Below are positions 1 to 64,000 of a stretch of DNA of 64,000 nt, piece by piece. This stretch comes from Prasinococcaceae sp. CCMP 1430. Taxonomy: Eukaryota > Plantae > Prasinodermophyta. A program made the translations under genes and the position numbers. The DNA lies in contig RQSC01000029.1 of assembly GCA_013416795.1 (NCBI GenBank), positions 353,248-417,247 of the forward strand, read 5' to 3'. How positions within the stretch are numbered: the first letter of the stretch is position 1; each line of letters starts with the position of its first letter. The notes under the pieces were generated by a model. It searched no databases. It was not told the DNA's origin and saw only the letters and a program-made list of their open reading frames with translations.

Positions 1-176
1 TCATGCAGCGCGGCGACGACACTGCCGAGGCGCTCAAGTCGCGCCTTGAGGCCTACCACGCGCAGACGGTGCCCATTCTCGCGCACTACGAGCCCACGGG
101 CGTGGTGTCCAAGGTGGATGCGAACAGGCCGCAGGATGACGTGTGGGCCTCCATCGAGAAGGTCATCTCGGCGTGA
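1..176 (+). CDS. ADK: Adenylate kinase, C-terminal fragment (5' part outside window)
   Basis: Frame from nt 3 reads [29 protein letters not shown]...SIEKVISA*. This matches the post-LID QRxDD-x-E-x-RLxxYHxQTxP motif. Confidence 0.88.
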
Positions 177-545
177 GCAGCACCACGCCGAGCAGATGCC
201 CCCGCCACTGTAGCTTCATTCATTCTTGCAAAGGTCCAGTCCATGCTCGCACCAGCGCGTCAATCCACCCCGCGCGCGCCGCCCACGCGCAGCGGCGCTT
301 GCACTGCGAGGCACGGGAAGAGCGTGGCCTGCGCCCATTCGAAGCTCAGGAGCTCGCGCTCGCGCCGCCGCGCGATCCCTTGCGCGACGGCTCGCCATCG
401 AAACGCATGCGTTTTTTGGCGCGCCATTTGAACCCTAACCGAAACATATGCACTAACCCGATACTGTACTTTCCCGACACCTTAACCCAAACCGTGCGCC
501 AGGGCAGTGCCTGCGGGGCGCCCTCGGCGCCCGGCGGCAGGGGGG

Positions 546-2024
546 ATGCGCTGGACCACTGCTGCCACATGGCCGGCGGCGGCGGCGCGGGGGGCGCCCA
601 GGGGTGGGGGTGCACCCTCTGGCATCAATGGCGCGCGCGGCGGCGCGCGCGGCAGCGCGGCTTCGGCGGCCGCGGCGGCTGCCGCGGCCGCCACCGCGGT
701 ACCGGCGGGGGGGCGCTGTGCTGCAGCGACAGGCGCGTTCGCAGGCGGGGCGGCAGCATGGGTGGAGGGACGCCCGCTGCTGGCGCTCAGGGGGCTGGGA
801 GAGGGGTGTCTGCAGCGTTCTGGGCACCGAGCGTCTTGCGCATGGGCGAGGTGCCCCGCGCCGTTTGGCGCGCGAGAGGCCCATTCCGGCGGGCCATGCG
901 CGCGCAGTCACCAGTACGACGGCGCGCTCGGCGCGAACGCGCGCTGCTCGAGCGCCAAGCGCCCCTACGCGCGCGGTAGCGGTGGCAGTGCGGACGGCGG
1001 CAGGACAGATGGCGCCGTGCGCGCGGCGCACGCGGGCGGACACCGCAGTGGCGAAGAAGAGGCCGAGCATCCGCCGCCGTTGCAACAGCAGCATGTCGAC
1101 GCAGGGGGGCGGCCGCAGGAGGGCGAAGGGGCGCTCTCGCGCCTGCTAGCGTCGCCGTACGCGCGCCTCATGCGATTGGAGAAGCCCGCAGGCACGCTGC
1201 TGCTGTTCTGGCCGTGTGCTTGGTCGATCGCGCTCGCGGCCCCCTCGGGCTGCGCGCCCGATGCCACGCTGCTCGCGCTCTTCGGCGCCGGCGCCGTCCT
1301 GCTGCGCGGTGCGGGGTGCACCGTGAACGACCTGTGGGACCGCGACCTGGACGCGCGCGTGGAGCGCACGCGCACGCGGCCACTCGCCGCGGGTGAGGTG
1401 ACGCCGCTCGCGGCCACGGCCTTCTTGGGCGCGCAGCTGCTGGCGGGGCTGCAGGTGTTGCTGCAGCTGAACGACTTCTCAAAGCTACTGGGCGCGAGCA
1501 GCCTGCTGCTGGTGGGCACCTACCCGCTCATGAAGCGGGTCATTGACTGGCCACAGGCGTTCCTTGGGCTGACGATCAACTGGGGCGCGCTGCTGGGCTG
1601 GGCAGCGGTCCACGGCGAGCTCGACGCCTCGGTGGTGCTGCCGCTCTACGCGGGCTCGGCGCTGTGGACGCTATACTACGACACGGTGTACGCGCACCAA
1701 GACAGGAAAGACGACGAGGTCGTCGGCGTGCTCTCCTCAGCGCGCGCGCTTGGGGCGGCGGGAACGCCGCCCGCGCTGGCCGCCTTTGCTGCAGGCAGCG
1801 GCGCGCTGCTGGCGGCGGCTGGTGGCGCGGCCGGGTTGGACGGAGGCGCCGCCGCTGCCGCGTACGGCGGCGGCCTCGCGGCCTCGGGGGCGCTGGTGAC
1901 CACGCAGCTCGCGCGCATGGACGTGGACGACCGCGCGCAGTGCGCCGAGTTCTTCAACCAGCACGCGTACTTCGTGGGGCCGATGGTCTTCGCCGGCGCC
2001 GTCGCCGGCAAGCTGCTGGCGTGA
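546..2024 (+). CDS. COQ2: 4-hydroxybenzoate polyprenyltransferase (UbiA/COQ2), probably mitochondrial; start uncertain
   Basis: Motifs [59 protein letters not shown] and [11 protein letters not shown]. Confidence 0.93.
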
Positions 2025-2359
2025 GCCCGGAGCCGCCCGCGCCTCGGCCTCGCACGGCGCCTCTCGACGTTACGGTTACTTTTTAGGGATGCATCTTAGA
2101 CTAGGGTTAGATTGTTAGATTTGGGGTCGCGTCATCCGTTTTTTGAGGTCACATCGAATTCATCTGTAACATGCAGATAGCGATTTGGAATGCTTGCACG
2201 GTTATTGTTTGGATAAGCTAAGCCTCACCACCCTCCGGCGACGTGGCTGTGTGTGTACGGGGGGCACGTGCGTGCCACTCTGAGCGCGAGGTCGGGCGCT
2301 GGCAGCCCCTCTCGGAGGAGGAGGGCGGTGCGCGGGTGGGGCTGACACGAGGCGGCGCG

Positions 2360-3350
2360 ATGGTGGCGGCGGCGCGAGGTGCGCGGCTGAGCGGGCATGC
2401 GCGGCGGCGCGCGCGCGCGGGCGTGGCTGCGTCGGCGCGCGCACAGCGGGCGTCCGTGCAGGCTGCGTCGGCGCGCGCACAGCGCGCGTCCGCGCCGTGG
2501 CCCGCCGCAGTGGCGGCAGCGGCGGCAGTCGCACTCTCTGCCGCCGCGCCAGGCGCCGCACTTGCGAGAGACCTGGAAGAGGTGGGGCCAGACCTCAACA
2601 AGCCTGACAGATGTAGCGTGGAGAGGCTCTCTGATTTCAGAGACTTCAGGGAGAACTACTCTCTCGAGGTGGCGGGCGGCAGCGCGCCAGAGGTACGCGC
2701 GTGCGCGCGCGCGACCCCCCGCGCACGCGATACCTCCTTCGCTGTACGCTGACGACAGGTTCTGCGCGCCCAACGCGCCCGCGGCGCACGCAGGCCGAGG
2801 TTGACGTGCGCGGATGCGACTTCAGCGGCCTCGACCTGCACGGCGCGACGCTCAGCGCAATCAACGCTGCTGGAGCGAGCTTCGAGGGGTCCGACCTGTC
2901 GGATGCCATCCTCACGCGCGCCTACCTCCGTCGGGCGAACCTGAAAGGGGCCAACTTGACTAGCGCCACGCTGTACGAGGTGCGTTGAGTCTGCGATGAC
3001 GCGTGCGTCGCTCGCGCGCATGCACTGGGTAGCTGTGAGCCGTGCGCGGGGTGCTGACCCAACATGGCTGTGGCCTCCACGCGTATGCGCGGGCGCGCGC
3101 GAATGCATGCCGCGGGGCGCCACAGACGCAGCTGCAGGGCGCCGACGTCCGCGATGCCTCCTTCGAGAATGCGCTCATGAGCGGCGTGTTCTTCGGGAAG
3201 GACGAAGGGCAGGTTGATGCGCACTCCAACGAGTTCGCGCAGATGGAGGGCGCGAACCTTGACGCCATCTTCTCGCGTAGCGACGTGCGCGAGCTCTGCA
3301 CCAACCCTACGCTCGACGACATGCAAAAGGGTTTTTACCTGGGATGCTAG
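2360..3350 (+). CDS. Plastid (thylakoid-lumen-type) pentapeptide repeat protein, 3 exons
   Basis: Arg/Ala-rich transit peptide plus hydrophobic AxA signal. Repeats CDFSG/LDLHG/ATLSA, ASFEG/SDLSD/AILTR, ANLKG/ANLTS. Introns begin at about 2693 (GTACGC) and 2980 (GTGCGT). Ends ELCTNPTLDDMQKGFYLGC*. Confidence 0.85.
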
Positions 3351-3518
3351 ATGCCCCAGCCCCCATCACGCGCCACGCACGCACACACCGCGGCGGCGCG
3401 CACGCATGAGAGCGGCGCAACTGCCACCGCCCGTGCGCACAGACGCCTCAGTGTGTACAAGAGACGATGTACGTGTACAAGGAAAATACATATGTGTGCG
3501 AACGCCTACCTCGCCCGC

Positions 3519-5040
3519 TCACTCACGCGCCGCGCGCCCGCGCCGCGGGAGAGGGGGGTACCACGCGCGCTTGGCGAACTCTTTCTGCTCGGGCTTGAGG
3601 GTCTTGTACTTGGAAAAGTCCCTGTCGTGCGTGTAAGAGAGGCACTGAGGGTCAGGCTCCTCGGTCTCCCCGGGGATGCTCAGCTCGCGGTAGGGCGTGC
3701 TCTTGCGCCACAGGTGGTTATGGTTCCAGACAATCAAATTGATGCGCTCGCCAGAGGTGATGTCGTCCGCACCGTGGCGATGCCTGCCCAAGTGCACCAG
3801 GCATCGGCCCTTTTTGTGGCGGTACACGTGCCGCAACTTGCGCAAGCGGTTGCCGCCACCCTCATCGGTGTCTTCCCCCATGACGCCGCAGAGAGACAGC
3901 CCGGCGCCCTCGAAGTTCTTTCCCAGGCAGGTGTTGAAAGTGACGTCGGAGTCGTCGGTGTGCATGTCCAGACCCAGGTCCGCCCCCAGCTCGTAGTGCA
4001 CCAGGAAGGAGTGGTGCGCGTCGAAGCGACAGCCCTCGGTGGGAAAGAGCATGGCGGCCAGCGGCTGAAGCGCGCGGCGCTGGAGCGCGTCGAGCGTGCC
4101 CTCGAGGCCGATCTCGTTGAGAATCAGTCCGTAGGCATTCATGCTGTTGGGCCTGCGCACCGGCAGCCCGCTGGCCTGATAGTGCTCCGCCTCCTCGACG
4201 AGCTTGTCGCAGAAGCTCTCCTTGAGGAAGGCGAACGAGTACGCGCCCTCACACTCCTTGGTGAGCAGGCGCGCGAGGCGCGCGCGCCTCTCCTCGGGCG
4301 CGAGCCCCTCGTCGAGCACCGCATTCGCGAAGTCCTCGTCGAACCACTCGTGCGGCAGGCCGCTCGCGTCGGCGCCAAAGAGGCACGCGTGCTTGCGCAG
4401 CGGCGCGTAGCGGGCGATGAGCGCATGGCGCTCCGCATCCTGCCGTGCAACCGCAGCCCACTGCGCGCAGACCTCGGCGTACTGCTCCTCAGGCATGATT
4501 CCCTCGGGCCACCTGAGCGGCCGCGACAGCAGCTCGTGCGCCGCGCGAAGGCAGCCGAGGACGTCGTACTCCCCACGCTCGTTGGGTGGGTAATTCTCCT
4601 CGCGGTAGAACACCGGCATCGGCTCGCCGTCATCGGCGAGCAGCAGGTGTCGCATCACGCCGCGCGCAGCGACGCGCGGCGGTCGCGTGGGAAAGTCGGC
4701 TGGCACCGTGAGCGTGAAGCGCACGCCGCGGTCGTACGGCCCGCCCGCCGCGCCGCGCACTGTCGCGTCCACCTCCCACGGCCCTTGCGTGGCGCCGTCG
4801 GCATTGGGCGCAACGACGACGGCGCGCCGCTCTCCGCCACCTTCCTCGCCATCACCTGCATCCTCCTCCCCGCCATCGTCTGCTGCCTCCTCGAAGAGGA
4901 AGTGCGCGAGCGCACGCGGCTCCGCGGAGAGGCACTCGACGTACGCGGGCAGCTCGGCCGCGCGCGCGCCACCCGGGCTCAGGGCGGCGAGCTCCTCGCG
5001 CAGCGCCGCGAGCGCTGCGGCGGGGGTCGGCCACCGCCAT
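3519..5040 (-). CDS. 2OG-Fe(II) dioxygenase (OGFOD2/ICU11-CP family) with N-terminal E2/UBC-like domain; apparent 1-nt frameshift after codon 6
   Basis: Metal-binding motif LDMHTDDSDVTFNTCLG, then HLGRHRHGA..ITSGERINLIVW. The N-terminal part reads WEVDATVRG..GGPYDRGVRFTLTVPADFPTRPPRV. ATG at 5040 joins the frame if one C of the run near 5022-5026 is removed. Confidence 0.85.
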
Positions 5041-5148
5041 CCGCCGTACCGCGGGCGCCGCCGCTGCCGCTGCGCGACACCCTCTAGGGGCGAGCACCCG
5101 CAAGAGTCGCGCGAGCATGCACCCGCACCGCGGCGCGCGTGCGTGCGC

Positions 5149-5558
5149 GCGCTGTGCCGCGGCGCGCCCGCGAGCGAGCGACTGTGTGCGAGCGCCCCGC
5201 CTGGCCTCCCTCAGCCACCACCGCCTGGAGGCCGTGCTGGCGCCCGCCCCCCTTCGCTGCCGGCGCCCGTGCGCCACTGTGGCAGTGGCATTGGCGTGGC
5301 GTCACGAAAATTTTGACGCCTGCGAATATGATTTTTTTTTTTTACTGTCGATGTGCTGGCGGCCTCCAGGCGGTGGTGGCTGAGGGAGGCCAGGCGGAGC
5401 GCTCGCACACAGTCGCTCGCTCGCGGGCGCGCCGCGGCACAGCGCCCGCCCTCTTTCGCTGCCGGCGCCCGTGCGCCACTGTGGCAGTGGCATTGGCGTG
5501 GCGTCACGCCAATTTTGACGCCTGCGAATATGATTTTTTTTTTATACTGTCGATGTGC
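5149..5558. repeat. Complex A-B-A'(inverted)-B duplication
   Basis: 5149-5234 is the near-perfect reverse complement of 5360-5445. 5240-5356 is directly repeated at about 5442-5558 with few differences. Confidence 0.92.
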
Positions 5559-5596
5559 AGCGTTGTGCCTTGCACGTTGCCACTGCGTGTGCACGT

Positions 5597-5730
5597 CGAC
5601 GGAAGAGTGTGCCAGTGTATGAATGTGTATCATGTCATTGTGCGTGTGATATGCGTGTGTGCTCTTCGACGGAAGTATCTGCCAATGTATGAGTGTGTAC
5701 GTCAGGATGGGTGTGATATGCGTGTGCATG
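5597..5730. repeat. Diverged ~70 bp tandem duplication
   Basis: CGACGGAAGAGTGTGCCAGTGTATGAATGTGTA...GTGTGATATGCGTGTG is followed by CGACGGAAGTATCTGCCAATGTATGAGTGTGTA...GTGTGATATGCGTGTG. Confidence 0.7.
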
Positions 5731-5752
5731 TGAGCTGGCATGTGCATGCATG

Positions 5753-6534
5753 TCATGCCACATCACGGGGTGCCAGTGTGTATGTGCCTTCGGGCGAATG
5801 CCCAGTGCGCGAAGACTGCCGCTTCTTGTGAAAGAGCCAGGTAGCACCCTTGGCTTTGCGCAAGATCTCCACAGGCCTGAGCTTGTGCAGCGCTTCGTAG
5901 GGCATCTCGACGACCTCGTAATTGCCCCTCTCCTCGGCTAGAAGGACGCCGACCGCAACTTGAAGGCATGAAGTCAGGGTGCGTGGGGCGGATCCCTCAC
6001 ATCTATGCCAGCATCGAGCAAAAGTCGCACGCAATCGGTATTGCCCATCGAAGTTGCCTCAGAAAGTAGAGATTGCACCACGTGATCAGAAGGTTTGACA
6101 TTGGCGCCCGCCGTCAGCAGGAGCTGGAGACAGTCGACGCGTCCACAGATTGCAGCCACCACCGAGACACGCCCGAGCGCGTCCTTATCAAACCCGACGA
6201 CGTTAGTCATCGTTAGCCCGTCATCATAGATAGTAGAGCTGATCTGAATCGCGCACTTGAGAACCTCTGTCTGCCCCTGGTCTGCTGCATATATGACGAG
6301 CGTCCAAAAATCACGAGTGTCCTTTGACAGCAACCACTCGACCAGCCAACCAACGGCGCTATTCGTGGCGGACCGCGCCGCGTCGCGCTCCTCCCGCGCC
6401 GCGCGCACATCCGCAGCATTGGTGCCCAGCGTCTGCGCAACGAGAAGGAGCGCCTGCCGCGCGCTCTCCGCCCTCGCCGCGCCGTTCGCGCCAGTGCCGT
6501 CCATGTCGCTGTCGTATTTCTCTGCGACGCACAA
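5753..6534 (-). pseudogene. Ankyrin-repeat gene, frameshifted or degenerate at the 3' end
   Basis: Ankyrin-like units AADQGQTEVLKCAI, AAICGRVDCLQLLLTAGANV and ATSMGNTDCVRLLLDAGIDV. A further unit (AEERGNYEVVEM) continues in another frame after the stop at 5974. Confidence 0.6.
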
Positions 6535-7590
6535 AAAATCGCTGCTGTTGGCCCAGTATTTGGTGCCGACTGCCGAGGCCAGGGCCGCGCTCCCGCGAAG
6601 GCTCGCCCGGGTCTCCTTGGCGCGGCCGAGGCGGAACTGTCGCTGCCGCCTGGTGTCTGCTTCCGCGCGAGGGCGGGGGCGGCGGCGGGCCCAGGGCGCG
6701 CGCGCGCGCGTGCAGTGGCACCACTCGCATGCCCTCTCTCAACCAGCGCGAAGCGATTAAATTTGCCCGTTTACGATCTGACGAAATGCGTAATTATGCA
6801 GTTTTATATGACAATGAATGTATTCAAAACATGCAGAAAGCAATTGGGAAGGCGTCGTCGCCGAGCGAACCTCGCTTCCGCCAGACACGTGGAGCGACGG
6901 AGAAGTTCGGGAGAACGGGAAAACACGCCATCGATAGCGCTTTTCAATTTTGAATGCATTCTGATGTGTCAATTACTCTCCCGTGGGTGATCTGCGGCCG
7001 GGCGCGCGCGCGCGCGGCCGCTGCCACAGCGCGCGCGGCGCGAGAGGTGCGTCCCCCCCCGCCCCCCTTCCTCCCCTCCAGGGGCGCATCGCGGGGCGAT
7101 CGCGCGGGCCGATCGCTCGGGCGATCGGTTGCTGCGGCCGCTGGGGGCGCGCGCTGACACCGCGCGGTCAGCCGCCGCCCGCGAGCGCGCGGAGGCGCGC
7201 GGCGGCCGCCACCTCGGACAGCTCCACACGCAGCGCAGCGTACGGTACACGTACTGTAAGGGTTACAGAAAGGTCCAATGAATAGGGTTATTCTCTGGAC
7301 CCTGTTTTTAGTTCATGGCGCCTGCGTGCCTGCGGGGCGCGCCGCGCGCGGTTTTTTTTTCCGGTCTTGCCGCTTTTCGCGGCGATTGCCGCGGCGCGCG
7401 CCCCGAATTTCATTGTGGATGTAACCCGCGCGCCAGCAAGCCCGGCGGCGGAAAATGCGCTGAAACACCAGATCTGAAACACCAGATCTCTTATCCGCGC
7501 GTGCAGCGAGGGGTGCGGCGGCGAGGGCGAGGGCGCATGTGAGAGCGGCCACAGTTGCGCCACAAGCCGCGCGGGGCGAGGGCGCGGGCG

Positions 7591-10500
7591 ATGGCGCCTT
7601 CGCCCGATGGCGGCGCCGCCGACAAGCCCGAGGTGTTCCCCGCGTGGTGTGAGGACGCCGAAGACGTCCTCGACTTCCACGGCGTCGATGACGTCGGAAA
7701 GGGGCTGAGCTCTTCACAGGTGCGCTCGCGGCGGTGCTCGCGCGCTCAGCCGGCGCAGGGGTACGCGTGTATGCGGCATGGGGCGCACTTCGCGGCCCCC
7801 GCATTCTGCACGCCTCTACCGCGGAGTCCTGTGGCGCGGATCTGATCGCAGCCGGCGCGCTTCGAGGCTGACATGGCCGCGGCTGACCCGCGCGCACCCA
7901 CGCGCGTGCAATCTGGTAACAGGTGGCTGAGCAGCGCGCCAAGTACGGTGCGAATGAGCTCGAGCACGAAGAGGCCTCGTCGTTGTGGGAGCTCGTCCTC
8001 GAGCAGTTCGACGACATCTTGGTGAAGATCCTGCTGGCGGCGGCCGCCGTGAGCTTTGGCCTCGCGTACGTCGACGATGCGGCCGCCGAGGAGGGTTGGA
8101 CGGCATACGTCGAGCCGCTGGTCATCCTCCTCATCCTCATCCTGAATGCGATCGTGGGGGTGTGGCAGGAGAGCAACGCAGAGAGTGCTCTCGAGGCTCT
8201 CAAGGAGATGCAGAGCGAGCACGCGTCGGTCGTCCGCGACGGTCAGCGCAACGGCCATCTGCCGGCGAGCGAGCTCGTTCCTGGCGATATTATCGAGCTG
8301 CGCGTGGGCGACAAGGTGCCGGCAGACTGCCGCGTGCTCGAGCTCAAGACCGCGACGCTACGGGCGGAGCAGGCGAGCCTCACGGGAGAGTCCGTGGCCG
8401 TGCTCAAGCAGACCGAGCCGGCCGGCGCGGAGGACTGCGAGATTCAGGCCAAGGACTCGATGCTCTTCGCTGGCACCGCCGTTGCCAACGGCGCATGCGT
8501 CGCCGTGGTGAACTCGATCGGTATGGCCACGGAGATCGGAAAGATCCAGGCGTCCATCCAGGAGGCCAAGGAGGAGGAGGAGGACACCCCCCTCAAGAAG
8601 AAGCTCGACGAATTCGGCGAGCTGCTCACGCAGGTGATCGGCATCATCTGCCTCATCGTTTGGATCATCAACTACGAGCACTTCCTCCAGATGGAGTTTG
8701 ACGACTGCTGCTGGATGCCGACGAAAGTCTCTTTCGACTTTGGCAAGTGCACCTACTACTTCAAGATCGCTGTGGCTCTGGCGGTGGCTGCCATTCCTGA
8801 GGGCCTTCCCGCGGTCATTACGACCTGCCTCGCGCTCGGCACGCGCAAGATGGCCCAGCAAAACGCCATCGTGCGAAAGCTGCCGTCCGTGGAGACGCTC
8901 GGCTGCACGACGACCATCTGCTCCGACAAGACCGGCACACTAACCACCAATCAGATGAGCGTGGTGCGCATGGTGGCCCTCGGCAAGTCCGGCACTTCTG
9001 ACATGCGCGCGTACGAGGTCACGGGCGCAACCTACAACCCGCTCGAAGGCGATGTGGTCGGGCTGCCCGCCAAGATGGACCCGGCGCTCACCGCCATTTC
9101 TACGGTCGCCTCGGTGTGCAACGACTCGCGCATCCAGTTGGACGCAAGCAAGCAGGTGTACCATGCCATCGGCATGCCCACTGAGGCGGCGCTGTGCGTG
9201 CTGGTTGAAAAGATGGGACTGCCAGATGCCGCTGAAAACAAGGCGGTCATCGACGGCGCCAATGGATGCGAACCCGTCAACGCCGCCTGGCGCGAAAAGT
9301 TTAGGCGCCTGGCGACCCTCGAGTTCGATCGCAACCGCAAGTCGATGTCTGTGCTCGCCGCGATGGGCGGTGGCAGCAGCAACGGCACCGTGCCGCCGTC
9401 CCCGGGACGTCGCTCGGGTCGCCTCGCGGCCAAGACCGACGCCGCGGGCGCTGTGACCACGCTCCTCGTGAAAGGCGCGCCGGAAAACGTGCTCGAACGC
9501 TGCTCGCAAATGATGCGCGCCGATGGCTCTGTGGTGCCGCTCGCGGCCGCCGACAAGGAGGCGCTGCTCGAGACCGTTGAGGACATGGCGTCCGACGCGC
9601 TGCGCACGCTCTGCCTCGCCATGAAGACGGGCTCCGCGCTTGGAAAGCTCGACGGATACACGGGCGCAGAGCACTCGGCGCACGGCATGCTCGCCGATCC
9701 CGAAGGGTACGAGGCCATCGAGAGCGGGCTCACGTTTGTGGGTCTCGTGGGCCTTCGCGACCCGCCACGCCCGGAGGTACGCGACTCGATGGTCGCGTGC
9801 AAAGCCGCCGGCATCCGTGTGATCGTCATCACCGGCGACAACAAGAAGACCGCCGAGTCGATCTGCCGTGACATCGGCGTCTTCAGCGCCGACGAGGACC
9901 TCTCTGGCAAGTCCGTGACCGGACGTGAGTTCGCCGCGATGCCCGAAGCGGACCAGATCGCCATGCTATCGGGCGGCGGCGGTCGGGTGTTCTCTCGCGC
10001 CGAGCCCCGCCACAAGCAGGACATCGTGCGCCTGCTCAAGGGCCAAGGGGAGGTCGTGGCCATGACTGGCGACGGCGTCAATGATGCTCCCGCCCTCAAG
10101 CTCGCCGACATCGGCATCGCCATGGGCATCGCGGGCACTGAGGTCGCCAAGGAAGCGTCGGATATGGTGCTTGCGGACGACAATTTCCAGACGATCGTGG
10201 CGGCCGTGGGCGAGGGGCGTTCCATCTACGCCAACATGCAGGCCTTCATCCGTTACATGATCTCGAGCAACATCGGCGAGGTTTTCTCCATTTTCTTCAC
10301 GGCTGCGCTCGGCATGCCCGAGGGCCTCATTCCTGTGCAGCTGCTCTGGGTCAACCTCGTGACCGACGGCCCCCCAGCCACTGCGCTGGGCTTCAACCCG
10401 GCGGACATCGACACGATGCGTCGCCCGCCGCGCTCTGCGAGCGACTCGCTGATCACGCCCTGGGTGTTCCTGCGCTACATGGTAGTGGGCACCTACGTGG

Positions 10501-11042
10501 GCGCCGCCACCGTCGGAATCTTTGCCGTGTGGTACACGAGCAGCGAGTTCATGGGCATCGACCTCAGCGGCGATGGCCACACGGTCGTGAGCATGTCGCA
10601 GCTCATGGCGTGGGACAAGTGCGGTGCCGGCGGCCAGCTCTGGGAGGGCTTCACGGCATCGGCGTACTCGACGTACGGCGGCGATGCGATTGGGCCCTTC
10701 GATGACCCGTGCGACTACTTTGGCAAGGGCAAGGCCAAGGCCAGCACGCTGTCGCTCAGCGTTCTCGTGGCCATCGAGATGTTCAACGCGCTCAACGCGC
10801 TGAGCGAGGATCACAGCCTTGTGACGATGCCGCCGTGGGTGAACCCGTACCTCCTGGTTGCCATGGCCGTGTCCTTCGGCCTGCACTTCCTGATCCTTTA
10901 CGTGCCGGCGATGGCGAACATTTTCTCCATCGTGCCGCTGTCCTTCGAGGAGTGGATGCTCGTACTCGCGTTTTCGGCGCCCGTCATCCTCATTGACGAG
11001 GTGCTGAAATTCGCCGCACGCAACTACATGCACCGCCTGTGA
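7591..11042 (+). CDS. ECA: ER-type P2A Ca2+-ATPase (SERCA/ECA), 2 exons (intron 7720-7922)
   Basis: Motifs [62 protein letters not shown] and [12 protein letters not shown]. The GT..AG intron keeps phase 0. Confidence 0.97.
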
Positions 11043-12218
11043 GCTGCGTCGATCGACGTGGGCGCGGGCTCAGGGTCTTGGACATGAACCACATGGGCGG
11101 CGCGGAGCTCGCCGGCGCGGTCGCTGCGCGGTTCTTCGAGCGAGGCGCTCGCGGTGGGCGAGAGGAGCCACGAGCGGCGCGTGCGGGGACTGCGCGCGCT
11201 CCAATATGACAAAGACGATATATGAAACCGCCACCGGCAGCCCGCTCTCAGTGAGCACTTTCGCACGTGCATGCCCTCGCCCAGGCGCGCGCACTACTGT
11301 CAGCGCAGTGGTGGCACGCGCCAGCTCGCCGCGCGGTCCATCATAGGGCATACGTGCCGTCGCATTGCATCTGCTGTCCCTCTCGTAGGTAGACGTTCAG
11401 TACTGTACCACCAAATGGCATGCAAAAGGACCAATTCCCCCCTTCCCACCAGACCGACGGCAGATCCGCACGCACCCCTCCCTCCGAACCTGCACACCAA
11501 CCAAGACGGAAACTCGTCAGGGCGCCAGCACAAGCCGTCCAGCCAGGGTCGCGTGCCGCGTTCGTCGCCTCCCGGCCGCACGCCTGCGTCGCGTGCCCTT
11601 GGTCGGCCGGGCCGCCATGCGGACGCCAATTGGGGACCGTTGGTTGGTTGGTCGGTTCCGCAAACGCATGCGTCCTGCGCCGCCGCGCGCGCGTTCCCTG
11701 CCGCGCAGCCCCTGCCAACTGCCACGTCAGCTGCTGAGGACGCCACGTGGCCACGCGTTTCTCGGCTGGCGCGCCTGCTCCGTCACCGCCGCCTCGCTCC
11801 CCAACCCCCTTCCTGCGAGCGAGCGAGGGCGGTGAGCGCGCTTGGAAAAGTTGGCAAAGTGCTGGCTGGCTGGCTGGCTGGCTGGGGGTGGGGGTGGGTG
11901 GGGGTGGGGTTGGGGGGGGGTTCGGAGATACGCCAGGTGGAGCCTGGGGATTCGGCCCCTCATACCCAGCCACACATCCACGCGCGCGCATGCCCGCATA
12001 CACGCACGCGTGCGTGCACGCACGCACACACAGAGCAGACGCACACACTCACGCACCCACACGCCCACACCTCCCCCGCGCCAGCGCGCGGTCACGTCAG
12101 GTGATGGGCGGGTACGCGCTGCCGCTGCTGCTGCTGCGCGCGCCCGCGCCGCTCGCGCCAGCTCAGCGCGCGCGCAGATGAGGTTTCGGATTGCGCTGCG
12201 CGCCGAAATAACAATGCA

Positions 12219-12231
12219 ATGCGTTTTGATG
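12219..12231. promoter_or_regulatory. Recurrent intergenic motif ATGCRTTTTGATG / CATCAAAAYGCA (representative copy)
   Basis: Near-exact copies at 12219, 20651, 34535, 37959, 43882, 45117, 57521 and 57576, almost all outside CDS. Confidence 0.65.
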
Positions 12232-12520
12232 GGGGCGCGTTCCCCGAACGCGCGCGCGCGCGCGCGCGCAGGCGCGTGCGCGCGCGTCGCGAGGGCGACG
12301 GCCGGGGGAAAAGCGCGGACGGGCGCGGATTTCGCGAGCGCGCTCCGCGAGCCCCCTGCGGCGCAAGCACCTGCGCGCGCGCGCGCGCGCGCGAGCGCGC
12401 GCGGGGAAGAGGGGGCGCCTGCGCGCAGCGCGTCGCCACAACGCGCGCACAGTGCAGCTGCAGCTCCAGCCGCCGCCGCAACCAGCAAACTCTCCGATCC
12501 CAACCGCCGCGTCTGTCACC

Positions 12521-13421
12521 ATGGGCCGCAGCCTGACCCTCAAGCTCAACGCCGCCGGCGACGCGAATGCGCAGTCGGGCGGCGCGAGCCTCACCACCAT
12601 GGCCGGGGACGTCAAGGTGGGCCTCACCACCGCGTCGATGTACGTGCGCGCGGGGGCGCGCGCGCGCGCATGCGCCCGTGGGCGCTCGCACGCGTGGAGG
12701 GGGCGCTTGGCGCGTGCGATGGCGCGCTAGAGCGAGAAAGGCGTGCGCGCGCCTGCGCTCGCGCCTGCCTGCTCCTGCGCGCAGCGGGGCGCGAGCGCGG
12801 GGCAGGTTCGCGCGCGAGGGTTAGGGGGCGTTTCGTGCGCGGGCGTGCCGGCACTGCTCGCGCCCGAGGCTGACGCGCGCGCACACGATCTCCCGCAGCT
12901 CGAAGGACTCGATGCCCCAGTCGGCGGTCCTGTCCCTGTCGGTGCCCGGCCGCGACGACGACCACCCCGCCTTTGGCCTGGACTACGACACCGCCGACGG
13001 CAGCTCCAGGTTCGTCGTCAACCAGAGCATGAACGTCGAGGGCAAGGCGCTCGACGTCGAGCTCTCGGGCAACACCAAGGGTGGCGCCGCCATCGAGGTG
13101 TCGCACGACCTCGGTGCCGACATCGGCACCGTGTCCGTGTCCCACGACTTCAAGTCGGGCAACCAGAGCGTCGGGCTGGACTGGTCCAAGGACGCCCTGA
13201 CGCTCAAGCCGCGCTTCAACCTGGCGGACAACTCGTACTCCGTCTCTGCCACGCAGTCGGGCGTGGGCCGTGACGGCGACGAGCTGACGCTCTCGTACAA
13301 CTCGGCGCAGGACGTCTCTGCCACGTACAAGGTCGATGACCTCAGCGTTGGCCTGTCGAGCAACATCAACAACATGGCGCCCAAGCTGTCGCTCAGCTAC
13401 AGCTCGAGTTTCGACATCTGA
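12521..13421 (+). CDS. OEP24-like plastid outer-envelope beta-barrel porin, 2 exons (intron 12640-12898)
   Basis: Spliced product of about 213 aa made of amphipathic beta strands, no transit peptide. Segments AGDVKV, RFVVNQSMNVEGKALDV, LKPRFNLADNSYSV and PKLSLSYSSSFDI* parallel plant OEP24 as I recall it. Confidence 0.7.
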
Positions 13422-13775
13422 GGACGCCGCGCTGGGCTGTGCCAGGGTGCCTCGCTCGATGTCCAATAGTTTCACAGGGTCGCGCACAAACATGGTGCGC
13501 GAGAGGACACGATGCAGTGCAGGTGGCATCTTAGAAATGTAAGAAATTTTGCATATACAAACACGCAAGGGATTTCGCGCGTCGTATGCCTCCGGAAGCT
13601 CGTCGTTGGCCGGCGGGAATGCCACGTGCGCCGCGTCGCGCTCGTCTGTGCGCGCGCGACGAGGTGGCCAGGCGCGGCAGCAGGACCGGCGTTGCATGCA
13701 CGCGTGCGCACATCCGAGGTCTCGTCGCCGTCACGCTGCAAGCGCAGGCCACCCCCGCGCTCGCCAGCTCCCTGG

Positions 13776-15228
13776 TCACGAGCTCGGCGACGACACGAGC
13801 AGCGCCGCCCGCGCGCTGGTTGCGACGGCGCAGTCCATGCTCGCGCACGTCAGGGGATCGGTTGACCCGCCACTTGCCTCGACCTGCGCTCGCAGTGCCT
13901 GCGCAGCGCGCGGTGCCCAGTTGCGTGCCGCGTCGACTAGAGCCTCCTTGCCGGCATCGTCCTGCACTTCGGGGCCCGTCGCGCGCAGCATTTCAGCGAC
14001 GGTCGAAGCCATGGTGGCCACGAGCGAGATCAGCTCCTCTTCCTTGTCTGCCCGCCCACCTCGCGTGTGTGTGCTCCGCAACGCCTGCTGCGGATCCTCG
14101 GCGACGTACTCGAGCATCGCGCCCGCACCGTAGGCGCCCGCGTCTGAGCCGATCCGCTTCAGGCCCACCACCCGCCGCCGCGCGTCGTCCGCGTGGCCGT
14201 CGAGCAACACGCAGCGGACCAGCCGCATTCGCACGCGCGGATCCCTCAGGCTCTGCAAAAGGACCACCTTGTGCGCGACGTCCAGCTCCCGGTACTCGTC
14301 ATGCAGGCGCCGCGACACCTCGTCGTGATCGAGCGCATATTGATGGGACACGCGCAGGCCGCCGCTCTCCCCGCCAAGCTTGAATGCGAGCTCGCACCAG
14401 GCGCACACGAGCCTGCCTGCGGCAGCCACGCATGGCAGCAGCGTCGTGCTCTCGCTCGGGACGGGGGAGCTCGCGATGCGCACGGCACTCGAGAAGAGCA
14501 TCCCCTTGGCCAGGCGATACGAGGCGATGCGCGCCATGCGATACACAGCCGCGTCTGTGAGCAGCACCTCTTTCGGTCTCGCCGCGAAGGCCTTGAGCCG
14601 CTCGTCCGCGTCGTCGGCAAGCACGCAGCACGCATGTGTCCACAGAAGCGCGTCGGCGATGGTTGCGGCGTCGCACGTGATCGCCGGCTCGTCGTCGTCG
14701 GCCGCATCCACGGCGGCCGCGGCGGCCTTCCTCACGCGCTCGCCAAGGTCCATGAGTACTTCGAAGTCCCGCATTCCGGGCATCTGCGGGATGGGCAGCC
14801 ATGCGTGTGCGCACACCTTGAGCACCTCCTGCTGCGAGGCTGTCACCCCCCCCACCGCGCCGTCCGCCGCGCAGCCCACGCGCAGCACGGGCGGGAAGGC
14901 GGCATGCAGGCGTCGCATCGTGGCGATCGCCGCGTGCGCGAGCTGCGGATGCGCGCGTCCCAGCGGCACCTCGCCCTCGCCGTCGCAAGGCGCCTCGTCC
15001 CCCTCATCCTCGTCGCTGTCGATCAGACTAAGCTTGACGCTGGATTTGCGCTTCTTGGTGGCTCGGCCCTCGTCCGCGCGCGCGGCGCGCGCAGCCCCCC
15101 TGCGCGAGCTGCTTCCCCGCCCGGCGCCGCTGGGCCGCTCACGCTGCGCGGGCAGGAGCAGGGCGACCAGCTGCTGCGTGAGGCTGTACTGCGGCACCCT
15201 CCCAACCGCCAGCGTCGCCTCTACGCAT
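13776..15228 (-). CDS. Hypothetical protein (~480 aa), basic NLS-like TKKRK; start needs a 1-nt correction
   Basis: Long ORF with coding-type GC3 bias and no recognised family. The nearest ATG (15228) is +1 out of frame. Confidence 0.6.
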
Positions 15229-15268
15229 CGCGGACGCGCGCCCGCGGCAGCCGCGGTACAGGGCCGCC

Positions 15269-18013
15269 ATGGCGCGCGAGCATGGGCACCGAGCGGCGAT
15301 GATCACGCTCGCGAATCCGTTCCTGTCGAGCGAGCAGCTGCTGCGGCAGGTGCTGCGGCAGAGCGGCGTGCTCGTGGCCGTGCGCGTGCTGGCGGGCGAG
15401 TCCGTGAACCACGTGGCGCAGTCGCTCGTGCGCTACATCAAGAAGCGCTGGAAGGTGGGACTCGCGGCCGCGGTCGTCAGCGGCACGTACTTCGCGTACC
15501 GCCTCAAGCAGCACTGGCGCTTCTCGTTCCGGCGATGGATGCACAACCGTCACTGGGCGAAGCAGCTGCTCAAGCAGCAGCAGCGCGCCAAGCAGTACAG
15601 GGACTGGCTCGCGGCGGAGCTCGCCATCGAGGACACCAAAGACCACGCGCCCGAGGGCTTTCCGCCGCTGCCGCCAGCCGAGACAGGTCTCTACGACGAC
15701 GAGCTTGTGCAGCGTACGCTCGAAGAGCTGCGCGCGCGCCGCGAGCGCGGCAACCCGCGCGAGATGATGTTTGCGCTGCGAGCGGACCTCATGCGCAACC
15801 TGGGCGGCATCTGCAACCCTCGGCTGCACGACAGCGTGGTCGTGACGCCGCGGCTGGTGACGGAGTACCTCGACGAAGTCGAGCTGCACCTGCGCTACAT
15901 CACGCGGTGCAAGGACCGCTCGCTCAAAATCGCCGAGCGCCTCGCATTCATGGTAGAGACGCGGCACGCGCACGGCCGCTCTGCCCTCCTGCTGACAGGC
16001 GGGGGGACCATGGCCATTTTCCACGTGGGCGTGGTGCAGGCGCTCGTCAAGCACCGCCTGCTGCCGCGCATCATCGCCGGCGCTAGCGGCGGCGCGATGG
16101 TTGCAGCGACAGTCTGCACCTGCACGCAGGAGGATCTCTTGAGCGATGACTTCCTCCTCAACCAAACCAAGGCCATCTTCGGGGAGGACGGTCGCCGCTT
16201 CATGCCCTTCGACGAGGTCTCGCTGCGCAACATAGTCACAAAGGGCGCCATGCACGGGGCCGAGCAGCTCAAGACCGAGCTGCGCCGCATTCTGGGCGAT
16301 TTCACCTTCCAGGAGGCCCACGACAAGTCTGGTCGCATTCTGAACATCGTGGTGGTGCCCATGCGCAAGCAAAAGCACGATCCGCCGCGCCTGCTCAACT
16401 ACCTGAGCGCACCGAATGTGGTCATCTGGTCGGCGGTCGCGGCCTCGTGCGCCTTTCCGGGCCTGCTTCCCGCGCAGGAGCTGCTTGCCAAGGATCATCG
16501 CGGCAAATTCGTGCCCTGGCACAACTCGCACGCATACGAGTGCGGCAGCGACGACGGCAGCAGCAACGGCAAAAGCCCGGGCAGCCACGACTCTCTCAAC
16601 ACGCTCTCGGGCTCCCTCCCCGGGATGCGCCACAGGCGGCACTCGCTCGGCTCGTTGCCAAGCATGCTCGGTGGCGGTGGCAGCTTCGGAGAGGGGAGCG
16701 CGGATTCGCGCAAGAAACACAATCCACGCCAGTTTCGCGACGGCTCGCTCGAGCGCGACTTGCCAATGCAGGAGCTCTCGGAGATGCTCAACGTGAACTT
16801 TTTCATCGTGTCGCAGACCAACCCGCACGTAGTGCACTACCTGCGCTACAAGAAGTGGTGCTGGCGCAACGCACGCTGGCTGTACAACTTATCTCACTTT
16901 GTTGAGGCAGAGCTCAAACTGGTGGCGCGCACCCTACTCGAGCTGGAGGTCGTCAACGACCGGGTGTGGTTGCCACTCTTGGCTCAGCCATGGGAGGGAG
17001 ACATCAACATCGTGCTGCCCGCCTCGGCGCGTCAGGTGATGCGCGCACAGTCCAACGTATCACTGGCTGAGTATCACCAGTACGTGCGCCAGGGACAGCG
17101 CGAGGCGTGGTCATCGCTGGCAGCCATTCGCACTACGTGTGCTGTCGAGCTGGCGCTCGATGAAGCAGTCAACGAGCTCAAGCTCGAACGAGCTCGAGCG
17201 CTTCGCAAACGCAGGCAGGAGCGAGCTCTCGTCGTGCAGCACAGAAACCTCGCGTCCACCGCGCAGCATGCGCCCGATACCGCGACATTGGACAACGGGG
17301 ACTGGGAATCGCCGACGCCCTCTCGGCAGCACTCGGTAGACATGCCCAACTCCCCAATGTACCGTGGGCGTATTCCCTCTTGGAATTGTGTGCGTGACGC
17401 GGTGCTCGTCAAACGCTCTCTGCTCAAGGCGGGATCGGACAGCAGCCTCTCCGATCGTGAATCGGACATTGCCACCGCCGGCCAGCTTGATCCTGCGTCG
17501 GTTCCAGCACGCACCTCTCTCCCCGTTGCCATGAGCGTGGATCCTTACACGCCGACGACGAAGCCGACCATGCCGACCGAGGCAGCTGTGGTATCGCCGT
17601 CGTCACAGACACCCATAGCTTTGCCAAGGGACGATGAAGGTAGCGCTATGGCGGTGGTTTCCTCGTGGTCACGGCAGTACTCGGGTGTGGGCGATGACCG
17701 CTCCACCTGTTTGAGCTGGCATGCTGGCGGCGCGGATGACATCGTCAAGCATGACAGTCTGGTACTTGAGCTGGCTGCTGAAGACCCTGGTGCTCTCGAG
17801 GAGACGCCGGTCGACGGCCGAACTAGCCATTCGATGACGCCCGCACACCTGTCGAGCGAGGTGCTGCTGAAGAGCCCAGCAGCGTTGACGCGCACATCGT
17901 CGCTGAGCACAAATGGATTTCAGGGACTTGCGCACGGCAACGGCGGCGCCGCCCAGTCCGACCTCTTGCCGGGCGCGCTTAGCACGACCGCGCATTTGTC
18001 ACCCGCCGCATGA
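15269..18013 (+). CDS. SDP1: Patatin-type triacylglycerol lipase (SDP1/TGL3-5 family); start 15269 or 15299
   Basis: Motifs ALLLTGGG..FHVGVV, IAGASGG (GxSxG), FRDGSLERDLPM..LSEMLNVNFFIVSQTNPH, NYLSAPNVVIWSAVAASCAFPG and QPWEGDINIV. Confidence 0.92.
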   Translation: MAREHGHRAAMITLANPFLSSEQLLRQVLRQSGVLVAVRVLAGESVNHVAQSLVRYIKKRWKVGLAAAVVSGTYFAYRLKQHWRFSFRRWMHNRHWAKQLLKQQQRAKQYRDWLAAELAIEDTKDHAPEGFPPLPPAETGLYDDELVQRTLEELRARRERGNPREMMFALRADLMRNLGGICNPRLHDSVVVTPRLVTEYLDEVELHLRYITRCKDRSLKIAERLAFMVETRHAHGRSALLLTGGGTMAIFHVGVVQALVKHRLLPRIIAGASGGAMVAATVCTCTQEDLLSDDFLLNQTKAIFGEDGRRFMPFDEVSLRNIVTKGAMHGAEQLKTELRRILGDFTFQEAHDKSGRILNIVVVPMRKQKHDPPRLLNYLSAPNVVIWSAVAASCAFPGLLPAQELLAKDHRGKFVPWHNSHAYECGSDDGSSNGKSPGSHDSLNTLSGSLPGMRHRRHSLGSLPSMLGGGGSFGEGSADSRKKHNPRQFRDGSLERDLPMQELSEMLNVNFFIVSQTNPHVVHYLRYKKWCWRNARWLYNLSHFVEAELKLVARTLLELEVVNDRVWLPLLAQPWEGDINIVLPASARQVMRAQSNVSLAEYHQYVRQGQREAWSSLAAIRTTCAVELALDEAVNELKLERARALRKRRQERALVVQHRNLASTAQHAPDTATLDNGDWESPTPSRQHSVDMPNSPMYRGRIPSWNCVRDAVLVKRSLLKAGSDSSLSDRESDIATAGQLDPASVPARTSLPVAMSVDPYTPTTKPTMPTEAAVVSPSSQTPIALPRDDEGSAMAVVSSWSRQYSGVGDDRSTCLSWHAGGADDIVKHDSLVLELAAEDPGALEETPVDGRTSHSMTPAHLSSEVLLKSPAALTRTSSLSTNGFQGLAHGNGGAAQSDLLPGALSTTAHLSPAA

Positions 18014-18129
18014 TGCCGGCGGAGTGGCCAAAAAGCCTCGTGAGGCATGTTGAGGAGGGACTCTCGTGGCGTATTGGCATGGGCGCAGCATGAAGGACCC
18101 ACTGTAATCTGTACCGTGTAACCAAAAGA

Positions 18130-20144
18130 TTATTTGTCCAGCAGCCGACCGGCGTCAACGAGCGCTCTGCGACGGCGTGCTACCAGCGCTTTCGCGCTCT
18201 TGAACAGCTGCTGGTCCATTCCGTTGCTCTCCCTGATCGCGCTGAGCGCATCAGCGCTGACCACGTCAATGAGTGATTCCGTACGCTTCGTACCGCCAAT
18301 GCGCAGGAGCTTGGACGCCCACGTGTCGTCCACCGCCGAGGCGGGCGCGGTGTTGGTAGCGACACCGTCCGTTGGATTCTGCTCCTTTGCGCACTGTGCG
18401 TACTCAATAGACGTGGCGGTACCCTTTCCTCCTTTGCTCGCATCCGACGGGTGCCTCTGAGCCTCGGCCCGCGCGGCGTCCTTGTTGAATTTCTTCCACT
18501 TCATGAGCGCATGGAACTGCGCGGTGGTGTCAAGCTCGAGCTCGAAGCTCCCGCCAAGACCTACGAAGGTCGCGCGCTCGGTGAGGCGCACCTTGGCTAC
18601 CTCGAGCACTGTATTGCGCGTCGTTCGCTCGGCCTTCTGCCTCGCGCACTTGCCCAGCGATAGAAGCGCGGTGGACGCGGCCTTGGAACGAATGCCTGGC
18701 AGCGGTTCGAGTGGCTTGCCCTCCTCGCTGTCTGCGGCGCTGCTCGACCTGGATGACAGGTGCGAAAGCCCTGCCAGCGCAAGCGTCTGGCCGTCGGCAA
18801 TCGTGGATAGCACTGTCGCGTGCTTGGCAAACTCCTCAAGCGGCATCACCAGCTCCGCCACGCTGAAGGGGTCCGAATCTAGCTTGGAATTGAGCTGCGC
18901 CCTGATTGTAGCGTTCTGCACCGGCTGTCCCGCCGCTGCCGCCGCTTGCGTCGCGGCGACCATGGCAGCCGCACGCCGCTGCAGATTACGCGCCATCATG
19001 GGGCCGAGCAGCGTCCACGGCCACAGGTGCGATTCCTTCGCGGTTTGCGCCTCGGGCGTGCCGAAGGGCGCGTCCGCCTCGCCGAGCACCGGGTGCGCGC
19101 ACCGCAGGCGCCCCAGACTCGTGCGATTGCAGAACGCGGTGCGCGCGCCGAGGCCGACAGCGAACCGGTACGAAGAAACCAGGCGCTCGACCGGGTCGCG
19201 CACCACGGTCGCGAGCGCCGAGTTCGGCGGCAAGATTGGCGTTATGGACAGGTCATCATTGCTCACCAGCAGGCTGCACTTGTGGCCCCCGCCGGCCTGC
19301 CCGCGCCGGTATCCATCGCCCATGCCGAACACGTTCACGAGCGTGCCGAGCGCCCCGACGCCACCCCCCGTGGTGTCAGCCACAGCCGCGGCGGCCGCGT
19401 TACGCCGCTCGGCTTCGCCTGCCGCCACGAGCATCGCGGCGCCGTTGCCCTTGTCGGCGATCTCGCAGATGCGCTTGCCCTTCCTGCGCCAGCCAGCCTG
19501 CAGCGCGCACGTCGAAAACGTCGACGCGCCGATGCGCGTCGTGTGCATGAACCACAACCAGCGTGGCGGACCGCGCTTGAGCGCATACTCAAACGCCGCG
19601 CCGACCTCGCCGGCACTATCGTCCCCGAGTCCACCGCCCACCCCCAATTGGGCTGGCACGTCTGCACCGCCCGCACCACCGCGCTCGCGTTTGTTGAACT
19701 GCACTCAGAAAGGAACGGCGCGGTCAGGCGCGGTCAGCCCCTGTCAGTGCGCGGCGCACGTCTAGGGCTGCGCGAGGACTCTCCCGTCGATGTGAGCGCT
19801 TCGGATGGGCAGCGCCTGGGGCACGGGCGGGATGGTGTGGTGCGGTGGGAAGGGGTGGGCAAGTCGGGAGGGATTGGCAACATCGCGCAAAAGTGGTTGC
19901 GCTCGTGATGGCCCGTGAAACCTCTGCGACGCACCCATGACGCGACGCCCGCCCCCGCCCATCCGGCCACGCGCGCGTCCTCGTCCGCCGCCTGCGCTGC
20001 CCACGCGTCCGCGCGCTCGGCGCACGTCTGCCCCGTCGGCACGGGGTCGTAGTCCATGAGCGACACCGGCGCGAGCACCACCGCGAGCGACGCGCACGCG
20101 AGCAACGCGAGCGCCGCGCGCGCGAACGCGCCGCCTCCATCCAT
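18130..20144 (-). CDS. Golgi type-II carbohydrate sulfotransferase (Sulfotransfer_2-like), 2 exons (intron about 19705-19760)
   Basis: N-terminal anchor ALALLACASLAVVLAPV. 5'-PSB-like FMHTTRIGASTF, 3'-PB TVVRDPVERLVSSYRF, and C-terminal NGMDQQLFKSAK. Confidence 0.75.
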
Positions 20145-20996
20145 CGCCAACCCACGCACGCGCTGTCCTCACCCACACCACACCACCACCACTCCGCGCC
20201 CGCCGGGCGGATGTGGACAAGGGGGGGGGGAGGGGAGGGGAGGGGAAGGCGAGGCACACTCTCTCGCCCGCGCAGTGGCGCGCCGCCCGCCGCCGCCGCG
20301 CGCCGCAGCACCATTTGCCAGCACCAGTACCTAGGTACAGTAGCATTTGCCTTTGGCAGTGCATTTCCCCTCGCGCCGAACCCACATATAAGTACCAAAT
20401 CACATCAAAATATACAACGGGAGACTACATGTAGCAGTCACAAAAACATGTCGTCAGACAGTGTACTGACATGTGCATGGATGGTATACGGAGCCCCATC
20501 TGATGGCGCTTGATGGCATTCGCGGGCCGGTGCTGCGCAGCACTCGTTGAGGTTTTGCACATTACGTAGGGTTTTAATTGTTAGGGTACGCGGCGGTCGC
20601 GTTCGCGCAGGTGCGTTTCCATGCGTTCGTACCGCGCGCGCCCACACACACATCAAAACGCACGCCTCGGGAAGAGTTTCCCGTGGTTGACAATGAGCTC
20701 AAGATGAATGCATCGAACCACAGGTGCTTGGTGAGGCATGCGCGCCCGCGGGCGTGTGGCCGGGCCGGGGGCGGGGCGGCGGGGCGCGCGTGCCGCTCGC
20801 GGTCCCGCCGCGCCCCTCCCCCACCGCCGCCGCCGCCACCGGAGCCCATGTCGCGCCGGCGGATCGGCAGAGACACCCCGGCCCTGCCCGAGGGGAGGGA
20901 GCGCCCTCGCCCCGCCCCCCACGCGCGCCCTCTGGCGCACCTCCGCCCACGAACACCCGGCGCAAACGCACACGCGCTGGGCGCGCCTAAAAATCT

Positions 20997-21004
20997 AAAC
21001 CCTA
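20997..21004 (+). promoter_or_regulatory. Telo-box-like AAACCCTA (representative copy)
   Basis: AACCCTA/TAGGGTT at 431, 2102, 7283, 20567, 20997, 30614, 37981, 38776, 44972, 60228 and 60244, in AT-richer islands near gene starts. Confidence 0.6.
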
Positions 21005-21194
21005 TAATCATCCATTCAAATCAAATCACATCTTACTTTATTTAGGTTTTTCATCCCTGCTCACATCGTTTTTGATACCGAATGAGGCATGTCCCATGTC
21101 CCAGATCAAAGTGAACTAAACCTAAACCTCCCCAACAGCCATGCGGCGGTGCTGTTACGAACGCCGCCGGCGCGCGCGCGCGGGCGCGCTGGCA

Positions 21195-21273
21195 GTGCGT
21201 GCGTGCGTGCGTGTGTGTGTGTGTGTGTGCGTGTGTGTGTGTGTGTGTGTGCGTGTGTGTGTGTGTGTGTGCG

Positions 21274-21327
<54 letters not shown>
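21195..21327. repeat. (TG)n tract directly abutting a (CA)n tract (self-complementary microsatellite)
   Basis: About 80 bp of GT/GCGT repeats (21195-21274) followed at once by about 53 bp of CA repeats. Confidence 0.95.
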
Positions 21328-21328
<1 letters not shown>

Positions 21329-21504
21329 GGGCACCGAGTTTAGGTGCCGAGATCGGACGCGCGCGTCAGCCGGGCGCGCACGCGCAGGTGTGATTGTGCG
21401 CGCGGGGAGCGCACCCGCGATCGATCGGTCGATCGCACACACGCGCGCGCGCGCAAGCACGCACGCACGCGCGCACGAAGGCACACACAACATGCCCCTA
21501 CACA

Positions 21505-21522
21505 TGCGAGCACACACACATG

Positions 21523-21553
<31 letters not shown>

Positions 21554-21628
21554 GGCGATCGCGCACGCGCACACGCAGCCGCATTCTCTCTCTCTCTCTC
21601 TCTCTCACTCGCGCGCTCTCTCTCTCTC
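21505..21628. repeat. (CA)n and (TC)n microsatellites
   Basis: Visible CA run at about 21524-21549 and TC runs at about 21586-21627. Confidence 0.9.
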
Positions 21629-21753
21629 GCGCGCGCGGCGCACCTCGCGCACAGGCTGGACTGGCGTGCCGCCCACGTGCGCGTCCGCGAAGTCTCGCAG
21701 CGTGCGCGCCGACACGGCGAGCGTGCCCGCCGCCGCGGCGAAGCACACGAGCG

Positions 21754-24072
21754 ATGCCGCCGACGGCGGCTTGGGGAGCAGCACGCTCATCGCGCCGGGG
21801 GGGAGGTGTTGGCGCTGGCCGGGCCGAGGAGCGATGGGCGGCCGCGCGCGCGGCCGGGGCGGCCGTCAGCGGCGATGATATCGCAGCGGCGCTGGCGGAC
21901 GCGGCGGACGCGGCATGCGCGGGGTTCGGAATGCCCAGGGTGGCGCTGTGTCTGGCGGGGGGCGCGCGCACGCTGCCCCGCGCGCTGGTGCGCTCCACTC
22001 TGCAGCAGCACGTCGCGGGCGCGTTCGGTGGCGACGTCACGACCTTCGCGTACATCAAGCTCGCCGACGCGCGCGGCGACGCGCGGACGCAGTATGGCGC
22101 GACGGTCGCGTGCAGCGAGGCCGACGCGCGCGAGGCGCTTGCGCCGCTAGCACCCAGCGAGCTGCGATTGGAGCGCACTGACGCCCCCGAGCCGCTGCCA
22201 CGCTGTGAAGGCTACACTCAGTATACCGCAGTGCTGGGGGGGCTCTCCGAGCAGGACGCGTATACGCACAGCCGACAGCAGCACAATGCGTCAACACCCG
22301 CGCACTTCCTCACTCCCGCGTACCAGCAGTCGTTCCTCGGTCAGCTCAGAGGCAACTCGCTGTGCATGCGCATGGTGAAGGCGCACGAGGCGGCCCGCAA
22401 CATCACATTCGATTGGGTGATAAAGGCCCGCCCTGACCTTGCGGTTGTGCGACCGCTCAAAGCGCACTGCCTCTGGGATCCCACGCGCGTGCATCATCGC
22501 AACGATTACATTTACATCTCGCCCCGGCACCTCGCAGATCCTCTCCTCGAGGAGCCGTTCGTCGCGCACTACAGCTGCAATGCCGACTACGACGCGTCGG
22601 CGGGCAGGCCCGGCAAGCCGGGCGTGCTGGCGCTCGAGCAGTGGCTCTTCCGGCGAGTGGCTGCAAACGGCATCAGCATGAAGGAGGCTGGTCAGATCCT
22701 CGCGGCGGCACCACTCAGGCCTACGGGGCCTGGCTACCCAGACGTGCTTTGCAACTTTATCAACAGAGGCTCGTACGGAGGGGCCATCTCACTCTTCGTC
22801 AACGACGACGGGAACAGTGTACCTCACCGCCCCGACCTGATAGGGGGCGACGTGGGCGCCACGACCGCCGCCAGTGCGAACACGACGAGTGATTTCTGCA
22901 GGGCAGTTTTGAACAACAATCCATCGAACGCGCTTCCGCCAGCGGGCGCGGACGCGCCGTCAGCGCCAGACGCGGTCTGCCGCTCTTTCGGCCGCCCGAA
23001 GGTTGCCGTCTGCCTCGCGGGTGGCGCTCGCACCCTTCCGACCCGCCTGCTGACATCAACAATTCGCGGGCATGTGCTCGCGGCCTTTGGCGGCGACGCG
23101 CACCTGTTCGCGTACCTCAAGCTGCAAGATCGGCGTGGCGATGATCGAGAAGGCGTGAACGGACTCGTGCATGCCGCTGAGGAGCCCGTACGCTTGGCGT
23201 TGAGAGACCTCGGGGACATCGCACGCGTGGCTTCGGACGACATCGTACTCGAGATGGGCGACGTCGCAGCGGGCGTCCCAAACTGCTCCAACTACACGTC
23301 CTATGGCCCAGAGGCTGTCGCCGCCGCTGTCGCACGGAACAACGCCCACACCAGCGCTGACAGACACGCCGCGCCCCCTGAAGGAGTCGGGGGTAGACTG
23401 AAATCGGCTGCGTACCTGGACAGCTTCCTCGGGCAGCTCGAAAACAATCGCGCGTGCATGCAGCTCATCGAGGCGCACGAACGCAAGAACGCCATGCGAT
23501 TCGACTGGGTGGTGAAACTCAGGCCGGACTTCGTCGCCACGCAGCCCCTCAAGCCGCATTGCTTCTGGGACCCCACGCGAGTCCACACGAAAAATGATTG
23601 GCTCTACTTGGCCCCACGTGCACTGGCTCCCAAGCTACTGAGCGAGCCCTACCGCCTCTACCACAGCTGCCATCGCGACTACGACTCTACTCGCGGCAAG
23701 GACGGGCCGATGGAACATTGGCTCATGGAAACGCTCGACGCGCTGGAGGTGCCTCGACGCGAGGCCGGGCGCGAGGTGCCTGGCGCCCCTGTACGTCCCG
23801 TCGGGCCTGGCCACCCAGATCTGTTGTGCCAAAACATCGAGCGCGCGAGCTTCGGCGGTGCCATCGAGCTCACAGATGGAGCTCGGGCAGGGACTGAGCC
23901 TCATCGACCTGACCTCCTGGACGCGTCGCGTACCAGCGTGCTGTCAGCTCGGGATGGAGGGGACCAGCGGGTGGGCGAGGGAGTGGGTGGGCTGTGCCGC
24001 GCACTCACCAACCACAATCCCGCAAATGCACCGCAGCGCCGCCGAGCGTATGCCAAACCATCGCCGCGCTGA
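21754..24072 (+). CDS. Protein with two tandem copies of a putative glycosyltransferase-like domain; 5' end uncertain
   Basis: Both halves read P[RK]VA[LV]CLAGGARTLP...AFGGD...FAY[IL]KL.D.RGD...SFLGQL..N..CM....AHE......FDWV[IV]K.RPD...PLK.HC.WDP.RVH..ND... Confidence 0.8.
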   Translation: MPPTAAWGAARSSRRGGGVGAGRAEERWAAARAAGAAVSGDDIAAALADAADAACAGFGMPRVALCLAGGARTLPRALVRSTLQQHVAGAFGGDVTTFAYIKLADARGDARTQYGATVACSEADAREALAPLAPSELRLERTDAPEPLPRCEGYTQYTAVLGGLSEQDAYTHSRQQHNASTPAHFLTPAYQQSFLGQLRGNSLCMRMVKAHEAARNITFDWVIKARPDLAVVRPLKAHCLWDPTRVHHRNDYIYISPRHLADPLLEEPFVAHYSCNADYDASAGRPGKPGVLALEQWLFRRVAANGISMKEAGQILAAAPLRPTGPGYPDVLCNFINRGSYGGAISLFVNDDGNSVPHRPDLIGGDVGATTAASANTTSDFCRAVLNNNPSNALPPAGADAPSAPDAVCRSFGRPKVAVCLAGGARTLPTRLLTSTIRGHVLAAFGGDAHLFAYLKLQDRRGDDREGVNGLVHAAEEPVRLALRDLGDIARVASDDIVLEMGDVAAGVPNCSNYTSYGPEAVAAAVARNNAHTSADRHAAPPEGVGGRLKSAAYLDSFLGQLENNRACMQLIEAHERKNAMRFDWVVKLRPDFVATQPLKPHCFWDPTRVHTKNDWLYLAPRALAPKLLSEPYRLYHSCHRDYDSTRGKDGPMEHWLMETLDALEVPRREAGREVPGAPVRPVGPGHPDLLCQNIERASFGGAIELTDGARAGTEPHRPDLLDASRTSVLSARDGGDQRVGEGVGGLCRALTNHNPANAPQRRRAYAKPSPR

Positions 24073-24140
24073 CGAGCACGCACGAGATATGTAATTTTTG
24101 TAACATTATTATGCGCAAGTACCAGCGTCGCAATGCCGCA

Positions 24141-26555
24141 TTAGTCAGTGGGAGCACCATCGCCATTGCGCGCGCCGCCGTCTTCACTGTCCGCCTGGCC
24201 CGCATTACCACTGTCCAGATTGTCGCCGGAGCTCTGATTGTCGACTGCGACACTATCAACGGAGGAGCTCGGGCCTTCGCCTGCGACACTGTCGATGGAG
24301 CTCGAATCCTCAACGGCGAGAGAGTCGCGGGGGGTTGCACCCTCGACGTCGGCAGGCACAGCAGCTGCAACTTCTTCAGGAGGGCGCTCACGCAAGGCCG
24401 CGAAAGCCTTGCCGACGACAGCCGAGAGCGAATCCGATAGCGGCTTCTTCAGCAGCTCCATCACCTTGACGGGCTGCCACTCAAATTCGAAGCTCGTCTT
24501 GGAGGGTCCAGTAGAAGGAGTGAGCGCAATTGGAGGTGCTTCGGTGGCGGAGCTGTCGGAGATTGCTTTGCGCCGTCGACGTTCAAGAGTCCTCGAAACG
24601 CCGACTGTCGTCACCACGAACAATCCGAGCATCCTCACCACCTTGCCCCACACAGGCGATTTTGGCAGAACTAGCTGCCCACGGGCGTACAGCAACGCCT
24701 TGTCCTTGCCGCGTCGCCATCGTTCGCGTGCGCGTGAGCGCCGCGCGGCGCCCTCGCCGTGCTTGCTGGGTGCGAGCGAGGCCGCCTTGCGCAGCGCCTT
24801 AGCCACGAGCGTCTCCTTCGCCTCGAGCTTCGCGCGTCGTGCCTCTTTCCGCTCCTCAGACTTCTGCTTCTTCATGAGGCGTTTGCCTTCCCGCCGCCAC
24901 CACTTGGACCCTGCAGGGTTCGCGAGCTTCTCCTCCAGCGCGCGCAGCTCTGTGGACACGCGCAGTAGCCGCAGCCGAAATGCGTGTAGCTCGCGGCTCT
25001 GTGACCGTGAAAGGCGGCGCACGTCCGAGAGTTGCAGCCGCACCAAACGTCGCACTTCCGCTTCGAGCGGGAGGATGTAGAGCCCCCACAAGCTGGGCTG
25101 CTGCTGCCCCTTATTATGTTCGTGCTGCTGCTGCCCTGCCGCTCGTTGCACCTGCTCTGCCCCGCCGAGGACCCCGTGCGGGGCGTGCCCACCTGTGGCG
25201 CCCTCGGCGAAGTGAGCTTGGGCACTGCTGTGGCGTTCTCCACCGCCGCCGGCCAGCGCTTCTCCGAACGGGGTCGATTGCGTGGACAGGCTCGTCCCGT
25301 GTGCGTCCGTGCCAGCCCTCGGCACGGGCACGTGCCCGCCCCCTCCTCCATTAGCAGTGGAGAATGCGTCGCGCTCCCTGTACGCATACTCGGCGAAGGT
25401 CACGAAGCGCGGGCCTGCTGCATGGGCGTCTTGGCCGCTTGCGCGGTGGTCGAGACCTGCGACGGTCGACTGCATCACCTCACCGATTGCGCGCTGCTCT
25501 GCCATGATTACGCGCATTGGATAGCGCTGGACTGGCCACGCAGCAGCAGCGTCCGTCACCGCCGCGGCCGGCGCAACAGATTCCGCGGGAACAGGCAGCG
25601 GGGGCTCGCCCGCATCGGCGACGAAGATCCTGTCTATTTGCCCGGCGGCCAAGCTCGCCGAAGAAGGATTTCTCATGTAGCCAATCTGGCGCGGGAGCGC
25701 TTGCCGCGGCATGCGGACCGCCTTATGCTGCAGGTTCTTGGCTTCCCAGCGCCGCAGGAAGAGGCCGCTCGCCGCTTCCTCGACCACGCCGTCGATGACC
25801 TCGTCGATAATGCCCGCAATGACGCCGCTGCCGCTATCCTTGGGACCGTCCTGCGCGCCCTCGTCATCGCTCTCGTTGATCCGACCAGTCGTGGTGGTGG
25901 GAAGGGTGTGTCTCCGCGCTCGCCAGGCGTTCTTCCCGGGCGTGCCAACGGGGGTCGACCCATTGGTCGCGAGGCCATGCGGAGCGAAACCGGGGGTGCC
26001 GGACGCGCGGCCAGCCCTCTCGCGCTCGGCTCGCGCGCGCGCCAGGGCGTAGAGCGCTGCTGTGGCGAATCGATCCTCAGGAGAGTAAGCCTCGAGCTCG
26101 CGGCCCTTGCGGATGAAGGCCGCGCGGATGCGTTTGAGGCCGGCCTCCATGGAGAACTGGAACGTGTCCTCCACGCGAATGTCCTCACACTTCGTCGCGT
26201 CGCGGAACTCTTGCATCCAGTAAAACAGACAGCACAGGTGAAAGCTCAACTCCAGCACAAAAATCTCCTCCTTGTCGCTGCGGTCGGCACGAAACGACTG
26301 CGGGTCGCACAGCATGGGCTCGACGAGGCGCAGCAGCTCGTTGAGGGTGTCTCGCAGCGGGCCGGTGGTGCGCAGGCGAGCCTCGGTGAGCCTACCCTGC
26401 CTCGCGCGCCTCTCGCGCGCTCGCTCGCGCCCCTTCTCGGCGAAGCTACCGTGTGCGACGCGCACGATTCCCCCGGCGGACAGCGCGAGCACCAGCCCCG
26501 TCGCCGTGCCGTAGGCGGTCTTCTTGAGGTTGTCGAAGACGTTCACCGAGCTCAT
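24141..26555 (-). CDS. Hypothetical membrane-anchored protein (~800 aa)
   Basis: Long ORF with two hydrophobic segments (GLVLALSAGGIV, MLGLFVVTTVGV), a coiled-coil/basic region and an acidic C-terminal repeat. No family recognised. Confidence 0.65.
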   Translation of the reverse strand: MSSVNVFDNLKKTAYGTATGLVLALSAGGIVRVAHGSFAEKGRERARERRARQGRLTEARLRTTGPLRDTLNELLRLVEPMLCDPQSFRADRSDKEEIFVLELSFHLCCLFYWMQEFRDATKCEDIRVEDTFQFSMEAGLKRIRAAFIRKGRELEAYSPEDRFATAALYALARARAERERAGRASGTPGFAPHGLATNGSTPVGTPGKNAWRARRHTLPTTTTGRINESDDEGAQDGPKDSGSGVIAGIIDEVIDGVVEEAASGLFLRRWEAKNLQHKAVRMPRQALPRQIGYMRNPSSASLAAGQIDRIFVADAGEPPLPVPAESVAPAAAVTDAAAAWPVQRYPMRVIMAEQRAIGEVMQSTVAGLDHRASGQDAHAAGPRFVTFAEYAYRERDAFSTANGGGGGHVPVPRAGTDAHGTSLSTQSTPFGEALAGGGGERHSSAQAHFAEGATGGHAPHGVLGGAEQVQRAAGQQQHEHNKGQQQPSLWGLYILPLEAEVRRLVRLQLSDVRRLSRSQSRELHAFRLRLLRVSTELRALEEKLANPAGSKWWRREGKRLMKKQKSEERKEARRAKLEAKETLVAKALRKAASLAPSKHGEGAARRSRARERWRRGKDKALLYARGQLVLPKSPVWGKVVRMLGLFVVTTVGVSRTLERRRRKAISDSSATEAPPIALTPSTGPSKTSFEFEWQPVKVMELLKKPLSDSLSAVVGKAFAALRERPPEEVAAAVPADVEGATPRDSLAVEDSSSIDSVAGEGPSSSVDSVAVDNQSSGDNLDSGNAGQADSEDGGARNGDGAPTD

Positions 26556-26713
26556 GACGCGCTCCTTCACGCCCTGAAGCGGTTTTGGCAGCGCCGCGAG
26601 GCGCGCGCCCAAGCCGCGCGCCTTGCCTTCGCCCTCGCCCTCGCCGCCCTCGCCCCCCCGCCTCCCCCTCGCACTGTGGATTGCATCGCGCGCCGCGCCG
26701 CGTTTACGAGCAG

Positions 26714-27167
26714 GCGGGCTACGCGGGCGGCCTCTCCGAGACCAGCGCGACTCCGAGCGCGGCCGCGCACGCGGCTGCCGAGTTCGCCATGGGCGAGATC
26801 GCCAAGGCTTCCAACTCGCTCGTAAAGCCCACCCTCGCCGCGGACGAGGGGAACGGTGGAGTGGTCAGTTGCAAGACGCAGATCGTCGCTGGCACGATGT
26901 ACCACTGCACAATCAAGACCAGTGAGGTCCGTCCCGCTGGCATCGCGCGAAGTCCAGCTCGACGCGTTGCGCGCCGCGCGCGCGCGCTTCGACCGCGAGC
27001 TTTCCGAGCTGCCTCCCACATCAATGTGCATGGTCAGCGCTGACAGGACAGGCCGTCCATCTCCACGCGCGCTCGGACAGGCTGACTACTACGACGTCAA
27101 GGTGTGGGCCAAACTCGATGGCACCTACGAGCTCACCAACTACGCGCAGAAGGCCGCCGGCCAGTAG
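26714..27167 (+). CDS. Cystatin (cysteine protease inhibitor), at least 2 exons; start not located
   Basis: N-terminal AGG, AAEFAM helix, QIVAG (QxVxG) and a later exon YYDVKVWAKL. Intron donor GTCCGT at about 26927, acceptor GACAG at about 27080. Confidence 0.8.
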
Positions 27168-27356
27168 GTGCGCCAGGTGCCGCGCACGGCCGGGGAGTGG
27201 ACGGCGCGCGCAGGCGTGAGCGCGAGCGCGCAGCTCTCGTGAGGACGGACCATTGTATAGAAGCACAAGTAAAGTACACAGTGACATAGTACAGGACGCG
27301 AGCGCCCCCGCTCCTCCCAGCGCTCGGCGTCGCGGCTCAGCAACCGTGGCCGCGGC

Positions 27357-28500
27357 TCACGGGCCGTGCTCTTCTTCCGCGAGCGCGGCGAGCGAGATGA
27401 CGAGCATGCCGAACATCATCGCGGCAAACTTGCCGACGCGCATGCCGCGGCTGTCATGGCCGTGCACGTGCGTGCCCGCCACCCTGCGAGTCTCGAGCTC
27501 GTCGCCGACCACCTCGGCCATGCCCACGTAAAGGAAGGTGCCCGCCGCCAGGCAGTTGAGCACCATGTTCGCCCACGAGTCGCCCGATCCGACGATCGCG
27601 CCCACGAGGATGCCCATGGGCGTCATCAGCGCGAACACGCAGATCAGAATTGCGAGCTGCCTCATGGACGCGCCGTCGCGCAGCACGCGCGTGCCGACGG
27701 CGATGGCGGCCGCGCTCTTGTGGGCGCAGATCGCGACGAGCATCGAGCGCACGCCCGCAAGATCCTCAGCCAGGCCCAGCGCGACGCCCGCGAGCACCGA
27801 GTGGATCGAGATGGCCAGCAGCAGCAGCATCGACCCGCGCATCTGCCCCCATCCGACGCCTTCCCGCGCTGCGACGACCTCAGCGACGCCCGAGTCTTTG
27901 TGCTCGTCCACCTCGTCCAAGTGATCGTGCGCGTCGCTGTGCGAATGAAAGTGTCCCGCAAAGGCGGTGCGGAGCTCGACCTCCTCCGCGGGCGACGCGC
28001 CTGGCTGCCCCCCGTGGTCGCAGTCCTGCGAGGTCGCATGGCCGTGCGTGTGGAACATCACCCTCTCCACGAAGAGCACCAGGTAGAATCCGAGTCCCAC
28101 GATGGCGTACGGCAACGGGAAATTGCCGTAGTCGAGTCCCTCCGCGCCCTCGAGCGCCTCCGGGAGAAGATGCAGAAGGCACGTCGCCACGAACACGCCG
28201 CCGGAGAAGCAATTCATGACCGACATGTAGGCGTCATAGCGAGCGAACGAGCTGCGCAACACCGCCGGAACGCAACCACCCAGCAACCCGAGCACGAAGA
28301 TGATAAACACCGACGCGTACTTCAGGCCGGTGCCGTCGGCATGCTCCTCGTCGCCATCACCGTACGGCGCCGCTCTCGCGGCGGCGCCCTCGTCGGCCAC
28401 GCCCTCACTGACGAGCACCGCTCGCCGCGCCACGAGGGCGAGGACCTCTCGCCCGCGCCGCGCCTCTTGCTGCCCGTCGAGGACGGCGACGCGAGGCTCG
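27357..28500 (-). CDS. ZIP-family Zn/Fe transporter; no in-frame ATG before TM1
   Basis: Motifs LKYASVFIIFVLGLLGG, NCFSGGVFVATCLLHLLPEA, His-rich loop, SIHSVLAGVALG, AICAHKSAAAIAVG and LAAGTFLYVG. Confidence 0.93.
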
Positions 28501-28761
28501 CCGTTCGCGCCGCGCCCCGGCGCCGCCCGGACGCGCTCTCGCTCAGCCCCCCTCGGCGAGCTTCGCGCACGGAAATTAGACTCTCCCGTGGGTATATATA
28601 TTGAACGAATAAAATCATTAAAATCGCGGATGCAGATGCAGATGCGATCCGCCGCCGCCTGCGTGGCGATCGGCGTGGCGCGCACGCACGTGAGGCCGCC
28701 GGGCTCGTGAGGGCGACCCCCGCCTCACGCGGCGCTGCGTTGCAGCGCTGCGGCTCGCTTG

Positions 28762-30466
28762 CTACCGGCTGGCGCCGCCGCCGAGGGACACGAAGGCGCC
28801 CATGCGCTCCACCATGACCGGAGGCCACCGGCGGATCCGCGTCAGCCAGTCCGGGTCCCTGTACGCTGCGCAACCGTCGAAGACGGGGCCGTCGGGCCCG
28901 TAGAGCTGCCCGGTGTTAATCCGGGTGCATGCCCATTCCCACACCTCCTCTGCGCGCTCCAGCTCCCCTTGGTCGTAGTACATCGCCGCGAGTGCCGCAC
29001 GCATGTCGACGCTGCCGGGCGCTTTCCTCGCAACGCCCTCCATTCGGCGCAACGCATCGTCCCTGCCCAGCTGCGCGGCGACGAGCGCAGCGTTCGAGTC
29101 GGCATAGATCAGCCCGGCGACGTTGCGCGCGGCCTGGAAGAGCCGGCTGCTCTCGTCGAAGTCCGCGAGTGCCTCGTCGTACTGCGCGAGCGCCACGCGG
29201 CAGTTGCCGCGGGCGTTGTAGAGATACGGCGGTGCCGCCCCCGTCGCCTCGGACGCTTCGATTGCTCGCGAGTAGTTCGCCACAGCGTCCTCCCACTGCG
29301 CGAGGCCCTCGTGAGCCAGGGCCTTGTTGCCAATCAGGCCGATCGATACGTACTCGGGCGGGTACAGGTCCTCGGCCCTCCTGAAGTCGCGCAGGGCATC
29401 GTCGAAGCGCTTGAGGTCCACGAGGCACTGTCCGCGCCTCTCGTACCAGACGGCGTCGTCAGGTGAAGTCATGATGGCCTCATCGAGGGCGGCGAGCGCC
29501 TCTGGCAGCTGGCGCGACGCGTAAGCCTCCTTCGCACGCGCGGCAAGCGCCTCCAGCTGGACATCGTCAGCGGCCTTGACCTCCGCCCACAGCGGTGCGC
29601 CAGCCTGCGCACCCGCGCCACCGTCGGCCGCGGCCCGCCCCGCACCGCCGAGCGCGGCAGCCCCAACGCTGACGAGGCCCAGCAGCGCACCGCGCCGCGC
29701 CGTCAGCGCCTCCGCCCCCGCTGCACGATCGTTCCTACAGCCGTCATTCCCCCGGCCACCCACCCGCGCCCGCGTCGCCGCGCTCAACCCCGAAGTGGTG
29801 TTCACCGGCTTCCAGCAGCGCATCGACGCGCGCAATGCCGATGCGCTGATCGCCGAGTTCGCGCCCGACGTGATCCTCGACGGCTGCGACAATTTCGCCA
29901 CCCGGCTGGCGGTCGCAGACGCCGCGCTGCGTCATTGTATCCCGCTCGTCTCCGCCGCCGTCTCCGAATTCGAGGGACAGCTGGGCGTGTTCCGCGGCTG
30001 GGAGCCGGACAAGCCCTGCTACCGCTGCTTCGTCGGCCATGATCCCGAGCGCCCGGGCATCAGCTGCGCCGAACAGGGCGTGCTGGGCGCGCTTACTGGG
30101 GTGATGGGCAGCCTCGCCGCGCTGGAAGTGGTCCGCGCCATCGTGCCGCTCGGCGAGGAGACCGCGGGTAAGCTGCTGCTGGTTGACGCGCTGGCCTTCC
30201 GCTTCCGCACGCTGACGCTGCCGAAGGACCCGGGCTGTCCCGCTTGTGGTGATCTGGAGAGGCCGGAGTGATCGGTCCGCTCCCCGAGGTGACGTTCTAC
30301 GGATTGGCGACAGCCTATTTCGTCCTGTGCACGATCACCCCTGGCCGCGCCGACCTCACCGGCGCGGGTCGGCGCCCCCCTCGCCCTCGCCCGCGCCGTG
30401 CGGGCAGCCCGCCGCGTCCTCGCGCGCACACGCGGCGCACGCACCCGCTTGCCGGGCGGCACGCAT
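28762..30466 (-). CDS. Thylakoid-lumen-type TPR protein of cyanobacterial origin; predicted intron about 29721-30359
   Basis: Twin-arginine signal ARRGALLGLVSVGAAALGGAGRAAA, several TPRs, and conserved tail DMRAALAA..W.C...Y.DPDWL..IRRWPP. Donor G|GTGAG at 30359; acceptors TGCAG (29721) or TGTAG (29735). Confidence 0.82.
29768..30271 (+). pseudogene. moeB: Bacterial MoeB/ThiF adenylyltransferase, C-terminal half only
   Basis: Motifs ALNPEV, DGCDNFATR, PLVSAAV..FEGQL, PCYRC, SCAEQGVLG and PKDPGCPAC. The N-terminal GxGGxG and SNLxRQ motifs are absent. No introns. Confidence 0.9.
30268..30343 (+). pseudogene. 5' fragment of a second bacterial gene coupled to moeB (LysE/RhtB-like N-terminus?)
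   Basis: The GTG start overlaps the moeB stop (GTGA). It reads MIGPLPEVTFYGLATAYFVLCTITPG; the hydrophobic helix ending in TPG resembles LysE translocators. Confidence 0.5.
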
Positions 30467-30956
30467 GAAACGTCGCATGAACACACACGCGCATACTTTG
30501 GACCCAATTTTCACCATCAGCATGCCGGTCGGTGGCTCTTCTGAGGCCGCCAGCCAGCGGAGCGGCGTCGCGCGCGGCGCCGGCGCCTCGGATCCGATTC
30601 GGGGGTTTGCGCGAACCCTAGCGACGCGAGCGAGGCTCTAGAGCTAGACGAGCGAGCGAGCGAGCGATGGAGCGAGGGGTTTATTTTATTTTTATTTTGT
30701 AGTGGACAGTGTACCATACCAGGTACTGTATCTCTTTCTTTGAAGTGGGTTCCATACGAGCTTCGACCGACGGTCGATGGTGGGATCCACACGGGGAATG
30801 CGCTGGGTCAAACCTCCGTTTCGCGGCGCTCGTCGCGGGCGGAGCCTGATTTTGATGGGAGGGGGAGCGGGCCGGCGTCGCGCCCGGCATGCTGCCTGCC
30901 TGTGCCGGGCGTGGTCGCTCGCTGGCTGAGCCGCTTCGGGTCGGCCCACGGATGCC

Positions 30957-31868
30957 ATGCGGGTGGCGCGCGTGGCGCGCGGTGACGCGCTTCTCGCCGA
31001 CTGCGGGGAGGAAGCTCTCGCGGACGTCGACGCCGTGCTCGTGTGCGTCGGCGCAGGCCGGCGTGAGATGCAGGCCGCGTGGCCCGCGCTGAGCGCCTCG
31101 GGGCGGCTGCGCTGGGTGCACAGCACCTTCGCCGGGCTCGACCACTTCCTATTCCCCGAGCTGGCCGCTGCGCCGGGCGTGGCCTTCACAAACGCGCGCG
31201 GCGTCTTCTCGCACTCGCTCGCCGAGTTCGTCATTTTCGCGTGCAAGTACTTTGCGCTCGACTTCCCGCGCGCGATGGCGGCGCAGGGGCGGCGCGAGTG
31301 GGCCCCCTATACAGTTGAGGAGCTGCGCGGGCAAACCTTAGGAGTTGTGGGAATGGGAAGTATCGGAGCCCAGACTGCGCGCCTGGCGTCGGCCTTCGGC
31401 ATGCGCGTGGTGGGGCTGAGGCGCAGCGGCGCCCCCGCCGAGGGCGTGGCGCGCATGTACGGCGCGGACGAGCTGCCAGCGCTCATGGCGGAGAGCGACT
31501 ACGTGGTCGCGTGCCTGCCGTACACCGACGCCACCGACGGTTACATAGATGCCAAGGCCATCAGCGCGATGCGATCAAACGCAGTCTTCGTCAATGTCGG
31601 CAGGGGCAAGACTGTGGACGAGGCCGCGCTGGTGGAGGCGCTCAGGGAGAAACGCATCAGGGGCGCGGCGCTCGACGTTGTCCGCGAGGAGCCGATGCCT
31701 TCCAACAACGAGTTGTGGGAGCTCCCGAACGTCATCATCACGCCACACTGCGCCGACAGCACAGCCGTCATGGCAAAGGAATCGATCGAGCTTTTCGTGG
31801 AGAACGCCGGAAGATTCGTCGAGGGCCGTGAGCTACTCAACACAGTCGACCCTGCAGCTGGGTACTGA
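30957..31868 (+). CDS. D-isomer-specific 2-hydroxyacid dehydrogenase
   Basis: Motifs WVHSTFAGLD, TNARGVFSHSLAEF, LGVVGMGSIG (Rossmann), FVNVGRG, ALDV...EP and ITPHCAD. Confidence 0.93.
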   Translation: MRVARVARGDALLADCGEEALADVDAVLVCVGAGRREMQAAWPALSASGRLRWVHSTFAGLDHFLFPELAAAPGVAFTNARGVFSHSLAEFVIFACKYFALDFPRAMAAQGRREWAPYTVEELRGQTLGVVGMGSIGAQTARLASAFGMRVVGLRRSGAPAEGVARMYGADELPALMAESDYVVACLPYTDATDGYIDAKAISAMRSNAVFVNVGRGKTVDEAALVEALREKRIRGAALDVVREEPMPSNNELWELPNVIITPHCADSTAVMAKESIELFVENAGRFVEGRELLNTVDPAAGY

Positions 31869-31908
31869 TGAAGCGGCGCGCGCGTGGCGCGACGAATGGC
31901 GCGTGTTC

Positions 31909-31913
31909 TGTAA
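31909..31913 (+). terminator. TGTAA polyadenylation signal (representative copy)
   Basis: Correctly oriented TGTAA shortly after stop codons: + strand 2165, 13538, 18103, 24090, 31909; - strand 36933, 40070, 46419, 46432, 58847. Confidence 0.75.
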
Positions 31914-32199
31914 GCAGTGACACGGCTGATTTTCATGAAAGTGTGACGGTGCATGCGGGCTCGCTTTGCTTGAGTGTACTACCTGTTCGCTTCTAACGCG
32001 TGCTGCAGCAGTGCACGCAGCAGTGTGCGCGATGTGCGCTGTCCCGTGTGCTGGTCGGTGCCCGATGTCCATGCTACGGCACGTCGACAAAATTGCAATG
32101 CGTGTCGGTGCGTGGCTGCAGTCACGCATGGTTGTTGTATCCTGTATGATTCTGGCTCCGCAAATTGCCAAGCAAGGCTGGTGTGAATGGCACTCCTCC

Positions 32200-34043
32200 T
32201 CACGTGCGCGGCCGCTTGACGGCGATCCATCCCTCGTCATCGCCGATGGGTCTCTCAACTACCGAGCGCTTCTGCAGCACCCTTCCGGTATCGTCGGGCG
32301 ATGTGTGCATCGCTTCGGCGCTCTCAGCTCGGACCATGCACGCTGCCGAGGCGTCAGCAGCGACATGTGTAGTCTGCGGCGTGGGAGCGCTGTCCCTCGG
32401 TCGGTCCTTCCCACCAGGGGCGCTCGGCAGCGGATGCATGCGTGATGGGGACGCATTGATGGTGGACGGGTGCACAGGCGCGAGCGGTGCTCTGCCTTTG
32501 CCATGTGCGCCCTGCAGGGCGATGTCGTAAGGATCCATGGCATCGTCGCCGTGGTCAGCGTTGGTTCGATGCGCTGGATTCTCCTGACCGTCTTCGTCAT
32601 CATCGAGCGTGAGCGTGAGGTCCCCCATGGCATCGATCTGATCCTGTGTGAGCGTGCACGTGTCTGCGAGGCAATCATTGATGCGGTATCGTGGGTCGCC
32701 GCCACGCTGCTCCCCATCGCCTGCGGCGCCGGCAGCGACCTCTGGATGCGCGTGCGTCTGCACCATCGCATGCTCGGCAGAGGCGGGAGGCTGCTCGATG
32801 TCAAGGGGCTCTTGTGTGGGGTCCTGGTCGTCCGCCGCATGCAGCGGGAGCGGCACCGGTGCCTCTGGCGCCTCAGCCGGAGCCGCGGCATCGGGTTGGT
32901 CGTGGCCGTCGGCGGGCGCGCCGCCCACACCGTCCACGTCGGGTTCCCCCGCACCGTCCTCATCCGCCTGCTCTGCCCCCGGCTGCTGCTTCTGGCTGCT
33001 CGCGCGCTGCTGCTTCTGACTGTTGTGGTACACCGCCACTGGATCGAGCACGGTGCGCACAGAGGCGCTCATGCCCACGTGACCGCCCGCATTCACGCCC
33101 GCGCCGATGGCCATGGTGAACACATCCTCATCCACGAACTCGGCAGCATCGCCCTCGCGCTCTGCGCGGAAGAAGGGCGGCTCGTAGTCGGCAGGCGTAG
33201 CGTCCGTGTACTCGAGCTTCATCGTGAGCACTCGGCCCTCCTCGACTTCTTCGAAAGTGGTCCTGAGTGAGCGAGATTCAAAAATTGGCAAGGCCAAGCC
33301 TGTCAGCGACGCAGCGCTGCGCGCGTACGTTGATGCACGGCCCACGTAGCTGGGAGAAAACTATGAGGCCAATGCGCATCATGATGCACAGAGATGCAGC
33401 GCAGGCAACGCATCGAGCTGAAAGAGCCTGCTAAGAACTCATGGTGCATCACGTACATCAGCTGCATCAGCTGCCTGGTCATGTACGCACACTGCATGCG
33501 CGTGGTCTTCACGTCGCCAGGCTCGGGGAGGCCGCCGCTCCGCGCGCCGATGCGTAACCCCTCCTTGTCACCGTCCTCTTCATCGCCCACGCCGTCGTCG
33601 TCGCCACCGACGAGATGGATCGTCGCGTCGTCTCCCTCACCGTAGGAGAACGAGAACGAAAACTGCTCGAGGATGGCGCGCGGATGGCCCTCCGCGACGC
33701 GCGCCCTCTCGACGTCATCCTTCGGCGCCAGCACGGAGAAGAGCAGGCGGCGCAGATACTTCCGCTGCAGCGCGTCGCCCACGCCGCTGTCGACCCACGC
33801 GACGAGCCGCGCCGCCTCCTCCGAGAAGTCCTTGTTCAGCTTCCAGACATCCAGGCCGAGGCCTTCGGCGCGCGTGCGCGTGAACGCTTCCTGCGGGAAC
33901 AGGGCCCGCCCGAAGGCGATGCTGTGCAGGCTCATCGACGTCAGGCCCTTGGCGACGCCCAGCGCGGCCGTCTGCGACACCGCCGCGGTCCTCGCCTTGG
34001 CCTTGCTCTTGGCCTTGCTGCGCGCGCGCGTCTGGCGCACCAT
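32200..34043 (-). CDS. HOP1: Meiotic HORMA-domain axis protein (HOP1/ASY1-like), 2 exons (intron 33263-33456)
   Basis: Motifs SLHSIAFGRALFPQEAF, WVDSGVGDALQRKYLRRL, EQFSFSFSY and LTMKLEYTDATPADYEPPFF. Long disordered tail ends in a closure-motif-like KRSVVERPI. Confidence 0.85.
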
Positions 34044-34621
34044 CGCCGTCGGCATGGCGCGCTACGAATTTCAGCGCAGGCCGTCCTCTGAGGCGGGACG
34101 ATCGCGCGGCCGCCCGAGAAAAAGCGCGCCCGCGCCAGCCGAGCGGCGCGCTGCGGCCGGCGCGCCCGCCCCTGCTCTGGCGCCCCCGCCCGCGCGCGCG
34201 CGCGCGCGCGGGCGGCGCTGCGCATGCGCGCATCGCCGAGGCCTCACGTAATACAAAACGATGATACTTCTAACCACGGGAGAAACATTTCCATACAACA
34301 CTTGCAATACTGTACATTCGCTCGCATTCAAACGAATGCATTCGAATTTCGAACCGAGCGAATAAATCATTGAAAACCATCGATTACTCGTAGGTGTGGA
34401 CGTGGACTGTGTACTCGCAGCAAAATTCGCTCGCGGTCTCACAAAAAGACGCTGACACGTGGATGAGATTTTTTTTTGCATCCTTTTGCAGCTGCAGGGC
34501 TCCTCGGACGATGTTTTGCGTGTGCGTAAAGTGAATGCGTTTTGATGGAGGGCCTGCGACGGGGGGCAACCAGCCTAACATAATACTTTCCACTAAATGC
34601 GTTTTTGTTCCAACGATTAAA

Positions 34622-36886
34622 ATGGAATTTCTGTGAGCGACGCGGGCCGAGCGGCGCTCGCGCGCAGCGCGGCGCCCGTGCGCGCGGAGTACATCGAGTC
34701 GGTCGAGGTGAGCGCGTCGCCTGCGCTCGCAGAATGGAAGACAACCCCGGCGCGCGCCCCACCCGCCAGCCTGCCCGCCCGCCCGCAAACGCGACCGCTC
34801 GCGCGGCGTTGCTGACGGGAAGTGCGCGCTGGCAGGCCAGCGCGTGCGCTGCGGGCGCTGCCGCCGTCCGCCTGCGCTCGGAGTATCCCCTCGCGGCCAT
34901 GGAGAGAGCCAAGCAGGCAGACGGCGAGGACGACGGCAGTGGGGAGACCGCTGCCGCCGCGGCGGCCCCGATGTCCAAGAAGCAGAAACGCAAGGCACAG
35001 CGACAGCATGGGCGACTCGGCCTGTGCAACAACGTCGTCCGCAGTGGCGACCCGAGCGCGTGCCCGTACGGCGACAAGTGCAAGTACTCGCATGACATTG
35101 CCGCGTACCGCGCTTCGAAACCTGTGGACCTCCCGGGCAGGTGCCCTTTCGCGCACCCTTGCCCTTTCGGCATCCAGTGCCGCTGGGAAGGCTCCCATGC
35201 GCAGGCCGTCGCTGACGCGGAGGAGGGCCGCCCCGTGGGCGTCGTGCGCGAAAGCGAGTGCTCCAACTTCCTTCGAAAGCCTCTCATGAATGGGCTGCGC
35301 AAGCGCGAGTACGACTTCTCGCGCGCCGACGCAAGCACGATCAAGGCGGGCGGGAAGCTCTCCAAGTTTGCGACGAAGAAGGGACACAAAAGCGTGTCCG
35401 TTGCCGATGCGGCCACTGGCTCGCCGGCCCCAGGACCCCCCGCCGCCGAAGGCGAGGGCGAGGTGCGCGACAAGCCCGAGCCCGCGTTCGAGCGCAAGGC
35501 CATCGACTTCGATGGCAAGCTGTACCTCGCTCCGCTCACGACAGTCGGAAACCTGCCCTTCCGTCGACTATGCGTCGAGCTGGGCATAGACATCACCGTG
35601 GGCGAGATGGCAATGTGCACCAACCTTCTCCAGGCGCAGCCATCGGAATGGGCGCTCCTGAGGAGGCACAAGAGCGAGAAGATCTTCGGCGCCCAAATAT
35701 GTGGTTCGTTCCCCGACAGCGTCGCGCGCGCATGTCAGGTGGTCGAGGAGAACACGGACGTGAACTTCATCGACATCAACATGGGCTGTCCAATCGACCT
35801 CGTGTGCAACGCCGGCGCCGGCGCGTCGATGCTCCATCGCCCTGCGCGCATGGAGCAGGTGGTGCGGGCAGGCGCGGGCGCGCTGCGAGAGCTGCCATTC
35901 ACGGTGAAGACTCGGACAGGATTCAACGACGGCGAGAACGTCACGCACAAACTGGCACCGAAGATGAAGGAGTGGGGCGCGGCGGCGCTGACCCTCCACG
36001 GGCGCACGCGTCAGCAGCGGTACAGCCGCCCGGCGGACTGGAGCTACGTGGCAAAGACCGCAGGCGCGCTCAAGGTGCGCGCGCGCGCGTCGCGTGGGTG
36101 CCATCGCATGCGCTCGCACCCCACTGACCGCGTCGACCGCGCACCACACCGTCCCCATCGCGCGCTGTGCGCGCGCCGATGCCGACAGGACGAGGGCGGC
36201 ACGCGCCAGCTACCGCTGATCGGAAACGGGGATGTATATACACACGAGGACTACTTCCACCACTTGGAGGAGCACGGCGTGGCCACGTGCATGCTCGCGC
36301 GCGGCATGCTCATCAAGCCGTGGTTGGCCACCGAGATCAAGGAGCGGCGCACGTGGGACATAAGCGGCTCGGAGCGCTTCGACCTCATGAAGAAGTTCGC
36401 CAACTACAGCCTGGAGCACTACGGCAGCGACGAGAGGGGTGTGGAGAGCAGCAGGAGGTTCCTGCTGGAGTGGATGAGCTTCACGCATCGGTATGTGCCC
36501 GTGGGGCTGCTCGAGACACAGGTGGGCATGCAATTCCGCCCGCCGCCCTTCAGCGGACGCGACGACCGGGAGACGCTTCTCGCGAGCCCGCTCGCCAAGG
36601 TGAGTCACCGCGCGCGCGGCAGGCGACCCGCGCTCGAGCCCACGCCGTCACGCGCGTGTCGCTGACCACTCACGCGCGCGCAGGACTGGGTCGCCATCAG
36701 CGAGATGCTCTTGGGTCCGGTGCCCAAGAACTTCGCGTTCGCGCCGAAGCACAAGGTGCGCGATCGGATGCCTGCGGCTCGCAACGCGCGAGCTCACATC
36801 GCCAAGTCGACGCCACTGACGTGCCTACCCGCGCGCGCACGCAGAGCAACGCCTGGGCGGACGGGTCCCTCACCGCGCAAGGCTGA
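34622..36886 (+). CDS. DUS3: tRNA-dihydrouridine(47) synthase DUS3, multi-exon
   Basis: N-terminal ARSAAPVRAEYI and CCCH fingers (CPYGDKCKYSHD). Also LYLAPLTTVGNLPFRRLC, DINMGCPID, LTLHGRTRQQRYSRPADW and FLLEWMSFTHRYVPVGLLE. Introns at about 34708, 36076, 36600 and 36756. Confidence 0.93.
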
Positions 36887-36983
36887 AGCGCTGGAGCGCG
36901 CGCTCGGCCCACCGTAAGGTACCCAGCTGCAATTACAAGGCGCGCGGGTCCGCATTCGCGCCGATGTGTGCCCTGTGATGCGC

Positions 36984-37900
36984 TCACTTCTTGCCGCGGG
37001 GGCCGAGCTCCGCAGGCTTGGTGGGGCCCACCACGATGGGGATGCCGGTCTGCTTCACTCCCACAGCACCGTAGGCGACAATGCCCAGGCCGTACGCCAG
37101 CGCGGTGAAGCCGAAGAATGCGTCACGGCGCTTGAACGGCGCGGCAGCGCGCTCGAAGAAGTCCGCCTGCGTCGTCGGGTACCTGCGATCGCAAAGCGCG
37201 GAACGTTGGATGGGCAGGGCAATGGGGTCTCCTGTCAGCGTGGGCGGCCGATCGCACGATCGCACGCCCGCGCGCTGCGCGCGCGACAGCTCGAGCGCGG
37301 CGGTCGATCCCACGCGTCGCATCGCGTCGCGTTGCATCCCATCGCACGCCGCACTCCCAGCGCCGCTGGCCACATGCGCGTGGCGCGGTCTGGCCAGTGG
37401 CCCCGTCCAGGTCCGGTCGCACCGCGGCGACCCGCGCGGCCCGTGCCGATGCGCGTCGTCACGGCAGCCACTCCCCTGACTCTATCTCTGCGCGGCCCCG
37501 CGCGTTCGCGGGGGGGACCCAGAGAAAGAGAGAGAGAGAGAGAGAGAGGAAGGGCGGACGGTGGGAGGCGAGCGCGCGCACATGGCGGTGACCGCCTTCG
37601 CACCGGGCACGTGGGGCGCGCACGGGCGCTCACGCGCCGCCCCCTGGCGCGCACACACGCCGCTCGCGCGCCGGCGTTTCGCGCTCCATCGCTCGCGGCG
37701 CGCGCGACGTACACAGCGCCCTTGTCGCTCTGGTACATCTCCCACGAGCCGGTCGTGTTCTCGGTGTCGTCGATGTCGAAGTAGACGCCCTCGTCGCCGT
37801 ACTTGGCGACGGGCGCCGCGCGCGCCGCGCGGCAGCGCGGGGCGCGCTCCACCCCCGCGCCCGCCCGCCGCCCGGCGCTCGCTCGGGCTCGGGGCCGCCC
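36984..37900 (-). CDS. psaH: Photosystem I subunit H, 2 exons (intron 37183-37712); initiator ATG not found
   Basis: AKYGDEGVYFDIDDTENTTGSWEMY spliced to YPTTQADFFERAAAPFKRR...LGPRGKK*. Confidence 0.92.
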
Positions 37901-39121
37901 CCGCCAAAAAAAAATCCAAACCCAAATTCAAACCTAAACTCACTCCGACGAATTATAAATGCATTTTGACGTGCATCACGAACCCTACGCGGTGTCGCGC
38001 GCCGCGCGCGCGGGCGTAATCCGATCCGCCGCCCGGGGGCGGGCCGCAAAACGACGGAATTCTTCGGATTTGAGATGCTCCAGGCGCGCGTTTGGCGATC
38101 CGTTTGATCACCACGAATCCCGGTTCGGACGCCGCGCGCGCGCGCCGGCCGCGCATGCGCGCGATTGCGCGGGGCGGCCCGCGCGCGCACCCGCGCGCGG
38201 AACCCACATCACTTTACCAAATCATTTGAAGTATCCTAAAAGCGTTTATAGTATCATACATTAATTTCACACCCATCATTGGATACCGCTTAAAATTGCG
38301 ATTAATTGCATGGATTCCGTTGGCGCGCAACGAGGGCGCAGGAAAAGATCGTGTTCGCGGAGGCACGGACGGCCCGCAGCGAGCGGCTCGTCGACACGTC
38401 GGCCCGGCGGGCCGCGCAGCACGGCACGGCACACAGCCCCGCCCGCGGCGCGCCTAAACCTCAAATCGGATCTCTCCGCCAGGCAGCCCGGCCTCGCTCG
38501 CTCCCGCTCCCTCCAGCTCCCGCTCCGCGTCCGTCTGTCAGCCCTGCCTGTGTGTGGCCTGGCTCGAGCCGGAGCTGGAGCTGGAGCTGGAGCTGGAGGC
38601 CGTCGGTCGGTCGGCCGTCGGCGCGGGCTCGCGCGCCGTGCTGGTGCTGGTGCTGGCTGGCTCCTGCGTCGCCTCCCTTGCTGCGAGGGAGGGTGCTCTT
38701 CGACCCACGTTTTGCGTACAGTGCAGTGTACCATCGTGATGGCATGTGACATGATTTCGAGCGCAGCGGCGATTTTAGGGTTTTAAGATCAGGGTCCGAC
38801 ATCTATCTATCCGGGGCGCCGTCCGGGGTGATGGCGCTTTTGGTTGGTGACTGTGACGGCCCCGCGATGGCCGCGAACCTCTTGCGTTTTTGGCCTTGGA
38901 GTGCTCGCCCGTGGGTGATCCGATCATCTTTTTCGTGGGGGCGACGCCGCCATTCATTCAATTCAATTTGATGGCAGTGTGTATGCCAACGGAGCGCGCC
39001 GCGCCGCGCCGGCCGCGGCGGCGAGGGCGAGCCCCGGGGGGGATGGGCTCGCGACGCCGTGCTCGTGATGTAAATTGTTGTGTACCTTATTGAGCCTCCC
39101 GTTTATTTAAAATTGCGACCA

Positions 39122-39263
39122 TCAGCCCTCACGCTGCCTGGGCGCGCACTTGACAATTTCGTCGACGCGCATGATCATCTCCGCGGCCTCGGTCGCGCTG
39201 AGCAAGACCTGCTGCTTGACCTTGAAGGACTCGAAGATGCCACGCTGCTTCATATCACCTACC
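39122..39263 (-). CDS. CCT2: CCT-beta chaperonin, last ~46 codons only; truncated at the N at 39264
   Basis: Reverse strand reads [46 protein letters not shown], the characteristic CCT2 C-terminus. Confidence 0.9.
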
Positions 39264-39264
39264 N

Positions 39265-39684
39265 GTGCCCGTGCCGGCCGCGTGGGCCGCGCCGCTGCTG
39301 CTCGCCGTCGGCGCGGGTGCCGGCGCGCTGGGTGCGCTCGGCTGCTGCGCGGCGAGCCGCAGCAGGCTGGCCACGCTGCTCTACCTCGGCGCCCTGCAGG
39401 CGCTCTACTCCGCGCTGCTCGCGGCGGCCGTCGCGTGCGCGGTCAACCTGCCCAAGGTCGGCATGTACATCAACGACGAGTGCGCCAAGATAGGCTGCCC
39501 GGCGGAGGACATCATCAACCTCGAGGTGTCGGCGGAAATCCACCTGCGCACGGTAGCCATCGCCGCGGGCTCGACGGCCGTCTTCCTGCTGGTCTCGCAG
39601 CTCGCGGCCGCCATGGCGGGCTTCTCGTCGAAGCGCGCGCTCTACCACGAGATTCCCGTGCCGCAGTTCGCAGTGGTCGCGTGA
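39265..39684 (+). CDS. Tetraspanin-like membrane protein, 3' part; truncated at the N at 39264
   Basis: GALGCCAAS..R...LLY TM2/TM3 pattern, short Cys-containing loop (ECAKIGC) and a final TM helix. Confidence 0.55.
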   Translation: MPVPAAWAAPLLLAVGAGAGALGALGCCAASRSRLATLLYLGALQALYSALLAAAVACAVNLPKVGMYINDECAKIGCPAEDIINLEVSAEIHLRTVAIAAGSTAVFLLVSQLAAAMAGFSSKRALYHEIPVPQFAVVA

Positions 39685-40087
39685 GCGCGAGCGCGGAAGC
39701 TTTAGACACTGTACAACACGCGCATGCACGCACGCGCGAACACGCGCGGGTGCTCGGGCGTTGCGTCGTCTCAGGGGCGCACCGCAGGCAGCCGCGGGCG
39801 GTACCATAGGCAGCGCCGCGACGTAAGGCAGCGGGCGCCATTCCCTTTCCCAAGCGCATGGCTCCCGTGCACCTGGCGCGCAGTGCGAGTGCGCAGCGGC
39901 GCATCCCCTCGCCGACGTCGCATGAGGTGGGCTCACCCGGCGGCGGCCGCCGCCGCCGCCGCGCAGCAGCAGCAGCACCACCACCAGCAGCAAGTGAGCG
40001 CGCGTCTGCGCCCACAAGCGCGCGTGCGCCTGCACTCATGATGTCGTGCGTGTGAATGCCAAAAAAGAATTACAGTGGATAAAGGGC

Positions 40088-41205
40088 TCACTCGGCCTGG
40101 TCGTCTGTGCCCTCTGCCGCACGCGTCGGCTGCTGCGGCTTGGGCGGCCCTTTGCCTCGCGTGCCCAGCCGCCGCCAGCGCACGTGGTGCACGCCCTGCC
40201 CGTGCTTGGTGGGCATGCCTCCGCGCCACTCCGTGCCATCCACCGCCGCGTGCACGGCGTCGGCCAAGGGAGAGGCAGCGAAGCCCGCGCCGCTAAGATT
40301 CGTGCGTGCGAGCGCGCGGAGACGAGGACGGTGTTCGGGGGATGGGGGAGCGTGCGCGTACGGGGCGAGAAGGGGGGAGGAGCCGCAAGCACGTCAGCGC
40401 GGGAGGCGGGAGTGCGGCGACAGTCACGCAGCGCGAGCACACAAGAGGTGTCGGCACAGAAGGTGCGACGCGGGCGAGCCAATGCCCTGCCTTCGAGCGT
40501 GCGCACGAACGCACCTGTCCGCGCCCTTGGGCGGCCTCGCCGCGCGCAGCTCCCCTGGGCGGTCGACGAACTCGACGAACGCCATGGGGGCCCCGTCGCC
40601 CTCGCGCATGCGGGAGCGCATCACGCGCGTGTAGCCCCCTTGCCGCGCCGCGTAGCGCGGCGCGAGCTCGTTGAACAGCTTGTCGAGGCTGTCGGGTGTG
40701 CGCAGCACCGCGAGAGCGCGACGGCGGCCCTCGTACGCGTCCTCCATCTGAGTGGCCAACGAGGGCAACGCAGACAGACACAAAGGGAGGGAGCGGCGGA
40801 GCGAGGAACGGAGAGAAAGAGCGTGGGTGCGCGCGCGCGCGCGCGTCAGCTGCGATACGCAGCGTCGTCTGAGGTCTGTGGCTCCCGTGACACGAGCGCC
40901 GCGCCCGTGTGCGGCTACATGCGCGCCGAGCGGCGCTCACCGGCGAAGCTGGTGCCGGCGCGCACGCACGCCGCCGCTGCGTTGCGCCGCAAGCATGCGC
41001 GGCCACCCCGCACACACGCATTTCCACGCCCCCGCCGCCGCCTCACCTTTCCCATCGAAATGACCTTATCCGCCAGCTTGCGCAGATCCTTCGCGCGCGG
41101 CACGGTCGTCTCTATCCTCTCGTGGCGCACCAGGTCGTCGACCATGGAGCGCAGCATGCTGCGCGCATGCTTCGCCGTGGTGCCGATGCCGACGCGTTTC
41201 ACCAT
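40088..41205 (-). CDS. rplQ: Organellar (probably mitochondrial) ribosomal protein bL17, 3 exons
   Basis: MLRSMVDDLVRHERIETTVPRAKDLRKLADKVISMGK, then KLFNELAPRYAARQGGYTRVMR...DGAPMAFVEFVDR. Exon 2 starts at 40747. Confidence 0.93.
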
Positions 41206-41578
41206 CGCCGCCCCGCGCGCGCCGCCGCGCGGGCGCAAGCGGGCGCGGGCGACGGGATCGCTCCACCCGCGGGCGAGGTCGCCGGGGTCCCGTGCCCCGG
41301 GCGCGCCCGCGAGCGCTGTGGCGCGAGGCGCCCGCGCCCTAACACGCAAAGCCTGCCCGGCAAGGCAGATGGCGACCTGAGTGATGGCACTTTCGCATGC
41401 ATTTGGAATGCATGCGAAAACGCCATCAGACTTCGGGCTGGCCGGCGAAGGCACGACGGCTGGTGGTGGTGGCGGTGGTGGTGGTGGTGGTGGTGCCGCC
41501 GCCGCTATCGAGGGCGATGCTGCTGTCACAGCACGCGCGTGCGCGCGTGCGCGTGCGCGAGCGCGGGCGCCGCGCGCG

Positions 41579-42410
41579 ATGGGGCTGCGCCGCGTGCTGT
41601 TCGTGCGGCACGGCGAGTGCGAGATGAACCTGGCGTTGGGCAGCGTCGTCGGCGGCCGCGCGGACGATTCGCCGCTCACCGCTCGCGGCGAGGCGCAGGC
41701 GGAGGCGCTCGCCGCGGGGGCGCGAGAGTACGTCGCGCGGCGCGCGACGCTCGATCGCCCGCGTTGCGAAGCGTGGGGCTTGTGCGGGCTGGCCAGCGGG
41801 CGCGGGAGCGAGTGCGCTGACGCCATTGCGCGCGTGCAGAGGCCGTGCGGTCGGGCTGCCCTCCGAGTGCGCGCGCTCGCCGTGGTTCGCGTCGACAGCA
41901 GTGCGCGCGAGGGAGACCGCCGCCATCGCCGGCCGGGCGCTCGCGAGCGCAATCGCGAGCGAGGGCGAGGGCGCCGTGACGCTGCCTTGCGAAGCCGCGA
42001 CCCTCAGCAGCGAGATCGTCGAGCTCGACATGGGGGATTTCGCCGGACGTCTGCGCGCCGATGTGTACAGTGCTGACGTGCGCGCGACCATCGCGGCCAA
42101 TCCGTGGGACTTCAAGCCGCCCAATGGTGAGTCGCAGCACGAGGTGGAGGTGCGCGTCCGTTCGTTCGTCGAGCGCGAGGTGCTGCCCGTCGCAGTTCCG
42201 GGAGGGCCACCGGCCGTTGTGGTCGCCCACGGGTTAGCCATCAAGTGCTTTTTGCGCCACGTCCTGGGCAGCGACGCCGCCATGACGTGGAAGGTGCGGC
42301 TCGACAACTGCTCCATCACAGAGGTTGGCTTCGAGGAGGACGTCACGGCCCGCGACGCAGGCTGGCACGTGCTTCGAGTCAACGACACGGCTCACCTGCG
42401 GGAGCTCTGA
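41579..42410 (+). CDS. Histidine phosphatase (phosphoglycerate mutase superfamily), 2 exons
   Basis: Motifs LFVRHGE, PLTARGEAQA, ASTAVRARET, ELDMGDFAG, PPNGES, VVAHG and NDTAHL. Intron about 41729-41839. Confidence 0.88.
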
Positions 42411-42576
42411 GGCGCGAGCGCGAGCGCGGGCGCACTTGCATGGCGGGCAGAATGTAGACCAGTGTACTCTAGCTAGCTAGTATTCCACATACGATTACAG
42501 ATTCCACAGGATGCCGAGCACCGCGTGCCTGCGCGCTGAGGATGCGCTCGCGCTCCCTCGCGCGTGCACGTCCCGC

Positions 42577-43635
42577 TCACACGCGCGGACCGCCCTTCGA
42601 CTTGGGGCGCTTCTTCTTCTTCTTCTTGGCGAGCAGTTCGGCGGCGACGCGCGCGGCGGCGGCCTCGTCGGCGCGGTCGCGCGCCTCGGCGAGAGCCCCC
42701 TCCACATCTACTCGACCGCGCTCCACGGCTTCCCGGCGCTCGTTGCGCTCCTATGACGCGCGTGTGCGCGCGCACGCGCGTGAGCACGCGTCCACGCGAC
42801 GTGCACGCTCTGTCATGCGCGTGCGCACGGCCGCACGCACCTTGTCCATGTTTGCCTCGAGCTCGAGCCGCCTCTCCTTCTCATAGCGAAGCTGCTCCTG
42901 CAGCGGCCGCAGGCCGCTCTCCATGCGAACTTCCGCTGCCGAGGCGGCCGCATCGGCACCGTTCTCGGTCGCGCGCACGATCCAGGGGAGGATTTCATCC
43001 TCAACCCTGCTCACCTTGGGGGGCAACAGCGGCCCGAGAGACCGATGCGTAGCGTAGCAGCAGCAGAGCAGCGGGATCAGCAGCACCAGCAGCGACATAT
43101 ACGCGCCCGTGGTCGAGCTTGTACCCTCGAGCTGCAGCGCCAGTGGCGCGTCGGCAGGGATGCCCGAGGGGGCGACCTCGTGGAAACAAGGCAGCTCGAT
43201 GCCCACCGGGTGCACGCCGACGAAGGCCGCGCGCAGCGCGTCGCCCGCAGCGCCCGCAGCGCGCGCGGCCGGCCGCAGGTCGTACACGCACTGCGTTCGC
43301 TCCGGCGCGTGCAGCGTGCGCACGAGCACGCACCCCGTGCTTGCGTCCCCGCCCACCACCAGGCACGAGTTGAACGCGCGCGTCTCGCCATCCACCGCGC
43401 GTGCTATCTGCGGGTACGCCCAGAGCGCGCCGGTGAGGCCCAGGACCGCGAACGCCGCAAATGCGACCACGCCCCAGCCGGGGTTGCCGCCCAGCCGGGG
43501 CGGGCGCGTGAAGCGTTTGTACCACGGTGGACGCTCGTACAGCGACGCGGGCGCCTCGGACGCGGCCGTGCTCGGGCGCGAGCCCAACGTGGCCAGCGTC
43601 GAGCCGCGCGTCGACAGCCCCCGCGCGCCGTACAT
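42577..43635 (-). CDS. Hypothetical two-TM protein with Cys-containing loop and C-terminal coiled coil, 2 exons
   Basis: TM1 GWGVVAFAAFAVLGLTGALWAY and TM2 AYMSLLVLLIPLLCCCY. Intron follows ANMDK; the last exon ends KKKKKRPKSKGGPRV*. Confidence 0.65.
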
Positions 43636-44401
43636 CGCGCGCCGCGCGCCGAGCGAGGAGTGAGTGGTCGGAGCGTTTCGCCCAGGGGATGCGCCACGCC
43701 ACGCCGCCCCGAGTCGCGCCGCTCCCACCCACCCACCCACCCCACCTACACTCACCCGCGCACCCGCGCACCCACCCACCCACCCACCCGCGCGCACTGT
43801 GGTGCTCGGGGAACGCGCGCCGCTGCTACCGCTACGGCCGTTCCCCGCCGCGCGCGCCCCGAAACGGGAGCCGCGCGCCCCCATCAAAACGCACTGCGCG
43901 CGCGGGGCGATGCGATTCGGCCCGGCGCCCGCCTTCCCACGATCTCACCCGGATGAAAGGTGGACACCCGCGGCGGGAGCGGCCCAACCCTCCTCCGTAC
44001 ATCCCAGAAATGACTGGGGAAACGAAGGGCGTCGCCGTCGACCGAAAGGAAGAAAGTCTCCTGTTCTTACAGTATCGATCGACTTCTTTGGTTGGTTGGT
44101 TGGTGCGGACCCTCGGAATTGATCCCAATGAAGGTCTGACCCAGGGCGGTAGCCTCCCACGTTGTCTTTTCGTGAGGGTGGAAATGATCCGAAAGTTGAG
44201 GGACGGCGGCGTCGATCGATCGGCGCTGGTTGGATGAAGGTTCGAGCGGGGGTCTCGGAGCGCGGAAAAAAAAAAGCCGCGCCCGCACTGGCAGTGCTGA
44301 GCGACCTGGCGTTGCGCGCGCGCGCGCGTGCGGGCTGGTGAGCGGCAGGGGTCGGGGGAAGGGGGAGGGGGGAGGAGCCGGCGCGGGTTTGGGGGAAGCA
44401 G

Positions 44402-44775
44402 GCGCCGGCAGCGGCTCTGCGATACGTCGAACGGGCCAGCCTGCCGCGCCGCGCGCGCACGTGCGCGGCGCGTTTCCACACGGTGCGCGACGGCGAGAGC
44501 CTCAGCAGCATCGCGTACAAAAACCGTGTCGACCTTGAGCAAGTGGAGGCAGACAACCCGATGGGAGACTACGACATGATCTACCCAGGCCAGGTATGCG
44601 ATGCCGGCGGTCTCCCCACGCCATGCGACCCCGCCTCCCCACAGCACTGGCACACGCGCGAGCAGCGCCGGCGAACGGAGGCGCGCGCAGCTTGCGCCGA
44701 GCTGACGCGACCTGCTGCGCTTTGAATCGCCGCTCATACGTCGGTTCGGGCTGGGCCAGGTCGTCAGTCTGCCAG
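44402..44775 (+). CDS. LysM-domain protein, including a 16-nt microexon (44760-44775); start and 3' end uncertain
   Basis: FHTVRDGESLSSIAYKNRVDLEQVEADNPMGDYDMIYPGQ, intron 44594-44759, then VVSLP, completing the LysM consensus. Confidence 0.85.
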
Positions 44776-44797
44776 GTGCGTGCCTGCGCCGCGCGTG

Positions 44798-44807
44798 CCC
44801 CCCCCCC

Positions 44808-44846
<39 letters not shown>
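44798..44846 (+). repeat. Poly-C tract (~49 nt, one interruption)
   Basis: Directly visible; lies just after the microexon donor. Confidence 0.95.
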
Positions 44847-44848
<2 letters not shown>

Positions 44849-45514
44849 GGCGGCGGCCGCCCCGCGCCCGCCGCCCCGCCGCGCTGTGTTTTCTCTCGCG
44901 CCCCCGAGCGCCGGCGACCTCGCTCGCGATCGGGGCGGAGCGCGTCCTGTGCAGCGGGGTTGCGCCAAACTTAGGGTTGAAACATCGAAGCATTTTAAAT
45001 TCATGATACCCGCGTATGCAGGGTTTATTTATTTACGGCGCTAGCGCGCTCTCTCTTTCTCTCTCGCGCGCGCGGTGTGATGACAGGGGAAAACAAAAAA
45101 AAAAGGGGTACGTGCGATGCATTTTGATGTACTGTACCGCATTGTGTTTTTTTACACCAATTCAAGGAAAATAAAGTTGGTTTGGGTGGGGGACGGCTTG
45201 GCCTGGCCGGTGCGGCGACCGCCTCCCGCCCGCGCCCGCCGCGCGCCTGTGCGCTGCCGCTGCTGCTGCGCCTGCTCTGCCTGCCGCTGCGCCCCGCGCC
45301 CTGCGCGGCGCGCACCACCACACACGTTGGTCCATCGGTCGGTTGGGGGCCGCGCCCGCAGCCCTGACCACGCATCCGCCGGCGTGGCTTGGCGGGGCCA
45401 TGGGATGTAGTGCGCGCCCTCCGCCCCCCCCCCCCCTTCCCTCCGCGCGCGCGTGAACCTCGAGCGTCGATCGTGCGAGGCAGCCGCTGACGCCGGGCGC
45501 GGCCGCTTTGACAG

Positions 45515-46236
45515 GCGCAGCCCCTTACACAGACGTGAGCGGGCTCGTTCCGCTCCTCGCGGTCGCCGCCGCGGTGGTGTGGGAAAGGAGGACAGGTGGC
45601 AGCACCGGTATCAGGGCGGCCGCGGCTGATGCGCTTAAGAAGGCGAAAACAGCTATTACCTCTGCCGCGTCCTCCGTCAAGGATCGCTTACCCAAGGGGG
45701 ACGGGAGCACTGGCGGCGGTGGCGACGTCAAGGCGGCCGCGGCTGATGCGCCCAAGCAGGCGAAGGCAGCTATCGCCTCAATCTTTTCGAACCTCAAGGG
45801 GCTCTTACCCAAAGGGGGGCCGAGCAAGGGCGGTGGTGACGCGAAGTCGATCGCCGCTGCCGAGGCCAAGCGAGACAGAGCCGCCGCAGAGGCCACGGAA
45901 GCCGCTCAGGTCTTTCTGTCCAAGTCGGACGAGGTCGCGACCAGCACTGCGGCAATGAAAATCGCCAGCGACAGCGAAGACGAGGGCGAAGGAGAGGCCA
46001 AGACCGCCTCCACTTCCGCCTCCTCCGCCAAGTACACGCCCAAGAAGAACATGTGGGTCGTAACCAGCGCAACGGCAACCAGTTCCATTCCGGCAACGAG
46101 AGCCGGTAGCAACAGAGCGGGCCAGACCGCCTCTGCTTCCGCCTCATCCGCCACGCCGCAGAAGAAGGACATGTGGAAGCCAGTGGCCTTCTTCGCTGGA
46201 CTGGCCGCGCTCGCGGGCCTTTCGGTGGCAAAATAG
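45515..46236 (+). CDS. Exon with TM helix, Ala/Lys-rich repeats and hydrophobic C-tail; either the last exon of the LysM gene or a separate gene
   Basis: CTGAC...GACAG acceptor at 45514 in phase 1, matching the microexon. Contains a ~37-aa repeat (AAAADA.K.AK.AI.S...K..LPKG) and a duplicated TAS.SASSA...KK.MW. Confidence 0.7.
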
Positions 46237-46473
46237 AGCGCACGTGTGCGCGCATCCCCCCGCCCCCACCCCAACACCCTTTCTCTCCCACTCCCAGAGC
46301 GGCGCTGTATACTCTCTGGCTGCCGCTTTGGCGCAGACTCAGGTTTAGCTCTCCGGCTCGAAGCCCTTCCGCTTGCGCTGTTAAGAACACGCTACCACAC
46401 AACGTTGACAACGCCTGATTACAACATATGATTACAACAACACACACGAGTTGGACGGGCCGTCATCCTCATG

Positions 46474-49400
46474 CTAGTCTTCATCGATGGCATCGCCCGT
46501 GCCAGAGGGGTTGCCATCCGGCTCGCCGCCCATGAGTGTGCGCGCGAATGCCGCGCCAAATGTCGTGGAGGTGCCGCGTCCGCCGCCAAGCACAGCGAGC
46601 GCGGCGCCCTCGTCCTCGTCCTCGTCCGATGTCGCCTGTGAACTTGGGGGGGCGGCAGCGCGTGCGGCGAGCATGCGCTCCTCAACGGTGCCGCGCGCGT
46701 ACAGCGTGATGAGCTCCACTTGTTCCGTCTGGCCGATGCGGTGGCAGCGCGCGAGCGCCTGTGCCTCCGCGCCAGCCGAGGCGAAGGGCTACATTGCCCG
46801 CCACGCGCAACGACACAGCAGCAGGCGCGCGCGCCCGCGCCCGCCCGCATGCGCTGGTCAGTGCACTTGTCTAGCTCGGCATACCCCATGCAGCGCACGA
46901 CCGCTGCAGGCGTGCGCGCCCTCCGGGCGGCGTCGTCTGCCGCAACGCACCTCGAGCAGCACCACGCACGACGCGGTCGTCAGCGTGAGCCCCGCGGCAG
47001 CAGCACTGCCGTGAAGCGCGAGCGCGACGCACGCCGGATCAACGTTAAAGCGACTCACGGCCCGCGCGCGCTCCGCGGCACTCACGCCGACTGTCAGCAC
47101 CGCGCAGCCGAGCCCCACCGACCCGATCTCCTCAGAGGCCGCCCGAACCGCCTCGGGGTACTGCGAAAACACCACCACCTTGTGTCCTTCCTCGGCGACG
47201 CGCGTTACGATCCTCAGCAGCTCGGTGCGCTTCGACCCGAGCATGCTTCCCAGGTTGAGCTGCGCGTGCGCTGCCATGAACAGGGGGGGAAGCGAAGGGT
47301 AGCGCGCGTTGCGCGTCGGAACCCCACCTGGGAGCTCAAGTTGCCCGAGGCCCTCCTCAGTCGCAGCAGGAGTGTGTCGCGGCGGCGCATCGCCGTCATC
47401 TTCATCTGCACTAGGTGCAGCGGCACCCGCGCCGTTGCCACTGCAGCCTGCACCAGCGCCGCCACTTCCCGCGCCGTCGCTGCTCTCACGATTCACAGCG
47501 TCCTGGTCTGGCGGCAACAGCTTGATGAGGGACGCTCGAGTGAATGGCTTTCTGCACAGCGGGCAGGGCGCCTCACCGCTCGACGTCGAGCCAGTCAAAA
47601 CGGGCGCGGCATCCAGCCAGCGCAGGATGCAGCCCGCGCATGCCAGGTGCACGCACGCCGTAGTGACCGTGCCATCGCGCGGCAACTCGCCGTGGCAGAT
47701 CATGCAGCTGGGCACCTCCTTCTGCTCCATGAAGGCGTGGATGCCTGCAAAACCGCTTTGCTCGATTGTCGTGGAGAGCATTGCGTCCTCTCCCATTGCA
47801 TCCGCTGCGAGGCGCAGGCGATGGATGTAAGGGCTGAGTGCCGCAAGCGCGGACTCGCTCTCGTCGACATCGGCAGCGAGAACCTTGGCCTGCCTGCGCA
47901 GCTCAGAGTGTAGCTCGCGAGCGCGCTTGTGCCCAGCCTTGGAAGATGTGTCGCTGAGCAAGATGCGGGCCATGACGCCCGCTGGGCATCGCGCGAGGAC
48001 CGCTGCGAGTGCCACGCGCGCCTCGTTCGTGGCACTGTAGTCCTTTGATTTGCGAGCCTCGACGGCGGCGGCGGCGACAGCGTGCTCGCAGCGCTTGGCC
48101 TCGGCGCGCAATGCCGCTCCCACCAGCGCCCGCGGGCTCTGCCGAGCGAAGGATACAAGCGCGCAGCCGCAGGACACCGCCTCAGCGGCGAACTGCCATC
48201 GCACCCGAGGCAGTGCAGAGCGCGCGCGCGCGGCAATGCCCTTGTAGTGTCTTTCTCGCTCCTCAGCGGACGCAAGCCTCTCTGCCACCGTCGGAAGTGC
48301 GCGTGCACGCGAGGCAGCGAAGTTGTGCGTCTCGGCGTTCGCGTGTCGCACCATATCTGAGAAACCACTGCGCACCTTCATGGGACGCATGAGCTCCTGC
48401 AGTAGTCATTTTCACGTCGACGATGCAGGCGGCGCAACCAGTCGTGTCAACGGCGCGCATTCAATTTCTTGCAACATACCTCTAGACTAGCGACTCGCTA
48501 GCAACTAGTACTAGGTACCAGTAAGCGATCCTGCTACTGCAGGGAAGAAAACACGAGCGAACAAGCGCGGTCGAGGTGAGGCAGCGCATGACGACCATCG
48601 CGCTAGAACATGAATCATGTCCGCTCTCCATGGCTGCTGACACCACTTACCTGCAGCGCCCTGTCGCAGGAGAGTGAACGTAGCGCACCCGTCGACAGGA
48701 GCATGCTCGCACCCAGTCCAGACGCGAGCCCGGCCCTCATTTCCACATCATCCGACTGTGATAGCAGCAGCGACCTCAGCATGCGGTCGCATCGGCCCAG
48801 GTGCGTGCAACGCCTGCTGCCGACAACGGCGGGGACGAAAGCCAGCGCGCTCCTGAGCAGCGCGACACACGCATCTGGAGAGGGCGCGCTCGGGTGGAGC
48901 GCATTTGCGCAGCCGCTGCTCGTGCCATGAAGAGCGAACGCCGCCGCCTCGAGGAGGTGGTAACAGAAGCGTTCTGCGGGCGCGAGCGTCACCGCGCGTA
49001 GCGTGCGGTGCGCGCGAGGTAGTTGTAGCAGCGGCTCTCCCGACAGCGTGCGCTGTGCCTTGGAGTGGCGCATCATCACGCGAGCCAGCAGCTCTTTCAG
49101 CAGGTGCAGGGATGAAGTAGAAGACGTGCCCCGTCTAAAGTCAAAGTCACAACTCTTGTACTCGGACGCCACGCATCTCCCCCAGAAACCATCCTCCGAG
49201 TCGGGCAGCGAGAAAGGCCACACGCCGAGGAACTTGAGCTCTCCATTGAGGTCATCGATTGAGTCGTACAGCGGAGTACCGCTGACTATCCAACGTCGAG
49301 CCGCGAGCATGCCCTCGCACACCTGCGCTAGCCGCGTCGTGTTGGAGCGAATCTCCTGACACTCTAAACACATCGCGCGCGCGTGTCAGCCGCGTGTGTG

Positions 49401-51219
49401 CACGCGCGCACGCGCACACATACACGCGCGCGAACATACCGTCGAGCACGATCCGGCGCCAGGCCACACGACGCAGGAGTGCGCTGCGCATGCCGCGCTG
49501 CTTCCCGCGCTGCGCGCCTGCTGCTTCCGCTTCGAGGGCGGCGTACGACGTCAGCACGAAGTCGTGCGTCGCAAGGCGCTCCGCCTCTGCTCGAAGCTTG
49601 GAGCCATCCTTGAATCCCCACGTGGGCGAACTGCGGTCGAAAGGGTCGTGAATCGCAACAGTCACTCCCGTTGCGCACTTGGCTATCTCGCTGGCCCACT
49701 GTGCCACGAGCGTCAGTGGTGCCACCACGAGCGTTGCGCGGGACGACGCGAGCACCGCATTCATGCCACCGCCGCTCTTGCCCGCGGCCGTTAGTCCGGC
49801 TGCTTTGGCAGCGGCGGCGGCATGCTCGGTCGCGAGCCCAGGGTATCCCCTTCTTCTGTCCCAAAGCGACAGAGCCACTATCTCAACGGTCTTGCCCAGG
49901 CCCATTTCCTCTGCCAGCAAACCACCGTGGCACACCGGCGGAGCGTCGAGCCGTAGCTCTCCTGCCATCGGAAAAGCCCAGCAGCACTCGGGCTGGTCAG
50001 CAGCCACCGCCCCGCCACGCGCGCGGTCGAGCCATTCTCGGCGCTCCCAGAGCGTCGCGTTCAACCCGCCTTCCATGCTCTCCTGGTCGACCATCCACGC
50101 CAGTGTCTGCCTCTGATAGGGGAACAGTTCGATCGCGAGCCCATCGACTGCATCTCGCGGCATCTCGCGATAGCCCACGTTTTCGCAGTGCTGCAGCAAG
50201 CCGCTTAGCGTGTATGGATCGGCGTCGAGCGCGCCTTTGCTGCGCGCGAATGTTGGCGCGTAAGAGGGCGGGGCGCGGGGGTGCATAAGAGGGGCAACAG
50301 GATTCAGCATCGTCAGGATGACCTTCAGATACTTCATGGCGATCAGCTCGAAGGAGAGCCGCGACAGGTACACGCGAATGTCGAGGGTTGTCCACGCGCA
50401 TTCTGCGTCCTCATTGTCATCCTCAGGCATAGCCTCCTCGTTGTACTCGTGATCGTGCTCACCGCCTGCCTCCCCTTCGTGCTCATCCTCCTCTCCGTAA
50501 GCCACGCGGGCCCAGTCGTCGGGTGCAGGGATGATCACCCGCGCCATGGGCAGCTTCCACGGATACTCGAACGGGAGAACGAGCCCCGCACACGCATCTA
50601 CGATTTGCATGTCGCGCTCGCTGATGCATGACACGGGTTGAGAGGGGTGGAACGAGTCCTGCAGCCGCCCCACGGGAACGAGCCCGCTGCCGCCGGGCTC
50701 GCCCTCCATGTTGTGGAAGATGCGACGCTCGAGCCTCCTCGCAACCTTGGACTTGCCCTGGCGCTCCAGCATGTCTGTGGCGCGCGTCGGCTCACACAGC
50801 CGCACCATCTCCGCCCGTGCATCGGCAAAGCGAGCTCTTTGGAGGCGTACCCGCACCTTGCCGACTGCGAACAGGCGATAGGCGTTGTAGGCATCGCCGC
50901 GTCGGTCGGCCGCGTCCTGCCCGGCTGCTCGGCCATGCCACGCACCCTCCGCTGGCGGCCCGCTCCCCTCGCCAACCAGCTGCGCGGCGCTCGCCGTCGT
51001 CAGACGAATCGTGGCTGTGGCTGCGCACGGCGCTGCGGCGCGCCACGCCGCCGCGCCGCCATCGTGCTTGGCTTCCGCGGTCGCAGCCAGCACCGCGGCT
51101 GTCACAGCGGCGGACTCCGGGTCCGCGGGGTCCGCGCCCACGCCCACGCCCGCACCAACGCCCGCGCCCGTATCCTCCGCGCCGCGGCGCCTCTTGGCAA
51201 GAGCGCCTCCTCGCGCCAT
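46474..51219 (-). CDS. SNF2-family helicase with RING finger (RAD5/RAD16/SHPRH group), at least 4 exons
   Basis: Motifs LFPYQRQTLAWM, GGLLAEEMGLGKT, TLVVAPLTLVAQW, RRIVLD|ECQ and RWIVSGTP. RING CMIC..C.H.AC..C...CPLCR, then KVVVFSQY, AAGLTLTTAS and QALARCHRIGQ. Confidence 0.92.
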
Positions 51220-51531
51220 GAGGCCCGCCCCGCCACGCCCCACCGCGCGCGGTGTGGAGCTGGGTGGCGCACTGCTACTGTATCTCTCTCCCTAGTTGTC
51301 CTCGCTGGTCGGGCGGGGTTGCAGCGGGTGCGGGGAGGCGCGGACTCGCGTGCGCCACACTGCAGCCCCAGGCCCCTAACACCTTCGCCCCGCGCGCGTG
51401 GTTGCTTGGCGCGGCGGGCTCCCAGCCGCGGGCCGCCGCCGCCTGCGGCTGCGGCTGCGCACGCCGCTGCTGCCGTCGAGCCCGCGTGGGCGCGGTTCGG
51501 CGGCGGCAGCGGCGCGCGCGGCGCGCACGCG

Positions 51532-52825
51532 ATGCGGCTGCAGGTGCTGCGCTCTCTTTGGGGAGTCGTGCGCGCCGATGGTGGCGCGCTGGGTGTCGGC
51601 GAGGCGCTTGAGCGCGCCGCGGCTGGTGGTGCGGCGGGCGTCGAGTGCTCGCTCGCGCTCGCACACCAGGTAGGGGCCAAGGACTTCCGTGACGCGCTGC
51701 GAGCCAACTGCCTGTCGTGGGTCCCGATCACGTTCAGCAGCGGGCCGCTGGGCACGCAGGAGGTCTTCTTGGAGGGCTCACCCCGTGCGAGCCACTGGAG
51801 CAGCCTCGCGGTGCACCGCGATGCGCTCGCGAGCAATGTCGCGTCGGCGCTCGACCTCGCGTCGAGCGGCGACATCCACGTGCCGCACGTGAACGTCCAT
51901 CTGGGCCACGACTCCATGACTCACGACGAGGGTGTGGAGCTGCTTGGCGCGAGCTGCGACCTCTCCGAGCGCGCGGGCGTCGCCTTCGCCCACGAGACAC
52001 ACCGTGGACGCCTGACGTACTCGCCATGGAGGACACCGCTGCTGCTACGCGACGAACCGCGCGCGAGGCTACTCGCAGACTTCGCACACTGGGTGGTCGT
52101 CGCGGAGGCCGAGCCGGGCGACAGGCTGCTGGAGGCTGGCGTCAAGGTGCGGGGGCTGCGCGCGCGCGCGTGCGCGCGAGACGTGCGTGTGTGTGCGTGC
52201 GCGTCGCGCGCCGCACGCGAGGTGCGCCCATCGGCTTGGAAAAGGGCGCCCACGCGCTCGACATCGCGTGGGCTCCAAAGGCCAGCCGTAGATCCTTTTA
52301 CCGCTCTGCTCTGCTCGTCCTTCTCGCTCGGGCGTGCTATGCTGCGTTGTCAACACTGACGAACAGGGGCATGCGCTCGCGCGCGCATCCGGGTGTGCCT
52401 GGACGCGTGCACCACGCGCCCGCGCACGGTCACGCACGGTCGCGCAGTCCGTGCTGTCCAAGTGCATCGCCTCGCACGGCCGGATCGGTCACGCGCAGGC
52501 CTCGCAGGTTCCCCACCCGGCGGCGCCCGAGTGGGCCGCCGAGACCGCGCAGCAGTGCGGCTGGATAGAGGCCATATGGCGCTCGCGGATGGGCGAGGGC
52601 GGCGCCGCGAGCGGCGGCGACGCCTGGTTTACGCCCGAATTCGGGCCGAGGCCCTACATGCCGGCGCTGCCGTTCACGAACGCGCCGACCGCGGACCTCG
52701 ACGAGTGCAATGACTGGATGGCAAAATGGGCAAGGGAGGCATTCGCTGAGCTGCTGGCCGAGAGCGCGGCGGGTGTCGCAGCCGCTAAGTCATCCTCGGC
52801 GGCGTGGAGGCCGCCATCGGTGTGA
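51532..52825 (+). CDS. Xylose-isomerase-like TIM-barrel protein (sugar phosphate isomerase/epimerase family), 2 exons
   Basis: Motifs HETHRGR, ADFAHW, HGRIG...SQVPHP, and TPEFGPRPYMP. Intron donor at about 52147 (AAG|GTGCGG). Confidence 0.8.
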
Positions 52826-53278
52826 CCACGCTGGCGCGCTCGCTCGCTCGCTCACTCGGCGACGCATGGCATTGGTATTCTTTGCTCAGCTCGCGCGCTG
52901 CGCGTTGCTTGCACTGCAGGCGACTGTACAGTACAAACTCAGACACTCAGCTCGGAAGCCCCCGGGGGCGATGCTGCTCGTCGCGCGAATGGCGCGCGAG
53001 CACGCGGCGCGCGCGCAAGGGACGCGCCAGCGCCGTTGGCGATGGTGGCGATTCGTTCGCTGCTCGTTACGCGGATGCGCTCGTACGTGGTGCGGGCACG
53101 CTCCTCCTCGTCTCACAGCTCTCTGCTAGCTACAGGTTCGCAGGTGGTGACTTCCGAGCAGTGCAGCCGCGCCCGGAAGCCCGGTGGGGCGCGCACGCGC
53201 GGGCATCCGCTCCGTGTGTGTGCTCGGGCCTCTCTACCGTGCGTGGAGTTGGCCCCGCAGGTGACTCGCCGGCACGCC

Positions 53279-53542
53279 TCAGCTCACGCGCTGCACGCGA
53301 TGCCCCGGCGCGCGGAAGCCGCTCGACTTGTTGACGTTGAGCGCTCCCGGCCCCGCGGTTGAGTAGTCCGACGCGCCGAAGGCCCCGTCGGCCTCGTGGA
53401 GCATCGCGACCTCCTGGGCTCCGTCGCCCTCTGCGGCCACGTCCGCGGCGGGCGCTGGCGCTGGCGTCGCCTTAGCTGCCTCCTTGCCCTTGTCACTTCC
53501 CGTTTTCGGGGGAGTGGGTTTGCCATCGTGGGCTGGGGCTCT
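53279..53542 (-). CDS. C-terminal fragment of an unknown gene, truncated at the N at 53543
   Basis: Open frame from the N reads RAPAHDGKPTPPKTGSDKGKEAAK...RVQRVS*. Low-complexity but coding-like. Confidence 0.35.
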   Translation of the reverse strand, partial: RAPAHDGKPTPPKTGSDKGKEAAKATPAPAPAADVAAEGDGAQEVAMLHEADGAFGASDYSTAGPGALNVNKSSGFRAPGHRVQRVS

Positions 53543-53994
53543 NGGCGGGCGAGAGCAGCGTGGTGTGACCCCTCTTCACCCTCCTGTGTCAACGCGCGCG
53601 CTCACAGAAACACGTTCGTAAGAATCCCAACCTGGACACCCAGTCAGCGCGAGAGCCACAGCGGCAAGTGTGCCTACTCGCGCGAGCGAGAATGATGTTA
53701 GCGCGCCGCGCGCACCCGCGCGCGTTTCCCGCCCACGAAACGCGGTCGCCGCGCGGCGTGCGCTGAGTCAGCGCCCGGGCCGCATCGAGATCTTCGGACC
53801 CTTGCATCTATACCTAATGCAGCCGTGCACGTGAACCTAAACCCCGCAAAAGGGCTGGCTGGTGGGGCGGTGTGTGTGAGAGTGTGTGGGTGTTCGACTC
53901 GCGGCTTTCGCACTGATTTTGATGTGGCGTCCGCTGTTTGTGTGCGAGTGGAGCAGAGCGCGGGAGCGTCGCGCTGCGGTTGCCCACTCCCCAC

Positions 53995-55304
53995 ATCTTG
54001 AGGTCGGCGCTTGCCGCGCGCGCGCGCGCGGCGGCGGCGGCTGGCGCGGGACCGGCGGATGGGCTGGTCAGGTCGGAGGTTGTAGGGGGTGGCGTCGGGC
54101 TTATAACGCTCGCTCGTCCTAAGGTGCCGGCGCGCAGTACTCGCCGCAGCGTCCGCCGCGCTGCGCTGAGGCGCGCCCATGCGGGGAGGAGCACCGAGCG
54201 CCGAGCGCAATTGTTGCGCTTTTTCACGCGCGCTGACACACGCACCGTCCCGCTGCACACGCGCGCAGGCGCTCAATGCGCTCAACGATTCGCTGATGAC
54301 CGAGCTGATAGCTGCGATGCGCGCACACGACGCCGACGCCTCGGTGGGCTCAATCGTGCTGACGGGCGAGGGCAAGGCGTTCGCCGCTGGCGCGGATATC
54401 AAGGAGATGCAGCCCAAGACGTTCGCGGACGCCTCCAACAGTGCCATGCTCGAGTTCTGGGAGGTGCGGTAATGTGCACGGACGCGCCAAGGCGCAGCTG
54501 CTACGCACGAGGGCGCGCGCTACTGCCAACTCTTACAGCGCGTTGACGCTGTTGCAATTTGCTCCCGTGCTGTCACGCCCGCTCGCACACCCCCTGGCGC
54601 GCCCGCGCGCGCATGTGCCCAGGCGGGTTTGGCCTCGATTCGCAAGCCGGTGGTGGCCGCAGTCCATGGCGTGGCGCTGGGCGGTGGCTGCGAGCTGATG
54701 ATGATGTGCGACATCGCGTACGCCGCCGAAGGCACGCGATTCGGCCAGCCCGAGATCACGCTGGGCACCATCCCCGGTGCGGGCGGCACACAGAGGCTCA
54801 CAAGGGTGCGTGCGAATGCTCGTGCGCGGGCTGCGTGCGCGCTTGAGCGTGCTGCCCGTGCGTGCAGGGATTGCCCTTGCCGCCAGCGCAAGCGCACACG
54901 TGGTCCGGCCCAAGTGTTGGCGCGCGGATGCTGACGCGGAAGTACGCACGGCTGCCGCGCGTGCGGACGCTCAGGCTGTGGGCAAGTCGCTCGCTATGGA
55001 GATGATTCTGGCCAATCGCTGGCTCGATGCGGACGAGGCCCTCCGCCACGGCCTTGTGTCCAAGGTGCTTCCCGCGGATGACCTCCTCCCCGAGTCACTC
55101 AAGCTCGCGCGCTCGATCGCGTCCTACTCGCAGCCGGCGGCGCGGCTGGCGAAAGAGTGCGTGAACTCCGCATACGAGTCGCCGCTGCAGGAGGGCCTGC
55201 GCCTAGAGCGCCGCAACTTCCACGCCACCTTCGCGCTCGCCGACCAGAAGGAGGGCATGAGCGCGTTCGCGGAGAAGCGCACGCCCACGTTCACGAATAC
55301 GTAA
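53995..55304 (+). CDS. ECHS1: Mitochondrial enoyl-CoA hydratase, 4 exons; initiator ATG not evident
   Basis: ITLARPK|[69 protein letters not shown] and [13 protein letters not shown]. Confidence 0.95.
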
Positions 55305-55651
55305 GAGCGCTCGCTTTGGGTCGCTTCGTGCCCAACGGTTGCGGCGCGCCGCGCTCCGGCCTGGCCGCTCGCGCGACGGCGACACGACGCGTCACACGAA
55401 ACGGCGCCACAGAGCGCACTTCGCGCGGGCTGGCGTCCCGCCGGCGCGCCGGGGCGCCAGAGCAGTGCGAGGAGGTCTTCGCCAGTCGCAGAGACGCTCG
55501 CCACGACCACTTCACGCAACAACACGCGCGCAGGCCGGCCGGCCGGCCGTGTGGGGGTCCTCCGGGGACGGGACAGGGGCCGCCGGGCGGTGTTCGAAGC
55601 GCGTTCTGCGTGCGAAGAGAGACAGGGGGACGGGGAGGGAGAGCGCACGCC

Positions 55652-57304
55652 ATGCTGGCGCTGCGCGCGGCAGCGAAGCACGCGGCCGCGCGCAGCCGCG
55701 CGGCGGCAGCGGTGGCGGCAGCAGAAGGAGGCGGTGGCAGGGCGGTGGAGGCGGCGACCGCGGCGGTGGGGTCAGAGGTGGCCGTGCGGCGGGGGCCCGA
55801 GGCGTTGCGAGCAGCGCGCGCGTCCGTGCGCGGCGCAGCTGCGGGCGCAAAGGCGGGGCGCTCCGACCGGCAGCAAGGCTTGACCTTCTACGACAAGACC
55901 GTCGAGCAGGCTGCCATGAAGGAGCCTACCGAGTACACGATACGTGAGATGCTTGAGTTCGGCGGCGGCAACGGGGGCGAAGCGTGGTCGCCGTACAAAA
56001 CGCTGCAGTTTGGTCGCTACGTGCACCGCGAGCTGCCCATCCGGCTGGCGAGGCGCCTCATGGACCTACACCAGCTGCCGTACGTCGTGGTCACGAACCC
56101 GCACATCATGAGTGTCTACAGCTACTACCTGAGCTCCTTCCGTACGCTCAACTCGTTCCCCGAGCTCAAGACGGTGCAGGACAGTGACAAGTTCACCAAG
56201 GTGATGCTCAGGCTCGTCGACGAGTCGGTGCCGCTGCTCGGCGTGATGGCGCGCGGCATCCGCGAGTGCATGCGCAAGCCCATCATCGGCGAGACTCTCC
56301 AGCTGCAGGGCTTCCTTCAAACCATTCTCCACACCAGGATTGCGAGGCGGTGCGGCGCGCGCGCGCTCATACGCCGCGCGAGCGGCCGCTGCGCTCGTGC
56401 CCGTGCTGACTCCACGCTATCCTTCTCCCCCCCCTCGTCCCGCCAGTGTCATTGCAGAGCAGTACGTCGCGCTGCAGCAGCCGCGCGATGGCTTCATTGG
56501 CGTCTTCGAGCGCGAGCTGAATGTGGGCAGAATGATTGAGAAGGCCTCGACTGACTGCGAGGCGATATGCGAGACCACCTACGGCCGGGCACCGGCGTTC
56601 GAGTTACGTGGCGACACGGACGCCACTCTGTGCTACATTCCCGCGCATCTCGAGTACTGCCTCTTCGAGGTCTTCAAGAACTCTTCGCGCGCGGTGTGTG
56701 AGAAGCACTCGAGTGCTGAGGAGCTGCCGCCCGTGCAAGTGCTCGTCTTCAAGCACGACGATGATGAGTCGGTGTCGGTGAAAGTGAGCGACCAGGGCGG
56801 GGGCATTGACGCGAAGAGCCTTCAGAAAGTCTTCGAGTACGGGTTCACGACTGTGCCGGATGACCTGGAGACCTTCAGCCAGGAGCACGACGCCAGCGGG
56901 ACGGGCGGCGGGCTGGGCGCACTGGGAAGCGGAGGGGGCACAGGGCTTGGCGGGCTCGGGGCGCAGTCTCGCTCGCCAATGGCAGGCTTAGGTGCGTGGT
57001 GCTTGTGCTTTGACTGACGCGAGAGAGACAGCAAACCACGGCCAACAGCGTCAGGGTGCCCCTCACTCGCACGCCACCTCGCGTCTGCGCGCCGCCGATG
57101 CGTCCTCTGGTCCTGCGTCTCTGCGTGCGACGCCAGTCTGACCTGTTGCGGTGCGTGCCGCGCGCAGGCTTCGGTCTTCCCGTGAGCCGGCAATACGCCG
57201 AGTACTTTGGCGGCTCCGTGCACCTGTATTCGATCGACGGCTACGGCACCGACGTCATCATCACGTTGAAGGACGCGCAGCGCGCGTGTTCGATGGCGTT
57301 CTGA
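55652..57304 (+). CDS. Mitochondrial alpha-ketoacid dehydrogenase kinase (PDK/BCKDK family), 3 exons
   Basis: Motifs [18 protein letters not shown]|[17 protein letters not shown] (N box), VSDQGGGI (G1), FEYGFTT and PMAGLG|[15 protein letters not shown] (G2). Confidence 0.92.
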
Positions 57305-58072
57305 GGGTAATAACGGAGCACCTACTGTGCACTCCTCCAGCGACCCCGTGCTCCGCGACGGAGCCCGCGCGCCCGTGCGAGCGCGCGCTGCCCCTCGGGT
57401 TGCGCTCGGCCCACCCGCGAGCACCTGCGGCTGCTGGGTCAGGCGTCGCGGCGCTGTGTCGGGTTGGGGTGAACCCGTGGTCCATCCATTAGCGTTTGGT
57501 CCCATGCCGACGCATCGGACCATCAAAATGCATCTAGATGTGAGGGTTTACAAGAAAACCTCAAATGCGAAATCCAATCAAAATGCATTGGATGACGTTT
57601 CCATTGCCGTTTGATGTGCGGCAACCTCGACTTGGCTTTCCCATCCCTCTCCCGATCTCGGGGCGGATATCTGCCGCGGCGGCTGCCGCTGCCAGTGACC
57701 ACACCTCGCGCAGCGCGCGCGGGCGTCGCGGGCAGCCTCAGGTGAGAGCGCGCGCCCCCCGGGGGCTTGGTGTGTGTGTGTGGGGGGGGGGGGATGAGTG
57801 GGAAAAGGCATGCGCCGAGGGGTAGGGGGGGCATGCGGATCTCCTCGGTGGCGCGGCGAGCGGCGAGCGGCTGCAGCGGTGCGCGACGCGCGATGCGCAG
57901 TGAACCTGGCCGCTCGGCGGAGAGAGAGAGAGAGAGAGAATGAGATCGCACGGGCGCGTGCAGACGTGCGCCGCCCGCGCCTTGCGGGTGGATGACAGGC
58001 TGACGCCCCTACTCTGCCTTCGCGCGCGCCCACCCCCTCGCCCACGCGCTCGCGGCGCCGCGCACCGCAGAC

Positions 58073-58568
58073 ATGGCCAACCAGATGTCGCCCATGCAGC
58101 AGCGCGAGCTGCAGGAGCAGCTCTCGCAGGAGCAGCAGAAGTACCAGGTGCAGGAGGTGATCAGCAAGATCACCGAGACTTGCTTTGTGCGTGATGCGAC
58201 CCACGCGAGCACGCGCAGCCGCGCCGCGTGTGCGCCTGCGCCAGCGCGCTCGTGCACGAGTATGTGGTTTGCAGCGGGCCGTGTGTCTGACGTTGCCTGC
58301 GGGCGCTTCTTCGCGCTCTCTTCACACACCGACGCGCGCGATGCGCGATGCGTCATTCCCTGCGCACGCGTGCTGTGCCACGCGCGCGCGTGACTGCGCG
58401 ATCGTTCGCCCCTCCCACGCACAACCTGCCCGTCTGCCTCCACAGGACAAGTGCATGGGCAACCCTGGCAACCGCCTCTCGAATAGCGAAGAGACGTGCC
58501 TGTCCAACTGCGCTAAGCGCTATCTCGATGTCACCCGCATGGCGGTGGAGAAGCTTTCAAACAGATAG
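58073..58568 (+). CDS. TIM8: Small Tim chaperone (Tim8/Tim13 family, closest to Tim8), 2 exons
   Basis: Twin CX3C motifs: ITETCF|DKCMGNPG...SEETCLSNCAKRYLD. Confidence 0.85.
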
Positions 58569-58989
58569 GCTGCAACTGCCTCTCTTATGTGCGCCGGCGT
58601 GCGCACATGACCGCGCTTTCGAGAGCACACGCGCTCGCGCTCGCCGCCACACTCTCATGTGACAATTTTTTCCCCTACCCTGTCGGACGCCCACGCACGC
58701 TGCACGCATGCGCACAACGCGCTCGCGCACAGGGCACGCACAAGGGCGCATCTGAGTGACGCGCGCGCGCATACACAACGGGGGGCGTGGCGCTCGACTC
58801 GCTCGTGTGCTTGCTCGGGTGCATGTACATACGGGTGTTCAGAAATTTACAAAGTGTATAGCTGCATAGCTGTGCCGCAGTCGCGTACCCCATGCCGCCA
58901 TGCGGCGGGGTCAGTGCATTTGCACGAAGAAATGTGTGGGTTTGTGTGAGCGCGCAGGACAGGGCGACCTCCTGCGCTGCCGCCGCCCC

Positions 58990-59838
58990 TCAGAAGCTGT
59001 CGCCTTCCGAGTCAGTATCGGAGCCCGAAGTGCCGCTGCTTGTGTCCGTCCCACTGCTGGTGTCGCTCAGAGCGCTGTCTGCTGGCAGCACTGTCGCACG
59101 CCTTCCGCCTGGCCGAGGGGCACCAGGTGCATGCACGGGCGGGCGCACGCACGTCGCGGCACCTACCACGGCCGCGATCGAACCACTGCGGTCGGAGAGG
59201 CCTCCGTCCGTATGCGTCGAGGCGCTCAGATCCGAACGGCGTGCGCCATCCTCGGCCGTGCACATGCTCGATGGAGTGCCGCTGGAGGCAAGCCTCGCGG
59301 CCTTGAGGCCACCCGCCAGCGAGTTCGCGCGCGCGAGCTGTCGCTTGCGCGCTCCTGCGAGTGCAGCGCGATCCTCTCCCGGGTGGCCATCTGTAGCGAT
59401 CGCGAGATCGTCCTCCAATGGCGGCCCGACAGCATCGCCGCCACCGCGGCCCAAATCTCCACCGGCCTCCGCACTCCTGTCACGCCGAAGCAGGTGCGTC
59501 TGCCAGCCAGCGGCCGCGTCGTCTGCCCGTCCTGCGTCGTCCCTGTGCCCGATCCTGACATTCACACAGGCGGCGTGGCGATGCATGGTGAAGCCCTCGC
59601 CCTCGCCATCAAAGACGAGCACGTACTCCTCCGTCGTCCGTGCGCCGCCGGCCGGGTGCGCCATGGCACCCGCTCCTGCATCCCTGGCGTCCATGACATC
59701 ACCGCGAAGCAGGGCGCTCGACCCGCGCCACGCGAGCTGCGCCTCGTCCCCGCGCACGCGCAGCTGGCCGCACCCCGACGCAGCCGCATCCTCGGGGAGC
59801 GCCGAGCTGACGTAGCGCACCGTCAATACCCCGCCCAT
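58990..59838 (-). CDS. Probable ELL-associated factor (EAF)-like protein
   Basis: EYVLVFDGEGEGFTMHRHAACVNV resembles the EAF core (ExVLIFD...F.L). The C-terminus is Ser/Asp-rich. Confidence 0.5.
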   Translation of the reverse strand: MGGVLTVRYVSSALPEDAAASGCGQLRVRGDEAQLAWRGSSALLRGDVMDARDAGAGAMAHPAGGARTTEEYVLVFDGEGEGFTMHRHAACVNVRIGHRDDAGRADDAAAGWQTHLLRRDRSAEAGGDLGRGGGDAVGPPLEDDLAIATDGHPGEDRAALAGARKRQLARANSLAGGLKAARLASSGTPSSMCTAEDGARRSDLSASTHTDGGLSDRSGSIAAVVGAATCVRPPVHAPGAPRPGGRRATVLPADSALSDTSSGTDTSSGTSGSDTDSEGDSF

Positions 59839-60471
59839 CGGCGCCGCCAGCGCCTCCGCCCCCGTGCGCTCGCCCTCGCCCTCGCCGCCCCCCCCGCCGC
59901 CTCCCGCCACCGTGCCGCCGCCCCCCGCCCGGCCCGCGCGCTCTGCCGCCGACGCATCTCAACGCGCAGCGCGCAAAAAACCGGCGCGCGCAAAAAAAAA
60001 AAAAAAACGTTTGGAGACCGTCCTTCCACAACCGAGCGAGACCGAGAATTTAAAAAAAAAAAAAAAACTCAAAAACATGTGCATTCGCAAGGCCCTCAAA
60101 AAAAAAAAAGAGAGAGCCTCCGGGGAGTTGGGAGCGCCGGGAAATGATCACTCATCGATGGAGCGCCCGAACCTAAACCTTCGCCTCGCGCGTGCGCATG
60201 CTATGACAGATCAATTTCGATGGTATGAACCCTAAATAGACTGAACCCTATTGGTGCGCGGTTCGGGCCCTCGGAGCAACCTCGGACTGATTGGTTGTCA
60301 CCGACGTGCGTTGCACAGCGGCGCCGTTCGGAGTGCGCGCGTTCCGCGCCGCAATTTGGGGTGTCGAAATGCATTGATGTGTTGAATCGACGGATGTCGA
60401 ATTGTCGGGGCGCGGGCGAGGGGCCGTGAGCGCGCGCGCGCGCGCGCGGCCGCGCGCGGCAGCGCCACAAN

Positions 60472-62037
60472 CGCAGGATCCACCGGGCACCGACGCCACC
60501 GCCAAAGACGGCGACAATCACGGCGCCGCGCGCAGGCAGGGGGCGGGCAGCGGCGCTCGCGCGCGGGCGGCGCCGGCCGGTGCGGCTCGCTCCGCGCGCA
60601 AAGGCCGGGAAAGGGAAGGGCGAGGCGGTGGGGGGCGGCAATGGGGACGGTGAAACCACAGGCGAGGGCGAGGCAGCCGCGGCTGGCGAAAATGAGCGCC
60701 CCGAAGCTGTCGCCAGTGGCGAGTCCAGCGCGCTTGAGGCGCCTGCTGAAGCCGCCGCCGCGCCAGCCGCGGCCGCCGCGGCGGAGGCGAAGCAGCAGGC
60801 CGCAGGGGAGGAAGGCGGTCCTGTGAATGGCGAGAAGTCCGGCGCGCTTGTGCCACCCGCCGCTGCCGAGGCTACCGCCGCACCAGTTGCGGCCGCCGCG
60901 GCGATGGCCAAGCCGCCTGCTGCAGGCGCGGACGGAGCTCCCGTGGCCGCAGCGCAACGGCGGCTGGCGCTGCTGTTCGCGCCGCTCTTGCGCTTCGTCC
61001 GCGCAATCCTTCCCATGCGGCTTCTGAGGCTCGCGGTCTTCGGCCGCGTCGCGCGGCTGCGCACCCTCCGCCAGGCGGCGGACGCAGCACCAGGCGACGC
61101 GGCGAGGCAGGCGGCGTACCTTGCCGCGCTCGCCAAGGGTGGGAAGCACGACGCGATCGTGAAGCGATTCGAGGCAACTCCGGAAGCGGCCATGAACGCC
61201 AGTGGCGTGGCGGAGTACCTGCGGGCGCTGGTGGTCACCAACCGCCTGAAGTCGTTCACTGACGCCTCGGGGGTGCTCGAGAAGACCGTCGCGAGCGGCG
61301 CGGTAGCGGGAAGCGGCGCAGGGGCGAAAGACAGCAAGATGGCGCGCGTGGACGCGGCGGCAGCGGCGCTGGCGGCCAGCGACAAGCGCACGCTGTCCCA
61401 GCTGCTGGAGGACCTTGGCGCACGCGCCGGCGGGAGCGCAGACAAGAGCGCTGACGCGGGCGCGACGCCGGCGCGGCCTCTGCATGTGGTGATGAGCGCA
61501 GCGGGGGGCGCCGCGCTCGGCGCGCGCCCGCGCGCGACGGGTCCCGTGGGGATGCTGCGCGACGTGTTCTCGACGCTGCTCTTCATGCTCGCGCTGGCGG
61601 TCGCGTGGCTGTTCGGCACGGCGGCGCTGAAGCGCTACGTGTCTGGCTCTCCCAGCGGCATGGGGCAGGGCGCAGGCGCCGGCCAGTCGGCGGCCAGCAG
61701 CTCGTACGCCCCGAAAGAGTACAACAAGGACGCTATCCCAGAAACTTCGCGCAAGACGTTCGACGACGTGCTGGGGTGTGAGGAGGCCAAGGAGGAGCTC
61801 GTCGAGGTGGTGCAGTACCTGAAGAACCCGGAGCGATTCTCGCGGCTCGGCGGCACCATGCCCAAGGGCGTGCTGCTTACGGGCCCGCCCGGGACCGGCA
61901 AGACGCTGCTGGCGCGCGCGGTGGCCGGCGAGGCGGGCGTGCCATTCTTCTACCGTGCGGGGTCCGAATTCGAGGAGATGTTCGTCGGCGTGGGCAGCCG
62001 CCGCGTGCGCCAGCTCTTCGCAGCAGCTAAAAAGAAG

Positions 62038-62073
<36 letters not shown>

Positions 62074-63186
62074 ATCGGCGGCAACCGCAAGGCTTTCGAG
62101 AGCCACACCCGCAAGACACTCAACCAGCTGCTGGTGGAGATGGACGGCTTCGAGGCATCCGAGGGTGTCATTGTGATGAGCGCGACCAACATCCCCGAGT
62201 CGCTCGATCCGGCGCTCACGCGCCCCGGCCGCTTCGACCGCCACGTGGTGGTGCCCAACCCCGACATCAAGGGACGCCGCCAGATCCTCGAGCACTACCT
62301 CAAGGGCAAGCCCGTTGCGGCGGACGTCGAGGTGGAGCAGCTGGCGCGCGGCACGCCGGGCTTCTCGGGCGCGGACTTGTACAACTTGGTCAACATGGCG
62401 GCGATCAAAGCCGCCGTCGAGGACGCCAAGGAGGTCTCGCTGGGCATGCTCGAGTTCGCGAAGGACAAGATTCTCATGGGCGCCGAGCGCAAGTCGATGA
62501 GCCTCACGGAGGAGGGCCGCCGCCTTACGGCGTTCCACGAGGCCGGCCACGCGCTCGTGGCGCTGCGCACCGAGGGCGCGATGCCCATCCACAAGGCGAC
62601 CATCATGCCGCGCGGCACCTCGCTGGGCATGACCATGCAGCTTCCGGAGCACAAGGACGAGACGTCGCAGTCCAAGCAGCAGATGTTGGCGGAGCTCGAC
62701 ATCTGCATGGGTGGGCGCATCGCCGAAGAGCTCGTCTTCGGCAAGGACGCCGTCACGAGCGGCGCGCGCGGCGACCTCGAGCAGGCCACGGCCATTGCCA
62801 AGCGCATGGTCACCGAGTACGGCATGAGCGACGCAGTCGGTCCGATGTACATAAACGCTGGGCGCAAGATGAGCGCCGACACCGAGCGCATGGTGGACAA
62901 GGAGGTGCGCCAGCTGCTGACCAACGCGTACGCGCGCGCGACGGCGCTCATCACGGAGCACCTCGGCGACCTGCACAAGCTCGCGGATGAGCTGCTCGAG
63001 AAGGAAACTCTCGATGCGCAGGAGATCCGTCGGGCGATCGGCCTGCCCGCCACGCCTGTGGCGCCCTCCAGCGGCGAGGGGTCGGAGCCCACGGCTCCTA
63101 CCAAGGACATCGTTCCCGAGGACGATGGTGCCTCCGGCACCGCGGACGCCGAGCAGGAGGGGTCAGTCGAGGCCGCGGTCGTGTGA
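60472..63186 (+). CDS. FTSH11: FtsH11-type ATP-dependent zinc protease; 5' end lost at the N at 60471
   Basis: [31 protein letters not shown] and [11 protein letters not shown] match the FtsH11 N-terminal region. Walker [20 protein letters not shown] region and HEAGH. Confidence 0.93.
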
Positions 63187-63603
63187 CGGGCCGCCCCTGC
63201 CCGCCCGCTCGCGCCCCGCGTAAAAACCACCTAATTATTGGCTCCGCCTTCACCTGGCCACCCGGGCAGCGCTCTCGCCCGCGCGCCCCGCTCGGAGCGC
63301 CGCGCCTTGGCAGGAGGAGGAGCCGAAGGGGGCGGGGAGTGGAAAGGGCAACCACCACGTGCCACCCGCCGCCGCGCCCCTCCCCCGACTCACACGCACC
63401 ACCCGCGCCCCCGCCCCCGCCGCCGTCGCGCCTGCTTCTCGCTCTCGCGCGCGCCGGCGTGCCTGCCGCGGTCGCTGTGTCGTTGTTGGAGTGGGGCCGC
63501 CCGCGTTTCGGGCCGGGGAGCTGGATCGCCCCCCGGCGACTGCGGCGCGCGCACCTTCTCGCGCGCGCGCGCCGCGCGCCGTTCTTGGGTCGTTCGCGGG
63601 GCT

Positions 63604-63769
63604 NNNNNNNNNNNNNNNNNNNNNNNNNNNNNNNNNNNNNNNNNNNNNNNNNNNNNNNNNNNNNNNNNNNNNNNNNNNNNNNNNNNNNNNNNNNNNNNNN
63701 NNNNNNNNNNNNNNNNNNNNNNNNNNNNNNNNNNNNNNNNNNNNNNNNNNNNNNNNNNNNNNNNNNNNN
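63604..63769. other. Assembly gap (N-run); single-N joins also at 39264, 53543 and 60471
   Basis: N characters in the sequence, with genes truncated at them. Confidence 0.99.
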
Positions 63770-64000
63770 GCGGCGAGGGGCGCGCACGGCGCGGGCGCCG
63801 GCGCGGGCGCTGCGGCTGGGCCCGCTGTCCCCACCGCGCTGGCACCCTGCGCGTCGGCCGAGGAGAGGGCGAATCGGGTGCGGCACCTCCTAGGCACGGA
63901 GGCGCCAAAGCGCTGGCTCAAGACAAACGAGGTGTTTGAGGTCCTCGTGCACTGGTCTGAGGCGGCCTGGCCGCTCTCAGCCAAGATGCCCGCAGCGCCT
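63770..64000 (+). CDS. CG-1 (CAMTA-type) DNA-binding domain, N-terminal fragment
   Basis: Open frame after the gap reads ...LLGTEAPKRWLKTNEVFEVLVHW...LSAKMPAAP, matching the CG-1 start EAxxRWLxxxEI..IL. Confidence 0.65.

Follow-up and report, generated by a model that had tools for sequence, protein, structure and literature searches.

The window analysed here is a stretch of 64,000 nucleotides of the contig RQSC01000029.1 (assembly GCA_013416795.1), and its positions 26673-30957 (4285 bp) were found to consist of four unrelated pieces: one from a ZIP transporter locus, one from a TPR locus, one from Sphingomonas and 615 bp of host-like DNA. None of the five junctions (J1 to J5) contains an N, and the sequence runs through each of them without a break. 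The pieces, the junctions and the native blocks on either side were delimited as follows, with the matching contigs (L numbers), proteins (P numbers) and profiles in brackets.

21807-26672, minus strand: W1, native host block with an 889-aa gene and its neighbour (L090, L096, L101)
26661-26672, minus strand: J1, junction of W1 and D, a G-rich 12-mer (GCGAGGGGGAGG) approximately common to both native partners
26673-28506, minus strand: D, piece of the ZIP transporter locus PRCOL_00003888 (P0194, P0196/L089, Pfam Zip)
28507-28527, minus strand: J2, junction of D and C, a 20-21-bp exact identity
28528-29762, minus strand: C, piece of the TPR locus PRCOL_00002246 (L087, L088, L102; P0121/P0198; Pfam TPR)
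29763-29779, no strand assigned: J3, junction of C and B, a 17-21-bp exact identity
29763-30342, plus strand: B, Sphingomonas fragment (DNA and protein matches; 4 internal mismatches to the best matches)
about 30343: J4, junction of B and A', with an overlap of at most 3 bp visible
30343-30957 (615 bp), no strand assigned: A', host-like unplaced DNA without a match to the native contigs or to the rest of the window
30957/30958: J5, junction of A' and W2
30958-34132, plus strand: W2, native host block with a dehydrogenase gene and then two HORMA-domain genes (L100; L090/L091/L092/L096/L097)

The true extent of the bacterial DNA is 29763-30342, of which 29763-29779 is common to the host sequence. 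As the preliminary description had stated, this DNA carries the C-terminal part of MoeB: positions 29768-30271 of the plus strand encode the C-terminal 167 aa of a MoeB/ThiF adenylyltransferase. The 167-aa part matched positions 82-238 of the 238-position Pfam ThiF profile (PF00899) with an E value of 5e-35, and the NCBIfam MoeB models matched it as well, all of them under their full-length cut-offs (e.g., 161 vs 449 bits). The homology of the part that is present is clear, and the complete ThiF domain, including its N-terminal nucleotide-binding part, is not there. Judged from its sequence, it is therefore a gene fragment of the PF00899 family and not a functional member. The stop codon TGA at 30269-30271 overlaps a GTG at 30268, so the reported GTGA coupling to a second gene is real, and both bacterial genes are indeed cut off. 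Of the second gene only the first 25 of 68 codons are present (30268-30342). Its designation as LysE-like proved wrong: Pfam and NCBIfam searches were blank on the fragment and gave nothing on the full Sphingomonas 68-aa protein, which is much shorter than a LysE protein and does not match the LysE/RhtB profile.

The guess that the fragment is Sphingomonas-like was right. In the protein search the closest match was the 257-aa MoeB of Sphingomonas sp. NIBR02145 (P0001, 99% identical), followed by hundreds of further sphingomonad MoeB proteins at lower identity. At the DNA level, where near-identity to a sphingomonad had been proposed as the point to check, window positions 29760-30345 (586 bp) gave gapless alignments with the NIBR02145 chromosome and with five Logan contigs, the identity being 98.8-99.0%. 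The moeB locus of NIBR02145 (CP114791.1; L081 5263-5848) is 98.8% identical over the 586 bp and has the same GTGA arrangement, its two genes (5001-5774 and 5771-5977) sharing an identical 4-bp overlap. The MoeB part in the window differs from the NIBR02145 protein by one residue, and relative to that locus B holds only the C-terminal 167 of 257 moeB codons and 25 of the 68 codons of the next gene. Since B has neither a promoter nor the 5' half of moeB, it cannot be functional. When the end bases were set aside, four internal differences from the best matches remained, three of them at third codon positions and one a Phe to Leu change; three of the four are singletons, seen where all the sphingomonads compared agree. 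These differences would fit strain variation or low-coverage read errors, and no decay in the alga was seen.

Sphingomonas sp. NIBR02145 is a Korean soil isolate (PMC10353387). Thus, the closest sequenced relative of B comes from soil, whereas the alga is oceanic. Sphingomonas is also a listed, recurrent contaminant genus of reagents and laboratories (PMC4228153). A megablast comparison of the rest of the window with the sphingomonad loci gave no other match. In a hexamer log-likelihood scan (sphingomonad loci vs window) B ranked first, with a z of only 2.65, and the next peaks, at 9.8-10.2 kb and 25.5-26 kb, lay within host ORFs, those of a P-type ATPase and the 889-aa gene. As these peaks fall in long host ORFs and have no megablast match, a second bacterial piece was not seen in the window.

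The TPR piece on one side of B starts at about codon 32, includes the stop codon (28762-28764) and extends through about 255 bp of 3' UTR. It lacks the native ATG, the first ~31 codons and the promoter, so that the window's copy of this gene is without its own start. Piece C was 97.6% identical to the environmental contig L087 (666-1933), 95.5% to L088 and 98.0% to L102. All three match the window only from 28507-28509 to 29779-29783, with sharp ends. In these contigs, and in the proteins P0121 and P0198, the native TPR gene is one uninterrupted 369-aa ORF across the site, and its ATG lies 92 bp upstream of the point at which the window switches to Sphingomonas sequence. The placement of the bacterial DNA inside a predicted intron was thus not borne out; no intron at this position was seen in the orthologous genes, which are continuous. 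The native downstream neighbour of TPR in the environmental contigs is a Methyltransf_16 gene and not ZIP, from which it follows that the TPR piece is out of place. The exon-1 peptide of PRCOL_00002246 was found upstream of TPR in L087 and L088.

Two further observations concern the native TPR gene. Residues 1-85 of P0121, its native N-terminus, consist of an Arg/Ala-rich leader and, after it, RR, a hydrophobic stretch and AAA. The whole resembles a bipartite transit peptide with a twin-arginine thylakoid-lumen signal, which would make the earlier label of a plastid TPR protein plausible. In addition, L087 contains TTTAGGG-like, plant-type telomere-like repeats a few hundred bp upstream of TPR (115-135 and 320-345), and L088 has none. 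Either TPR may natively have a subtelomeric position in some strains, or L087 may itself be chimeric.

Piece D retains the 3' flank and the coding sequence of the ZIP gene and lacks the native signal peptide of ~43 residues and the start codon. Positions 28475-27360 of the minus strand correspond to residues 13-384 of P0194 with 100% identity, and over 372 residues the ORF in the window has 100% identity with PRCOL_00003888 of Prasinoderma coloniale. This alga is the host. At its N-terminus the native ZIP protein (P0196, from the Tara contig L089) has about 43 more residues, which look like a signal peptide. The window tracks L089 only downstream of ~28527, and upstream of it tracks the TPR 3' UTR. 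The exon-1 peptide of PRCOL_00003888 lies upstream of ZIP in L089. The public model of this gene also omits the native ~43-residue signal peptide, by way of a dubious upstream mini-exon, and for this reason the reference gene model looks wrong too.

On the other side of B lies A', which contains an AT-rich promoter-like island and short ORFs, and holds an ATG at 30478 and a GGTGAG donor. No match to A' was found in the native contigs or in the rest of the window, nor in an exact-pattern scan of JGI metagenome contigs. Hence neither flank of B is native to this locus, and removal of the bacterial DNA does not make the host flanks contiguous, as B is flanked by the displaced TPR piece and by A'.

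The native arrangement was found in independent contigs. Block W1 is 98.4% identical to L090 (3835-8699), 98.6-99.6% to L096 and 99.06% to L101 (223-5087), and it is collinear with the environmental and near-identical-strain contigs up to 26672. Block W2 is 99.97% identical to L100 (404-3571) and 98.6-98.8% identical to L090, L091, L092, L096 and L097. The Tara scaffold L090 aligns in two blocks, 1-3175 corresponding to window 34132-30958 and 3835-8699 to window 26672-21807, and L096 aligns in two blocks in the same way. The native distance between 30958 and 26672 is therefore 659 bp (L090) or 654 bp (L096). In the Logan assembly of run SRR29950796, L100 has 1 mismatch in 3168 bp to window 30958-34125, parts from the window at precisely 30958 and then runs on through 403 bp of the native segment, and L101 departs exactly at 26672, also into the native segment. 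Thus, in none of these four assemblies (L090, L096, L100 and L101) were the junctions of a transferred block found; all are native and without the block. Since L101 is only 99.06% identical to W1, the source of SRR29950796 is, by this comparison, a closely related strain and not strictly the same clone as the source of the window. The two contigs of this run differ from the window unevenly in adjacent blocks (0.94% for L101, 0.03% for L100), which could reflect strain mosaicism by recombination or a mixed-source consensus.

What the window lacks is an extreme-GC native stretch of ~655 bp between 26672 and 30958, comprising a bidirectional promoter and the 5' ends of the 2-hydroxyacid dehydrogenase gene and the 889-aa gene. 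The missing native sequences (the 659-bp segment and the 5' ends of TPR and ZIP) have a GC content of 77-83%, with 100-bp peaks of 88-90%, and contain G/C runs of 7-9. The independent short-read assembly of Logan likewise breaks within the 659-bp segment. As a consequence, the dehydrogenase PRCOL_00002814 is without its first 35 codons in the window, the ORF there being 303 aa (30957-31868) vs 338 aa in P0225. The native segment encodes these 35 residues, which are present in PRCOL_00002814, a protein identical in sequence to a UniRef entry. The apparent ATG at 30957 is a product of junction J5, and since this start codon is an accident of the junction, any annotation of this assembly has a false N-terminus for the gene. 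A six-frame translation of the window contains neither the exon-1 peptide of PRCOL_00002246 nor that of PRCOL_00003888. These peptides and N-termini, missing here, are part of the published proteins, which implies that, for all three genes, the annotated reference includes the native DNA upstream. Three conserved genes, TPR, ZIP and the dehydrogenase, are thus without their start codons simultaneously. We did not find the chimeric ORFs (the 379-aa minus-strand ORF across J3 and the 303-aa dehydrogenase) in public assemblies, which is a weak negative as an exact match was required.

The two adjacent HORMA-domain genes (window 32203-34100, minus strand; L090 78-1933) adjoin the dehydrogenase gene, encode 250 and 343 aa in environmental contigs and show 98-99% conservation across many contigs of Tara and Logan. 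The one at 32203-33222 was found in many environmental contigs. Reference gene numbers were considered for synteny, with 10 window ORFs looked up and 2 present in the collection. The numbers 2246, 2814 and 3888 are far apart, and the numbering may not follow position.

The positions at which the window parts sharply from independent assemblies are 26672, 28507, 29779 and 30958, each of them in at least two independent contigs. Only breakpoints present in at least two contigs were counted, because environmental scaffolds too have artefacts at G-rich sites. The break of L089 against the window at 26638 was uninformative as sole evidence for J1, as the Tara scaffold enters poly-G and Ns there, and J1 is therefore based on L090, L096 and L101. 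The scaffold L089 also starts with 30 bases of poly-G (1-30) and has a poly-G/N/poly-C join at 2710-2765. Three of the junctions, J1, J2 and J3, lie in short exact repeats of k-mer size. At J1 there is a 9-bp exact identity together with a difference in the length of the G-run. At J2 the native TPR 3' UTR agrees with codons ~44-50 of native ZIP. At J3 Sphingomonas moeB agrees with the 5' coding sequence of native TPR, over 17, 19 or 21 bp according to the environmental variant.

Taken as a whole, the alignments demonstrate that D, C and B are misplaced and, besides the native arrangement and the junction identities, establish what each piece is with the exception of A'. We conclude that window positions 26673-30957 are very probably a gap-bridging assembly chimera that includes a contaminant contig, and not the product of gene transfer. 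The line of evidence that we regard as decisive is the native arrangement of the locus in independent contigs. As B sits inside a 4.3-kb patchwork that was not seen in other data for the same alga, it is almost certainly there through an assembly error. A chimera with a contaminant had been offered in the preliminary description as a fallback, and this fallback is consistent with all the evidence gathered.

Such a chimera could have formed as follows. The extreme-GC, G-run-rich stretch of ~655 bp would have been poorly covered and assembled by short reads, leaving a gap. Four small orphan contigs in a row (ZIP, TPR, Sphingomonas and the unplaced host piece), each bounded by similar hard-to-sequence sites, would then have bridged this gap. 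The Sphingomonas link would be a low-coverage contig of ~580 bp from contaminating reads, and chance identities about as long as a k-mer (12, 20-21 and 17-21 bp at three junctions) would have linked the contigs. If so, the bacterial DNA belonged to the read set and was no part of the algal chromosome. What we infer from this pattern is the precise step in the assembler and the role of Sphingomonas as a culture or reagent contaminant.

A second explanation, which we consider improbable, is that the 4.3 kb are a real, complex insertion private to this clone. A double-strand break in the GC-rich bidirectional promoter would have been repaired with the loss of ~655 bp, and four fillers, three from other host loci and one from associated Sphingomonas DNA, would have been captured or copied by microhomology-mediated template switching. 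The sequence is continuous across all the junctions, junction microhomology also marks template-switch repair, and the four differences from known Sphingomonas strains show a source other than a sequenced strain. We retain a small probability for it partly because the Logan run from which L101 comes is not from the window's very clone. However, identities of 17-21 bp are longer than usual for such repair and equal in size to small assembler k-mers, and all the pieces end where short reads assemble poorly. Moreover, the insertion would disable both the dehydrogenase and the 889-aa gene at the locus, the closely related strain, the annotated reference proteins and the UniRef protein are all native, and the nearest sequenced relative of B is a soil isolate. 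If it were true, the insertion would be a natural snapshot of bacterial DNA first entering an algal nuclear genome as repair filler.

The headline reading of the preliminary description was that an intron of the plastid TPR gene had recently received ~600 bp of bacterial DNA by horizontal transfer, and that the insert is tolerated since splicing removes it and the TPR protein is still produced, with a new N-terminus. The splice-like motifs on which it drew are present: a GGTGAG donor (exon end 30360), TGCAG at 29721 and TGTAG at 29735. The frame arithmetic was also correct, since the ATG at 30478, the donor at 30360 and the acceptor at 29735 give an open 363-aa frame that continues into the twin-arginine region, and the acceptor at 29721 is out of frame. 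This reading is nevertheless scarcely credible, as the native TPR gene is continuous here with an ATG of its own, the supposed exon 1 lies within A', a piece with no relation to the upstream region of the native TPR gene, the TPR piece has itself been misplaced, one open frame in three per acceptor is expected by chance, and the bacterial DNA is but one of four unrelated pieces where same-species data have ~655 bp instead. The removal of one C, proposed in order to repair the frame for the acceptor at 29721, was dismissed as ad hoc. The 9-bp inverted repeat reported near both ends does exist; it was rejected as a meaningful end structure, as it was chosen post hoc, such a repeat arises in 2.4% of simulated sequences, and one of its arms lies in the stretch shared with the host.

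The window has gaps of a single N at 39264, 53543 and 60471 and a gap of 166 Ns at 63604-63769. Single-N gaps are typical of short-read scaffolds, and those seen here, with the 166-N gap, point to a short-read, scaffolded and gap-closed assembly. The joins at the single Ns may conceal more misjoins of the same kind. Li et al. (2020) described a gapless PacBio/NextDenovo assembly of 22 chromosomes (PMC7455551), and since the window has N gaps it does not belong to that assembly.

As biology, the locus is of no weight, because gene transfer was not demonstrated. Its value is in quality control: this Prasinoderma coloniale assembly spans extreme-GC 5' regions of genes with misplaced host and contaminant DNA, and does so gaplessly. 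The effects at this locus are three truncated conserved genes, spurious starts and gene neighbours, and a spurious case of horizontal transfer. Claims of fusions, truncations, foreign fragments or synteny that are made from this assembly need to be checked against the PacBio reference, a transcriptome or environmental contigs.

A comparable situation is the disputed claim of horizontal gene transfer in a tardigrade, in which contaminant-derived chimeric contigs in a eukaryote draft genome were reportedly taken as transfers. The window resembles such cases of contaminant chimeras in having near-identical bacterial sequence within a host scaffold, from a common contaminant genus and absent from independent data for the same species. 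It differs from them in that B is tiny (~580 bp) and is chained to misplaced host pieces by identities of 12-21 bp, and is not a whole scaffold. The other known system is the capture of filler DNA at double-strand breaks, as in NUMT and NUPT insertions and in the multi-fragment junk DNA at the insertion sites of Chlamydomonas mutants. As in filler-DNA capture, several unrelated fragments lie head to tail at one site and the original sequence is lost. In contrast to it, the junctions in the window have far longer identities than the microhomology typical of end joining, GC peaks hostile to assembly mark the ends of the pieces, and the independent data present the empty native site.
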